A program made the translations under genes and the position numbers. From contig JBLDXI010000013.1 of assembly GCA_047495785.1 (NCBI GenBank), positions 1,240,001 to 1,304,000 of the forward strand: DNA of 64,000 bases, given 5' to 3'. Source of the stretch: Lepidodermella squamata. Lineage: Eukaryota; Animalia; Gastrotricha. The notes below the pieces were generated by a model. That model was not told where the DNA came from, did not search any database, and worked only from the letters and a program-made list of their open reading frames with translations. This document shows positions 1-64,000 of the stretch, one piece after another; positions within the stretch are counted from its first letter, which is position 1; each line of letters starts with the position of its first letter.

Positions 1-3000
1 AGTTGCTGGTCAGCGTCTGAGAACGAGAAAGTCGAGGCCGACAACGCGTCACCGATCGAGCGTTGCTGGGCGTTCTGGTGGTAACCGCCACCGGCTTGAG
101 ACTGGCCGCCGTACGCAGCGTAGTAATCGTTAGCCATGTTCAGCAGGTGACCCATGCCAGTATCGATCATGATTTGTTCGAGCGTCGAGCAGCGCTTGTT
201 GACCGAGTCGATCTGCTGACGAAGGGCGCCGCATTCGTCTTGCAGCTGCTTGTGCTGCATGACTTTTCGCACCAAATCGGCGCTGATCTGCTGGAAATGG
301 CGCTCGTACGTCTGGCGTTGTTCGGCCATTTCGCTGATCTGTTCGAGCAGCTGATTGCGTTCGACCTCGAGCTGGCCGATACGAGCCGTCGAAGCAGCGA
401 ATTCGGGCTGAAAACGAGGCAAGTCAAAATCAATTAACGTAAACATCGCAGTAGGAGGTTACGAAATGACGAGAAATTCGCAACGGAAGCGGGGCACTAG
501 ACGTTTAGAGAGGCATGCCCATGTTTGTACTACGCATAACGGGTGAGAGAGTAAATTTTGACCCTTTCCCGTGCCTAATGACAACATTCAACAGTCGCGC
601 GCGGGAAATCGCTACGCACCTACCTCGCCGAGTAATGAAAATAAAATAATAACAATTGTAAAATCACGTACCCTTTGCCGCTGTTGCTGCTGTAACTTCA
701 TGTTTTGCTGGCGAAGGTCGTTGTTCTCCTGCTCGAGATATGCCATACGATCGCGCATTTCGTTGATCATACCCTGAAAAGACAAAAGGGAAAACAAAAA
801 TTAACAAAATTCACATGACTTGAAAGGTAAGTGGTAAAGCGCTGCTGAAATATTTACAGCAAACACCGTCTGGGCGCAGCGAAAAACCGCCACCTTACGC
901 AAATAAGATAAGAAAACTTACGCGGTAGGCAGAAATCTCCTGCGAGTTTTGCTGCTGCTGTTGCTGTTGTTGATTGTTGAAAGACATTTGCGATTGGGAC
1001 GGTTGAACCTGACGGAAGCGTTTCAGCTCGCTCTCCATGCCGTTCATGTTGTGCTTTTGATTTTCGATTTCGACCATGCTTTGCTTAAGCATAACTTCTA
1101 CTTTCGAACGCTTTAACTTCTCCTCCTCGATTTCCTTATGCAGATTCAAATACTAGAAGAGAATAAGAGAAAAGGTTGTCAAATCACGTCTAGTTAATCC
1201 TAAAATCCTCCTACGTAAACAGAGGCGGGTTCTAGAGAACAAAAATCTATTCCGGACAACAAAGAAGAGACGGGGTTTTAAAATCAGCCTGGTAATTCGC
1301 TAAGCCGACTAAAATTGGCCGCGTACGTGTCTCTCGTAAATCTCGAAACAAAACCGGGTCGAACAAGTGTACCAATGTATTATTAATACGAGCGCAGAAA
1401 TATGATGATGTATGGAGGAATTAAAGCACGAGCCTTGTGAATGCAAACATAAAAGTACTTGGTGCTTATTATGGCTTGCGTGTGCCAGACTGGGCGTAAT
1501 GTCGAGTCGAGGCAGGCACGTTAGGACGAGGTTAGCCTATACGTAGGATACGTAGGCAGAGCCCACAGACACAAACGGGCTCCCTGCTGCTCAGCTCGCG
1601 CTGCCTCGCGAATTTGTGTTATGCAAGTGGTGGGGTGATGAAAGCGCGCACGCACGCAGCTGTAGAACTGTAAATTACCTACAACGGTCCACTTGAACCG
1701 AAGACGGCAGCGGCATGCAGCGCGTCCTTTAATCTTCGCCCCGATCGCCCTGCCACTGGGGATAGCGAGCCGTCGGTATCATTGCGCTCTCAAAAAGCCA
1801 CACCGATAAATGAAGAGGCGTTTAACAAACTACTGGTGTCACGTCAAAACACGCCGAGTTATCGCATAGCTCCTGGCGCCTGGATTCAAAATGCAGCGGG
1901 TGGTATGAGTAACAAGCAATAAACGACCGTTAGATAAGAGAGGACGATTTTTTATTAGCCGTTATTTACGCGCTTGCCTATAATAATTTTGAAATAAATG
2001 GGACAGTTGTGAGTTGCGCACACAGTTTTTACTGCAAAATGATGATGATGAGGGCTGGGCCGAAAATTAGCTGCGTGCAACAGTTGCACAGTGGCCGCAC
2101 AAATGCGCAATTATCCGCGACTTGCGCGATGCGTGCCTTTTGTCAGCCTGAAACTATTCAATGACGCAAACGTTAGCACGCACGCATGATTTCAAAAATT
2201 TTGCAACGGTTTTGCAGACGATGTGTGTCGCTCAATTACCAAAATCAAGTAGCTGGTAGGCTATGTATGAATGAATACAATAGACACAAACCCTAACTTG
2301 TTTGCCATCGGCGCAAAGTCGGGCGGCGGCGTGGTGATGAAGGCTCGACGACGGCGTCGGTGTTGCGCTGGTGATTGTCGGCAGACTTTCGCAGCTATCG
2401 ACGAAGTGCATCGACGAGTCGGTGCTGTTAACGTAGTTGCAACTGTCGCTCGAGGTTATCAATTCATCGAAAATGATTGACGACGAGCCGGAAGATGACG
2501 ACGAGGAAATTTTCTCTAAGAATTGGTTCTTGCTATGCCAAATCATGTTGTTAGGCGAGCTGAGTGATAATTATAACTCGGGAAGCGATAAAAATCGAAT
2601 GAGTGTGTCTAGACTGGTCGAATGAGTCGCGACACCAATCTGGGGCCCTGGCTTGGATTTTGCGAGCTTGCCGACACACCCGTCACCCACTTGGCAAATA
2701 CTTGAAAATCACTAGAGTGCGCCGAAAAACGCTTTTCGCAGGAAGTTGATCACACGCGCGCAGCCATGTGCTAGGCGGTATCGCGCGCAGATTAAACGCG
2801 GGCTGGTTAAATCCTTTGCGACAGCGATAAAGGGCGGATACATGGCTAAACGGTGGTACTCGAAGATAAAGACACCAGCGACGCCAGATGCCGATGCCAC
2901 CACGCTGCAGCCACCAGCTGCGATGGCTTTTGAACGTTTTCGGCGTGGAATTTTTAAACACCCCACATGACGTCGCGGCAAAGGCACGTGCCGCGCTCGC

Positions 3001-5083
3001 ATAGATAAGACACAACACCAGTAGCAGGGTAAAGGTAGGTGCTAAATGGGTATCACAAATCATAACACTCATACTAGTAACGGGTAACGGCGGCGCGATA
3101 AAATTAATTATTTACACAGACTGAAATTTAGAACACTCGAGTCTCACCTCCATTTCGATGCGCTCCTTCTCCGCTAACCGGCCTTGTAACATACGGACGC
3201 GATTCTTCAGCTCCTGATTCTCGTACTCGGCCGCATCTAGTAGAGTTTTCATTTCGTAGATAGCGAATGGCTCTGCTTCCTGTAACAAAAAATAAATTTG
3301 AATTAATGAGTAGGGCATAACCTCAATTAAAAAAAATTAAAAATTGACGATAAGGGCATTAATTTCGGACGGCATTTTTTGGTGGCTAATCAGGAGGTAT
3401 TACTCACCGTACAACAGCTTTTAAATTCAGCAAATTTAACGGTTTTACGTTTCTGAACGCGTTTCATTTCGCGCTTCATTTGACCAGAAAATCGAAAGAA
3501 AAAACGACAAACTAATCGCACTGGCCGACTTCGAATGAGCCAGTTAAAAATGCGCGTCCGAAATTACGGCCCTTCCACTCATGAGAACAATAGTGAATGA
3601 GAAAAACGAAATGCTAGAGTGAGCTATTGATGACTAGAAAGTGCGCCACTAGGTGCTCAAAACACGCCGAACGTAATTAAAAAAAATCAGCAATATAATT
3701 ATTATTATTACGGTCGATCCAATCTTGCATAGCCGAGACGACGCTTCGAATACTTGCTGCTTCATTTTTCTATTCTAATATTATCGAAAACCAAATTACG
3801 GTCAATTCTATTCGGCTATGGGAGCTATTTATGAGTTTTTCGAAAAGGGCCTAGAAGCTTACCGAGAGGATGAGATCATCACCGCCATCAGATAGAGCTA
3901 CGTATTGCCGACAGGCGGATCGCGACCGTCTCATTAACGAGGAGGATTCGTCGCTCGACGACACATACCCGCCTGTTCGATGGCTGGTCATCGCGGCGCG
4001 TGACAAGCGTTGATTTTGCGACATCTGAGAACGCGCTAAATCGCGCGACAGTCCCGCGATAACACGGCCCGTATCACTTGCCGAAGATGTTTTGCGGCTA
4101 ATCGTCGACGACGCTCCTTGCTGATTTTGCTGATGTTGCTGAAGATGATGATGATAGCTAACTGCTTTTGGCGTCGCTTGTTGCTGCTGATTTGCAGTCA
4201 GCGTGGCAGTCGTTGAATTTGAATTGTCGGTCTGCGTTTGATCTGAGGTCGATGCGACCGACGTCGGCGAGTTTATAACACCAGGGCCGTATTGGTGCAG
4301 CATTTCAGCAGCTGTTTGTGTAATAAAATCGCTACCGCTCGCTGTCGACGATACGGTCGAGGAAATGATGGCAAAATCATCACCATTTGTAATATTCAAC
4401 TGGTAATTATTATTTGACGGCGACGTATCATTGTACAACTGAGGGGCTGTATTGTCGGTCATATAAGGCGTAGCTTTCGGCAAATCGAAGCGCAGCTTCC
4501 TATTCGAGGAGGTGAAAGGCGAGGAAAGAAATTTTTTCACTCGATTCATTATAATAATAAAATATTAATAATATGAAGGCGAGGAATTTTATTAGCAATT
4601 TTGTGTCTTTTTGTGCGTCGTTTATAAAAGCCGCACTTGGGACGACATTATCATAAGTCGGAAAAAGTGTGTCTGAAAATAGACTCACAATTCCTCTCCT
4701 TGGGGATTTTTAATGCGGAAAAACAAACATTGACGTATCATCAAATGAAATAATATACTCTGGATGAAATTATAGAAACTGCGCTTATAAGGTGTCACGA
4801 CTTACTTTTTAACTCCGGGCTTTCCAAGGGTGCCGGATGTTCCACCACTGCTCGTCATAGCTGTTTTGTTAATTGAGCTAAGCGGCGTTGTCTGCTGCGG
4901 ATTAGCCATTGAGACATTTGACGTTGCACCAAAACCGCCGGGGTGTGATTTCGATGAGGATAGCTGCGCGTTTTTTGCCCCCGCCGTAGGATCCCGAGGC
5001 GACGTCGCCGATAAATTAGCGCTATTGTTATTGTTGTTAGGCATTTTTGCTGCGCGTCTACTGCCACAGCATGCGCCTATCAT
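1..5083 (-). CDS. NCKAP5: NCKAP5/NCKAP5L-like coiled-coil protein (3' part lies outside the window)
   Basis: Phase-compatible GT-AG exons 5083-4806, 4499-3863, 3279-3148, 1152-922, 773-672 and 407-<1. The last exon reads LEVERNQLLEQISEMAEQRQTYERHFQQISADLVRKVMQHKQLQDEC, resembling the conserved NCKAP5/5L motif QRETYERCLDEVANHVVQALLNQKDLREEC (from memory). The start exon is uncertain; other ATG exons begin at 4549 and 2546. Confidence 0.6.
2298..2546 (-). CDS. Candidate alternative first coding exon of the NCKAP5-like gene
   Basis: ATG at 2546, 83 Ser-rich codons, ending CAA|gttagg in phase 0, compatible with the phase-0 acceptor at 1152. Confidence 0.45.
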
Positions 5084-8000
5084 AATTTTTGGCGACGATT
5101 TTGAATCGTCCGATGAATCACCGTTGGCAGCTGCTGCTGGAGGCGGAGGGTGGCCGTAGCTGGTGTAGTAACCCGATGTGCTGTTGCTGTCATCAATTAT
5201 CGCGGAATTCGATTCTGAACTGGAGCCGGCCGGCGGCGAAACGACTTGCGGGTACAATGTCCTGTGACTGTTGTTGTACGATGCCGTTTTTTAGCTTGTT
5301 CTGGATGAAAAATTATTGTTTATCGAAGATCTTTCTCTCTATCGGGCAACGGACAACGGGCGAGTGCCCTCGTCAAATTTGCGGCCGAAATAGCAGTGGT
5401 AGTTGCAGCAGCGGCGATGCGATGATAACAAATGACAATGTAATGACGACTGTAGATAATTGATGGCCGTTTTTACACGCCCCGTTTTACGCGCGTAATT
5501 TCTACGACCAACCACGCTGCTGCAACAGCAGACCAAAAGAAGAGCGAACCGGCATCGGAAAGTCGTCAACAAGCGCAGTCGTAGATGAGTGATGATTATT
5601 TTATTATCCAGCGCAGAAACAGCTAAGTCCCTACGATGACAATAGTAATAAACTAAAAAATACTAATAAAAAAGGGACCCGCACTTTTATTGCTTACCAA
5701 ACATTTCTCGCGCCATCTTGTGTCCATGCTGATGTAATTTCCTATAAATAAAGCTACATTAATATTATTTTCATCTCATCATAAACATCAGATAAAAATG
5801 GCCTGAGAACGATTCGGAATTTTTGCGTAATATTATATTGATTTTTTAGCGCGTTCAAAAATCCCCCATTTCTATTGACAACGGAAATCGGGGCGGCGAT
5901 GAGCCACGATTGAATCGCCCATCAAATACCGCGTGTGCGTGATAATCGTTATAGGAAGGAAGAAAAAATCGGCGCGATGGTAATAAAACACGCCATCGGC
6001 TGCCTTCCGCCAAAACGATTGATGCGATGTGACAGCCCCGCGCGTTGACGCAATTTTTATTGTTTTATTAGTATTATTATTTTAGGCTCTACCTCGTCGC
6101 TTCTTGTCACAGGCGCGCGTGTGCGAAATATCTGCTGTCGATGCGCTGGCTCGATGATATGTGGCGCTAGAAATATAATAATGCAGTTACAGCAGCAGAA
6201 TATAATTTCATCACGGCCCATCCGCGATAAATAAAATAGCATCGTCTCGAAGAATAATGTAATAATAACGTAATTATTATTATATCCACAGCATTTACGA
6301 ACGTCGTCTCTACCAGTAGCTCGCGTAATAACGCGTGAAAACGCGGCGTGATTTTGAAAGTTGCAATTTGGCTGTGCGCAGTGAGGAGGGACATGAAGTG
6401 AAGGAAGCGCCGCGTTAGTGTCACACTTTGACTGGTTATATTGCGCGATATAATTTTGACAAAATTTCATTAGCCACTCCTTCAAGTTGTTGACGACGGC
6501 GACGACGATGATGCTACAGCGGAACTGACAATGGCGAAAAATCATTGACCGGCAGAGCAATTTTAGAATATTTGGTAATGCGATCGCATTATTCCATTAT
6601 TTCGTTTAATGGAACTTTTTTGAAATATACGAATAAAAGGCGAGAAATCCAGGCATACGTTATTAAAATCTTCTAAAAAATGGAACGTCTATTCACTGAC
6701 TGATATATCAAATTAACTTGCGACTTGGGTTTTGGATATTCCAGCAGAGCCTATTCTAGGTAAAAATTGTATAGATTTGATATCCCAGTTTCGATATAAA
6801 ACCCATCTCCTTACTGTCGGATAAGAAAACTTCGGCCTACTTTCTAGCCAGCCGCTGAATTGCCACAATAAATTCTGCGGTATCCCGAAGATTCCTTTGA
6901 CCTTCGGAAAGTGTACAAAATTATCTAACAATCTAGCAACCAACTGCTGATGTGGCAATAAACAAAAGAGTGAATTCGACCGTTTTACGCTAGCATAGCT
7001 TTCTACTTAAACTACCCGCGGCCATTCCTATATAAGGTAAATGTTGTCGCTAAATAATATCACACCTGTTACTTGAATTTATATCTTTTTATTGGAAAAG
7101 TTAGTGCATTTTTGAAAATAATCGTTCGATATTACACGAAAGCAAAGCGGTAAAAAGTAAATTTTGTAGTGGAGACATGAGTTCTAAAAAAATTACACAT
7201 ATTTTGGAATATTGGTTTCCAGCTTCAACATTTACAGCTACTCCGATGAAAAAAAGCATATCCCAATACACCTTTTAATTTTCGAATGATTTTCGACCCA
7301 TACAACAGATTCCGATGGAGAGCCATGTTTCGAGACTGGAATTCGAATATATAATCAACCATTGTGTTATCTGATCTCATGCATAATAAAATATGTAGCC
7401 ATGAAGCTGTAGCCATGGATCTATGGATGTGGCGCTTCGGAAAATATTCTCTAATCAAATTTAGCGACCCAGGAGCACCAGTTTAATACGAGCAGAGGAC
7501 ATCCAGAGGGAAAAAATTATATTAAATATGCATAAAAATTAACCAACATAAAATATTGCAAGCCGTAGATTATCAAAATAGTTTCGGTAACTCTATTGGT
7601 CAGTGTAAAAATGGCAAAGCTTTGCTTCGGGCATCGATTGCCAAATAAATCCCGTAGGCATTATACTATAGGTTATCACTGCACTCAATTTTTCGGAGTA
7701 AAGCGATTGAATTCAAGGAGCTTGGGCGATTCAAAATTAGAAACATACGCATTGCGTTTTATCAAATAATACATATCAATGATTCTATCAAGTTTTCCTC
7801 TTGGTAATTTCCGCTTAATAATAGCAAGTATCAGGTAAAAGGGAAGTTCTGATGGGTACATTTTTGTACTGTCGATTAAATACATTAGCTTATATCCAGG
7901 TTAAAATATGGACATGAACTAAAATTCGAATCAAGTATTTATGCTGATATCAGTTATATACTCTATATACTAAAGATTGATTAGTTTTGGAAATAATTCA

Positions 8001-8636
8001 TATTCCTGAACAAGGATTGTTATCAGCAAACAGTAGAAACACAATTCATTGAACTGTCCTGTTTAATTTATTGCCAAAATTTGCGGCGAATGGAGGCGAA
8101 TATATCATAAATTTCCACGCGAAGCTAGCTAATCACAGCTTTGAGCAAAATTATGACCGGGCGTTAATAATTTATTAATTCTGCATATGCGCAGCTGCAT
8201 GTGCGATACACCTATGCATGTGGAATCAATAAAAGCCATTCTGATGACCAATAGTTATTTTGTTTTTCTGTCACTAACTTGACTCTGCTCGTTAATTGTT
8301 TTTCGTTCTATGAAATAGTTGCCGCGCAGAATCAAGAGGCGTAATACCTCCCCGAGTAAGGCATTCAAGAACCCGGTAAAATTGTACTCGCCATTTTTAG
8401 GACACACGCTGAAAAATAATAATTATACGCCGCTCATATAGCGCGGGTGAGACAAAAGATGGCGATGTGTCGCGGTGAGAGCCAAACGCGCGATAATGAA
8501 AGATGACGGCTACTGACTCTCCAAGAACTCATGAAGTTGTTGCGCCAAACGCAGTTGCAAACTGATTGTAACAAAAATAAGCCGGGGTTGATGAAGAACT
8601 ACAACATCATTGCTGCTTTTTCGTTGACGACGAAAG

Positions 8637-9604
8637 ATGCCCGTTTCAGTCACAGTGAAATGGGTTGTAGCTGGTGTAGTTTTTCTGATCACTTTGACTT
8701 TTCTTGTCGCATTGCTGCTGATTTCACTTGACTGGAATTTATCTCTAAGTATACATCACAAATTTGAAGTCACCATGTCTACGAAGTCGAAACCGTCCGT
8801 TGCTATTCTGGTGCTGGCGACGGGCAGTTATTACAAGCTTTACGTTAAATCTCTGATCAAATCAGCGAAGAAATACTTTTGCAGATCTTGCTCGGTAAGA
8901 GGAATTCGAAAATTCCGGCGACTACATTGCGTTTTTACTTTTAGGTACGATACTTTGTGTTCACGGATTCCAAAGAGATCCATCTTTGGCACGACGTGAC
9001 GCATCTTAACCAGTCACATCTCACATGGCCATTCGAATCGCTGGCTCGCTTCGCGATTTACAAACGTTTCTACAAATATTATCAAGTAATTTTGAAAAAA
9101 TGCTGATATTCACTTCATAGCGATCTTATTGATCTCTAGAACTTTGACTTTATCATCTCAATCGATGCTGACATGGAATTCGTCGACGCAGTGGGCAGCG
9201 AAATGTTGGCAGAAAGACTCGGAGTTCTTCATCCCGGCTTTGGATCGCTGCGAGGTTCTTACGAAGAAGTCAATCAAGATTCTGAATCTTTTGTGAAACC
9301 TTTCGAAGGTTCACAATACTTCACCAGCAAAGTTTGGGGAGCTTCGAATGACAGTTTCTTCCATTTGATCAACAAACTTTCAGAATCGGTTTCTTTCGAC
9401 CTAAGCAGAGGCGTTGTACCTCTCTGGCTGGATGAATCCTACATCAATCGGTATTTCATCGACAATCCGCCGTCAACTATACTTCACCCAACCTATGCTG
9501 CTTTTCAAAAATCGAACGAAAAGATCCAGAAAATAGTTGCTCAGAGACACAAAGAGTCGCACATGTTGACAGCATTGAGCCACCTTGAAAATATTGCCTC
9601 TTGA
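8637..9604 (+). CDS. Glycosyltransferase family 6 (ABO / alpha-1,3-Gal(NAc) transferase-like), type II membrane protein
   Basis: Exons 8637-8894, 8945-9085 and 9140-9604 (introns 50 and 54 nt). N-terminal TM anchor; GT6 motifs ILVLATGSY, AKKYF, YFVFTD, WP..SLAR, DxD motif IDADMEF, LHPGF and WLDESYINRYF. Confidence 0.9.
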
Positions 9605-9680
9605 ACATCTTGTAAACGAAAGAGTAAATAAATCATGCAAGGTTATCATTTGCAGACTTCGCTATTCGCCAGTTGCTGGA

Positions 9681-11349
9681 ATGTTCAGCGTATTGTTACT
9701 TTTAATAGCCCTATCGCTTTTGAGCCAGAGTTATGCCAACTCTTCAGCGGTCAATTATCGGTGCTTGGTAAGCGATGAAACTCTGGTGATCGAGCAGGAC
9801 GGCAGTGGTAACGAAAATCGGGAATGGTTCATTGCCAGTGACAATTCAAGGAAATGTCTCTCTCTCGAACCAAGCCCCCTGAGGACAAGCAATAGTTTTC
9901 AATTGATGGCACATGATGGATTTCGAAAAGACGCGGTGCCGTTGCTTTCTCTTGATAACTCAAAAACAAATACGAACGTATCAAAATTCATTTTGCCCGA
10001 TGTAATTTACCTGAATGTGACTGGAAAATGGCCGAAAATAAGAATATCTTCGGTTTATTGCCCGAACCGTAAAATAAGCCCTAAAGAAACAACTTGCCTT
10101 GTCTATCGTCACGTTTATTCAATCAAATATCCATCGCGGTCATTCTATAAGCCGAACACCGAACGCGAGTGGTATTTCATTGGGCCATCAGATTTGTGCA
10201 TCTCGTTGGAATTCTTAGGTATTCCCGCTATTTTCGCTTAAAGTTAATGATTTGGATTCTTCTTATTAGCGCTGGACACAGAGCGAAGTCACTCTTGTAC
10301 CAAGGACTACATCCGCATACTCGATGATTTTGGTTTGGGACGGCTGGAAAATATTTGTGGATCGGATGTTGATAAAAAGTTCACAAGCAGTTCAAACTCA
10401 TTAGGAATCGTATTTCGGAGTGATGGCTCCAATATTGGCAATCGGCGATACAAAGGTTTCACCGCTCGAATCCAGGTTACCCCTTGCCTCGAACCGTCTA
10501 AAATTTGCGAACCTCCGCAGGGATTCAATCTGCCTGAGAGGCTTCCGTTCATGGAGGGCTTGCTCCAATCAGCACCCGAGTTAACTGCCTCGTGGCCGTG
10601 GTTAGCTTCAATCCGTACCGGGTAATTGCTTCCTTTCTGCCTGGAAGTGTGTGGAACTTTTTCGAATATTTTACAGATATCAACATGTTTGTGGTGCATC
10701 ACTTGTAGCACCGGGTTACCTCTTAACAGCAGCTCATTGTTTCGATGGTGATCGAGATCCTACCTCTTACGAAGCATTTTTTATTGATTCTGATGCTGAG
10801 GAGGCGACTATTATTGAGGAGATAATTTTACATCCGAATTATCAGTTGAATGAATCAACTCCATTCGATAGCGACTTGGCTTTATTGCGCCTCAGCAACT
10901 CTAATCGTGATCGACCTGTATGTCTCCAACAAACTGAGGTCAGCACAGAAGTGAGATGTTTTGTTGTTGGCTTCGACCCCATGCAAGCTAGACTAACAAA
11001 GCAAATCGAAGTCCCAATCATACCTCTCTTGCAATGCTCCGCGGTAAATGAAAATCTCAAGGTTAGCTTGAAGTACTGATTTTAGTTAGATAATTTGAGC
11101 TGAATTTACATTATTTAGCCTCATTTGACTGAAAACATGATCTGTGGTGGGAATTTCGACGGCGGATCGGACTCGTGTCAAGGCGATTCCGGTTCTCCTC
11201 TCATTTGTTTTAGCAAGACCGATAACAAACTAACGCAAACTGGCATTGTTTCGTTTGGAATCGACTGTGGTCGACCACAATCACCGGGCGTCTACACCAA
11301 AATCGCTGCTTTTCATGAATGGATACAAAAAACTATCTCGCGTGAATAA
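9681..11349 (+). CDS. Secreted CUB-domain trypsin-like serine protease (S1A)
   Basis: Exons 9681-10218, 10270-10621, 10677-11061 and 11119-11349. Signal peptide MFSVLLLLIALSLLSQSYA; CUB motifs SCTKDYIRI, ICG, FRSDGS and KGFTA; catalytic triad TAAHC / DSDLALL / GDSGSP; Asp in the S1 pocket (DSCQ). Confidence 0.9.
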
Positions 11350-12109
11350 AAAAATTCAATTGCCTCATCATTCCGAGCAATTTTGGTAACTCTAGGCCGA
11401 CCACGCTCACTCTGATCACCCGATGAAAATGAAATAGCTACGGAGAAAAAATCGCGTCCTTAGCTGATCTCCGAAGTGTCTTTACAATCGCGGAATATTC
11501 TCATATTATGTTTACAAGAAAAATATTTACGACCGCTCAATGCTGGCGGGTGAAATAGCGTAGATGCCCCTCAGGCTGGATTAGCTGGAAAACGCTTTTC
11601 AACTGTTCAGCCATGATTTCTCCGTAGTTTGACAAAAATATTAATTCCATTATTGTTTGCCGACACAAAAGACATCGAACATGGCTCGGAAATTTTCTTG
11701 CGTTTTATTTCGAGCAAGGCTTTGAAAAATAACAAGTACATCACTATGGCTCAGTGATTATTTTCTGTTATCTTATACATTTCTGTACCAGTAAATAAAA
11801 AATCACATGTAGGCGTGGCGATTCACACAAAAGCGATATGTGTGCATTGCTATAGAAGCATGGTACACAACAGCAAGCACTGATGAGAAATTTATAGCAA
11901 TCTTCAAAGCTTGCGCGAACAACATTGATACTGGAATCAAATTAGCAAGGATATCAATTTCACAATTTATTATTACATCAAGACGGACAAAAGATGTCGG
12001 ATCACACTATTCGCTTTCAAATAATAAGCGACGTTTTTTATTGTTTTGGTTTTTATAACAAAAGTTATATAGATTTACGAATTTCCTGTGAACGCGGTAA
12101 TCAACTAAA

Positions 12110-14057
12110 TTATCTTCCGGCACCGCCGCGGCCACCCAGCGGCATGTTGAATTTACGAGCGTACTTATCCTGCACATATACAGATTCGCGGAGTGATAGA
12201 ATGCGCTGAAGTTCCACAACCGATCGGCAGCAACCGGCCGCTTTAGACAAGACTTCGAGGGCTGAAGTTACCTCGCCGGTTTGAAGACGTATAAGACCAA
12301 GCGCTTCATAAGCCAAATGACACTGGGGGTCGAGTTTTAAGGCAGATTCGATGAGTGTCTCGGCCTGCTTTGTGTCTTGCTTCCACTGAAGGGCAAGTAC
12401 GCTCTTGAGTATAAGGATAGTTGGGTTCAGTGTGCCGTCAACAGCTGATTTCAGGTACTTGTCATAAAGCGCCTCGGCCTTCTCAAATTCAGCCCTCTCG
12501 CAGTACATTTGACCCACCAATTCGACGAAATCAGTGTGACCGGGATGTGCCGTCAAATAGCGCAAGATGTCTTCCAAGATCGTGTCAGCACGGGCAACGT
12601 CGCCGGTAGCTGCAGAACCCATATAATCTAGAACAGAACAAAACAATGAATAATCGCTCGATATTGCTCCTCAATATATTACCAAACATGGCTCGCTTCA
12701 CTTTAGCGACGTGATCCGGTTCAATCGAAACACACTCATCGAGTAATTTCACGCCAGACTCGACATTTTCGTTTATCAAGTGCATGAGAGCGAGGTGAAA
12801 GATGACGTCAACGTTAGTGCTGTCGAGCTTCTGCGCTTCCTGAAGAGTTTTCATGGCTTCTTCAGTACGGCCGGTACATTGTTCGACAACTGCACGCTTA
12901 ACAAGCGCATTCACTAATATTTCGTTATCGCAGTTGTTGCAGTTATTGATGACCCAGTTGAGCTCATCAATAGCTTCGGAATACCGATTTGTTGTCATGG
13001 CTAAACTGCCTTTTGCAAGATGAAGCTTTGCTGTTTCATTATTTACTGGGAAATTCGCAAGAGCTTCGCCGGATAACAGCTCATAACCAGCAGGGAAGTG
13101 GCCGGCATTCAACTCTTGCAACAGCTTTTTATATAAATTAGCCGCCTCCGATGCATCATCAAGGCCAGTGGGCTCAGCTTTGAGGTCTCGTAAAATCGGA
13201 TCACGATATAGTTCAGCTGAGAGTTGAGCAAACCGGTGACGCGAGAATTGAGCATGCTCCACGTTCTAAATATGTCATACTTTCGATTAGCTAGAATGAT
13301 ATATAGCTGGAAAAATTACCATTATAGCTTTGCCAGCTTTGCGCTCGGCAACCAGCTTGAGAACACGATCGTACATCGACAAAGCTTCCTGATTTTCAAA
13401 CCGATCACAAATAAGCACAGCTCCAAGATCTTCAAAGCAGTCCTCCATGCGATCCAAGCGTTCGTATATCTTGGCTCGCCGCAGTAATGCTTTTACATAA
13501 TTGGGGTTAGCATCCAAAGCACGGTTACAATCAGATATCGCGGATTCGAGATCATGCTAAATAAGGTAGATAGAAAAAAGAAAAATGCAGTTACTAATAC
13601 CAACCAATTTTTCATGCGCAGCTGCTCTGTTCTGATAAATCATAGCCAGATCTTCATTTTCAGAAGGTCCGCAGGCTTCAGCAGCGAGAGAATATTTCTC
13701 AATGGCCTTTTGATAATCCGAAACTTTGAAGCATTGGTTTCCTTCTTCCTTAAGCTGTTTGGCTTTCGTAGTAGGGACGGCCTACAATAGAATTCATAAG
13801 CAAGTCAAAATTCAAGAGGCACAATTATGTAAATTATACCTTAGGAGCACTTGCAGGCTTCGAGGCTTTAGGTGTAGACTTAGGTGTAACACGACGGCTC
13901 TTTTTGTAATACCAAAACGCTGCACCACCTAACACAATAGCCCCGCCAGCAGCAAGAGCTAGAAATGAAGCCGCATAAGCATAAGGGTTTCGAAAATTTT
14001 AAAATTATGCATACCAATTTTCCACTTAGGGATGGGGGTTCCATTCGAGGAAGGCAT
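12110..14057 (-). CDS. TOMM70: Mitochondrial import receptor TOM70
   Basis: Exons 14057-14015, 13958-13840, 13781-13605, 13556-13320, 13265-12683 and 12627-12110. N-terminal anchor WKIALAAGGAIVLGGAAFWYY; TPR clamp KEEGNQCFK...YQNRAAAHEKL...NPNYVKALLRRA; C-terminal TPRs LDPQCHLAYEALG. Confidence 0.9.
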
Positions 14058-14925
14058 CAAGAAGGCAGTTGATTAAACGTCTAATCTATGTGAAACAAAT
14101 TCAACAGAATATTAGAGGAGCTCAATTGATTGCAAATAGCCTTTCTGTGAACTGTTTTGTAGCCTTGAAAAATACAATCATCAATCGTTTGATAATTTTT
14201 TAGTTATAGAACCATTAAAGCGGAAGTAAGAATTCTACAAGTGAATGGCAAGCAGGGACACCTGTTGGATAGGTCGTTTAAGCAGTAGATCTAGTATTTG
14301 TTCGAAGCTATATGCGCAACTGTCATTACCAACCGATCATGGTGTTTTGATATTAGTCATCATAAAAAGCGCTACATTCCAAACTTGGCAGAGCTCAATC
14401 ACCTGAGGAGCGCCGGGTTACCGGTAAATCTCAGAGTCCCCAAAGAACAACCGCGATACAACGCGTTGCCCCCAGCCACGTTTACTCCATTTTGTTTTCA
14501 AGTATAAAACTATTTTGTTTGTTTTAAAATGAGCCATATAAACATTTTGTATTTTTGACTTATTACAAGCGTATATTTTCTGCACGTTTTTTGGAGGGTG
14601 AGAGAAGCAAGTTAGGGGCACCCTGAAACTGAAATCGTAGAGCAACCAGCGCGTCAGCAACAACTTGTCATCCCTCTCATCCCTACTTTCTTGTGCTGGA
14701 TCTTTCAGCCTTAATCGGAAGCCAGAAGTTTGTGTTAGCTTGGGCTGAGAAGGTGGCGTAATATCGTGATGCTTCCCAAAAAACTATCGATGCTGAAGCT
14801 GTAGATCAGATTATGGCTGTAACTTAGCACTCAACCCGCTTGCAATTAGCAATGATCGCAATCGTTATTGTTTTCGGTTATGTTGTTTTTAGGTTCTTTA
14901 ATACATTGACCGCACACGCATAGGA

Positions 14926-15873
14926 ATGTTTGCTGTGCGCCCAGTTACGACTGCTCTGTACAGCGCAACTGTTGTCCCAGTTCGTGGGATGGCCACGCTG
15001 AAGGATCTGCGTCTTCGTTTGCGCTCGGTAAAGAACATCCAGAAAATCACCAAATCAATGAAGATGGTCGCCGCTGCCAAGTTTGCAAAGGCTGAACGTG
15101 AACTGCGTATGGCAAGGCCATACGGTCAAGCCACCACAAAATTCTTCGATGCATCTGAGGCCCAGCTGGACCCTGATGAAACTTCCAAGCAGTTGACTTT
15201 GGTCGCTTTGACATCAGATCGTGGTCTCTGTGGTGCTGTTCACAGCAACGTCATTCGTTCTATCCGTAGCCGTCTCGCTGGAAATCCAATCATGGCTTCG
15301 GATGGCAAGACGCCTTTGAAGAAACCGGAAGACGTTCGCCTGGTTGCCATCGGTGACAAGGCTAAGCAAATCCTGAATAAGCAACACAGCAAGCGTTTCC
15401 TTTTTGCGGTCAACGAAATTGGTCGCATGCCGTCAATTTTCGCTGATGCCAGCGCGGTAGCTGAGGAACTGTTGCGTTTTTGGGCTTCTCAGGGAGACGC
15501 GTCGAAAAATGCCACTGCCGCTGTTGTCTACAACGTTTTCAAGTCAGTTGTGAGCTACAAGACGACTACTCAGGCATTGCCTGTGCCAGCTAATAACGCT
15601 GTTGCTAATGCCCCTAAGATTGCGCTGTACGACGGTATTGACGACAACATGATTCAATGTTTCAATGAATTTTCTCTGGCTAATTTACTTTTCTTCGCTA
15701 TGCGTGAAAGTCAAACCAGCGAGCAATCTAGCCGTATGACGGCTATGGATGCTGCATCGAAGAACGCCGGTGAAATGATCAACAAGCTGACCATCCAAAT
15801 GAACCGAACTCGCCAGGCCGTCATCACTCGAGAGCTGGTTGAAATCATCGCCGGCGCTGCTGCTTTGAAATAA
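14926..15873 (+). CDS. ATP5F1C: Mitochondrial ATP synthase F1 gamma subunit (intronless CDS)
   Basis: Presequence, then MATLKDLRLRLRSVKNIQKITKSMKMVAAAK, TSDRGLCGAVH, SEQSSRMTAMDAASKNAGEMI and NRTRQAVITRELVEII. Confidence 0.98.
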   Translation: MFAVRPVTTALYSATVVPVRGMATLKDLRLRLRSVKNIQKITKSMKMVAAAKFAKAERELRMARPYGQATTKFFDASEAQLDPDETSKQLTLVALTSDRGLCGAVHSNVIRSIRSRLAGNPIMASDGKTPLKKPEDVRLVAIGDKAKQILNKQHSKRFLFAVNEIGRMPSIFADASAVAEELLRFWASQGDASKNATAAVVYNVFKSVVSYKTTTQALPVPANNAVANAPKIALYDGIDDNMIQCFNEFSLANLLFFAMRESQTSEQSSRMTAMDAASKNAGEMINKLTIQMNRTRQAVITRELVEIIAGAAALK

Positions 15874-16216
15874 GCGGCTTCGTTTGTCACATCATAATTC
15901 TTAACGCATTTTGACAAAATTAAGAGAAGAACTTGACGGACTTGTCATTTTTCGGCAAGATTTGAATGCTAGAGCTTGTATATTTCCAGTGAGCCTCGTG
16001 TCTGCAGCAGGTTAGATTTGAATACTTGTCCTGATCATCTTACGATAATGTATGCATCCTCTCACTCTTAGCTGTTTTGTTTTATGAATTCTTGGTGATA
16101 CCATTTCTAATCTAAGAGAACCACTTTTGTAGCCGGTATTAATCCTGCTGCGGCGCAGAACCACTTGTTCACTCCCCGTGTAACGCTGATATCCTATTAT
16201 GAACTGATTGCGACCT

Positions 16217-16314
16217 TTCCTATGATGATAATGGAACTGCCAAGAGATGAAACACTGTAATCATATAATTATAATAATCGCGTGTGGATGAATGAAAACA
16301 AATTCTGAATGGAA
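16217..16314 (+). ncRNA. Candidate box C/D snoRNA
   Basis: C box ATGATGA 16222-16228, C'-like TGGATGA 16285-16291, D box CTGA 16305-16308 and flanking TTCC/GGAA stem, just upstream of a ribosomal protein gene. The stem register is non-canonical and the target is unverified. Confidence 0.35.
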
Positions 16315-16386
16315 TTATTTTATTTAATGAGTGATTTGTTTTTGTTTTAGGTTTATTTTATTGGTTGGTAAACCTATCTGACCAAT

Positions 16387-16819
16387 ATGGTGCGTTTTGT
16401 TTCAATTGTTTTACGCTGGCTTCTAAATATTTTTATCGCAGGGTCCCCCGACCAACAAGAAGAAGGATGCTAAGGATTCGAAGTCTGGATCGAAGCCCAA
16501 GGTGATGTCGAAGAAGGAGGGCGGTGGTGGCGGTAAGGCCAAGAAAAAGAAGTGGACCAAGGGAAAGGTCCGCGATAAGTTGAACAACGCCGTCATGTTC
16601 GACAAGACCAACTACGACAAACTGCTTAAGGAAGTCCCGATGTATAAGCTCATCACACCTTCAGTCGTCTCCGAGCGTCTGCGCGTTCGCGCATCGGTCG
16701 CGAAGAACGCCCTGAAGGAGCTGGCGAACCGCGGGCTCGTCAAGCAACTGGTCGGCCAACACGGTCAGCTCATCTACACGCGTGCTACCAAGGCTGCGGC
16801 CGCTGGCGAAGAAGCGTAG
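16387..16819 (+). CDS. RPS25: 40S ribosomal protein S25 (eS25)
   Basis: ATG at 16387-16389, intron 16390-16441, exon 16442-16819; [31 protein letters not shown] and QLIYTRAT. Confidence 0.97.
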
Positions 16820-16984
16820 ATGCCTTGTTCCAGCAAATAGCATTCACTTCAGATAAAAATATTTCGAGTTTCACTGGGTGTGAGAAGATGCCTTAAAAGA
16901 AAGAAAAGAATAAAGACTGAATGACTGAAACTATACTTGTTATTTAACGATCGGGCGTCTCGTTATATCTAGAACTTTTTCACG

Positions 16985-17454
16985 ATGAGTTTATCTGGGG
17001 TTGTGAAGCGGTTGTTCTCGACAAGCAGCGGTCCGCATTTACAAATTATGAATACAACTCGTATGAGGTGTGTCGATAACAGTGAAATTGGCAGGCTAGC
17101 TCACAGCAATCGCAAGCCACCGAAAGTCTTTCACGTTTACACCCCGACACGTAAGTCTGCGCATTGTTTTGATTCCGAGGTCTAAAGAAAGTCGATGATT
17201 TAACTCAAGGCGAGGGAACAATTGGCGATAAAGTCATGGTCGCTGTTTGCGGTGAGAAGAAACGGGGTTACATTGTCGGAGTGAAGAAAGCTCAAGGTCA
17301 CGGAGTACCTCGTTTTGATACAAATAACTTGGTTCTGGTCGATGATAACGGCAATCCTTTAGGCAATCGAATAACCGTCCCGATTCCTGTTCAACTTCGC
17401 TCAAAAGGCGGTGACTTCTCAAAAATTCTCGCCGTTGCATCCCGCTTCGTTTAA
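16985..17454 (+). CDS. MRPL14: Mitochondrial ribosomal protein L14 (uL14m)
   Basis: Exons 16985-17150 and 17210-17454; TRMRCVDNS, HVY, GTIGDKVMVAV, PRFDTNNLVLVDDNGNPLGNRI and SKILAVASRFV. Confidence 0.95.
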
Positions 17455-17567
17455 CCATAACAATAAACAATGAATTAAAATTAATTGTTCAGGCTTAACT
17501 CAGTTCATGTTGTCATTTTTTAGTTATTTATACACTGGCGTTTCGATTCTTGTCAATTTTCACGAAA

Positions 17568-20500
17568 ATGAATGAGAAAATGATGAAAGCTATCTTGGTC
17601 GAAGCTTATGGCGGACCCGAAGTTATGCAGCTCAAGCAAGTGCCGATTCCTCATTGCGGCGATGGTCAAGTGTTGGTTAAAGTAAAAGCGACCGGGGTTA
17701 ACCCGGTTGATGTCTACGTCCGAGACAATCGTTTCGGCGTCAACACGAAGCTACCGTACACGCCCGGGTCAGATTGCGCTGGTATCGTCGAAGAGGTCGG
17801 TAAAAATGTTGATCACGTCAAAGTTGGCGATCGGGTTTTCTCATTGGCTGCTGTGACTGGAACCTACGCCGAATACTCACTATGCAACGCCGCTTCAGTA
17901 TTTCCGATACCGTCGGAGAAGTTGTCTTTCGCCCAAGCTTCTGGTCTCGGCGTACCCTATTTCACTGCCTATCGAGCCTTATTCCAACGGTAAGTAATTG
18001 GGTTTTTTTCAATCATTTATTAACACTTTTCATCGCAACTCATCTTAAATACTCATCTCAAATTGCAGAGTTAGATAGAAACGGTCTGCTGAAGCCCACG
18101 TTCTTGTAAGCACAATTAATAAATATGAGGGCTTATTTCTGTTTGTTTTCAGGGCTTTTCGATCTGGGTCATAGTTCTGGTTCATTACCTAAATGCTGAA
18201 TTCAATCCCAAACCCAAAATGACTGAAATGGGAAAGGCGAAGTTTAATGCCGTATTGTAGAGCATCGATCTCGGGCTATTAGAATTAGCGTGGAGAGAGG
18301 TTGTGGGAGTCATTTGTTTCCGGTAAAAACGGTGTGACATCTCATTCTGTTTGACAATGAAGGTCAGGTCGAGCACATTTAGCACGCCGTCTATATCAAC
18401 CTCAGATGTGAATTCAAGTCCTCATTGAGAGCCAATGTTGTTCAGATCCAAGACAAAATAGTCAATTTCGTATAGGTTCACAAGCGGTTCTCTCACTCAG
18501 AGGCAGAACACGTCGCCCACCATGCGACGCCAAAATTGCTGATATTTTTCGGTTGTGCAAGTTCTTTCTCAACGCCATCGTATACATTTCAGCCGCAGCT
18601 GGAGAGTAGTAAACACCTTAGATCTGCTGGTATACGTAGCCGTTGAAACTGAAGTAGATGTTGTTCCGAGAAGAACCGTTGTGTGATCACCCTGCCACGC
18701 CTGGGCTTCTTCTTCATTTTGAAAAAATATTAGGACTAGACCCATGGTCATAACGTCACTTTCATGTTGTGCCAGAACGACGACGGGCCTATCTTTTAGT
18801 TCGCCATCAACAAGCTTCTCCACCTCCTCCAAGTCATCGTACCTGAATTCGAAACTCACAATCTGAGATCGATGCTTTCCGGCAATTTTGCGAATGTCTC
18901 TGTAGTAACCCTTGGGACAATATTTCAGATTGCCAATGGTTTCCACGCTCCGGCGATTTTCGATTTTGAACGTCGATGTCGAGTCAAAGACAGCAACGAT
19001 GTAGTAGTCATCGAAATGAAGTGAAGTTAAAAATTCAGCCAACTCTAAGGAATTCTCGAACTGCCTAGCTGGTTCGAGGCAGTTATGTTGCTGGGGCCAG
19101 TCAGCAGCCTAGCGCAGTTACCTTCCGCCCCTGGGCCAACGGCAAACATTGATCCCAGTCCCTCATTATAAGCCAAAATCATGTTGATCGGCTTGTCTAT
19201 CATCGCCTTGCTGGGAAAGTTACATTTCCGGAGCTTTGATGCATGGATCAAATCGTCTACCGATGTGCCCAAATGCTCAGCTGCGTTCAAATAAATTTTT
19301 GCGAAGTCGATTTTCTCAACATGTTCCTTGTTGAATGAGGCGAGAAGTGTCTTCGTCGTCTTGAGCATTTCGATCGTTTTTGTAATTTTGAATAAAGATA
19401 AATTTATTATAAATATACCTGACGAATGATCGCACTGGGCGTGATCGAAAGGGGAACGATTTCGTTTGACGTAGCCACTTCAGATGTCTACAAGCGTAGG
19501 GTAATCTCAGTCAGGACAACAATTTGTAAAGTTGTAAAGAACACATCAAAACTGAACAGTCGTAAATCCGAGTACTTGACCACGATTTTCATGGTGCGAA
19601 GGGCCACTCCAACACGGCGGGTTTCTTCTCGCTATAGAACACCGCTTTTGCCTTCGAGGCCATTATCAGTAGTTCGGAAATGTGTCCAGCTTTCATACCA
19701 GCCTTTTAAGGGTCCATCCTGGTACATTTTCTGGAAGTGTTTCAGGAAATCCCCCATGTTCGACAACTTGGCATGAAAAAGCTTGCAGACCCTGTCGATT
19801 TCGAGTGCATAATTTGAGTTATTATTTGCGTTCTTTGTGATCACGATGTTGTCACGCTAGGTTTTGTAGCTCAGCTCTTTCTCGCTGAAAGTTGCCTCCA
19901 ATTCGTCAGTGGCTTATCCCTTCGAAACCGCCGATCAGTTTCACTAGGACATAAGAGCATATTGTCTTCCTATTTGTTGCTTTTAATTGTATCATAGCTT
20001 GGGATCTAACGTTGAATATTCATCTGCTCGAGTATATAAAGCGCTCACATCATTTTGAAAATGAAATTTACGATTCTTTCTTTGTTTTTTAAGCATTCAA
20101 ATCAACGAAAACGAAATTGCCCTGATTCATGGCGCATCTGGCGCAGTCGGTATCGCCTGCATTCAACTGATTCGAGCGATTTTGCCTAGCGTGAAGATCA
20201 TCGGAACCGCCGGTTCTGAGAACGGCCTGAAACTCGTTAAAGAGTACGGCGCTCATCATGTCTACAACCACCGTGATGCCAGCTATATGGACGCCATCTG
20301 CCGCGATTTCCCGAAAGGCGTCGATGTAATTGCCGAAATGCTGGCCAATGAGAATCTCGACCGCGACCTAAGCAAGCTGATTGGGCAGAACGGTCGCGTT
20401 GCCATTATCGGAGCTCGTGATTCGTGTTCGATCAATCCACGTGCTATGATGAAGAAGGAATCGACTGTTACCGGTGTGGCATTGCGAGCCTCCACCCCGC

Positions 20501-20670
20501 AAGAAACGAAAACTGCTGCTGAAGTGATTTGCAACCCGAAAGTTGCTCAATTCATCAATCCGGCTGTTGATCGCGAATTCAGCTTGGCTGAGGCCGCCCA
20601 GTCTCATGTCTACGTTATGGAATCGAGCGGCCACCTCGGAAAAGTTGTTCTCAATGTGGGCTGCAACTGA
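17568..20670 (+). CDS. CRYZ: Zeta-crystallin-like NADPH:quinone oxidoreductase
   Basis: Exons 17568-17989 and 20094-20670, joined by a phase-2 intron of 2104 nt; GGPEVM, GVNPVD, PYTPGSD, GVPYFTAYRAL, IHGASGAVG, IAEMLANENL and GKVVL. Confidence 0.93.
18569..19368 (-). pseudogene. Two abutting, out-of-frame ORFs of unknown type (possible transposon cargo) in the CRYZ intron
   Basis: ORFs 19368-19045 and 19042-18569 have protein-like composition and lie on the same strand as the MULE fragment; no family was recognised. Confidence 0.3.
19560..19844 (-). mobile_element. Decayed Mutator-like (MULE) transposase fragment inside the CRYZ intron
   Basis: HFQKMYQDGPLKGWYESWTHFRTTDNGLEGKSGVL*REETRR resembles the MULE C-terminal catalytic segment (YF..W...WYE....TNN.LE..N..IK...T.R) with an in-frame stop; no TIRs were recognised. 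Confidence 0.6.
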
Positions 20671-21124
20671 GATTAATCGGTGAACAAATGTTGAACTTAT
20701 TTTTTGATGGACTCATTCATGTGATTTATTTTGTGCACAAACAATACATTCGCACTGCGCTTTATATTTAACTTGGTGCTGGGATTGAATGACATCGCAA
20801 TAAATAAGATGGTTATCACTCGCGTTTTCAATTTTCATGCCTTCCAGTGGCTCTTTCAAGAATAACTGTTCCCGAGAAGAAAAATCAGGAAGGAACTTGA
20901 ATATTTTCCAGATAGCTGCATCTGTTCTAATTTACTTCGATCAAAGGATGATTCATTAATGCTCATTTTAAGGAATTTATTAGCGCCCAAGTTAACGTTT
21001 CCAAGGAAATATCATCAACTGTGTAGGATGAAGTTTACACCGCTTCTTAAACAGGTCAGCATCGAACTTTGCCAATAGCCAAAGCCAATAGCGCAGCCGC
21101 GATCGGGGTTCTGAAAGAGCCCAG

Positions 21125-21837
21125 TCATGGTGCTTTCAGAAGTTTTATGAACGTTGAAGTCGAATGGGAGACTTTGCCATCTTGGACACGTAAAGAACGA
21201 AGTGTAACACCGTTTCTCGACGAGCAATATTCAACAATTTTCGGTTGCTTTCTTTCCAATTCTACGGAAGCCACATTTGCTAGTATCTGTAGAGGGGTAA
21301 GTTCCATGGCGCAATGTGATTTTGCTTGGGAGGAAAATGACACTCCGATCGACTGGGGCGGTAAATAGCAAGCTGGATAATCGTCGCATTGCAGTAGCGA
21401 GTCTTCGGAATCCCCACCTACAATTTCGCTCTCAACATCGACATCAAAGCTAAACAACTTTTTCTTGTGGGCAGACCGCGCTTCTCCCCGCAGTTTATTG
21501 TAGTTTTTTCAGCAGACAAAGCCAGCTTCCGTGCACGAAGTTGCGTAGAGCCGTTCCTGATAATGCGACGGTTCTGCGTCCACGATTCGATTAGATCAAA
21601 TTGTTGGGCGCTGTTTAGCTTCTCCGGCCTTCCTAGCAATCTTAAAAGTTCTTCGCCATTAGGGTGGACCGTAATTCTCTCCTATTTCAATAATAAAAAT
21701 TCAAAGCCACAAAAGAAATGGGCATGGAGACGAAATAATTTGAAAATTCCCAGAACAAAACCCATCACCGACTAAAGGCTACTTGTTTTCACGGTTATAA
21801 AGAGGAAGAAGTCACTCACCTTTCTATCAATCGGCAT
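21125..21837 (-). CDS. Small orphan gene or pseudogene
   Basis: ATG exon MPIDRK|gtgagt (21837-21820) splices in phase to the acceptor at 21681 (ERITVHPNGEELL...), which stops at 21418. An overlapping frame (FDVDVESE...LTPLQILANVASVEL) runs to 21125 and would need a weak intron or a frameshift. Confidence 0.35.
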
Positions 21838-23003
21838 CGAAATCCAAGAGGGTGAAATTGTTTAATTGCTGAATGCAAATTTCAAAAAATGCCGATAAAA
21901 ACAATGGGAATTTTCTCGGTTTTTGCATTTTTTAAGGTGGACTTTTTGAAAAATAATTAAATTAATTCGTTGCCGTTATGCATGTGCCAGTGTCTTCTCG
22001 GTTTTTCTTGAACCGTTCTCTATGCTTGAACCTTGACGAATCAACGAAAATATTTCGCATTTTATGAAATTAAGTTGAGTGAGACTCTTGACGTTGGCGC
22101 AATCTCCAGCATCGCGGTTTGACGCCAAAGACTTAACAATTAACGTTTTTTACAAAAAGCTTATTTTTCAAAATTATTTACCGTTTTATTAACGATTTCT
22201 TATTATACAAGTATGATGAAGGCCTTAAGTGTCAGCTATGATATATTTATATATGTATATATATTGCTCAAACAAATTCGAATGGAGGAATCGATCGAAA
22301 AAGCGCAGCTCGATTCCAACCAGCACGTAACGCACTCAGAAGACACCGTTTTGATTCAATATAAACGAGGTTTATTACTGTAACATTTCTGCGCCAATAC
22401 GCTGATTGGCTATGTACAAATTTTTTATCAATTTTGGGCACAATTTTGATATTGTTACAGAAGGTATCTCAACAAAACTCCACGGTTCTGTCCAATCTTT
22501 CATCAAACACAAAAATTGTAGAGTAATATATAGACGAAGAAATAATATTTCAGTTAATCATGGATAACAATTATTTTTTTGCTGAACAAGAATATCGCTA
22601 ATATCAAGTTATCGTGAGTTATCGTAATCGAACGATGCGCAAAAATTAACACTTCGGTTTTTCAAGTGGAAAAACAATTAGTACACGGCAGTAGGCAGAA
22701 CTCTCAGTATAATACTCTTCTCTCTTCAATCGGCAGGTCAAGCTGATGATACAATTGAGCGCGGTTAGCAGATCTGCTTCTTCCGACAGTTTTACGAAAA
22801 ACGCGACGCAGGGAAGAAAAAAATGATCACAGCGAAAGCTGTGCCACCACGCGGCTAAGAAAATACCAAGCTAACATATAGCAGAAATGCCAGGGCGAAT
22901 ATTTCTCTAAGAGGGCCTAGTGTTAACTAAGAATACCACGAAAATATCGCTAGTGATCGTACATTTTCGCTTTTCTTGTTGTTTAAAGTCCGTTTCTTCG
23001 ATT

Positions 23004-24790
23004 TTAAGCCTTCGCCAGAAGCTGCATGTTGACCCCGCCCTCCTTATCGTCATGGCCGTGGTGGCTTTCGCCGCCAGCGGTGTAAGGGTGGAAAGCAGGC
23101 AGTTCCCAGAAGATGTGGTCCTCGAAGATGCCCTTCTTTGGCGGTGCGTCGAGAATGGCCGGGATGCGCAGGATAAAGCCGGTGATAATGCCGCCAACAA
23201 TGGCGATGGCGAGGGTCAGGGCCAGAGCGGCGAGCTGGTAACCGGCCTGGACGACCTCAGTGCGGTCGCTGCCCGGCTTCTTGCTGATAAGGTCACCAAA
23301 GGCCTTGAAGCCTTCATCTCCGATTTCACCTTTCAGCCTAAACAATTCGAACGTAAAACTGCATCCACATAAAAAAGTGTGTTAAGCATACTGTTCGTAG
23401 TAGGCACCATCGGTAGCGTTGGGAACACGAGCCGGGAACTTGTCGAACAAAACGAGGCCGTAGTCAGCGTAGCTGGCGAGGAAGGCCATGATAGCACCGA
23501 CAATGGCAGCAAGAACACCGGGCATGCCGTGCAAATTCTGTCGAAGAAAAAATTTGAAATTTTTTTTGCGCGAGTTAATGAATCATCGCAAACTTACGTG
23601 AACACCGCAAGTGTCATGGATCTTCAGCTTCTTGTTCATGAAGGGCGAGATCCACTTGTAGCCGATAACAGAGACAATGGCGGCAGCAGCACCGATCAAG
23701 AGAGCACCGTACGGCTTGACAACTAAATCAGCCGCAGTTCCGACAGCGACACCGCCGGCGAGCGAAGCGTTCTGAATGTGGACCATGTTGAATTGACCGT
23801 CAACCAGCCACGACATGATGAACTAAAATTTAAAAAAAATCATAATAAAAATTTCAAAATTTCAAAAAGATTGCACAGGCACAAAATGCAATAATAGAAA
23901 AATATTAAGGAGGACTTTTAGCCACTCCACTCTTTTTTAATGCTGCGCATTTTTTGTGGCCTTGCTCAAATTGCTAAAAAATAATTACCGAGACAACGCA
24001 GCAAGAAGCGAGGGAAAAGTAGGTGTTGATAAAAGCGCGATTCTGTTCGACACCGCTGAGAGCACCGCCGTTGAATGATGGCCAGAAAAGCCACAGGAAG
24101 ATGGTGCCGATCATAGCGAAAATGTCAGAGTGGTAAGTGGCACCTTCGCCTTCGTCTAAATAAAAAAAATTGAAGGAAAATTATGAAAAAAATAATCGTC
24201 AACTCACTGTTTTCGATATCGTCGCGCCACAAAACGCGGGCAACAGCAAGACCGAAGTAGGCGCCGAAGACGTGGACGAACATCGATTCACCAGCGTCGG
24301 TGACTTTCAGCGTGGTGACGCCAACTTTTTCGTTAACCTGAGCCAGCACGATTTCGATCAAGGCCATGACCAGCAACTGGGTGGGCGAGGTCTTGCCGAG
24401 GCAGGCACCGAACGAGATGAGCACAGTGGCGGTGGCGAAGTCGGCAGTCAACATTTCACCGAGGTGAACGGTGAATTTGCCATTTTCCAAGTGCAAGAAT
24501 CCGCGTACAAGCGTGGCCCACTGCAGGCAAATGGCAGCGATCAAGAAGTTGATGCCGACGGCAGAGTAACCGTAGCGTTTCAGGAAAGTCATGAGGAATC
24601 CGAAACCGACGAACATCATCACGTGAACATCCTGAAATGTGGCGTACTGGTTGTTCGTTGAATCGTCTTGTCCACCCGGCTTCGTCGAGACACCGTACTC
24701 GGCGAAGAGAGCGAACAAAATGATAAAGACGATCTGCAAAACACCGGCAATAAGCGGGAATCGCAGACGGTTTCCAATACTGCCTGCCAT
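23004..24790 (-). CDS. Rh-family ammonium/ammonia transporter, paralogue A
   Basis: Exons 24790-24208, 24155-23989, 23822-23598, 23537-23391 and 23337-23004; [55 protein letters not shown] and HDTCGVHNLHGMPG. Confidence 0.97.
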
Positions 24791-27700
24791 CGCTGATTTC
24801 AAAACGTTAACTTTGAAACCTATGGGCAAAACAATTCAGTGGAGATTAATTTGCGCGCCAAAATTAGAAGGTATGTTTAGTAATGACGACGACAGGAACT
24901 GTGTAATAGCTGTATAGCGGCTTATTTTGGCATTTTTATTTGGCAGCCGACGACCGGCGACCGGCGGCGGCATTTCTCGTTAATTGCACGTGCGCTCACT
25001 GCAATAGAGGCCGCAAAGCCAAACGCGACAAGCCTTGTTCTTCACTACACTGGCAGTAGTAAAACGAACAGCGACGTTTTCATTCGCGAGTAGTTGTGGT
25101 AGTTTCTCGAGGGCAGAAGACAAGATGCAATTTTAAATTTGCAACCGTCGTCGTCGGTGTTTAATTTTTGAAAGTATACAATGGTACAAAGCGGCGACAG
25201 TCGCGCGCTGCTCTCAAGTCTGAAAAAAGCGAATAGCTTAATGCTATTATAGAAACACGGCGAAAATTTCATGACGAAACGCTGCATGCAGTTGATAGGC
25301 GAGTGAGAGAGAGAAAGAGAGCTCGCGATGTGATGTAGTCGGTTTGTCACCACCACCACGTCACGCGTTGAAATTCTACAAATAAAAAAAAACAACAAAA
25401 AGATAAAAGCCACGAAACAACAAAACGACCCGCTTTCCTCAACGCAACACACCGGCTGAAAAATTATAATAATAGTTATTATTATTGCCGTTTCAACATT
25501 GTTGCCGTATTATAACTGCTACGTGAGTAAAGCGCGGAAAAAATTGTAATATTATTAATGACAACTCGAGAAAAGCGCGAATGGCGCCATCATCAGCACA
25601 GGCGAATTAACGACAAAATAATACGCAAGAAGCAGCTAAACAGAAAAAATGCGAAGATTATCATCGCTAAAACCTTCGCGCTTGTATCATCGCTTGCTCG
25701 TGCACCTGATGGCATGATCCGATTCTGCGGTGATGTAAGGCGGCAGGTGAACCCACACTGGAGACTGCCACTAGCTTAATGTGGTGTAAATTAATCTCAT
25801 AGTGGACGTAAAAAACGGCGTGGCCAATCGCGACAGAAAAACATGATGTGTAGAAATAAATAGCCATGCTTGCTCTGCAGAATGGAGTCGATTTCTGTGC
25901 AGTTAAATTATGCACTAATTCACCGTTCACCGCAATGAAAACTGCGAATGTGCGAGTATCAAAAGCATCATAATAGTATTTGCTAGTCGCCTCCTACTAA
26001 TTCACCAGTAAAGGCCGCGCCGCGACCACGCCCTAGAAAAAAACCGAAATAATAATAATGTATGTATCTCGCTGCGGGCTGCTGCGATTTTTGTTCGCAT
26101 GATGGACGTTGAGCCGTGTTTTTTCCCTTTCAAGCAAGCGATTTTTTTTTTAGAATACGCCGTTAGAAAACGCCCTGCTGTTAATATACACAGTCCATAA
26201 TAAATATAAATAGCTGGATACAGAAGACGCTAAGAAAAAACATTGTACAGCTTTGATGGCAAAAGAAGGAAGTAAAAGGTGCCGATAAGTAAAATAAAAA
26301 GGTGCCTGCTTATTCTGCACCTGCCCGAGGCACGCACTACAATATATGAAGAAAAAGCGACACGTGCTCCCTGCTCAAGGCAATAAAATTTGAACGATCA
26401 TTAGCGCGGCCAGGCTGTTCGCAAATGCGGTTTTTACGGCTTTTGGTTGGCCGAGCTAAAAGGCGTGGGTGAGGTGGTATATTAAATTAGCTGCTGTGAG
26501 GCAAACAACAGCGACGACAAAAGCGACACGCGCGATATGCGATGGATGGCATTGAAAAATATTAAGGCGCATTGCAATTATCCTTGCGCATCAAAAAAAA
26601 TTATTGAAAAAATCTTAGAAAATTAGGGCGGCCCACGAGTCAGATCTGACCCGTCCAAGTTGTATAGAAATATTTACCAATATCCGAAACCTAGAGTAGT
26701 ATGGCCATTAATCATTTGACAGCCGCAAGTGAAAAGCGCATGATCACCTGTGCGACTCACACAAAAACAAAACACGCGAAAATATGCCGGCTTAGCGATA
26801 ATATTACGAGGAATTAGCAGTAATCTATCGCGCACGAGCTAATCTAGCTGTAAAATAACGTTTTTCAGCTGTTCCGCATTAGCCATATAAATTTTGCAAC
26901 AACAGCGAATACCTATATATAACCTATATAAAGTGGCTGAAAAATGGCAAATACGTGATGAAAATTAGAAAATTAATCGGCCATAAGAATAAGCAGAGCA
27001 ATCACCTGGTGCCAACCAAACAATTCGCTATGGTGTGTGGCGTGATTTCTGGATGCAAAAAGAAAAATGACGTTAAGCAATGCATGATGGTTGTGGGTAC
27101 GAAAACAGCGTGCAGACGATGCGGAAAGACGAATCTCATTTATAACGATCAACGAAGCTCATTTTTTGTCAGTTGTTGTGTAGAGCAATAACAACGTGGT
27201 TGCATGAAAAAAAATGGGCAAAGCACTGAATAACCTCGATGCTTTATCGTGGTTTTTTATTTTTGAGCTGGCAGCAGCAGCGGATGTAAATCGGGACACG
27301 GTAGGGAAATCGCACTATCTTATGATAATTTTGACAGGTATTCCTGTAACGCAATAGCCAAACGTTTTACAAATGCAACATTCATGTTTGGTATATTAAC
27401 CTTGCAGTATAAGGCAAAGTAACGTGGTCAAGGGCTAAGAGCATAAATAGACAATATCATTCCATTCAGCGAGCGTCCCTGTTTGTGCCAAAATGTGGGC
27501 AAAATGCGCTGAATGCGATAAGTGAGTGACACGATGTTGTCGTTGCGCCGGTATGAGTCAAGCGCAGTGGGCTCCTTTGTCAACCCGACGATGCGCCTCA
27601 AACCGTATACAAGTGAGCATATTCGTATATAGTCGTATATACTTGCTATAACGTGGGCTATTGCAAAGCAGCTCATTATTATATTTCGCGTTTATTACGA

Positions 27701-28401
27701 TGTAGCGTGATGTTTGTCGCTGTTTATCATAGAGCGACGAACACCTGGTTTATATAGCAACTTAAATGAAGCCCTCGAGCAGGACGCTACTTCGGACCAA
27801 GAACTTGACCGGACGTTATTAGTTGATAAGATGCAATGCATTTCGAGTATAGGTCGAAGTTCTATAAGCGGTTTTTGTTTTACTCGAATTCCATATGCCG
27901 AACAATTTGGCTGAAAACCGCGAGTATATTTTTAGTGACCGAGTCCTGAACTTGATTGCACAGCAGGAGGAAAGTACTACAGAATATTTGAGGAATCTTG
28001 CCAAATCTAGCTAATAGCTGATTCTGGCTAGGGTTTCACAGCTCGAAATCTGAGCTGCGGAAGCTCCCACGCAAAATTTCGCAAATCGCTCGAGCACCCG
28101 CTCTATCCAAATTTTTCTCAGCCATGATCGGGTTCATTTCACGTAAAAGCGTAGTGTGAGCGCATGTTTCATCTATCAACGGACAAGCTGAATCGTACAG
28201 ATTTTTCCAATTTTATTCCAATTATTGTCGTTCCACTTCGCAAGTTTCATCAATAAATTGCGGTGCGACGAGCAAAAAAACGAGATCATGGTAGCTGAGA
28301 TCACATGAAACACACACAATTATACATCATAAGATTTGCCACGCACTAAATATATGAGTGTTGATATCAATTGAAGATGGGTATCCATAACACTTTTAAA
28401 A

Positions 28402-30161
28402 TCAAACAGTTCCGCCTTGTTTCTCAGCCAATTTCCTGAAATGAGTTGAATTTTTGAACTCATAATATAATGAAAATAGCACGTGTAGCGACTGAACTCG
28501 AGACTTTGACACGGGTATGTCCATGAGACCTGAAAGCAAAACATTTTAATTAACGGAAATTTGATTTTAAAATTGAAATACCGCATATAAGATCAACGTA
28601 AGTTGGCAGATCACAGTCGAGCTCAGCAGTCGGTAGGCGGCACTCCCTTAGGAAATGCTCGAATTCTGCCGGCCATTCTTGCATCAGCGTGTCAATGTCG
28701 GGCATATTACGGGAGTAGTGGACTGAAGTTGGAGGGCGTTCGCGATGTAGCGTCCTGATGTTGTTTATCCAATTATCGATCAACTTCACGTTCTTGTTCG
28801 CCTTCTCAATACTTCGCACCTGCTCGATTGCATCTCCCGATCCGGCTTGCTTGCCGAGTTGCCTGAATTTCAGGTGAAGAATTGTTGGATCGGACTGGTC
28901 ACTCGACGGCTCGTCTAGCACGAGAAGCCCGAGACCGTCTGGCTTGCCATCAGGGCGTGGCACTTTGATAAATGCATCGATATCACCGACGGATGGGATG
29001 AAGTTAGGAATAAAGCATTTCAATTTGTGGTCCAGGTCAATATTTGTCGGTTGGTAACGAGTGATAAACTTGAACAGTTCCTTTACATCCGGGCTGACTT
29101 GCAAAGACTCATATTTAGCAGGATTGTAAGCGCTGAAATTAAATTAAATAGGGCGTAATTATTATTTACCAATCGAATTGTCTCTTACCCAATAAATTGC
29201 TGCTGCTCCATATCTTCATCGCCCTCCTCGTCATCTTCATCTTCATCTGAATGATAGAATACAGGAGTTATACTTCATGTGATTAAAGCAATATACCGTC
29301 ATCGTCCATATCTTCATCCTCTCCATCGTCTTCGTCGCCTTGCTGGCTCGACTGTCCACGTCTGAGGGCTAGTTCTTGCTGGCGGCTCATCTGCTGTTGC
29401 TGGTCGCCACGCTGGCCGCGGCTAGAAGCAGCCGAAGGTCTGGTCTGGCCGCTGTACATGCCTCCTTGTGGATTGTTAGCCGCGGCTCTGGCGGCGGCTT
29501 CTGTGATTGAAGCGGCAGAACGAGCTCCAATCATTTCAGCGTTCCCGCCATGGCCAATCGAAGCCATCGATCCATCGTCATCGTCTGGTATGCTATCAGT
29601 ATCGAGACCACGAGGTCTGCCTAAATTTGCAAACATTAATAATCAGTTGTTGAGATGAGCAATCTTGATAAATTATGTACAACGTAGAAAACCACGATAT
29701 AACGAACATTCAATTTTCTAGACTACCGTGTCTCATCTCACAATAAGACAATACAAATGAACAAATGCAATGAGAATACTGCCTACCTTTGCTAGATTTT
29801 GGTCGAGACTCTTGAAATTCAAAATAACGGGTATTACAGATAACGTAATTAATAAATGATAGCAAACTACGCTACAGCATATTCAGAAGCATTTACAGAA
29901 ATTATATAAATCATAAGCACCGCAAACTTACTCATACCCGGACCACCAGTGGCCTCTCCTGGCCCTAAGCCACCGCCAGCTTGACGAGGGCTTGTCGGGA
30001 AACTAGGAATATCGTCTTGATCCGCCACATCAACCGCTTCATCATAAGGGTGATTCGAATACAGCTTGGTCTTTCAAGCAAAAACAAGGTTTCACTTCCT
30101 GTTTTATAGTACCTCAGAAATCGCTTACATTCTTCATTTGATCATCGTCAGAATCCGCCAT
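28402..30161 (-). CDS. IFT46: Intraflagellar transport protein 46
   Basis: Exons 30161-30129, 30070-29932, 29810-29787 (24-nt micro-exon), 29620-29297, 29246-29189, 29132-28582 and 28529-28402; NHPYDE, acidic tract, AYNPAKYESLQVSPDVKELF, FIPSVGDIDAFIKVPRPDG, LDEPSSDQSDP, MPDIDTLMQEWP and SLHVLFSLYYEFKNS. Confidence 0.96.
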
Positions 30162-30346
30162 TGCTCAATGCTCGTAATGATAATAGTGAAAATTTAATGC
30201 AAAAATTAAACTGAATCCTATAGCACTGAAAAGCCAAGATTAAGCATCACTACTACCAGGTACAAACAAGCTGAAAATGCTGAATGCTATAAATGAGCGA
30301 AACAGCTGAATAGTCATTCTTCCAACAGGCCTCACTTTCATTTTCA

Positions 30347-30360
30347 GTAACCGATGTTAC
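30347..30360. promoter_or_regulatory. X-box-like (RFX) palindrome upstream of IFT46
   Basis: GTAACCGATGTTAC lies about 185 nt upstream of the IFT46 ATG; IFT genes are established RFX targets. Confidence 0.4.
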
Positions 30361-31221
30361 AGGTATGGCATTAGGTGATCGAGTCGTTCAGGCTTAAGGC
30401 CTAGTCAAAGATATTGTTTTTCATGCTCCTTCCGAGGCATTTGCTCAGATGAAAACGAAAATAGCTTCTTTATGCCGCAGTAATGACACATCTTTACTCA
30501 GATAGAAAAAAACCCGGAAGAATGTGATGATGGAGCAACCAAGCGATTATATGAAGATGATGATAATAAGGCGGATTCGCTACGAGAGCGGTCTTCCATC
30601 CAACGGGGGCGTCAGTTACATTTTCTCGGAAGAAACGAACAAGCAATACGTCAGCATATTCTGCTTCTAACAGTGCTTTCTCAAGTCTTAAGAACTTTTT
30701 GAGAGTGACATTGAAAGTAATTCAGTTGTATTATTCGAAGAATTGGGGTAGTCGATTGAAGTTAATTCTCAGCGATGTTTCGACTTTCGCCCTCTCATCA
30801 GAAAATCAGAATTCAAGGCATGAAGTGTGGTAAAGACGATGCTACAGACTACAGAACCCAATAATCAATCTTAATTTTGCCATTCTCTGTGACGACCACT
30901 GAGAGACCGAAAAACGTCGCAGTGAAATCTAGTACAATCGACTAACACAATTATTCAAAAGATAAAACTGACACTTTCTGCAGATCTCATTGATGCTACA
31001 TTGATACTACCAGTCGTAGAATTTGCCCGCATCGATAAATCAGAAGCTGAGTTAACGAGTCATTGGAGTTACAAAACCTGAAGGCTGAAGGGCACTCGTG
31101 TAATTTCGTAGGGGTTTAACAACCATTATCAGTCACATAAAAATCACTGACTATGAATAATACGAATGGAGAGCACCACCAGCAGGACAAGCCGTTTCAA
31201 AAACCAAACGCTATGAAATGC

Positions 31222-31342
31222 GCCCCAAGCAACTACTTCCCGAGCAGTGCGCTGTAAGCTAGCAACTTCCAGCGCAGTTGTGCACCCCTTGCTTTGGAAG
31301 CAGTGCTTGGGAAGCAATGCGCAGGAAGCAGTTGCTTGGGGC
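31222..31342. repeat. Small foldback / inverted-repeat element
   Basis: gccccaagcaactacttcc (31222-31240) pairs with ggaagcagttgcttggggc (31324-31342) at 18 of 19 positions; internal reiterations of the ggaagca(g/a)t / cttcc unit. Confidence 0.55.
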
Positions 31343-32046
31343 ATCTGGCATCTGAAACGCATACTCGCTGCCTAACTTGACACTGACTCGACGCACGTCT
31401 CGAGCCTCATGTAAACGTCTCCAAGAATATAATAATTAAAATGTGCACAAATTTACAAATATAATAAAAATACTGAATTTGTAATTATTATTTAAATACG
31501 GTCAATACGTTTTGGCAGAATTTTCAAAAAAATGTTTCATTCATAGTTTTTTTGCGGAGTTGCCATCATGGACAATTTTTCTCTACCGTAATTTCCGCAT
31601 TTATAGATAATAATGGGCAACCTCATAAAGGTATTGCTTTGAGCTAATCAAAATAAAAATTGGCCTCAGTAAAATCATCGTCGAAATAATGGGTAGCCTC
31701 AAAAATAGACTGGGTTGAAAATGAAGAAATATAGTAAATCGGTTATTTTTACCTCGGGTAATACGGTAGGTAAAAACTGGATAAAATGTTGCCTGCAAAT
31801 TTCAATTTCTGCACTGGCCTATGTTTAATGCCTGGATTTATATATGAGTCCGACGCCAAATTTAGTGCAATATTAAAATACACAAAATTAACGAGAACAA
31901 AAATTGTGGGACTTACGACCTACGATGAAAATATAAGAAGCAAAAAGAAAATTTCATGATAAACGAGTGGCTACGGCTCATCTTTTATTATCTCAAATGT
32001 AACTATTTTGGTTGATCAGTGCTTTTCTTTTATCGCTTGAATCTCA

Positions 32047-33852
32047 TTAGGGACGATTTGCGCTTTGTTGCACCAGTGGCATCGACGTCTCATCTTCCAC
32101 ACCTTGCGGCACATCGCCCTTTCGAACATCAGCACCAGCGCCGCTGGATTGATGGGCAGCATCGTGTGATGATTCACCAACTTCCCACAGGTATTCATCT
32201 TCGAATAGCTGATTTTCCTCAACGACATCGAACACTGGCAATCGAAGAATGAATCCTGCATTAATTGAGACTCAATTAGAGATCGAAGAAATAATAAGGA
32301 AATAAGCAAACCGGTGATAGCACCTGAGAGCAATGCTACTCCTAACGTTACAATCATGGCTAAGAACTGATAACCAGCTTGAGATGGCGCTGATCGCTCA
32401 TCTCCGAAGCCAAACGATTCCAATTGTGAATCAAGTCTACTCGACGCAGATTTTCCTAGAATCTCAAGTGTTTCATTGTAGTATGACGACCATTTGCTTT
32501 CGGGAAGCCTTGCGGGAAACTTTTCGTACAAAGTCAAGCCATACTGGTCCAATGAAGCGCTGCTCGCCATCATACCACCTGAATTATGAGCATTTAATTG
32601 GCGAGTTTGACCGCAGTTACAGCGAAAAGCAAATACCTATAAAACCAGCTAACAGTCCAGGCATGCCGTGCAAATTCTGCCGCGGTTAGTTGAAAAAAGC
32701 CGATGAGAACTATTAAGGGAATCGCCATTGCAAACTTACATGTACTCCGCAAGTATCATGAATTTTCAGATATTTATTCATTGCAGGAGACAGAAATCTT
32801 ATATTTGCGCAATATATAAACATTTTGCCGCAAATTGATTGAAAATTTTACTTGTAGCCAAGAACTGAAATGATTCCAGAAAGAGCTCCGATGATCATTG
32901 CACCGAAAGGCCTCACTAACAGGTCAGCTGCAGTTCCAATAGCAACCCCGCCAGCTAAAGTTGCGTTTTGAATGTGAACCATATTAAAGCGCCCATCGCA
33001 AAGCCAAGACACGATAAATGTCGTGACGCAGCAAGCTGCTAACGAATAATATGTGTTGATAAATGCTCGGCTTTGTTCTGCTCCAAGAAGAGCGCCTCCG
33101 TTGAAAGAGGGCCAGAACATCCACAAGAAAACGGTACCGATCATTGCAAACATGTCGGAATTGTACGACGCGCCTTCCTTGTCTTTGCATTTCTCCACGT
33201 CCTTACGATGAAGAACAAAAGCTACTGCTAATCCGAAATACGCGCCAAAAGTGTGGACGAAAATCGAAGCCCCAGCATCAGTCACTCTAAATTTGTGAAC
33301 GCCGATGTACTCATTTGCTTGGGCACAAGCGATTTCGATAAGCGCCATAATTCCTAATTGAGTCGGGCTGGCTTTGCCCAAAACTGCGCCCATCGATATC
33401 AATACGGTTGCCGTAGCAAAATCAGCGGTTAGCATGCTGTTCAGATTAATGCTAAATCTCAAGTTCTCATCCAAGGAGAGAAAGCCTCTGACTAGCGTAG
33501 CCCATTGCAGGCAAAACGACGCGAGCATGAAGTTTAAGGCCACCTGAAAAAATATGTTACCGTTTTTACCTATCGAATTTCAGAAAGATATTACGCTTGA
33601 ATAGCTATATCGCTTCAGGAAGGTCATTAGGAATCCGAAACCGACGAACATCATTACGTGAACATCCTGAAACGCGGCGTAAGCGTTCGGATGTTGCACC
33701 GTTTCATCCTCCTTAATCTTCGCAGGTAAGGCTTCACTGTCGTACTGTCCAAATAGCGCAAAGAGGACGATGATGCTTATTTGAAGGCTTCCGATCAGGA
33801 GCGGGAATGTCACCCGCTGGGCACTGTAACCTCGATGCCGTGTAGTGGCCAT
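32047..33852 (-). CDS. Rh-family ammonium/ammonia transporter, paralogue B
   Basis: Exons 33852-33595, 33543-32852, 32797-32740, 32676-32637, 32578-32312 and 32255-32047; the same Rh signature motifs (HTFGAYFGL, WMFWPSFN, HIQNATLAGG, DTCGVHNLHGMPG). Confidence 0.97.
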
Positions 33853-34214
33853 TTTTATCAGCTTCCTCTTCTACGCCCTGTAAAATTACTGCCTCGAATG
33901 TGAAAAATGTGTGGATTACGCCTCTGACCATTTTTTGATGGTCAGTGTTATCCGAGCTGCGGGTGTGTGCTATCTCTTGCGACTACTACGAGATAAGCTT
34001 AGCGCGGCGTTTATTTGACCCACACATTATCTGTTTAATTTAGGTTTAATTGATAACGAAATTTCCATGAATAACACACCGCCTTCGTATTATGAAACTT
34101 CAACAAGGGACGGAGATTGCCATAGATACAAACGCCTTTTACTTCTTTCAAACATGTTACTTTAAGCAGTACTGAGAAAATTGACAGAAAAAACGAAAAT
34201 GATAATAACGAGTC

Positions 34215-35925
34215 TCATTGTAGCATGCAACTTTCACTGCGTCCTGACCCGAAAGTTTGGACGTAGTAAACGCCTCCACCAGACTTCGGTGCTTGACCCG
34301 CTCCCATGTAAGTGTTGTCGCTCATGATGTTAGCGTAGTGGCCGGGTGAGTTCATCCACTGTTGGAAGGCACCAGTCAGCGACCCACTGTTCCACGCAAT
34401 GTTCTCCGCATAGCTGTTCCAGTGAAAACCAACGCGTTCGAAACGCACACCAGGATCGCTGCCATCTGAGCCCGTGTGGCTGAAGAAGTTGTTCGTAGAC
34501 ATGTCATTAGCATGATTTTGAGCGGCTTGATTGAGTTTCCTTCGAAATCAGAGAATCGGGAATCAGAAATGAAAGCAGTTTTATATATCAACTTACGAAT
34601 TCAAGCAGAAGGCAGGCTTTCCATTCTGAGCGCGAGCGTTGTTGACAAGATCCAACAGCTGATTTTGCCATATCTGACCTCGAGTAGTAGTCGACGGTAT
34701 CGTGGCGCGGGTGGTCGTTAGCCGACGAGTTGTTGCTTCAGTTGTCAGTGGTTCAGTTTGTGTTGTCGGTGGTTCGGTTTGTGTTGTCGGCGGGTCGGTT
34801 TGTGTTGTCGGTGTAGTAGTACTTTCCGGCAGTGGCGTGGTTGTTGTAGTCGATGACGTTTCAGAGCTTGTCGTAGTCGCTGGAATCTCTTGCCGTCCCC
34901 GCTGCGATTGTTGGGCAATGAAGTTGTAAAACGAGCAGATTCGATTGAAGACCAGAGTTTGGATCTTTGAAGCCGAACAAAATGCGCCGCCCGAACTGCC
35001 GCCATTTTTACCAAAATCGGTAGCGATACCCATACATTGATTGCCGCAAAACAAGGGCCCGCCCAGGTAAACGACAGATCGGCCACAAAATTGGGACTGG
35101 GACGTAGCGCAAACTTGCTGATCTGCCACCGGCATCGAACCGCCGCATTGCTGTCGCGAAATTGAATTCAAATTCAAACTCACAGGAATCAAGGTCTGGT
35201 CTATAAACAAAAATAATTGTAAAGAAATTTCACTCAAAAGCAGCGGCAAACCGACCTGATTTGTAAACCCAGCCAAGCGCAACAACAGAGCTGCAACCAT
35301 CAAACGTTGTCCCGATTGGGTTTGTGTCAGTGTCGCAAACGCCTGCCGACAACAAAATTGCCGGGTCGACATTGGAAACACTCGGTAGAGCATCAGCAAG
35401 TTCTAAGAAAGTGTAACTCCATTCTGCCGAAGTAGAATTGAAGACGACACTCTTCACAAATCGAACGTACTTCTTGCCACTTGCGCCCCCGGTATTGGTC
35501 AAACCGGCGGATACCCGAATCCTTGAAAAAATTCAATAAAATAAAGATACCAATTTTGAAATAGCTAACGTTTTCGCCAGTTTTTGCGTTTGAAGATCCA
35601 TTACGCATTGAATAGTTGTTAGCACGATTACAGGTGAGATTAAGGTGCCGGCACATTGACGCATTTCGCCGCTTCGAAGCTGCGATTCGATGTAAACAAC
35701 CGATTTGAAAAGGTCACCAGATGCCGTCAGGAGATCATTCGAAGTTCTCACTGCCTCGAAAGCAGTTGAGGGAGGGCTAGCCTCGGCTAAAATGGCATTA
35801 TCGAGCTCGATTTCGAAAAATCGTCGGACGGACGGTGGATCCCCCGGAGGTAAATGCGTTTCTTCGGCATAGGCCGAGGTAACTAGAATCGAACTCAAGC
35901 AAAGAAAAGCTGTGAATACTCTCAT
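34215..35925 (-). CDS. Secreted chimera: inactive trypsin-fold domain + Thr-rich linker + microbial-type CAP/SCP domain
   Basis: Exons 35925-35570, 35521-35256, 35200-34597 and 34539-34215. Signal peptide; CAGTLISPVIVLTTIQCV (His to Gln), LGW and VYLGGPLFC (Ser to Leu); TTQTEPP repeats; LLDLVNNARAQNG..LNSKLNQAAQNHANDM..FFSHTGSDGS..AENIA..WMNSPGHYANIM..YYVQTFG. Confidence 0.88.
34750..34812 (-). repeat. Coding tandem repeat, 21-nt unit x3 (PTTQT[D/E]P)
   Basis: Three copies of gtttgtgttgtcgg with 21-nt periodicity. Confidence 0.8.
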
Positions 35926-35983
35926 ATTTGGTTAATTTCAACCTTGGATCTTGCGACTACTGGCATTGATGTTGTCAGCAAGC

Positions 35984-35991
35984 CTTATATA
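35984..35991 (-). promoter_or_regulatory. TATA box of the trypsin-CAP gene
   Basis: TATATAAG on the minus strand, about 60 nt upstream of the ATG at 35925. Confidence 0.45.
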
Positions 35992-36552
35992 TGTATACGA
36001 AGGTGAGAAAAAAAAACGTGTTACAAGTCGATTGTCTTTGCTTTATTTTATAAATCTGATTATCATCCTTGCGCTCTGACACGTTATTCCCGCGAATTAT
36101 TTCCATCTTTGAAAGGACTCACGCGAGAGTACAGATGGCAGATATTATTTACATGTTTCCGACAGAGGTTCGGGCAGTTTAACATTAATAAATTACATTG
36201 TTTCTTTCACCGCCTTATAAAATAGAAAACTTTTTTGGAGACATTTACAACAATTTCAGGAAGAGGTTCATAAATCAGGTCCATCCTTCTGCGGACATTT
36301 TCGCATCGTAAAAAATGGCAGTAAATCATAGCTTGTGTTTGTTTTTAAACATCCGCAAACACATAAATAAACCAGTTGTCGACAGCAAATACACATATTA
36401 TATTATAGCCCGGTAATAAAAGATGATTACGACAACGATCACAGGTTGGCGAAATATCGAAAGCTGGAGCAAAGAGAAATTCTTTAGTTAAATAGAGATA
36501 GTATAGCCGCGAAATTTGATGAGATGCATCTGAATCATATCCGTTGCACATT

Positions 36553-39500
36553 CTACGGATAATGACCCCTTTCATCCTGCTGAATCTGCTGCTTGAAGAA
36601 CTGCTTCGCCTGGCGCCGTTCCGTCTCGTAGGCCGGTATCACTTCGTAACAGTCGGTTAGCACCTCGATAACGGTTTCATGCAAGTTTTTGCGCATTGTT
36701 GCCAAGTGTTGGCCTAGAGTGTGGTCCAAATTAGGCAGGGCCTGGAAGTGATACAGCGCATGCTTGTTTCGAAGCTCCTCCGCCAACAACGCCGTATGTT
36801 GGAAATGCACAGTATCTGAAATTTGTGGAAAACATTAAAAATACGGCTCGAAAAAACTTGGGAAATACGAACCATCAGATAAGCCATGGATAACAAAAAG
36901 CTGGTGCAGCTTCAGGTTGCTCAAAATATCCTTGGAATCACCGATTCTGATGGAGGCATCGTAATATGCATCTGTATTTTCGAGCCATAAACCGAGATGT
37001 CGTTCGGTGAAGGTCGAATCTAAAAATTTCAATTAAATCAAGATTTTCGGGTGTTTTTCGACTTACAATGAAGCCGCCATTGAATGATAGGAGCTACAGC
37101 TATGCTACAACGAACTGCGGTTTGCTCCCCCACCGCCAGTTTCGTAGCTAAATAGCCACCGTAGTCGTAACCGAAGACAGCTGTTTTCCGCTTCTCGACG
37201 AAGTTGTACATCTTCTGAAAGTATTCAACAGCCTTCAACTGGTCTTGAAGTTCGTAATGGCCAAGCCGTTTGTACACGGCCTGTTCGTAGACCAGACCCT
37301 GGCCGAAAGTGCCTCGACCGTCGATTTTCACCGAAACAACACCCATCGCAGCTGAGAGGAAGTATTCAAGTGACAGCTTGAATTGCAGGGTGTTTGCAGA
37401 CGACTGCGGCTCATTGTCGACGATTAGCAGCAGCGGGAAAGCGAAGACGTGCTTACGATTTATCTGCGGCGAAAATAGGATCCGGGCCCAGGCTGTTTGT
37501 TGCAGTTGCGGGTTGCTCGAAGTTCGATTCAGTTCGATTTTATGCCACTCAACGATGGGTAATGATCGATTGTTGTAGAGCTCTCGCAACTGCTCATTCC
37601 CCTCTAGAGTATGGACTAGCTCAGGGGTGACAGTCGAGTTGGCGATAACTAGCCGGTAAATTGCGGAAAAAGGCACTCCGATTGGCACCATATGAGGTTG
37701 ATTGTAGTGAGGCGACTCTTTGTCGAGCGGCGCTTCGCAGTGGTAGAGGATGAGTGGCGAAACCCCAGCGTAGACGTTATTCAACGAGAATTCAGCGCGG
37801 CCGTACATGCAGTCAAACTGGCACGAGATGCAAACCAGCGAACTGCAGTCTCGGTAGTCAGGATGGGACGCGTAGACATTGACAGCGTACAAATTCCTCA
37901 TACGCGTGTCGCTCATCGAGTCATTATCAGCAGCCGCCATGAAGTACAGCAAGTTGTTGACGGCGTCGAAATGCACGATTTCTTGCACGTCGAACTGGCC
38001 ACAGGCCTGCAAAACCGGCGCCATGTCGCCGCCGCCGATTGAAAAGGCCGTTCTCAACGCCTTCGGCAGCAAGTAGATCTGCCGAAATGCTTGAATGCTG
38101 GTCATCGACGGCCAAATCATGAATGTTGCCTCGCCAAAGTTGAGGAAACTCAACCTCGGCAGCCAGGAACCGCCAGCCGGAGCACGCTGGGCGAGCGGGA
38201 ACGGCATTTCACCCCCTCGCCAAGAATTCGGGTGGGCGAATTGATAACGAAAAACGGTGCTTTGATTCTGGAAACGGTTTTGACACGTCATCAGAACTGA
38301 GGATGAGTTGATCCACGTGACTGACGTCAAATAGGCGCAGGGTGACCCGGGCGCCCCGCCCAACGGAGCACCCGGCGATGGGAAGATCCTTTCCAGCTTT
38401 TTCGGGTCATTCTGCTCGCGATTTGTGTCGACTATCATAACTTCAAAGGTCGGTATGTGCTTTATCGACTCCTTGTGCCCTGCTTTCGGATAGTGAACCT
38501 GGCGCTGGCATGAGAATATGTCCTCTGGGTAGTAGAATGGCACGGAGAAAGACGGCACCTCCGTGTCGTTGAATACTGCAAATACCAAGAATCGAGAATC
38601 TGGCGACCACCAGATGGCGTTGTCAGTCTTTAGCAAATCCTCTTCGTAGAGCCAATCCGGGATCCCAGCGTAGACAACATCGCGTTGCCCACGGAAAACT
38701 TCGACAGGAACCGTAGTAAACGGAGCTTCGACAAAGTACAAAATGTCATCGGCATGGAAGGCGATTTTCGATTCGCTAGGTGACCAAACGGCGAATCGAA
38801 GCTGAGATCGATCGTTGAAAAATTTCGCCAGGTCTTGCGGGACATTCGGCGCGGTTGGCGGTGTTCCAGTTGGGAAAGCACTGTAAAAAAAATCGGTAAA
38901 TTTGCACGTGGAAGTTTACGATGATGAAAACAGTCTATAGAAGTGTTAAATTCAGGGCAAGCGAAATCGATAAAAACAGGGCATGACAAAATGATGTGAA
39001 AAAGCAGAATCAAGTGAAGGAAAGCAAGCCTCCAAATATTTCTCTTCAAATTCTACTATTAGCACTCGAATAAAAAATTTCAAAATTCAAGCTTTAAAAT
39101 CACTCGTTTATATATATTGTGATGTGAAAAGCGAATAACGCAGGTAAAAAAAATTACTAGTGTTCTACATGTGAATTCGAGAAAAAGTGATAAATAAAAC
39201 GCTTGTTACTTGTTATCATCATCTTCTTCAACCGGTGCTTTATTTCTAAAAATTTAGGAAAAATTGCATGAAACACAGCATGAAAGTCCTTTTGTTAGTC
39301 TTATGATTATTCCTATATATTGGAGATTTCTAAGCAAAGTTGTTAATATTAACTCCGTTATAGCAATCATAATTTTTAGTTAAGCGCCAATTAACACAGT
39401 AGTAGTATGTTATGTCAAATTTTGGAAAGTCTGCGCCAAGTCGAACTCACACGAAACTACATGAACTTACGCTTCCATAGGCTTTCCATAAGCCGGAATT

Positions 39501-42500
39501 AAAGGGTTATCTCTACAATTTTCGATACACAGGCAGTAGCACAAACATTTCAATAAATACACGAAAATGAAAGCTGATTTTGTTCCCTTTGTTCAGCGTC
39601 GACGACACAAGGGAGGGTAATGAAAGCTGGGGTTGATAATATATGAAGCGAAAATTCGATCTATAACCAACCTGTCATCGCCGAGGGAAGTTATGTAAAA
39701 CTCTGACAACGTTGAGTAGCGATTCAGTTTCCTTGAGCCATATTTCAGCAGGATAAACTGCTCATCCGCTGATATTTTCCAATCAGTAATCGTCGTAGAA
39801 GGCGTGAAAGCCTGAATGTAAATATTTCAAAAACAATAAGATTTTCCTCTATAGTTTTACCAGGGTAGTGTTCCTCATGATGACGGTTGTCGCGTTGTTC
39901 GGTGGCATAGTAAAAGCGACAAGATTGTTGTAGTTATCAAAGTAGGCGAGCCGGTTATCTCTCAGCCACTGGTATCGCTTCGGAACAACGCCGAATTCGT
40001 ACTGAAGGATGTCGCTCATAGTTAGATTCGGCTTTATTTTTGGCAAGTCTTTGCCTGTTGAAAAGAGAAAAATTCGAGGGTTAGCACTAAAATCTGGTCA
40101 GGGCAATCGCAAATGCAATTCGAACATTCAAACAGTTGAACAGCTTGAAAAAATAAACAACGTTAACGTCGACGTCAAATTACAAGCCACCGGCTCGGTG
40201 TATGTCTCTAGTCGTTGTTACATATAAATGGAAAGCTTCAAGTGCAGGGGTAGCACTTTGCAAGAAATGTGTTTGTTAGTAGGGATTTTCTTTGCTCGGC
40301 AGCAAAAGGTCAACAATATGTGATAAAGAGGACAACAAATTTCACGCCACGCAAAATTCAGGAACGGTCCTTAAAATAATTAGATTCGGGTTAGTAGCAA
40401 AGCTTTTCGAAAAATTCGGTGCAAATTAAGAAATTCATCGTGTGAAAACTTAAATTTTTTTTCCATTTAAAAATTGAATTCACAAATATTATAACAACGA
40501 ACACAGTCTATAGCTAAACGATTTTCACTGCCTAAACCTAATTCACTGGACTGTACGCACAAAGTCGATCGATCAAATACAACCACCGAAGGTAAAACAA
40601 CGCTACTATTTTGAAAATTATTTTAGCTTACGAAAGCCGAAACTGCCTTCAGAAGACACGGTGGACGCAGTTGACAGGAGATACAACGACAATATAAACA
40701 ACATTTTATTAGAAAACAGGTAAAATCAATCGACGAGTGAAAAAACATGGCTGAAAATGTCAAAATCTAGGCTAATATTCCTATTCTCGGCATTTCATAT
40801 ACAACTAAACACCCAGTTATACACTCATTACTACCTAAAATATAGATAGCACACTAACATGAACCATTCGACGTAAAAAAAAATCGCGCGCAGAGTGATA
40901 ATATTATAGGGGACAGATAGGATTTTTTGTTCATTCCGTTGTTGCATCGGCATATAACAATGCCGAGCACTTCATTCAGTCAGGAAATGACCTAAAGATG
41001 GTCTAAATGGTTCGATTTGTTTTCCGATCATTCCACAATATTTCGTACCAGGTAACAATTTAGTTGTGATCCGTTCCATAGATGAGAAATTTTGTCAAGA
41101 AATAAGTTCAGAAAAAAGTGGTAAAAAAAGAAAGAAAATCACAGCATTCTTGTTCAGTGAAAGTGGCAATGATAAGAAATGTTCAACACACGAACCACAT
41201 TTAACACGGCTAAAGTGTGCGCCGCCGGGTTTTCGACAGGTTGTCTTACGGGTTTAACATATTCGAAACTTTTTTATTCACATACCACCTATGTCCGTGT
41301 AGTTAATCATCAGTGCGCCAGCTATCTTTCGGATCAACTTTGCGCCGCTCTCTATTTACATCATGAGGGGATGTGGCAAGGTGGTTAAGAAAAACATGGA
41401 AAAAATGTTAGTCACAAGATTAATAATTATGAATCATTTTATATATAAGCAACCTTTGCATGGTACGCAAGCTTTCAAACTCATTTCGTGCAAGCGCGAA
41501 TCAAATGTGCGTCGAAGCACTAAAATAACAGCCCAAATCAATCATCTAACATAATTCAAATTTCTATCCGTTTCAACTCATGCCTATTAACGGCTGATTG
41601 ATATGTACTAGAGACTATAGGATTTACGGCTAATTTTAAAAATTTCGGCTTTAAAAATTCAATCACGACATTGATAAAATATGAGCTTACAAATGAGCGT
41701 GAATGAAAACTTCCGTGAGATGTAAAAAATGTGCACAATCCAACTCCGGAAAATCATGAGAAAATCCGTTAATCAAAAAATCATTCTAGCGGTTAGGTTG
41801 CTTGTACATATGATATTGCAGCAGTATTTTTTAGCATTATATTTGTCTGCGGCTCGAATGAATTTTTCACACCATATTATGGATCAAACCTTTCTCATCC
41901 AAGAAGTTGAAACATAAAAACATACCGAAAAACAGATCTGTCGAATATTAATATCGAATTAGGTTTAATTACTTAGGAAAAGTTAACATTTAGTTGAGTT
42001 AATCGATAGGTTTTGGAAAATCTCAAATCATATAAAATAGCTCTGCCTCGAAAACAACGTCACTGAGTATACATGAATAGTAAGTACTACGGACAGAAAA
42101 AATAAAATTCAGCATGCTATAAATATGGGATAAATATTCTCTGATGCTATACCACCCGAAAAAACCTTGTATAAGTGAAATCGGGAACTTACGAGGCGAG
42201 ACTAGGATGACGGCCAAGATGACACAGCCGACGATTCCAACAATGATGAATAAGGAAATGCATATCCCCTTCCAGTTCTTCTTCTCCGGGCTTTGTCCGA
42301 CCAGTTCCTGAAAAATTCAGATGTTAAGTCGAGGATTAGCAATAACGTGTGAAATATTATAAAACGAAGATCTCAATGATATTTCTAGGTATAAATGTAC
42401 TTCAATATCAGTTAGAGCCGCCACGGCGCCCTCATTTTTAATGTAATTAGTAGCCAGGCGCTTGAACGCCGGGACCTTCAGCAGCCGACGAATGACTTGC

Positions 42501-43418
42501 TCAGGGGGTTCGCCCATTTTTCAGCTGAATTCAGGCGATATACACCGGTGGACAATTTTTGTAGAAAAATATAACTCTCGGTTGACAATAGAAAATAAGG
42601 ACGTCTCGTGTTGTTGCAATCGTAAAATGGCGGCACAAAAATTTATGCTAGCCAGTAATGGGTACTTGATGATTGTCAAATGGCCATTCCGTCTCTCATT
42701 AGAGTGCAAATTTACAGCTCGAGCGTAAATAACAATAAAAAGGCGAAAATCATAAATCGCTAATCGCGAGTTGGGTTTCCGATATGGCTCTTCTAAAGCC
42801 GGACATGAAAAAACAGTAATTCTACACGGCGCAGCTGCAAGCTCATCACACGGCGCGTAAAACCAGCGAAAGCGCTTGTAATGCACGGCATTTTATATGA
42901 AAAATTGATTATCAAACTTGTTATTAGATTGCGTGTGATGTTGGACTTGCGCCGAGAGTGCGCCCACGGCCGCACATGCAGCGCTGGCGTCAACTTCCTC
43001 CCGTGCTAGGGTTTCCTTTTATGCTTTTCTTCCTAAGCGCGCGCGAACTAGCACCCAGTTTTTCGCATAGTATTCCGTGTCATCATAGCTGATTAGCGAC
43101 ATATATCACTCGTATATGCTAAATGACCATATTTAGAAACAATGCTAATCCATCATTTCGGAAACTAAATTGACTGGATAAAAAAAAACAGCTTGACTTA
43201 TACAGTGCCATTAAATCTACATATTGGAGGCGTTCAAATCGATTCTACCAATTAAGCATGCTAAACTCCAGTTCAACTGTATTGGTTTAATGAATGATAG
43301 ATTAATGCTAATATATTACCATATCAGACGATGAAAACATAACAAGTATTAACGTCGAAAAGAAGAAAAGTTTCAAGTTTACCTCTTGATCGTTTGATAT
43401 CGTATCTTCGCCCGACAT
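36553..43418 (-). CDS. DPP6: Inactive dipeptidyl peptidase-like protein (DPP6/DPP10 family, Kv4 auxiliary subunit); isoform using the 43418 first exon
   Basis: Exons 43418-43383, 42307-42193 (ELVGQSPEKKNWKGICISLFIIVGIVGCVILAVILVSP, matching the DPP6/10 ELVG...RNWKGI TM exon), 40054-39861, 39811-39672, 39512-39471, 39245-39210, 38880-37067, 37019-36873 and 36815-36553. Motifs GIPDWLYEED, WWSPD, YPKAG, DGRG and HGLSDDTVHFQH; the nucleophile motif GYDYGG has Ser replaced by Asp, as in DPP6. Orthology is to the DPP6/DPP10 pair. Confidence 0.9.
40632..40704 (-). CDS. DPP6/10-like alternative first exon encoding a signal peptide (bypasses the TM exon)
   Basis: aaaATG MLFILSLYLLSTASTVSSEGSFGF + C|gtaagc; phase 1 matches the acceptor at 40054. 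Confidence 0.6.
42401..42517 (-). CDS. DPP6/10-like alternative first exon (MGEPPEQVIRRLLKVPAFKRLATNYIKNEGAVAALTDIE)
   Basis: ATG, 39 codons, GAA|gtacat in phase 0, 93-nt intron to the ELVG acceptor. Confidence 0.5.
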
Positions 43419-46400
43419 TTTGAATTTTCGAAATTATGATTCAATTTTCAAACAGATGACAAATCTTTCCGGCTTTGATGGAAGCACGGTTCAAGAAGCT
43501 CTCACGATTAAATCACAGCCAAGAGTAAAAGGTGGCTAGACACAGAGATACATCATATAGCGTTCGCTGAAAATAGATGACAAATGAAAATATGGGAGTC
43601 GAGCGCTGCTCATGGATAATGCAATTGCCAGAATTCAAAGCTTATTGTTAGAAGGCAAAGAAGCGAGATTTAACTAGATGTTGTTTACGCGCAGTAGTTT
43701 GCATTTTATCGCAATCATCGCATCATTTTATCTAGTAATGAGTTTTGGATTTTTAATAAATATTTATATTTCGACAGCGGCGCCAGATTTACTGCGATTT
43801 TACTTGTTTTACTTCATCATCGCGATAATGTCGATCAGCCACTAGGCGCGTGGGCGGTCGATCGAGTGCAAAATTGGTATAAACAGCAAACGCTGCGATA
43901 CAGCGCAGACGCAATAATATAGTGGCGAAATTCAATACCAAAGCAGCAGCAAGCATAATGTCATTTCATCACTGTCTCCCGGCGAATAAAGAAAGAAAGA
44001 AAGACAGAATGACGGAGCATTAAATTCTATTGCATTATTATCCTCTAGAATCAGGAAGCTTTTAGCGCTACATATAGCTGATTCTTTATTATATATTGGT
44101 TTCGGCCGGTATCTGACCGCGATCATGGCGCTATAAGGCAAGCACTAAATGAGCGTAAAAATATCGAAAATTTGTCAGGCCGCGGAATGGCGAAAGGCAT
44201 TGCTGATGTCAAGGAGCGGGCGGATATCTTAAAACAAATGTTTTCGCCTATTTTTCAGACACAATAACACCACAAGAGGCGGTGCTAAATTTTTTAACGT
44301 AATATATAATATAACGAAATGAAATTTATTACGCACAATATAAAAGTGGCGATAAATTACAAATGGGATCGCGGATCGATTTATGCTTTTTAAATGAATT
44401 ATATACGGCTAGTATAAGTGAAGCCTGTACTAATACTATAAAGGCCATATCATATCGGATGTAAAAGGGCGCATATAATATTGTCTGATGCTATTGAAAT
44501 GGCAAAAGTGCCGCGCTTGTTGGCGATCGCAGCTTTCAGAAAAATTGCGCGCCATTTCTCCGCGTAAAATAATCATTGATCTCGCCACTATTTTCATCGA
44601 ATTTTCAGCTAGTGCAAGTTTTCTGATTAATTCACACGCGATTCGAATGAAGTGGCCTTGTTAAAATTGAAATAGCTGTGTGATCATGTCAAACAATTGA
44701 GCCCATTGATAACTTTTTGCTCAGGGAAGTAGAGGTTGTAAATTTCCATTTTTGGATGAATATAAGCTGCCGGGAAGCCATAGTACCACGGACATGGTGT
44801 TATGGGTGTAATCACATATATATCAGCGGCGAAAGCAACAAGGCATGCCAAAAAGATGCTCTCAGCTCTCTGATGGGAAAAAAACTTGACGTTCTCATAT
44901 CATGTTGCTCGCAGCGCTGGGCAATGCCTGCTCACTTAAGGCTCTTTATATTCTGATGATGATTTGCGGGTATAAGAGGTTTCATCAATATTAGTTAAAT
45001 ATTATGTTATTATAGGTATAGTGAGAAAAATGTAGAAAAAACAGAGGTCTGAGCGTATATGCAAAAAAATCGGTGCGATATTGGGAAATATTGTTATTAA
45101 AGCCACAGTCGGAAATTGAGCGGGCAAAAGAGCGGAAAGATACCGATATGGTTACGCGGCATTGTAGCTGCCATCATTCGATTTTTTTTCAGGCGTGTTC
45201 TGAAAGCACAGGTATGCGATCTTTCGCTGTTTTTGAAATACTATAGCCTCGAAAAGGCACTTGATTACGCCTGTAATAAAGCTTTATTGGCGTGCGATAT
45301 CGCCATATACACGCAGCTGATGAGAGAGTTGAAATTCAAAACTAGCTTAAATTAGGTTAGTCCTATTCTACTTTTCCACCTGGAAATTTGGTTAATATTG
45401 GCTATTGAAATATGGCGATGCAAGTTAATAAGGCAATACGTGCCTTATCAGGATGAAAAAAACGAAAATATGCTCGTCATTCATCATTCAGGCCTTATAT
45501 AGAGACTAATCCCCATCGCTAATTCGAATACATCACTGTATCGATAACTCGCTGTAATTCCTCTGTGTGAAATAAATTAATCGAGCCGAACTTCGCTATA
45601 ATATGCATATCACTGAATTTACATGAGCCCTGTGTACTGTATATTGATGCTTTCAAGTTAAATGAAAACTATCGATATTTTGTTTACATCCATCATTTGT
45701 CAGAGGATGAAACAGAGAAATCGTAGCTAGTATATAAAACTGACTTTACCTCCATGTGGCGATTTAAGATGTTTCGTTGCTTCTAGCAGATGTTTTTCAT
45801 TTCTTCTAAAGCAGAAATGAAACAATAAATTCGGCCGAAGTAAGGAGACATTGAACCACGCAATTGAACGGTTATCTTATCAAAGGTGTGAAAATCCTAT
45901 TCCGGACAACACTTTGCATCGTACTGAAAAATTTTCCGAGGCGAACGCGGTCCATTTGATTGCCAGAAATAACGATTTGTTATTCCAAAAACCTCGGAAA
46001 AAGTGATAATTAAAATATATGCCACGGCTCTGTGGTATATTTCTACGTCTCACTGGCTGTTTTTCCTCGTTATGTAAGCATACAGAGCAGATGGTTGGAT
46101 CCAGAAAATATAATAATGCTGTCCATAATAGAATTGTTCGTAAAAAAAAACGATGGTTTATATCGGTTTGCATCCATCATGAGTAAAAAAGCAGCGTGAG
46201 AATACGATGATGAGGGCGGCGGATCATTAAGACGCCTTATATAATCAGTGAATTATTATACATTCCGCACCGCTCTCTTGACACAGTCTTTAAAAAATTC
46301 GCGCGTGGCCTTAATGCTCAACGCGCCAATAAATATTATGTAAAACGCAGTATAAAAAAAACTTGCAGAAAAATAAGCGCGCAAAAATAAGCCGCAGGGA

Positions 46401-46620
46401 ATTTCCGCAAAAACTCCCAGCTCATGGTATAATGATGAGGATAAGAAGTCGGCTGTCGTTCTTATGCAAAAAATATATGACACTATAGTGACATGAGGAT
46501 TAAAAAACCAGTTTATATATTGTCAAGACCGAATGAGGCCATCGCTTTTATAGCATGACCAGGCTGAAGGTGTATACAACCAAGAAATTTCCGATACGCA
46601 ATAAAACTCGGAAAACTTAC

Positions 46621-46680
46621 TGATAATTCTTCAGGAGTGAGTTCGGGCGCAACGGAGGCGCCATCGGAGCCTGAATCCAT
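46621..46680 (-). CDS. DPP6/10-like alternative first exon (MDSGSDGASVAPELTPEELS)
   Basis: ATG, 20 codons, TCA|gtaagt in phase 0. Confidence 0.6.
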
Positions 46681-47901
46681 TACGGTTTACGCGATGAAAG
46701 ATGAACCGCCCATTTCAACAACAGAATAAACAAAAATATTGCTTCGATACATAGTACAACCAGGAGGTTGATTAATATTATAAGGGATAAATAGAGCTGT
46801 AATTGGGGTTCTTCCCCCTAAAAATGCAAATCCCACAACTTGGTGACAGACACAAAAGGCAAGGGGCTTGATGGGACTGTCCCAACTTATCGAGCAGGCG
46901 TAAAGCTGTCAATCATTGCGGCTAAATAAGAGCTGTTTTCACCCAGCCTCGGACCATCATCAGAGAAATCGCAACTGTTTGGCGCGTATTTTAGCATCGT
47001 TATCTATAATTTATTAACTTGGAATTAATTAAGCAAAACAATTGCAGACAGCCTAATATTACTTGAAGCCTAGAGAAGCGAGTATAATTCCAAGCCTTCA
47101 TTCTCTTACGGGCGCTAAGCGTGGTTCCTAAAACTGTCACCCCCGGCTAATAGAGACTATGCTGTTGATGCTTATATTTGCTACAAATATCGGCACCATG
47201 CGGCGAGATTCGGATGGGCATGAAAGTAGCGCAGCGGCAGCGGCGGCGACGACGGCGTTTAAATTATTAAATGGATAATTTTATCAACTTCCCTAATACA
47301 GCAACGTCAATAACGTTCATCTTCTTAATTATAATATCGCTATTTTTCGCGATCAATCTCTCATCGCCTATTCTTGGGGGAACTAGGTACGGCAAAGCGA
47401 CCGAGATTCGGACTCTCTGATAGAAATAGGGTGAATTTGACGCGACAGTTAGATCATAATATGGACAGCTGTTCGAGTGGCTGGAAATGTTATCCTAAGT
47501 AGGCATTACTTATAAGGCTATTGTAAAATTATTACGATTACAAAAATATATCGAATTATATGCCGGTTTTTTAGGCTGGCAGTTGTTTTATCTAGAACGC
47601 GATTCGAATCATCGACAAGGAATCAAGTTTAGCGATAACTTCATTACGCCGAAACGTGCACTGGCTAGCAAACAGCTGTTTTACACATTATATAGAGTCG
47701 ATTCTTGCGATCGAAAGTGTACGCCGGCTATTACTTAGTTCCGTATTTTACATCGAAACATCAAGACTCACAGGTGGCGTAGTTTTACGTATTTTACGAC
47801 GCCATCTAACGACAATAAAATAAATAATAACATCCGGCTTTTAACTAGCGGTGGGCAGTTTAGAGTTATGATAACATGCATTTTATATGTTTATGACTTA
47901 C

Positions 47902-48009
47902 CAAATATTCGAGATAGTTAGCGTCGAGTGGAGTCAGCGAGCGGCCTTTTTTGGCCTTCCCCTTCCGAAAGGGGTCTGGCCCGCCGCCACCCGAATTAAC
48001 CGAATACAT
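47902..48009 (-). CDS. DPP6/10-like alternative first exon (MYSVNSGGGGPDPFRKGKAKKGRSLTPLDANYLEYL)
   Basis: ATG, 36 codons, a GC-rich island in AT-rich DNA, TTG|gtaagt in phase 0. Confidence 0.65.
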
Positions 48010-49419
48010 CTCGCCGCCGATTAATATTAAATTTTAAGCAACATTTTGCCGCGTATTCATCATTATAGAATATAAGGTGCAGGCTTGAGACAAAAAATGA
48101 AATAAAATCTGAAAACTATACTCGGTGCATGTAAAATCGCGGATTTATACTTGTGCCGCGACTGAAAATAATAGCATTATCATGATAATTAACACCGAGC
48201 TGCGCATCACTCAACACAAGAAAAGGGTCTTGAAGCTACTCAAGCGTATCGGGGCGCAGTTGCTCCTCGCAAAACATATAGAGATCGCTGCCAGAACCGG
48301 AAACTGTTTGTAGCGCAAAAAACGATAAGAACTAGGCGATGCACCAATTTCTCGCTGATGACAGGATGCGCTGTCGCCAATTTGCGATGCATAACTATCA
48401 TGCTCATTTCAAATATAACCGCTCATTATGCTATCATTAAAGTCGAGGAGAGAGACGCAGTTATTTAGCCGATATTTTATGCATGCCTGCGACGTGTAAG
48501 TTGATTTTTGCTTCGATTCAGTGCGCAGTAAACACGCGACTTGAAATTTGCAAGTGGCTTCCCAACTATAATAAACGTGGACCTAATCGTGAGGCTTCTT
48601 CTGATAAATGCTGGAATTAGAGAGGAAAAACCTTCCCGCGAGAGAATACAGCGGTCATATCGTAGGGTGAGAAACACGTTTCCGCTTGTGTTCTTTTAGG
48701 TCATTGCTTGCAGAGTATACAATCAGAACGGATATATCAAGAAATTGTATTATCATGATATTTCTTATAATTTAATGGGATGGAGAAAAATAGAAATTAT
48801 TCGCTATAATATATTAGCCGATATTTACATATTATAATGCGTTGCCAAGTGATGTGTGACATTTTGTGTCGCCTTCATCCGGAATAATAACACCGAAGCT
48901 TTTAAAGATGGGTGATCCACATCGCGCCGCCTTATATAATCGTATAATTTGCTTTCGCCTTTTTTGACGTTTAGAGTCGCCCGCGTCGCGCACTCACCAA
49001 GGGCAGCCATTTGGTCATTATCGAAATGGGCGTGCATGCAGTGAAACGCGTTCGAAATACGCCGTTTGATTGATTGATTGATTACCGTAAAGTATCTCAT
49101 AATAAGTTATCGGTAAATATTTGCGACAAGAACATCAGATTTTTTTATCAAATTACGACGAATTATATATCAAGCTGGTGTATATTGCGAGTAAAGAGGG
49201 AAAGTTCTCGCAGCCAAGTGAAAAGGCCTATACACCGGTGCGTTATCTCATAAATACAGCCTTGCCATTTAGTGATTTTACGGAAGGTGGCAAGGCTTTA
49301 AACGATGTAAACACCTTCATTTCCTAACGTTTGTTTACGCAACTGTTATAACGTTAGCCCTTTAATCACTCAATTATTTGGCAGCCTGAATGAAAAAAAA
49401 ACGAGTTTTTCAGCCTTAC

Positions 49420-49464
49420 CGAAGCTGTTTCGGAGCTCAAAGGCACTGCTTGTTGGGTATGCAT
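49420..49464 (-). CDS. DPP6/10-like alternative first exon (MHTQQAVPLSSETAS)
   Basis: ATG, 15 codons, TCG|gtaagg in phase 0. Confidence 0.5.
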
Positions 49465-49618
49465 TCCAGCAAATGTTAGCTCGTTTCGGTCGGGTTAGTT
49501 GTGAAAAACAGTTGTTAGTAAATTGTTAATAAAAATTGATGCTAAAACGAAGGGTCATTTTATCAAGCAATATATCAAGATCTATACTCATTTGGATGCC
49601 AAGAATTAAGAAGCTCAC

Positions 49619-49681
49619 CTCTTCGAATTGCCGCATGTATGTCTTTCCCCTGGCTCCACCTTGCTTCACCGAGTGAATCAT
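49619..49681 (-). CDS. DPP6/10-like alternative first exon (MIHSVKQGGARGKTYMRQFEE)
   Basis: ATG, 21 codons, GAG|gtgagc in phase 0. Confidence 0.55.
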
Positions 49682-50047
49682 TTTCAAATTTTGCAGTCTC
49701 GGGAAAATTTAGAAGCGTAGTCTATCAACAAGTGAATCACCTCGCGAGCATATATATAGCTTATTTCCAGACTACAGAATGGCCCAACGCCGTAAAATCG
49801 CTGATAGCAAGAAAAACCATATTTTGGCAATGTTTATGGGTAGAGCAAAATACAAAGCCTTTACAAACCCGTGTTGTAAACGATGATAATTTGTAAATTC
49901 ATTTATATCTGCGCACCAGTTATAACCGAAATATCCGGCATAATAATGCGCCGATATAGCCCGCGATCAACATTCGGGATAATGTTGTGGATGAGAAGTC
50001 GCTTCCAAACAAAGGAATCGCGGTGAAAAATAAGAAAAACTGCTATA

Positions 50048-50227
50048 CAGGGTGGCCAAAAAATTCTGCAGAAGGCGAATTCGATGCGCATAAATTTAAT
50101 GAGGAGTTTCGAGAAATTGAGGAGTTCCATTGGCAAAAGAATGTTTAAAATTCATCAACTTCTTAAAACTCCTCATTAAATTGATGCGCATCAAATTCGC
50201 CTTCTGCAGAATTTTTTGGCCACCCTG
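50048..50227. mobile_element. Tc1/mariner-type MITE (180 bp)
   Basis: Near-perfect TIRs of about 70 bp beginning CAGGGTGGCCAAAAAATTCTGCAGAAGGCGAATT, TA on both flanks, short non-coding core. Confidence 0.9.
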
Positions 50228-52274
50228 TATATTAGAGAAGGAATCACCAGAGACAGATATTCAACTGAGCTTGATGTATAAATCTCGAAAAAAGCGGGTT
50301 AAAAATTAGGGTAAAACTAATTTGAGTCCCCTCAAAAATAAGATGTAGAGATGTAAAAGGCAAATGTCAAATGGCGAAAAAACGCAGAAAAAATGGGTAG
50401 GCGCTAATATTTTTTTAGTCAGCGAAAATGTGGTTTTAGCACGGGAGTGAGAAAAAACCGCAAAAAATGTCGTTGAGGGAAATATCCTTATGGTGTGAAA
50501 GCTGACGCCTGATTTCATTTTTCTATTGTCATCCCATTTTTCTACGAGTCATTGACTTTTGCTATATGGGTATATGGTGTTTATCTAAAACATTTTGATC
50601 ACATTGAGATATACGGCGATGATTGGTAAAAGTGCGTAACTTTCTCTAAGATGAGGAATCGGCCGAATAATATCGGAGAAGAAGTACTGATTCCGGCATG
50701 AAAATAGCGCAAAAGTATTGCGAATAAATTAATAATAATAATTGCCTTAGCCGTAGTTTTACTTTTCAGCCATGGGCTTTAGATTCCTATCATATTTCAC
50801 ACGGTGGCATCGAAACTACGAATAAGCGGCTCTGAAAAAACTTGAGTCACTCATGCGGGCTTATTCGGTTTCTCATTTTCTATCCGGGCCGAAATTCAAT
50901 ACGAGATGTTTTCTGCTGTAATTTTCGGTCACATTATTTTAAATACATCATGCGGCAAGACCTACTACTACTATTAAGTAAGGCGCCAACTTATGGGTTA
51001 CAACATAATAGTAATGCCATAGCCAATGTATATTACTTTGATCGCGTTTTCTTTTCGCCTTAGATGCCACTCGGGTGTTTTTATTAAAATAATAATAATA
51101 ATAGTGTGTATCTATTATGCGCAAAATGCAAAATTCAGTCAATTGTTTGCGGTTTCATCATTAAATATGTATATGGTCACTTCCCAACTACTGGTCTTGC
51201 TCTGAAATAATTGCTACAGCACTGAAGACTCGTTCGATAGACGCCGCTGCGATCAATTTTGCCCCATTTTAAGCCGTGAAGCAAGGCGAATCCCAATCAG
51301 GGTTAATAGCGGTTACAATTAAAAACTTTCGAATGTTATTCGAATGTAAAGAAAACCAGATAGCCGTATCTGTTGACGAGAGAAACAATGTAAAAATGAA
51401 TCGACCGTGACGCGTCTAAGTAAACTGCTGGTTTCAAACCACTACTGAAATTCATCGATTGTTTGCCCGCATAAAATCGGTCCAGATAAAAAATTCGCAG
51501 TAAAAATATGGCTGCCTATCCGCTCTTTAATTCAATCCACCACAGCTATATGTCGAGTAGTGACTTAATACCTTTTATTATACCTGGCAAAAAATGGTCA
51601 ATAATATCGATGTCCGATGCCAGTGATAGAATGCGAATTAAAAAAAACAGAGGCATTTACTAAGGGAATAAAGTTGGCTTTTATACGAATAATGAGATGT
51701 CAGGAAAAATTGGCAAGCCATTTACTTCCTATTTAATATATAAAAAAATAATTTAGCAAATAAATAGGTGAAAATCCATGCTAAATTATACGTTCGACAA
51801 TAATTCAATGAATACCTAAGGGCCATACACTTATCGGCATCAAGGCATGGCAAAAATCGACTGATGGACACTTGAAAAATGCGCTGTGACTTATACGCTC
51901 ACGACTTATTCATAATAATTAGCACTGACAAATAGGTATAGGTATTATATATGTGTATTCAAATAAAAAGTTGCCAGCGGCACACACAAGAGTGGAGACA
52001 TTTTTTACGCTTCCGAAGTAATTTGCGCTCAAGTTCCTGTTTTCTAATGTGCGCAAACCGCCGCGGAAAGAGCGAAGTTCCTATATGAGCAACTATAGTT
52101 TCCTCGATATGTATGAGCCCTAGCAATCATAGGTACAGGGTTTTATTTAACTGACCAGGATACCAACGCTGAATTGACCACTCGGCAGCACGCAATTTAA
52201 TTTGCAAATTAGTAAGAATAAAATTGGATAATTACACGTCAACTCCAGAATAAGTTCAGCAATATAACACTGAC

Positions 52275-52370
52275 CTCTTCTTCCGTCTTAATTCGCCTGC
52301 CTTTCCGGTCCCTATCCATGGCGAGTTTCATCGCAGGATCGTCGTCTTTGTTCGCTGACCAGTCTGTCAT
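52275..52370 (-). CDS. DPP6/10-like alternative first exon (MTDWSANKDDDPAMKLAMDRDRKGRRIKTEEE)
   Basis: ATG, 32 codons, GAG|gtcagt in phase 0. Confidence 0.65.
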
Positions 52371-55263
52371 TGCTTGTGATCACGAAAAAGGTTACAAATC
52401 GAAATCTGCCGAGTTCAAAGAGTTCGCAATTGGCTTCCTAATAGTCAGCAAAATTGTATGTACTTCAGGTGCAACATGTTTTTCACACCATTGATGGCTA
52501 TTCATGGTGGCTGAAAGGAGGGGCTTTCAAAGTGACGAGCAGCGGCATAGTGTAGAACCCGCTCTACATTCTTTCAGCATCTTTTTTCAGAAATATTGTC
52601 TTACAAAACGGTTGTCGGAATTCTCAGCTTGTATTTTTCATTCATCATTGAGTTCAGCCTGAAAGAGAAACATAATTGGCAGGTTTGGGCACAAAAGTGG
52701 ACCAATTAGAATCGTAAGCAAACAACCTTGTCGACAATCCGTAGAGTTTTTCGAAAACTTGGTTCCTATTTCAAAGGGAGAATTAGCCAAAAACCGATTG
52801 CTCGTGCTGCTGCGAATGCGAATCAAACTGGCCTGAAGTAGCCGTTAAATTCAAGGAACAATCTCAATGAATCATTTCCAGAATTTACTACCGAATTTTT
52901 ATTCAAGTTCAGGTTGACGATATAGGTAATAAATGAACATCAGTGATTGCCCGTATTTTTTGGTTCAACCTTATGGCAGACATCCAAGAAAATTTGGCAT
53001 CAGCTGAGTTCAGCATACGTTATGACTGATACCTACGGTCAGAGCTGGCGAGGCACCGCGTGTGAACCCCCTCCCCCCTCCCCAACATTAAGAGATTGAC
53101 AATGTCGCCGGTGTAGTTAATTTTTTATGGTGTTTACGAGAGGAATGAAAGAATCATAACAAAACGGCGAAATTGATCGGAAATGACGCAAATTACGCGT
53201 TAATAACGGTGACACAATGCGACCGGCCGGAGTTTGCGCTGCAACCAGATAAATAGTACTGTAGTATACAATGAGCAGAGGCTGTTTTTTACTCGAATAT
53301 AAAAAACGAAATACCTGACTTGCTGCAACATTAGGAAAAATTTATTGTAATTTGCTAGTTTTTTATATTATGTTGCCCTCGCGTCCTCATTTATTCCCAT
53401 TTATTTGGATCCCCATACGGTATTTTTCACGCTCAAGTGTCATCATTATTTTACGCGGATGGTAAAAGATATTATCAGTATCCAAGTACTGGATAGTAAT
53501 ATCTTGGCTCAATAAACGAACACATAATTCGATTTTGACATTCCGCCCCGAATAATATAAGTATTAAGTATGACTCGTTAGATTCTGAAGCAGAGTGAAA
53601 TTTTCTCATCTTCGATAAATTATTACTCCATATTGACGAGTGTGTAATAAAAGCCAAAATAAAGGGCATCGATTTATATTTTCCTGTTTGATCGCTTCCT
53701 CAGAGCTGAGAGAAGCGATAAAAGCATTCATTACGAGCGCGACAGGTTAGGAAACTCGGGAAATTTTGCCTTCACTTCAGTTAGTTATTAAAGGATGGAT
53801 AAGCACTCGATTTTTTACTTATAGTATTTCCTCAATGACATCGGTCACTAGACAAAACTTTCTGATATTACTTGCATCAGATAGATCAATTACTGCTTTT
53901 TTTAGAATAGTAACCTTATAGGACTAATCCTTATTCTCGTTTTTACCGATACCACTATTATGAATGCTGAGAGCTGATAATCGATAGGTGCTATTCACCG
54001 CGCCATGAGTCTTATGTACACCGCCCAGGCAAGCGTCAAACATTTCCTGCACCCTCGAATAGTTTGTCCCTCTCACTTGCGCAGCATTAGTGACGCCATA
54101 AAACTCATTAAATTAATTCACGCTCGTACTATACGTAAAAAAGTGGTCGGAAATATGCAGATCAAAGTTTTTACGACCCGTAAATTTTTTTGAATTGAAT
54201 TCGTGTGGAGTGAAAACCCCACATCAAATCAAGAATTCCGCTAGTTTTTCTCTTCACCTCACCTATGTAGTCAGCGTATCGCATGTATTTTTGCCATTTT
54301 TTCTTCGATTGTTTCTCTACCCATCAAGCTGCAAACTGCTGTAAATGAGGTCATGCGTATCTTCAAAGCATCAAAAGAGTAGGTATAGTATTTGAATGGA
54401 TTGTCTGCGCATAAATCTAGCAGGCTTTTTATGTGTGAGGAATGACTCTCATCCAAGGATTTTTCTCGTCTAATCATAAGTCTTTTGTTCAGTTTCTAGA
54501 TGAAATTCAAGATTTTATTTCCACTCTCAAGAAAATGTACGTTGAAGGTAATAGCGTCAAATTGGCTGAAGATATGCACGTTTTTGGCAAATTCTTGCTA
54601 GCCTTTTTTTGCTTATCTTTCATCCTATTATCTTTCTTCCAAGCCACATGCCATCGAAAAAGCTTGGGCCAAAAAAATCTGGATATAATTCTATTATTTA
54701 TTATTATTGGCGAGATTCTCGACCCGTCTATTTACACTATAGGCCACTTTTCGCGATGGTGTAAGTATAGTGGGGATATAATTACCGAATCGCTGAGAAC
54801 CGACCGTTTGTAACAATTCACCGCCGGCAAAAACGCAGGATGTTTGCAGCCCTAATGAAATCGGAAACAATAACTTTCGATGGAAAAGCACAAGACGGCT
54901 CACGTTTGATGTTTTCGTCGAACAAATAAATACCTAATAGCGATTACGCCATCATATTACTCATTGAAGCAAAAAACCGCTTGTAACCCCCACGTTTTTT
55001 TCGGACTCATCTGCTATTTCGCATTAGCATTCATTATACTGAATAACGCGCGTGTTACAAAGCGGCGTGCAGAAAAGGGCACGTCGGTATATTCTATACT
55101 TTGAAAGGCCATGCTAATCCATAAGTATCATCTAGAAATTCCCTTCATGGAGGTAAAATTGTCGACTAGCATTCGACTATATTTCTGCTGTGCCCATGTC
55201 ACAAAAATTAAATGGCGACCTTTTTTCTTTGTTTCCTATTCGAGTTGATGTCTCAGCAATTAC

Positions 55264-55299
55264 CTCGTTATCGCGTTGTTTTCCGAATTTCCATCTCAT
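55264..55299 (-). CDS. DPP6/10-like most distal alternative first exon (MRWKFGKQRDNE)
   Basis: ATG, 12 codons, GAG|gtaatt in phase 0; lies head-to-head with the ankyrin gene at 55757. Confidence 0.5.
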
Positions 55300-55756
55300 T
55301 ACGCCTCGTTGGTGACCTGATTCAGCCGCAAATTATTTTGCATCGATATCATCCTGTTCATAAGAATCCTGTGCCATATTGATGTTGGGCGGGAAAACAA
55401 AATTACAACGGCGGTAAAAATGTTAAGAGCGTATGGACTCGACTTCCGTAGTTTGTTTTTATGACCGAAGATAGATTTCCGCATCAATTCTGTTGCTATT
55501 CTTCGCTTTCCACATGTGCGTTGCTTCTCCTATTCTCAAGGTGCAGCGCGCAATTTTTTTCCTATTACACATCCGTGTATGTTTTCTTATCTAGGATGCG
55601 CAAAAACATCGAGACATTTGTTATGCCGACGTAAGATCAATGATGCTATGTTATTCCACTAAGACGATATACACCTGTCAAACTCATGCGTTGAATTGTA
55701 TTATGGATTTTTTTAGACGGTACATACGTTTAAAATAATGTTGATAATCTAAGATT

Positions 55757-56628
55757 ATGAGTCGACGTGCTTCGGTTATTCAGCGCCAAAACCCGGAGAG
55801 CGCGAAAAAGAGCGTTCGCTTTCCGACGGAGCTTGTTTTCTTAGAATCGCTCAAGGACAATGACCTTGACCAGGCAGCTGGTATGCTCAGGCGCGCTAGT
55901 TTAAGGTTAGATATCAACGCTATTGCTGATTCAGGTAAATTCAATCGGCCTTGCGATATGGGAGAAAATATTTCAGTATTTTTGCAGGTCTTACTCCCTT
56001 ACATCAAGCAGTAATCAACGAAAATTTACCAGCAATCCGGTTGCTCATCAACCACGGCGCCGATGTGAATGCTCGCGATGAAGACTCCTGGACACCATTA
56101 CATGCGGCAGCAGCGGTGGGCAGTGCGGAGATAATTAAGCTGTTACTGTTGAACGGTGCTGACCCCACAGCGACGACTATTTTCGACGAACGGCCAGTTG
56201 ATCTTTGCGATAGTGAAGACATCGCCGCGATCGGTGTTCTACTGGAAGCTCTCAAGAAGCAGAAAAACCCGAAAACGCCAGGGGGGAAGAAGGCGCTCGC
56301 AAAGACTAACTCACTCTCGCCAGGGCCGCAACGCCGGTCAACCGACGATGGCTCTCTAGCAAAATCCCGCGACCTCACTCGTTCGACAAACGGTAATGTT
56401 CTACCGTCGACAACCTTTTATAGCAACAGTTATTCAACAGTAAAAAACTTCTTTTCCTCTTCTAAAACCAATAGCTCTGGTAACGCCAGCAGCCAGACTG
56501 GTCCAACCGTTCTAAAAAAAGTATCGTCTGCGAAAAGCTTTAGTAAAAGTGAGCAAATCTTGCCGTTAGCTAATGCTAACAGTAACTCTAATAGCCCCGA
56601 TCGGACTAACAGTAGCAAACGCAAATAG
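55757..56628 (+). CDS. PPP1R27: PP1 regulatory subunit with RVxF motif and ankyrin repeats (PPP1R27-like)
   Basis: Exons 55757-55934 and 55988-56628; KSVRFP..VFLE...NDL, SGLTPLHQAV, GADVNARDEDSWTPLHAA and a Ser-rich tail. Confidence 0.75.
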
Positions 56629-57449
56629 AAACCCCTAACTTGGTTTCCGGCTATTTTGAGACCCATGCCTCATCCCACCTATGCTGTAGACATCCTATTC
56701 ATTTTCTCACACTATGTTCCTGGTGTAAAGATATTTGACGTGCTACTAAACTGCACTGGCCACTTCGGTGGTTGAGTTGGAGCGATTATGCAATTGTAGC
56801 CATCGATTTTCCACGTCTTACTAAGATAGAGGACCTTATTTCTGATCGGTATTTGCATGTTTCTTCGTTCGTTTAGACACGAATTCCTGTCTTTTCTATA
56901 GCAACGTGTGACCCCGACATGACTGTTTCTGCTCTGTTTTACAAGCATATTCCATTACTTTCCAACCACTGCATTGGTTAACCTGATTTTTGTTTCATCA
57001 TATGCTTAGAGCGACGTTGATCGATGCAGTATTTTTACATTTTAAGAATTGAAAATACATTTATGTATGGTTTATGAGTTATTTATATTTGATCTAGTGG
57101 CAATATTCATATATACTTTTACAAATTTGATCGCGATAATATGAAGCCTGTCATATAAATGTGTTCATCTGTTTGATATTCATTGAAATGGTAATAAAAT
57201 GAAAGGAAAACAACCATGCGAATCTCAGAGCAGTGTTCATTCGTGTTTATTTATTGTTTCATTTTCTATGTTTTGAACTTCATCCAAGTCTTTACGAACA
57301 GCAAGTTCCATTCATTATGACACGATAATACGTAATTATATCACAAGTTAATAACCAGCGATAACTATCTAATAGTATACAGCGCAATATTTGGTAACCA
57401 AGCGATATGGAGCATTCTAAGGAATTCAATATAAAACGCATCTAAGAGT

Positions 57450-58466
57450 CTATTCCTCATCGCCGGCCGGGGCTTCATCCGACGCCTGTTGACCATCGGC
57501 TTCAGGGGCGGGAGCTTCGCCAGACTCCTCTGTCGTGGGCTGCTGCGCTTCTGGTTCTGTCACTGCAACCTGATCACCGTCGAGAGCCTTTGCGAGATCG
57601 GCATTAGCGTCACCAGCCGCATCAGCTTCTAGCAAAAGATCAGCATTGCTATCTGCCACAGCTTGCTCCTCTGCGAGAGTTTCCGGCATATAGTCGATGC
57701 CGCTTATTTCGGTTATATGGTTTGCCTTCCATTTGGAGACCATTTTCGGCTCGGCCTCTTCGTCAACTTCCTCGACAGCCTTTTCGGGAACACTGATGTA
57801 CTCGCCGTGCTGTTCGCAGCCAATGTCAAATACGTATTTTCCCCTTCCCTCGGGTCTGTTTGAAGTCCAGTTGCCGACGTACTTATGGTTCGCATGAATC
57901 AATTCAGCGGGACCCGCCATTTTACCCTCTTTCCATAAACCAACGTATTTGCTGCCAGTCTGCGCCCAGGTGTAGGTGCCATGACCATGACGAAGATGAG
58001 ACAACCATTCACCTTCATATATATCTCCATTGATGTAATAATATTTGCCGAAGCCTCCACGCTGGCCCTCAACCCACATGCCTTCGTATTTTGAGCCGTC
58101 GGGGTAAATCATCAAACCTTGGCCGTGCTTCTTTCCTTTGTAGTATTCGCCCATGTATCTAGATCCATTTTTAAACCTAAAAATGACACATTCGCTGTAT
58201 TTCAGCAACTTGAGAGCAAGTTTGCAGATACTTACCGATACATTCCTTGACCATGACGCTTGCCATTTTCGTACATACCGTCATAAATGTCCTTGTTAGG
58301 TAAACGCGCTCTTCCGCGTCCATGCCGCTCGTCGCGTTCATTGCGTTCACCTTCATACTCCTGGGTTAAAAGATCCAAGAATAAAAGATAATACTTCAAC
58401 ACTGTCCGTACTTACTCCCAAGTCCTGTCCCGCCTCCTCTTCGAGCTCACTCTCCACTTCAGACAT
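57450..58466 (-). CDS. RSPH1: Radial spoke head protein 1 (MORN repeats)
   Basis: Exons 58466-58416, 58360-58236 and 58176-57450; [34 protein letters not shown] repeats, [15 protein letters not shown] and an acidic tail. Confidence 0.95.
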
Positions 58467-58723
58467 TATTACAAGGATAAGAGCTAAAGAAAGAAAAAGC
58501 TATGCTTCAAAATCAATATCAATGCAATCGGAGTAAATATCAATCGGTTCGAAGAGCAACGCTAACCGAAGATGCACTGATTATAACAGTTATCGACTAG
58601 GTATATCGAATCAAATCTCAGTTGAAAAATTTCCGCGATAGGGCGGACTAATGTAATCGCCAACTGCCACTCCGAAGAATAACACGCGAATTGACACTGC
58701 AGAGAGCTTGTTGAAGCGACGCC

Positions 58724-58736
58724 GTTGCTATGCAAC
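58724..58736. promoter_or_regulatory. RFX X-box in a bidirectional promoter
   Basis: GTTGCTATGCAAC, a near-consensus X-box between the divergent RSPH1 and DNAAF8-like genes. Confidence 0.75.
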
Positions 58737-59312
58737 TACTTTGACACATAATATTAAAAAACAATAAGTTTAAATTTACGTAAGCATATAAATTCAAAAT
58801 CTACATTTTTTACTTTTCTGGCAACAAGCGTCCTTCGATATGTTTTTCTTTAGATGGTCGGGATATGCATTACCTGATGATGGTGCGTCGTACGCTGTAA
58901 GAATGCATTATGTGGGGTGGGGAAGTCTTAGACGAAAATCAACCGCAAGCACATCGACGGAATACGGACTGAAGATGTAAACAAACAATGCAGAGATAAA
59001 ACCTCGTCGAGTTGCTGAGTATCTGCGGAATCATGGATTAGTCAAGATCTATATCGTCCATATGGAAAGAAAGTACGCGAAATTTAGGGGTTCCCAAACG
59101 TTTTAACGCGAGCCGTCTGTGCATGTTTATTTGTAGTGTGAGAAAATGAGACTTACCGCACGTCCATCGTTGGCAGATTGATACAGCTCCCATAACATCG
59201 CCAGCCTATCCACAACCTCATATTTCATGCCATCTTTCAGACAAGTGAATTGAGACAATCGATACTTCTACCTGATACTTTTCCTATTTGCACCTTAGAA
59301 TATTTACTGATA

Positions 59313-60356
59313 ATGGAAAATCTCTCGAGGCAACTGGAGTCACTTTTTCTTGACTTGCAGAGTAAACTGCCATCCTTCGATGACATGCCAGATACTGTTG
59401 GCGATGATTTGGAGACATTGGAAGCAGCTTATCCGTCTTACTATCGTGATCTCAACCTTGGCGACGATTTCGATCTCGCGGCGCTAGATTTTTCATCACC
59501 ACGTCAGCCTGATATATCATCGCCATCATTACTGTCTCCTCGTAATAACAATGAGCAAATTAATCCCGAGCCGAGACCATCCATTGATTCAATCGATAGC
59601 GAAGATATGTCACCAAATTCATATGATGCAGAACAAGGCTCTGCTTCATTTGTTCCTGTGCTTCACGACCGTGCTATGATTGCTTCCTTGTTTCCAACTA
59701 GCTCAACCACAAATCAAGGCTTATCAAGGTCTCAGCTTGAAAGTCAGGATCTCGTAGAAAGATATTTCCCATCTAGTGGAATTCAGCTATCTTCTGCGGG
59801 ATTGGACACTGAGGATTTTGACCGTATTTTAGAAAGTTTGGAAGAGCAATTTGAATTAGCAGACATTGGTTCTTCGGGATCTCATGTCGCTGATGCTATT
59901 TTTGACTCACAGCAGACACTACTCACGGGACCTGACAACGGCACAGCCGTTATTTTGGAGAAGTTGATTTTACACGCTGCTAAGTATGATGAGGGACTAA
60001 AAGTCAAAGACTTCGATTTGAAAAATGGTTCGCTCAAGGCAAATAAACGCATCAGTCATAAACAAGCTCGCCGAGAAAAAATCCCGCCCCTATCTCATTC
60101 TCAAGAATGCTGGACAGATGAGCCGCTACCGAACGTTAATTCTTGCTCCAAAGGCGTATCAGCTAGTTTTCCTCTCGAAGACAACGATTTGGCTTTGTTG
60201 ACTGGCATCAATCCCGAAAGAGCACCGGATCCTCCAACTGTTCGCGTTGACCTGAGGCTTGACGAACAAAAATTGGAGGAAAAAAGACGTCATGTCAGAC
60301 GTATTCAATCTATCCTGGGAATTCCGTTGCAGGGCAACGACGATGACAGCGACTGA
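59313..60356 (+). CDS. DNAAF8: Acidic protein resembling dynein axonemal assembly factor 8 (C16orf71/Daap1)
   Basis: Four short blocks are collinear with recalled human C16orf71: LQSKLPSFD ~ VKDQLPSLD, LSSAGLDTEDFDRILESL ~ LSLQQLEAWDLDDILQSL, ILEKLILH ~ LMEQLALL and PPTVRVDLR ~ SPTIFIDLR. It shares an X-box promoter with RSPH1. Confidence 0.6.
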   Translation: MENLSRQLESLFLDLQSKLPSFDDMPDTVGDDLETLEAAYPSYYRDLNLGDDFDLAALDFSSPRQPDISSPSLLSPRNNNEQINPEPRPSIDSIDSEDMSPNSYDAEQGSASFVPVLHDRAMIASLFPTSSTTNQGLSRSQLESQDLVERYFPSSGIQLSSAGLDTEDFDRILESLEEQFELADIGSSGSHVADAIFDSQQTLLTGPDNGTAVILEKLILHAAKYDEGLKVKDFDLKNGSLKANKRISHKQARREKIPPLSHSQECWTDEPLPNVNSCSKGVSASFPLEDNDLALLTGINPERAPDPPTVRVDLRLDEQKLEEKRRHVRRIQSILGIPLQGNDDDSD

Positions 60357-60870
60357 ACAGTTACTTTCACCTAACACAGTATTGATAATTGGTACCCAGA
60401 CAAAAATCGTTGTTTTCGTTGATATTTTTTTCTCATGCGATGAAACGCATTTAAATTATGTTATATCACACTGATTTGGCACCACGAAAAGATAAAATAA
60501 ACAAATTTCGTTCCATTGCGCTTTATTCTTTGATTCATACCATGTAAATGATTCAATCAATATTCCACGATTTCATCTCATACAAAAGGCAGCAACAATA
60601 ACATCTAATTCGAGAGGTACCGACCACTTAACAGAGGCATGATATATGTAGAGAAAAATTAATTAGCCAAAATCCTGATTTCAAACACGTGGCCAGGTGA
60701 GCAATCTGAATGCAAAGGATTACATAGAATAACAACAATTACTTCCATTTGGAACTATGTATATCGACGATGCAAAAATATATATACCAAACACTAGCGA
60801 ACCAAGGTGAAAAGCCACATAAACAGATTATGACCGAAATTTCTGCTGCAGCCAACAGCCATGCAAAATT

Positions 60871-63677
60871 TTAGCGGAAAAATGAGCTCAAGCCACTACT
60901 GGAAGGATGGTCCAGAAAAAAGAGATCGCCATCATTCACATGACGGTGGCACTCATCCACCAGTTCACTGCTCATCAAGTCATCGGCACTGTCGTCCAAA
61001 CTTGACAGGTCATTACGCATAAGGCTCGAATTGTCAACCGCCATTTGATCGTCATCTAGATTATTAGCAGAGCTTCTATTGCCATTAGAGCGCGAGTTAT
61101 CGGCCAGAGTTTTCGAGCTCTTGTTAAGCTTGGCACGCAAAAGAGCGATATTGCTAGAAGTTGCAGTCGTTTGAACAACAACACTAGTCTTTTTCGCGAC
61201 GATTGGAGGCCGCTTCGTCGGAATGATTTCTATCCCTGGAGATGCCGCATCCGCTACATGTTTCATGCGCTTGTTTTTCTCGAGCCGGCGATTGGCAAAC
61301 CAGACTCGAACGACTTCGTGAGGCACGTTCAACTTGTTAGCGATTTGCGCTATTGTTTTTCTGTCAGGGTACGGGTTCGAGGCAAAAACGGCGCGAAGAT
61401 GATCTCGCATTTCGTCGGAAAATGTGTGCCGCTGGCTGTAGCGATTATAAAGTTTAGTTCTAGGATGAGGCTTAGGCCGGACAGGTTGCGAGTCGGAGCC
61501 ACTCAACGCAGACGCCTGGTTGTATTCTTGCTCCTTTTCGTCATAGTACTGCTCTAAGACAGCGACAAAGCGACTTGCAACTTCAAGTTTCATCGACAGA
61601 TTCTCCAAGCGGCAAATGTACTCCTGACGAAACGCGTCGCCGTGAATAGCTTTCAACTTATTAGCCACTTCTTGTTGAGAGATGCCGAAATTGCATCGTC
61701 TCTCGCGGCACCTTCGAACTGATTCCAGCAGTTTCCCGACATGAATTCCGGCAATTGTGGTGTCAGGCGCCAGATGCACAGCATCCGCCAACCGCAACTG
61801 ATTCGCCAGCTGTCCAGGGGTCAAACCTAGCTGCATCGATCCAGTTGTTTCTGGCACCGTAACAGGGTTGTCTGTAGTCAACGTCGGCGATAATGACAGC
61901 AAGTTGGAAGACGACGGCGAAGAGGGATGGCTGCCGATGGGCCCTCCGATTAAATTCGGAGTGTTCGTGCCATCGCCAGTTGGGCTGACTAGTAGCGAGA
62001 GGCGAGACATGGTCATATAGTTGTCAAAGTTCTGTTTAGCTGAGGTTGTAAAAGCGGGTAAAGTAGGCGGAAAAACGGCAAGAGATCTGTGAAAATGAGA
62101 CGATTAAATTTGACTTCAAATTTAAATAACAATCAAACCTCGCGCAATTTAAATTCTCCAGATTGATGGATTTGGTTGGTATATCTTCATCGTTAATATT
62201 GCGACTGGCCGTGACGGTCGGATTCATTTTCGCATTGATTGTTGAGCGTTGCCGATGTGTGTCATTATTTCGCTCCATAGACTTGCTTAGCAGCGGCAAT
62301 GATTCGGATTTTTTCGGCGACTGAGGGCTATCTGCCATTTGTTCATAAATGACATTTGGATTCTCCGAGTTGTGAGCAACACTGATGTAAGATTCCGAAT
62401 GTTGATCGTCGGGGTAATCGTGCTGTGCGACCAAATACCTGGTCGAACCATCAGCCCCAGTCGCTTCAATGAAGCTCTGCTGGGTGTGCACCTCATATTG
62501 CTGTTGGTTAGGTGCCATTATGAGCAAAGGCTGCGAAACGGTCTGCTGAGGCGCGATGGCTAGTAGAACAGAGCCACTCTGTTGCTGACCTGGCACTTGA
62601 ATCAACAATCCCTGAACCGATGCGGTTTGCGGCTGGGCACTGATCAACACTGGCGCATAAGACTGCTGCTGTGGCTGGGGCGCGGCAATAACCTTCTGCT
62701 GTTGCGGCTTGGTTTTGCTCGCTATTTTCATTGGCGTCGCCCCGTTCGCCGCTTTTTTATGCACATCTCTACTCCGCTGGCCCGGAGCTGGGGCCGGGGC
62801 GATTTTCGGTGGAGGTGGCAGCGGTTGGCGCGGGTTCCCAGGCGTCGGCACCAACTGCCCGGTCGGTTTCTTAAGGATGGACGATAACAGTGAATTCGAA
62901 GACTGGTCCATTTCAGATGAATTCATGCCGTTTTGCAGTGAAGATATTATTGAAGCCGACGATGGCAGGTGTGTCAGTTTAGGAGGCGCTTGTTTTCTCA
63001 AAATTTTCGGCATACTCGTTTTGCTACTCGTGGTCTTAGCTGCTGAGTTTTTCGGCCCAGTAGGGTTCTTAAACGTCGACGGGGCGGGCGAAATGCTAGA
63101 CACACGACTGACTACCGGAGACATACTTCTGTTATTCGACCGTTGACTGATGTCATTAGTCGTTGTCAGTAGCGACGCTGAAAGCAGCGTCGGAGCTTCA
63201 AGCAATGAATGAGTAGGTGTTTGCAGCAAAAAACTCTGATTGTGATGATGTATATTGTGGTGGTGAAACCGATTCGGCGACGCGAATAATTCCTGGAAAT
63301 ACATATATTTTTATTTTTCATCGAAATTCAACCAATAAGATACTCACATGGCTCATGAGAGTTGGCGAGTCCATAAGTCGCGGCGAATGACTGGCGACAG
63401 GGCTCGCCAGGAGTGAATTCGCATTCGACCCATGTTGGCTGTGCGTTACAACGCTGTGCCCTGCCGAGTTCAGCGCAGTGACGTAGGGTATGGTAACGTC
63501 GAGACTTGACGATGACAGCGAAAGTTCGGCCAGCGATGAAAAGCAGTGCAGCGGCGAGAGACTCGAGCTCGGCAGGCAAAAACTTGACGAGCTGACATCA
63601 CAGCCGGCTGATACCGAAACAGCGCACATCGACGACAGCGACATGGCGGAGTTAAGCGCCCGAGTTGGACTGTTCAT
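60871..63677 (-). CDS. Highly divergent POU-homeodomain transcription factor (most like POU6)
   Basis: Exons 63677-63348, 63292-62139 and 62086-60871; POU-specific RRCNFGISQQEVA...FRQEYICRLENL...VLEQY; homeodomain RHTFS...FASNPYP...IANKLNVPHEVVRVWFANRR. Confidence 0.85.
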
Positions 63678-63798
63678 CTCGCAGTCTTCAAGTCGTCATT
63701 ATTGCACCATGCATTTATCACTCAAATAGCTAATCACCTAGAATAAAGAATAGCGATTATTGACTGTTAGCGCTATTATTTGCACAATTTATTCGATT

Positions 63799-64000
63799 TC
63801 ACGCGCTCTTATTTCGCTTGGAATTTTTCGCGCTATAACGAGCGGCTTTCTTCACAGCACCTTTGAAAAACGCGGGAGGTTCACTAACGAACCGCTCCAA
63901 TTTACTCGACGCTTCTTGATCCAGCACTTCGCGCTCTTCCTCTTCAACTACTTCAACAGGGCTAGTTTCGTCAGTTTCAAGAGGCAAATAAGCGGGAAGA
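63799..64000 (-). CDS. 3' end of an unidentified gene entering from the right edge
   Basis: The frame is open from the window edge to a TGA at 63799, with an acidic then basic tail and AATAAA 5 nt after the stop. Confidence 0.6.
   Translation of the reverse strand, partial: LPAYLPLETDETSPVEVVEEEEREVLDQEASSKLERFVSEPPAFFKGAVKKAARYSAKNSKRNKSA

What the first reader, a model, noticed from the sequence alone, without database searches (positions are those of the whole stretch)
34215..35925. Chimeric secreted protein: dead trypsin domain fused to a microbial-type CAP domain
Seen: signal peptide, a trypsin fold lacking the catalytic His (TTIQCV) and Ser (VYLGGP), a mucin-like Thr stalk, and a CAP domain interrupted by a normal 57-nt intron. 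Known: HxxDM..FFSHTGSDGS..R..G..AENIA..WMNSPGH.ANI is the bacterial (YkwD-like) CAP subtype. It differs from animal CRISP/GLIPR CAPs (GHYTQxVW). The CLN.KL start and FGSG..ESC end recall oomycete SCP proteins (from memory). Inference: a horizontally acquired CAP domain was domesticated, gained an intron and fused to a host pseudo-protease, possibly for secretion, adhesion or defence.
Basis: partly seen in the sequence, partly recalled or inferred. Interest (0 to 1): 0.75.

Follow-up and report, generated by a model that had tools for sequence, protein, structure and literature searches.

The report
Dead protease fused to microbial-type CAP domain
A small freshwater animal carries an intact gene for a secreted protein that joins a burnt-out trypsin-like domain, a sugar-coated stalk and a CAP domain of the kind found in bacteria, diatoms and water moulds rather than in animals. 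The CAP part was probably taken from a microbe, but nothing yet shows what the protein does.

Summary
On the minus strand, 34215-35925 is a four-exon gene with introns of 48, 55 and 57 nt. It encodes a signal peptide, a very diverged chymotrypsin-fold domain (His57 replaced by Gln, Ser195 by Leu), a 70-residue stalk (46% Thr) and a C-terminal CAP domain (Pfam E 3.7e-15).

One exon holds the end of the protease domain, the stalk and the first CAP helix in one open frame, so the fusion does not depend on splicing. DNA reads show two haplotypes at host depth. Coding differences are 7 synonymous to 2 non-synonymous.

The CAP domain is of the YkwD/DalA type. The only solved relatives by sequence are bacterial, and no animal relative turned up. 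However, it shares a cysteine pair with diatom and oomycete secreted proteins, and none of the 80 nearest bacterial genes has that pair. Trees place it among those eukaryotic sequences, but its exact sister is unstable.

A microbial origin is therefore supported, a directly bacterial one is not, and the donor is unresolved. None of 81 long CAP relatives carries a trypsin domain. No RNA data exist, so expression and function are inferred.

This finding was not seen before in this scan.

The parts
35570..35925 (-). Exon 1. It holds the ATG (35925), the signal peptide (35866-35925), a roughly 50-residue pro-like region and the start of the trypsin-like domain with Cys42...Cys58. His57 is replaced by Gln (TTIQC).
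   Evidence: ORF and sequence. Pfam Trypsin E 0.013 for residues 71-118. All 5 PDB hits are chymotrypsin-family chains.
35522..35569 (-). Intron 1, 48 nt, GTTAGC...AG, 21% GC. It is the only in-frame way from exon 1 into exon 2. This is the least certain splice site.
   Evidence: Frame analysis; composition. No RNA was available to confirm it.
35256..35521 (-). Exon 2, the middle of the trypsin-like domain. It includes the region where Asp102 would lie (no Asp at the expected place, judged by eye) and a G-C-x-x-V-x-x-G-W motif like the Cys136/GWG region.
   Evidence: Its length fits the gap between Pfam profile positions 54 and 135 left by exons 1 and 3. No family hit of its own.
35201..35255 (-). 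Intron 2, 55 nt, GT...AG, 33% GC.
34597..35200 (-). Exon 3, a single open frame. It contains the C-terminal half of the trypsin-like domain (to about 34911), the Thr/Pro stalk (34680-34889) and the first helix of the CAP domain (34597-34676).
   Evidence: Translation. Pfam Trypsin E 0.12. Kallikrein-6 alignments with Leu at Ser195. Atlas: 29 of 30 nearest clusters are Trypsin. The tail aligns to P0103 residues 75-95. Six of the seven single-base differences in this exon are synonymous.
34741..34813 (-). 21-nt tandem repeat, 3.5 copies, encoding the P-T-T-Q-T-E-P units of the stalk.
34540..34596 (-). Intron 3, 57 nt, GTAAGT...AG, phase 2, inside the CAP domain between 'CLN' and 'KL'.
   Evidence: Collinearity with P0103 across the junction.
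34215..34539 (-). Exon 4: the rest of the CAP domain (107 residues) and the stop codon TGA (34215-34217). All columns that are invariant in the alignment of relatives are kept.
   Evidence: Pfam CAP E 3.7e-15. NCBIfam YkwD 6.6e-16 and DalA 3.8e-13. Alignment A1.
35985..35991 (-). TATA-like motif (TATATAA) about 60 nt upstream of the ATG.
   Evidence: Read by eye; not tested.
34010..34015 (-). AATAAA about 200 nt downstream of the stop codon; a candidate polyadenylation signal.
   Evidence: Read by eye; not tested.

Best explanation
This is a real, intact host gene of a small-intron animal.

The gene encodes one secreted protein with four parts: a signal peptide; a catalytically dead chymotrypsin-fold (S1A-like) domain that keeps the usual disulfide cysteines; a Thr/Pro-rich, presumably O-glycosylated stalk; and a C-terminal CAP domain of the microbial YkwD/DalA type.

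The CAP module is foreign to animals and was most likely acquired by horizontal transfer. Its cysteine pair and tree position point to the secreted SCP proteins of microbial eukaryotes (diatoms, oomycetes, other algae) as the nearest kin, rather than to bacteria directly. It now has host-like base composition and a host-sized intron, and it lies in the same exon frame as the pseudo-protease.

Inferred mechanism: the protein has no enzymatic activity and works as an extracellular binding protein held out on a mucin stalk. The CAP domain would bind a microbial envelope component or a small hydrophobic ligand; the YkwD-type lipoprotein DalA binds peptidoglycan. The dead protease domain would offer a second binding surface, as serine-protease homologues do. 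A role in handling bacteria, in food capture, gut mucus or defence, is the best guess.

Shown here: the gene structure, the domains, the dead catalytic sites, the microbial CAP type, integration in the host genome, and sequence constraint. Inferred: the direction and donor of the transfer, secretion, glycosylation, the ligand and the role.
For: - Gene model and domains.
- Dead sites: His57 to Gln and Ser195 to Leu in tool alignments.
- Trypsin family: two independent exons hit the same Pfam family in order, at E 0.013 and 0.12. For one pre-named model out of 24,736, the second hit has a chance of about 5e-6. The scores sum to 28.3 bits against a cut-off of 20.6. The Atlas gives 29 of 30 Trypsin clusters.
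- CAP family: Pfam 57 bits. Best NCBIfam models are YkwD and DalA. PDB gives only bacterial 4ifa (1e-7) and BB0689, with no animal CAP structure at E<=1.
- CAP relatives: 23,751 at E<=1e-3, none above 57% identity.
- Named relatives: Phytophthora, Pythium, Globisporangium, the diatom Coscinodiscus, Caulerpa and many bacteria, but no animal.
- Cys pair: shared with 45 sequences, whose named members are all stramenopiles, and present in 0 of the 80 nearest bacterial loci.
- Trees: the careful tree gives a clade of the window with the diatom protein and three unnamed sequences, at 96/89 support. Holding the window with all Cys-pair rows as one clade gives a likelihood 24.9 units higher than the free quick search, p-AU 0.75.
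- Nearest relative: P0103 lies beside a ClpP gene whose best PDB match is 7eko. From memory, 7eko is a Chlamydomonas chloroplast ClpP, so P0103 is probably algal.
- Host integration: flanked by an Rh/Amt gene and a DPP-IV gene. DNA contigs of a public run cover the gene and its flanks at about 100x, with two haplotypes at about 50x each. GC3 resembles that of the neighbouring genes.
- Constraint: 7 synonymous and 2 non-synonymous differences plus an in-frame 3-nt indel.
- Architecture: none of 81 long CAP relatives has a Trypsin domain, and none resembles exons 1-3.
- Function lead: DalA binds peptidoglycan (PMC10470522).
Against: - No RNA evidence, so expression, the exon 1-2 splice and the single transcript are all unverified.
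- Each trypsin hit is below threshold on its own. Exon 2 has no hit. The single-exon fold was useless, with pLDDT 39.
- The tree rests on about 107 columns. With denser sampling the window's sister changed to P0093, then to a bacterial locus and P0089. P0089, the most identical relative at 57%, lies on a contig with overlapping genes and is probably bacterial.
- Raw similarity to actinobacteria (about 93 bits) equals that to the protist proteins.
- Most close relatives are unnamed and some could be animals. One Atlas cluster lists Rotifera.
- Function rests on analogy alone.
Confidence: 0.55

Rival explanations
1. Direct bacterium-to-animal transfer. The CAP domain came straight from a bacterium, and the cysteine pair arose later or by convergence.
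For: - The best family models are bacterial (YkwD, DalA) and the only PDB matches are bacterial.
- Bacterial relatives from many phyla reach 42-57% identity, as high as the protist ones.
- The most identical hit, P0089, looks prokaryotic.
- In the third tree a bacterial locus lies close to the window.
Against: - None of the 80 nearest bacterial loci has the cysteine pair that the window shares with stramenopile proteins.
- The careful tree groups the window with a diatom protein at 96/89 support.
- Monophyly of the window with the Cys-pair sequences is favoured, not rejected.
Confidence: 0.2
2. Ancient vertical inheritance. A YkwD-like CAP gene was present in early eukaryotes and was kept in stramenopiles, some green algae and a few small invertebrates, but lost in most animals. 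No transfer into the animal took place.
For: - The subtype occurs in several eukaryotic groups: oomycetes, a diatom and Caulerpa.
- An Atlas cluster lists Rotifera.
- The window has no close donor; all relatives are at most 57-58% identical.
- Composition and introns are fully host-like.
Against: - No named animal appears among the best hits of three large searches.
- This scenario needs very many independent losses.
- The window does not branch outside the protist sequences as an animal lineage would. It falls among them.
Confidence: 0.15
3. Gene-model artefact or a silent relic. The four exons are not one expressed gene: they are two genes, a pseudogene or a mis-joined model.
For: - No RNA run exists for this stretch.
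- The intron 1 donor, GTTAGC, is unusual.
- Exon 2 has no family hit.
- The protease half has no relatives anywhere.
Against: - Exon 3 alone links protease, stalk and CAP in one open frame.
- All frames are open from the ATG to the stop codon.
- The differences are 7 synonymous to 2 non-synonymous, and the indel is in frame.
- Exon lengths fit the trypsin profile.
- The CAP alignment is seamless across intron 3.
- The introns are AT-rich and the exons are not.
Confidence: 0.08

Closest known systems
Bacterial YkwD/DalA-type CAP (SCP) domain proteins, for example B. anthracis 4IFA, Borrelia BB0689 and Rhodobacter DalA
   Same: Same CAP subtype and signature motifs (H..DM, FSHTGSDGS, ENIA, WMNSPGH..NI). 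These are the best NCBIfam models and the only PDB sequence matches.
   Different: The window's domain has an extra cysteine pair that the nearest bacterial genes lack. It is interrupted by a spliceosomal intron. It sits in an animal gene behind a pseudo-protease and a mucin stalk. It scores far below NCBIfam's own cut-offs (58 against 171 bits, on a partial domain).
Secreted SCP-like extracellular proteins of oomycetes and diatoms (Phytophthora palmivora POM61103.1, Pythium insidiosum KAJ0392851.1, a Coscinodiscus wailesii MMETSP protein)
   Same: Signal peptide, YkwD-like CAP domain, the same cysteine pair ('LCxNxKL' ... 'SESC'), and Thr/Ser-rich linkers in some members. The window groups with them in trees.
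   Different: Only 43-50% identical. They are CAP-only, CAP repeats, or CAP plus lectin or Cys-rich tails. None has a trypsin-like domain.
Serine-protease homologues (non-catalytic S1A domains), such as arthropod clip-domain SPHs and masquerade, and vertebrate azurocidin and haptoglobin (from general knowledge)
   Same: Chymotrypsin-fold domain with catalytic residues replaced and disulfide cysteines kept; secreted; presumed to act by binding.
   Different: Far more diverged: no detectable relative. No clip, CUB or Sushi partner domain. No IVGG-type activation site seen by eye. The fusion partner is a microbial-type CAP domain.
Animal CAP proteins (CRISP, GLIPR, antigen 5, VAL)
   Same: Same superfamily (PF00188); secreted; often combined with a second module.
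   Different: Different subtype. No animal CAP structure matches by sequence at E<=1, while a bacterial one matches at 1e-7. The animal signature motifs are absent.

Membership tests
CAP/SCP superfamily (Pfam PF00188) | Profile score above Pfam's gathering threshold | tested here: met
   Exon 4 alone scores 57.2 bits against a cut-off of 21.1, E 3.7e-15, profile 22-117 of 117. The first helix lies in exon 3.
CAP/SCP superfamily (Pfam PF00188) | Conserved core residues (His/Glu/Asp cluster) retained | tested here: met
   All 11 columns that are invariant in alignment A1 (D12, H21, R32, E45, N46, W61, S64, G66, H67, N70, I71) are present in the window.
YkwD family (NCBIfam TIGR02909) and DalA (NF052539) | Score above NCBIfam's curated cut-off | tested here: not met
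   58.4 bits against 171 for YkwD, and 49.6 against 200 for DalA. They are the best models, so the subtype fits but equivalog membership does not. Only exon 4 was scored.
Eukaryotic (stramenopile-type) Cys-pair SCP clade; a working group defined here, not a curated family | Cys in 'LCxNxKL' plus Cys just after the last strand ('SESC') | tested here: met
   The window has 'FCLNSKL' and 'SESC'. The pair is shared with 45 sequences including Phytophthora, Pythium, Globisporangium and Coscinodiscus, and is present in 0 of 80 bacterial loci.
Eukaryotic (stramenopile-type) Cys-pair SCP clade | Phylogenetic placement inside the group | tested here: inconclusive
   96/89 support with a diatom protein in one tree; a different sister in another; the constraint test favours one clade but cannot prove it.
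Peptidase S1 / chymotrypsin fold (Pfam PF00089) | Profile score above the gathering threshold | tested here: inconclusive
Per exon: 15.7 and 12.6 bits against a cut-off of 20.6. They are collinear and sum to 28.3 bits.
Peptidase S1 / chymotrypsin fold (Pfam PF00089) | Catalytic triad His57-Asp102-Ser195 | tested here: not met
   Gln at His57 and Leu at Ser195. Asp102 could not be aligned (exon 2 has no hit). It therefore has the fold of the family but is not an active peptidase.
Peptidase S1 / chymotrypsin fold (Pfam PF00089) | Two-barrel fold shown by structure | tested here: inconclusive
   The single-exon AlphaFold model had pLDDT 38.8 and is unusable. Atlas sequence features give 29 of 30 Trypsin clusters.
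Mucin-like O-glycosylated linker | Thr/Ser/Pro-rich repetitive stretch | tested here: met
   70 residues, 46% Thr, 14% Pro, 9% Ser; 21-nt repeat of 3.5 copies. Pfam Mucin is a weak hit at E 2e-4, below its cut-off. Glycosylation itself cannot be tested here.

The most novel reading that the evidence does not exclude
An animal took a secreted CAP domain from a microbial eukaryote it lives with or eats (a diatom-like alga or an oomycete). It welded the domain, through a mucin stalk, onto a decayed protease scaffold of its own. The result is a domain combination seen in no other sequence examined, and it works as a stalked receptor for bacterial cell wall or microbial lipids in feeding or defence.
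Probability: 0.2. Interest if true: 0.6.

Novelty: new variant of a known kind. Interest (0 to 1): 0.45.

Why it matters
- It adds a well-anchored candidate for gene transfer into gastrotrichs. My one search on gastrotrichs and horizontal gene transfer listed no paper with both terms in its title, and I opened none of them.
- The gene has introns, host neighbours, two haplotypes and signs of constraint.
- It shows that a 'bacterial-type' domain in an animal need not come from bacteria. The cysteine pair points to protist secreted proteins. This is a caution for alien-index screens that score only bacteria against animals.
- The trypsin-like plus YkwD-type CAP architecture was absent from all relatives examined, so it may be a fresh example of domain capture making a new extracellular protein.
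- YkwD-type CAP domains have almost no known biochemistry beyond DalA's binding of peptidoglycan, so an animal that keeps one under constraint offers a second setting in which to test the ligand.
- It remains a single lineage-specific gene without expression data, made of two very common domains, so its importance is moderate.

Tried and rejected
- RNA evidence: the only run that holds the stretch is DNA, kept as contigs, so no joints and no transcript could be seen.
- Relatives of the protease half: the word search of exon 3 residues 1-100 found nothing. A metagenome scan found 599 pattern matches but no true relative. A local phmmer of exons 1-3 against all CAP relatives found nothing beyond low-complexity matches and the CAP helix.
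- Fold of exon 3 residues 1-100 alone: pLDDT 38.8, unusable, so no fold search was run.
- Exon 2: no Pfam, NCBIfam or meaningful PDB hit.
It was rerun with the single protein.
- AU test on the 92-row careful tree: it did not finish in two tries. It was done instead on the 100-row quick tree.
- Organisms of the unnamed closest relatives: the look-ups give only run accessions. Only indirect clues were obtained: a ClpP neighbour whose best PDB match is 7eko and overlapping genes next to P0089.
- Literature searches for YkwD-type CAPs in eukaryotes and for gastrotrich gene transfer gave nothing specific.
- Earlier findings of this scan, searched by words and by sequence: nothing on this gene.
- Rejected: contamination or a chimeric assembly, given the host flanks, uniform depth and two haplotypes; a pseudogene, given the open frames and synonymous bias; and the alternative intron 1 donor at 35550, which is out of frame and would leave only 29 nt.
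- Slip: I pasted the exon 3 translation (the output) into a script instead of reading it by reference.

Full report
**Anatomy.** Reading the minus strand gives one gene from the ATG at 35925 to the TGA at 34217-34215.
- Exon 1 is 35925-35570, exon 2 is 35521-35256, exon 3 is 35200-34597 and exon 4 is 34539-34215.
- The introns are 48, 55 and 57 nt long, start with GT and end with AG, and have 21-33% GC against 48-52% in the exons.
- Introns 2 and 3 are unambiguous.
- Intron 1 uses a GTTAGC donor. It is the only in-frame route, because the nearer GTATCT donor is out of frame and would leave only 29 nt. It is therefore the weakest point of the model.
- A TATA-like motif lies about 60 nt upstream of the ATG, and an AATAAA lies about 200 nt downstream of the stop codon (both by eye).

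**N-terminal half.**
- The product starts with a typical signal peptide: a hydrophobic core, then A-Y-A before E-E.
- Pfam finds Trypsin (PF00089) in the tail of exon 1 (E 0.013, profile 19-46) and in the head of exon 3 (E 0.12, profile 142-203). Both hits are below the 20.6-bit cut-off. They are to the same family and in the right order, and the 88 residues of exon 2 fit the gap between them.
- For a model named in advance, an E-value of 0.12 over 24,736 models corresponds to a chance of about 5e-6.
- PDB sequence searches agree. All five hits of exon 1 are chymotrypsin-family proteases aligned at the His57 motif. Seven of the eight hits of exon 3 are kallikrein-6 aligned from the Cys168 region to the C-terminal helix.
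- The Atlas feature search of exon 3 residues 1-100 returns Trypsin for 29 of 30 clusters.
- In these alignments His57 is Gln (TTIQC) and Ser195 is Leu (VYLGGP).
- By eye, the cysteines of the 42-58, 136-201, 168-182 and 191-220 disulfides are in place. There is no Asp at the expected Asp102 position and no IVGG-type activation site.
- The domain is extremely diverged. No relative was found by word search or in metagenome contigs. A single-exon fold was useless, with pLDDT 39.

**Stalk and CAP domain.**
- Exon 3 continues, in the same open frame, into a 70-residue stretch with 46% Thr and 14% Pro. It is built partly from a 21-nt repeat.
- The frame then runs on into the first helix of the CAP domain.
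- Exon 4 is a clear CAP domain: Pfam 57 bits, E 3.7e-15.
- The tail of exon 3 aligns to relative P0103 up to residue 95. Exon 4 aligns from residue 97. The 57-nt intron is therefore placed exactly, and removing it restores an uninterrupted domain.
- One exon contains parts of both domains, so the chimera does not depend on any splice.

**Is it a host gene under constraint?**
- The neighbours are an Rh/Amt transporter gene and a DPP-IV family gene, both on the same strand and typical of animals.
- The one public run that holds the stretch is DNA. Its contigs cover the gene and its flanks at about 100x and split into two haplotype paths of about 50x at variable spots. That excludes a contaminant.
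- GC3 of the CAP exon (0.57) lies between that of the two neighbouring genes.
- Of nine single-base differences in the coding sequence, seven are synonymous. The only indel is an in-frame 3-nt insertion. By my own binomial estimate the chance of this is about 0.003-0.01.
- The 3' UTR carries 11 differences and two indels in about 125 nt.
- Expression itself could not be tested.

**What kind of CAP domain?**
- The best NCBIfam models are YkwD and DalA.
- The only PDB matches by sequence are two bacterial proteins, and no animal CAP structure matches at E<=1.
- The exhaustive search found 23,751 relatives, none above 57% identity.
- The named relatives are bacteria from many phyla, oomycetes (Phytophthora, Pythium, Globisporangium), the diatom Coscinodiscus and the green alga Caulerpa, but no animal. 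One Atlas cluster mentions Rotifera.

**Where did it come from?**
- The window has a Cys in 'LCxNxKL' and a Cys in a 'SESC' tail. The diatom and oomycete proteins and a set of unnamed sequences with signal peptides have the same two.
- None of the 80 nearest bacterial genome loci has the pair.
- A careful ML tree (92 rows) puts the window in a clade with the diatom protein and three unnamed proteins, at 96/89 support. The 249-row quick tree gives the same clade at SH-aLRT 92.
- With more Cys-pair sequences added, the immediate sister changed.
- Even so, the tree with the window and all 45 Cys-pair rows held together had a higher likelihood than the free search and was not rejected, p-AU 0.75.
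- The contig of P0103, the nearest row in the 249-row tree, carries a ClpP gene whose best PDB match is 7eko. From memory, 7eko is a chloroplast ClpP, so that contig is probably algal.
- Against this, the most identical relative (P0089, 57%) sits on a contig with overlapping genes and is probably bacterial. Raw scores to actinobacteria equal those to the protist proteins.
- Conclusion: microbial origin is likely, kinship with eukaryotic microbes is favoured, and the donor is unresolved with about 107 columns.

**Architecture and function.**
- None of the 81 long CAP relatives has a Trypsin domain. Their partners are cell-wall and surface modules such as Cu_amine_oxidN1, SLH, Peptidase_M23, Big_2, RTX repeats and ricin-type lectins. 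None resembles exons 1-3.
- The YkwD-type lipoprotein DalA binds peptidoglycan non-covalently (PMC10470522). CAP-domain proteins are enriched in the secretomes of 33 of 37 oomycete species (PMC5700374).
- From this I infer a non-enzymatic, secreted, stalked binding protein that probably deals with microbes. This is analogy, not evidence.

**Verdict.**
'Bacterial donor' should be replaced by 'microbial, probably protist-type, donor unresolved'.
- This is a new variant of known kinds and of moderate interest.

Noticed in passing
window 32848-33852 (-): Rh/Amt ammonium transporter gene immediately downstream, split by a very short intron (Pfam Ammonium_transp E 8e-53 and 2e-5 for two adjacent ORFs).
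   Followed up: partly
window 37038-38741 (-): Large exon of a DPP-IV family gene (DPPIV_N E 2e-35, Peptidase_S9 E 2e-18) upstream of the finding. This fits the earlier notes on a DPP6/10-like gene with alternative first exons at 40-55 kb.
   Followed up: partly
window 35097: All reads of the public DNA run carry an extra in-frame TGA on the plus strand (one extra His in the pseudo-protease domain), plus two synonymous changes, relative to the window. The run is therefore not the same individual or strain as the assembly.
   Followed up: partly
L001 149-1057 and L083 25-1038 (proteins P0103, P0102): Two close CAP relatives of the window (P0103 is the nearest row in the 249-row tree) carry one or two C-terminal six-cysteine modules after the YkwD-like CAP domain. 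Pfam does not recognise these modules at E<=0.001. The layout recalls animal CRISPs (CAP plus a small Cys-rich domain), but on the microbial CAP subtype.
   Followed up: no
L001 1537-1854 (-): A ClpP gene about 480 nt from the P0103 CAP gene on an AT-rich, intron-poor contig. Its best PDB match is 7eko, which from memory is a chloroplast ClpP, so the contig is probably from an alga.
   Followed up: partly
Atlas search of window 34218-34538 (-), row 3: A 50-member CAP cluster among the nearest neighbours lists Rotifera as its commonest phylum. Another group of small invertebrates may therefore also carry YkwD-like CAP genes.
   Followed up: no
Alignment A2 (81 long CAP relatives): YkwD-like CAP domains are repeatedly combined with cell-wall or surface modules (Cu_amine_oxidN1, SLH, Peptidase_M23, Big_2, RTX repeats). 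This fits a cell-envelope ligand for this CAP subtype.
   Followed up: no

Follow-up and report, generated by a model that had tools for sequence, protein, structure and literature searches.

Mammals produce five DPP6 and four DPP10 variants by means of alternative first exons, and the variable cytoplasmic N-termini encoded by these exons govern the inactivation speed and neuron specificity of Kv4 channels (PMC3973911). Exon 1a of DPP6a and DPP10a encodes a 20-residue N-terminus with a conserved Cys-13, which causes pore block (PMC3968176). Here we describe a locus of the gastrotrich Lepidodermella squamata, located on the minus strand of a 64,000-nucleotide stretch of contig JBLDXI010000013.1 (the window), for which an initial annotation had proposed an array of alternative first exons joined to one constant exon of a DPP6/DPP10-like gene. 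Its premise that mammalian DPP6 and DPP10 use alternative first exons is borne out by the literature (PMC3973911).

The minus strand at positions 37038–38741 matches the Pfam families DPPIV_N (PF00930, E 2.1e-35) and, after it, Peptidase_S9 (PF00326, E 2e-18). This order, in which an S9 alpha/beta-hydrolase domain comes after the N-terminal beta-propeller, is that of DPP6 and DPP10. The propeller and the start of the hydrolase domain are encoded by a large exon (37041–38915, minus strand), which is 72% identical to protein P0001 of a relative. Protein searches were performed exon by exon, and the top PDB matches over the whole large exon are DPP6 chains (167 bits). The best solved matches around the nucleophile are DPP4 (CD26) and FAP, which share the fold; however, they carry an active serine in GWSYGG, whereas the sequence here is GYDYGG (avfGYDYGGyl as opposed to aiwGWSYGGyv in FAP), and the large exon as a whole is closest to DPP6. 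The catalytic serine of the GxSxG motif is thus replaced by aspartate. DPP6 itself carries an aspartate at this position. These matches confirm the DPP6/DPP10-like identity of the gene, and its product is predicted to be a DPP6-like protein with type II membrane topology that is catalytically dead. Proteins of this kind serve vertebrate Kv4 (Shal) channels as auxiliary subunits, and the association with Kv4/Shal here is putative, by analogy.

The constant juxtamembrane and transmembrane (TM) exon of 115 nt is located at 42193–42307 of the minus strand, and encodes ELVGQSPEKKNWKG followed by the TM helix. It starts at the acceptor tttttcag/GAACTGG (the slash marks the exon border) at 42308/42307, reads ELVGQSPEKKNWKGICISLFIIVGIVGCVILAVILVSP, and ends at the phase 1 donor C/GTAAGT. 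The match to the human DPP6 chains 7ukg_I and 7w6t_I covers 38 of 38 residues, end to end from ELVG (E 1.6e-5), and corresponds to residues 18–55 and 76–113 in the two chains, which differ in N-terminal length. As in mammalian DPP6 (DPPX) and DPP10, which share the DPPIV_N and S9 fold and the loss of the nucleophile serine, the ELVG..P..NWKG juxtamembrane motif and the TM helix open the first constant exon in type II topology, and the variable cytoplasmic N-terminus is encoded by a separate first exon.

The proximal first coding exon, E1 (42401–42517, minus strand; MGEPPEQVIRRLLKVPAFKRLATNYIKNEGAVAALTDIE), ends at the phase 0 donor GAA/GTACAT. Its counterpart in the relative, at L002:232-345 (MEDTDRTIKRLLKVAGFRKLAENYIKNEGAVAALNEIE), has the donor GAA/GTCATT and adjoins the same ELVG exon. 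Of the 38 aligned codons of E1, 10 are the same in both species, 15 differ without altering the amino acid, and 13 encode another residue; the corresponding numbers for the TM exon are 17, 16, and 5. Both exons are under purifying selection relative to the 72%-identical species. Glutamate is the last residue of E1 in both species, and the E1/TM exon pairs have in common a Glu/GT … cag/GAA junction, with introns of 93 and 91 nt. Intron 1 (42308–42400, minus strand) contains an in-frame TGA at 42319–42317 and is heterozygous at 42340–42390 in the DNA run X2. The length of the relative's intron is not a multiple of three, and therefore splicing is required there to keep the frame. E1 supplies a 39-residue cytoplasmic N-terminus, and the comparative evidence shows it spliced in phase 0 onto the ELVG/TM exon at 42307–42193. 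E1 is the sole upstream first exon validated, by its conservation in the relative, whereas mammalian DPP6 and DPP10 have several, and the further candidates here are confined to 13 kb. The proposal of alternative first exons joined to a constant TM exon stands for E1, and for the distal units, which remain candidates, there are statistical hints.

The only RNA-like run, X1, consists of contigs covering one 6,000-letter stretch, 42100–48099. The TM exon has a contig depth of 39.6 in X1, and its donor is joined to position 40054 in three contigs and to 41351 in one. An additional X1 loose end, …GGCAGTTTCGGCTTTC/GCAAAGACTTGCCA, joins 40632 to 40054 with gt..ag borders. The joints from the TM exon donor to 40054 and 41351 and from 40632 to 40054 identify X1 as spliced RNA. 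They also demonstrate a second start, downstream of the region to which the initial annotation referred: an alternative first exon at 40632–40704 of the minus strand (MLFILSLYLLSTASTVSSEGSFGF, phase 1), which resembles a signal peptide and is spliced to 40054, skipping the TM exon. The exon at 39861–40054 (minus strand), the first that is common to the TM and signal-peptide forms, is conserved in L002:2357-2548. Joining of the signal-peptide exon to 40054 would result in a secreted form of the DPP6-like protein. This RNA-supported first exon, by which the TM exon is skipped, may set the locus apart from mammalian DPP6 and DPP10.

Upstream of E1, the initial annotation listed short minus-strand open frames that could be spliced to the ELVG acceptor at 42307. 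All nine units, including E1, are present in the sequence exactly as given: each begins with ATG, has an open frame and a length divisible by three, and is followed by GT after a whole codon. The last codon is a glutamate codon, GAA or GAG, in six of the nine, counting a unit of two codons. Three distal candidates, all on the minus strand like the rest, form the better tier. The 32-codon unit at 52275–52370 (…TEEE, GAG/GTCAGT) has the top distal coding score, 7.4–9.9 bits, and a Glu-end donor. The 36-codon unit at 47902–48009 (TTG/GTAAGT) scores 5.5–8.4 bits, the best of its own six frames, and lies on a GC-rich block, of which the region 42–56 kb has only six, including two known exons. The 21-codon unit at 49619–49681 (…QFEE, GAG/GTGAGC) scores 3.7–5.3 bits, clearly the top of its six frames, and also has a Glu-end donor. 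These three are the most likely distal exons, followed by the two units of the middle tier: 46621–46680 (20 codons, TCA/GTAAGT; 3.5–5.1 bits, equalled by two other frames) and 49420–49464 (15 codons, TCG/GTAAGG; 2.4–3.6 bits, with a similar score in an antisense frame). The five units with starts at 46680, 48009, 49464, 49681, and 52370 are local GC-rich patches, like E1, with a GC content of 0.51–0.55 against a background of 0.39.

The remaining units are weaker. The two 12-codon units, which are possible exons, have Glu-end donors and a GC content of 0.42–0.44, and are not GC-rich patches. The first of them, 43383–43418 (…NDQE, GAG/GTAAAC), scores 1.4–2.3 bits, and the second, 55264–55299 (…RDNE, GAG/GTAATT), about 0. 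The latter is located 458 nt from the ATG of a divergent ankyrin gene, a position that would suit a two-way promoter. The two-codon unit ME/GTAAAG at 45750–45755 is too short for a coding score, and its status as an exon is doubtful. X1 contigs at 45834–46057, 80–300 nt upstream of this unit, stop short of it. One further Glu-end phase 0 unit found by enumeration, 43956–43813, was rejected since it is hydrophobic and has a non-coding score of about −4.

Unique pairs of a phase 0 ATG frame and a donor were counted on the minus strand between 42308 and 55400 and compared with shuffled sequences and the other phases. When any GT is accepted as a donor, 153 pairs are observed and 153.7 ± 15.5 are found in shuffles. 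GTRAG donors yield 6 pairs against 3.4 ± 1.9, where the other phases give 2 (phase 1) and 6 (phase 2), and a loose donor pattern yields 38 against 25.6 ± 5.5, with 37 in phase 2. The raw number of phase 0 ATG…GT units is at chance level. When all combinations of an ATG frame and a consensus-like donor are listed exhaustively, 6 of the 18 units in minus-strand phase 0 are coding-like, as opposed to 2 of the 63 units in any other phase or on the other strand. The coding scores of the minus-strand phase 0 class differ from those of all other classes together (Mann-Whitney p 0.002–0.005), whereas the contrast to phases 1 and 2 of the same strand alone is weak (Mann-Whitney p 0.07–0.09; p about 0.06–0.1 overall). 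With a curated codon table, 4–6 of 19 units are coding-like compared to at most 5 of 66 elsewhere (Fisher p 0.008–0.05 at every threshold), where the coding-score thresholds were picked after the candidates had been seen. The mean triplet scores of the minus and plus strands, −0.184 and −0.189, are nearly equal, and strand composition is therefore not the cause of the enrichment in phase 0. The codon test is low in power, because the real exons of the gene score little above the best antisense or off-frame stretches.

A second enrichment concerns the donors. The minus strand of the region contains seven sites in which a glutamate codon is followed by a consensus-like GT, while 1.34 ± 1.15 are found in 2000 shuffles; there are three such sites on the plus strand of the region, and the rest of the window has a minus-strand density of about 0.14 per kb. 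Six of the seven close a phase 0 ATG frame, compared to an expectation of 25–33% (binomial p 0.006), a result that loses significance after correction for 19 residues, except where E1 is taken as the prior reason to test glutamate. The expectation that phase 0 exons exceed chance is borne out in part: the plain counts match those of shuffles and other phases, and the coding-like subset and the Glu/GT donors are in excess.

These observations can be read in three ways. In the preferred reading, the locus is the 5′ portion of a gene for a DPP6-like protein, and the 13 kb upstream of E1 would harbour several more alternative first exons. Each of these would have a start site of its own and be spliced in phase 0 onto 42307, so that different short cytoplasmic N-termini precede ELVG. 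The architecture would then be one of alternative promoters and first exons, as in mammalian DPP6 and DPP10. Alternatively, E1 and the downstream signal-peptide exon may be the only real starts, and the distal units chance matches in a regulatory or intergenic region or in a long outron between divergent genes, with enrichments that are small-number flukes obtained with post hoc thresholds. Such an origin is compatible with the chance-level number of units, with the absence of paralogy or a common upstream element among the candidates, and with local coding-like peaks of equal height on the plus strand; the rejected unit at 43956–43813 illustrates that Glu-end phase 0 units do arise by chance. 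It accounts less well for the concentration of coding-like units in minus-strand phase 0, for the excess of Glu/GT sites and their coincidence with ATG frames in phase, and for the 13 kb without genes, which is unusual for the window. The RNA data appear to favour chance: among X1 contigs in 42100–48099, neither a joint nor a loose end falls at 42307, and there is no depth on the four distal units that lie within that stretch, with starts at 43418, 45755, 46680, and 48009 (the other four, 49464, 49681, 52370, and 55299, lie outside it). However, the junction from the conserved E1 is also missing there, and the silence of X1 therefore carries little weight. E1 itself is touched by an X1 contig at 42461–42512 with a depth of about 4.6, and the deep contig at 42213–42324 extends 17 nt into intron 1 without a junction. 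Overall, we assign chance matches a substantial probability, distinctly under a half.

It is improbable that some units are instead exons of separate small or non-coding minus-strand transcripts, or untranslated leaders, rather than coding first exons of the ELVG exon. Patchy X1 contigs at 43.7–44.5, 45.3–45.4, 45.83–46.06, and 46.39–46.54 kb, none of which coincides with a candidate, would fit such transcripts, as would the GC-rich blocks at 42920–43079, 47140–47259, and 52960–53119, which have no assigned role. However, the patches are short 'opposite strands' contigs with a depth of 2–7, the same as that of intron 1, and may be background. Furthermore, a separate gene does not need phase 0, in which the enrichment peaks, and the region contains no frame on the scale of a Pfam domain. 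Scans of the region for Rfam families, tRNAs, and repeats detected nothing besides one hairpin.

The preferred reading as a whole, comprising a DPP6-like gene with E1, the signal-peptide start, and further distal first exons, is about evenly poised between right and wrong, and the odds are about even that at least three distal exons are real. A fuller version, with at least six alternative first exons, most of them ending in an acidic …E before ELVG, one phase 0 acceptor at the boundary of the constant part of human DPP6, and a secreted form in addition, is more tentative, and we place its probability somewhat under a half.

In the clustered protocadherin and UGT1A arrays, the exons are long and paralogous, and the promoter elements that accompany them are related. 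If the array described here is real, it would share with them tandem first exons that are each spliced to one constant acceptor: the phases of the units fit 42307, into which X1 contains no junction. In contrast to those arrays, the units here have 2–39 codons, and their peptides are mutually unrelated on reading. There is no direct-repeat family in 42308–55800 (seed 11, minimum length 25), and no repeated upstream element was found across the candidates; the 60 nt ahead of each ATG have no motif in common, although short degenerate motifs could escape this comparison. Since the candidates are not paralogous, the layout is not protocadherin- or UGT1-like, contrary to the initial annotation, and more closely resembles the alternative first exons of mammalian DPP6 and DPP10. 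None of the candidates is similar to the DPP6a/DPP10a inactivation exon, of which the conserved Cys-13 is a feature (PMC3968176), and none of the nine unit peptides contains a cysteine. A putative role of the N-termini in tuning A-type current is extrapolated from mammals.

The reach of the comparison with the relative is set by its contigs: L002 ends 231 nt and L003 ends 295 nt upstream of E1, and L001 ends within the gene. The ankyrin, MORN, and POU genes are syntenic between the window and the relative; the relative's 9.7 kb upstream of ankyrin is unrelated to the window, and synteny is broken there. A scan of JGI metagenomes retrieved nothing but mRNAs of secreted DPP4-like proteins, which are 25% identical and lack the ELVG motif, and a word search for transcript-derived proteins with the TM exon gave no candidate. 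AG acceptors ahead of the candidate ATGs, which would be a sign of spliced-leader use, form an inconsistent pattern.

If E1 alone is real, the gene is an ordinary one whose upstream region is long. If the distal exons are real as well, the exon boundary and the strategy of many N-termini on one core would predate the protostome–deuterostome split. The N-terminal diversification of DPP6-like proteins would then be of ancient origin and not an elaboration by vertebrates, since it would occur in a microscopic invertebrate whose genome is compact, and the effects of the short N-termini on Shal/Kv4 currents would be directly testable.

The gene that follows the candidate first exons is DPP6-like. 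Its large exon 38915–37041 contains DPPIV_N (E 2e-35) and Peptidase_S9 (E 2e-18) domains, and among solved structures its best relatives are the DPP6 chains of Kv4-KChIP-DPP6 complexes, which at 167 bits outrank FAP, DPP4, and DPP10. The nucleophile site reads GYDYGG, compared with GWSYGG in FAP, and thus Asp takes the place of the catalytic serine. The constant juxtamembrane and transmembrane (TM) exon, positions 42307–42193 of the minus strand, reads ELVGQSPEKKNWKGICISLFIIVGIVGCVILAVILVSP, is preceded by the acceptor tttttcag/GAACTGG at 42308/42307, and ends at 42193 with the phase 1 donor C/GTAAGT. Its 38 residues align end-to-end with human DPP6, the alignment beginning precisely at ELVG, and the two matching human DPP6 chains carry 17 and 75 residues ahead of this motif. 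The start of the alignment in both chains fits the boundary between the variable and constant parts of the human isoforms. The domains, solved relatives, and TM exon alignment, obtained from protein searches run exon by exon, bear out both the identity of the gene and the mammalian precedent cited in the initial annotation.

The proximal first coding exon, E1 (42517–42401, minus strand), is separated from the TM exon by intron 1 (42400–42308). The closest protein identified by word search, P0001 from ENA metagenomes, is 72% identical and belongs to a relative. One of its contigs, L002, extends 231 nt upstream of the start. In it, a 38-codon ATG exon reading MEDTDRTIKRLLKVAGFRKLAENYIKNEGAVAALNEIE gives way at GTCATT to a 91-nt intron, and cag/GAATTGG then opens ELVGQSPEKKNWKG. 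The length of this intron is not a multiple of three, and splicing is therefore needed to keep the frame in the relative. Between the window and L002, E1 has 10 identical codons, 15 synonymous-only differences, and 13 residue changes, and the TM exon has 17, 16, and 5, respectively. E1 ends with Glu before a weak donor in both species. An unpaired acceptor, gaattcag, is positioned 7 nt ahead of the ATG of E1, and several known genes in the window have one within 50 nt. Judged by this codon-level conservation, both E1 and the constant TM exon are real and conserved, as had been proposed.

The initial annotation described about eight alternative first exons feeding the ELVG acceptor. E1 and the distal units 43418–43383, 45755–45750, 46680–46621, 48009–47902, 49464–49420, 49681–49619, 52370–52275, and 55299–55264 are all present on the minus strand as written, with an ATG start, an open frame, a length divisible by three, and GT immediately after; six of the nine end with Glu. 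As a description of the sequence, the array is correct. The expectation that the set would exceed chance in a shuffle and phase test did not hold, as the plain phase 0 count equals chance. With any GT, minus-strand phase 0 has 153 unique donors (153.7 ± 15.5 in shuffles; 120 and 141 in phases 1 and 2); the corresponding numbers are 6 (3.4 ± 1.9; 2 and 6) for GTRAG and 38 (25.6 ± 5.5; 18 and 37) for the loose donor pattern. At about one in four positions, reading upstream in frame meets an ATG before a stop.

Two exhaustive statistics favor a real subset among the units. All ATG frames of at least 10 codons ending at GTRAG, GTAAN, or GTNAGT were enumerated for each strand and each phase, and scored using a codon log-odds table derived from the genes within the window. 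Scores above 2.5 bits were reached by 6 of 18 units in minus-strand phase 0 and by 2 of 63 in the other five classes (Mann-Whitney p 0.002–0.005 against all other classes, 0.07–0.09 against same-strand phases 1 and 2). When the table was derived from homology-supported frames only, 4–6 of 19 units passed at 1–3 bits, compared with at most 5 of 66 elsewhere, and 2 compared with 0 at 4–5 bits (Fisher p 0.008–0.05 at every 1–5 bit threshold). The comparison of strands ruled out strand composition as the cause of this excess. The coding scores are modest: real exons of the DPP6-like gene score 1–14 bits, and some antisense stretches equal them. The second statistic concerns GAR/GT-consensus-like sites, of which the minus strand of 42530–55400 has 7, compared with 1.34 ± 1.15 in shuffles (0 of 2000 reach 7); the plus strand has 3, and 7 minus-strand sites fall in the remaining 51 kb of the window. 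Six of the seven close a phase 0 ATG frame (25–33% expected, p 0.006). The Glu-end result is noteworthy given the conserved Glu of E1 as a prior reason, and not significant as one of 19 residues tried. One of the six Glu-end phase 0 units, 43956–43813, has a non-coding score and was rejected; chance thus does yield such units.

The candidates starting at 46680, 48009, 49464, 49681, and 52370 form local patches with a GC content of 0.51–0.55, compared with 0.39 regionally, whereas those at 43418 (0.44) and 55299 (0.42) have no GC-rich patch. Of six GC-rich blocks, two correspond to known exons and another coincides with unit 48009–47902. Blocks 42920–43079, 47140–47259, and 52960–53119 reach 0.54–0.60 against the 0.39 background.

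The likeness to the protocadherin and UGT1 arrays is limited to layout. No direct-repeat family was found in the region, and therefore the units are not paralogues and have no common upstream element; no motif is shared by the 60-nt stretches that precede the unit ATGs. The inactivation exon of DPP6a and DPP10a contains a conserved Cys-13 (PMC3968176), whereas none of the nine window peptides includes a cysteine. No Rfam family or tRNA was found in 39–57 kb. A near-perfect hairpin at 50040–50235, with 83-nt arms that are 92% complementary and a 22-nt loop (−128 kcal/mol, z −23 relative to shuffles), is present in a single copy within the window and may represent a foldback element or a locus for hairpin RNA.

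Contigs of two sequencing runs, X1 and X2, were compared with 42100–48099 (6,000 letters), a stretch that ends before the four most distal candidates. X2 is DNA, with even depth and two alleles within intron 1. At 42340–42390 the alleles differ by five bases and one inserted base in 51 nt; over the next 5.7 kb upstream the X2 contig shows no difference, and variants may have collapsed in the contigs. X1 has the properties of spliced RNA, with contigs that exit the TM exon at 42193/42192 and then match 40053–40024 (n = 3) or 41351–41322 (n = 1). The exon entered at 41351 follows aaatag and continues to about 41290 on the minus strand; in frame, about 24 codons precede a TGA, and none of the possible donors preserves the frame. 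It represents either a poison exon or else an alternative end. A further loose end of X1, GGCAGTTTCGGCTTTC followed by GCAAAGACTTGCCA, joins 40632 to 40054 over a gt..ag intron, which shows that the ATG exon 40704–40632 (MLFILSLYLLSTASTVSSEGSFGF) is in use and the TM exon is skipped. This second, different alternative start is visible in RNA, and its signal-peptide-like beginning on the minus strand, with the TM exon skipped, predicts a secreted DPP6-like form.

Junctions into 42307, which the initial annotation had expected from each donor, are absent from the X1 contigs over 42100–48099, including the one from the conserved E1, and there is no loose end at this acceptor. The silence of X1 on the distal junctions says little, because the E1 junction is missing too. 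The deepest X1 contig (depth 39.6) spans 42213–42324, reaching 17 nt into intron 1, while the depth is about 4.6 in the E1 contig and 0–3.3 in intron 1. For most TM-exon RNA, the contigs do not show what is joined upstream; the way contigs are built, a start within the exon region, or loss of a spliced leader could account for the missing junction. Contig building may clip short dead-end branches, removing alternative first exons in particular. X1 has zero depth on 43418–43383 and 48009–47902, and no contig on 45755–45750 or 46680–46621. Short low-depth contigs occur at 43.7–44.5, 45.3–45.4, 45.83–46.06, and 46.39–46.54 kb and represent either low-level transcription or background; within 43700–46540 their depths are 2–7 and all are of the "opposite strands" kind, and none occurs over 42900–43699 or 46700–48099. 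Block 42920–43079, about 400 nt upstream of the E1 ATG and near the end of X1 depth, may be the E1 promoter.

The relative's DPP contigs stop 231–295 nt upstream of E1. Its ankyrin contig keeps the order of ankyrin, MORN, and POU, and the 9.7 kb upstream of ankyrin there contain other genes and nothing alignable to 42.5–55.7 kb of the window. Between window positions 55757–63300 and positions 9741–14900 of this contig, L012, the order of the ankyrin (PPP1R16/27-like), MORN, unnamed, and POU-homeobox genes is conserved, and synteny ends exactly upstream of the ankyrin gene. Downstream of DPP, the relative has a choline transporter and the window trypsin/CAP genes. A metagenome scan returned distant secreted DPP4-like mRNAs only, and the TM exon gave no match in a word search.

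The count of units alone is that expected by chance, while the two exhaustive statistics favor a real subset; we consider the chances about even that at least three of the candidate distal units would prove to be first exons. If the distal exons are real, the layout already known from mammalian DPP6 and DPP10 would be present in a distant animal.
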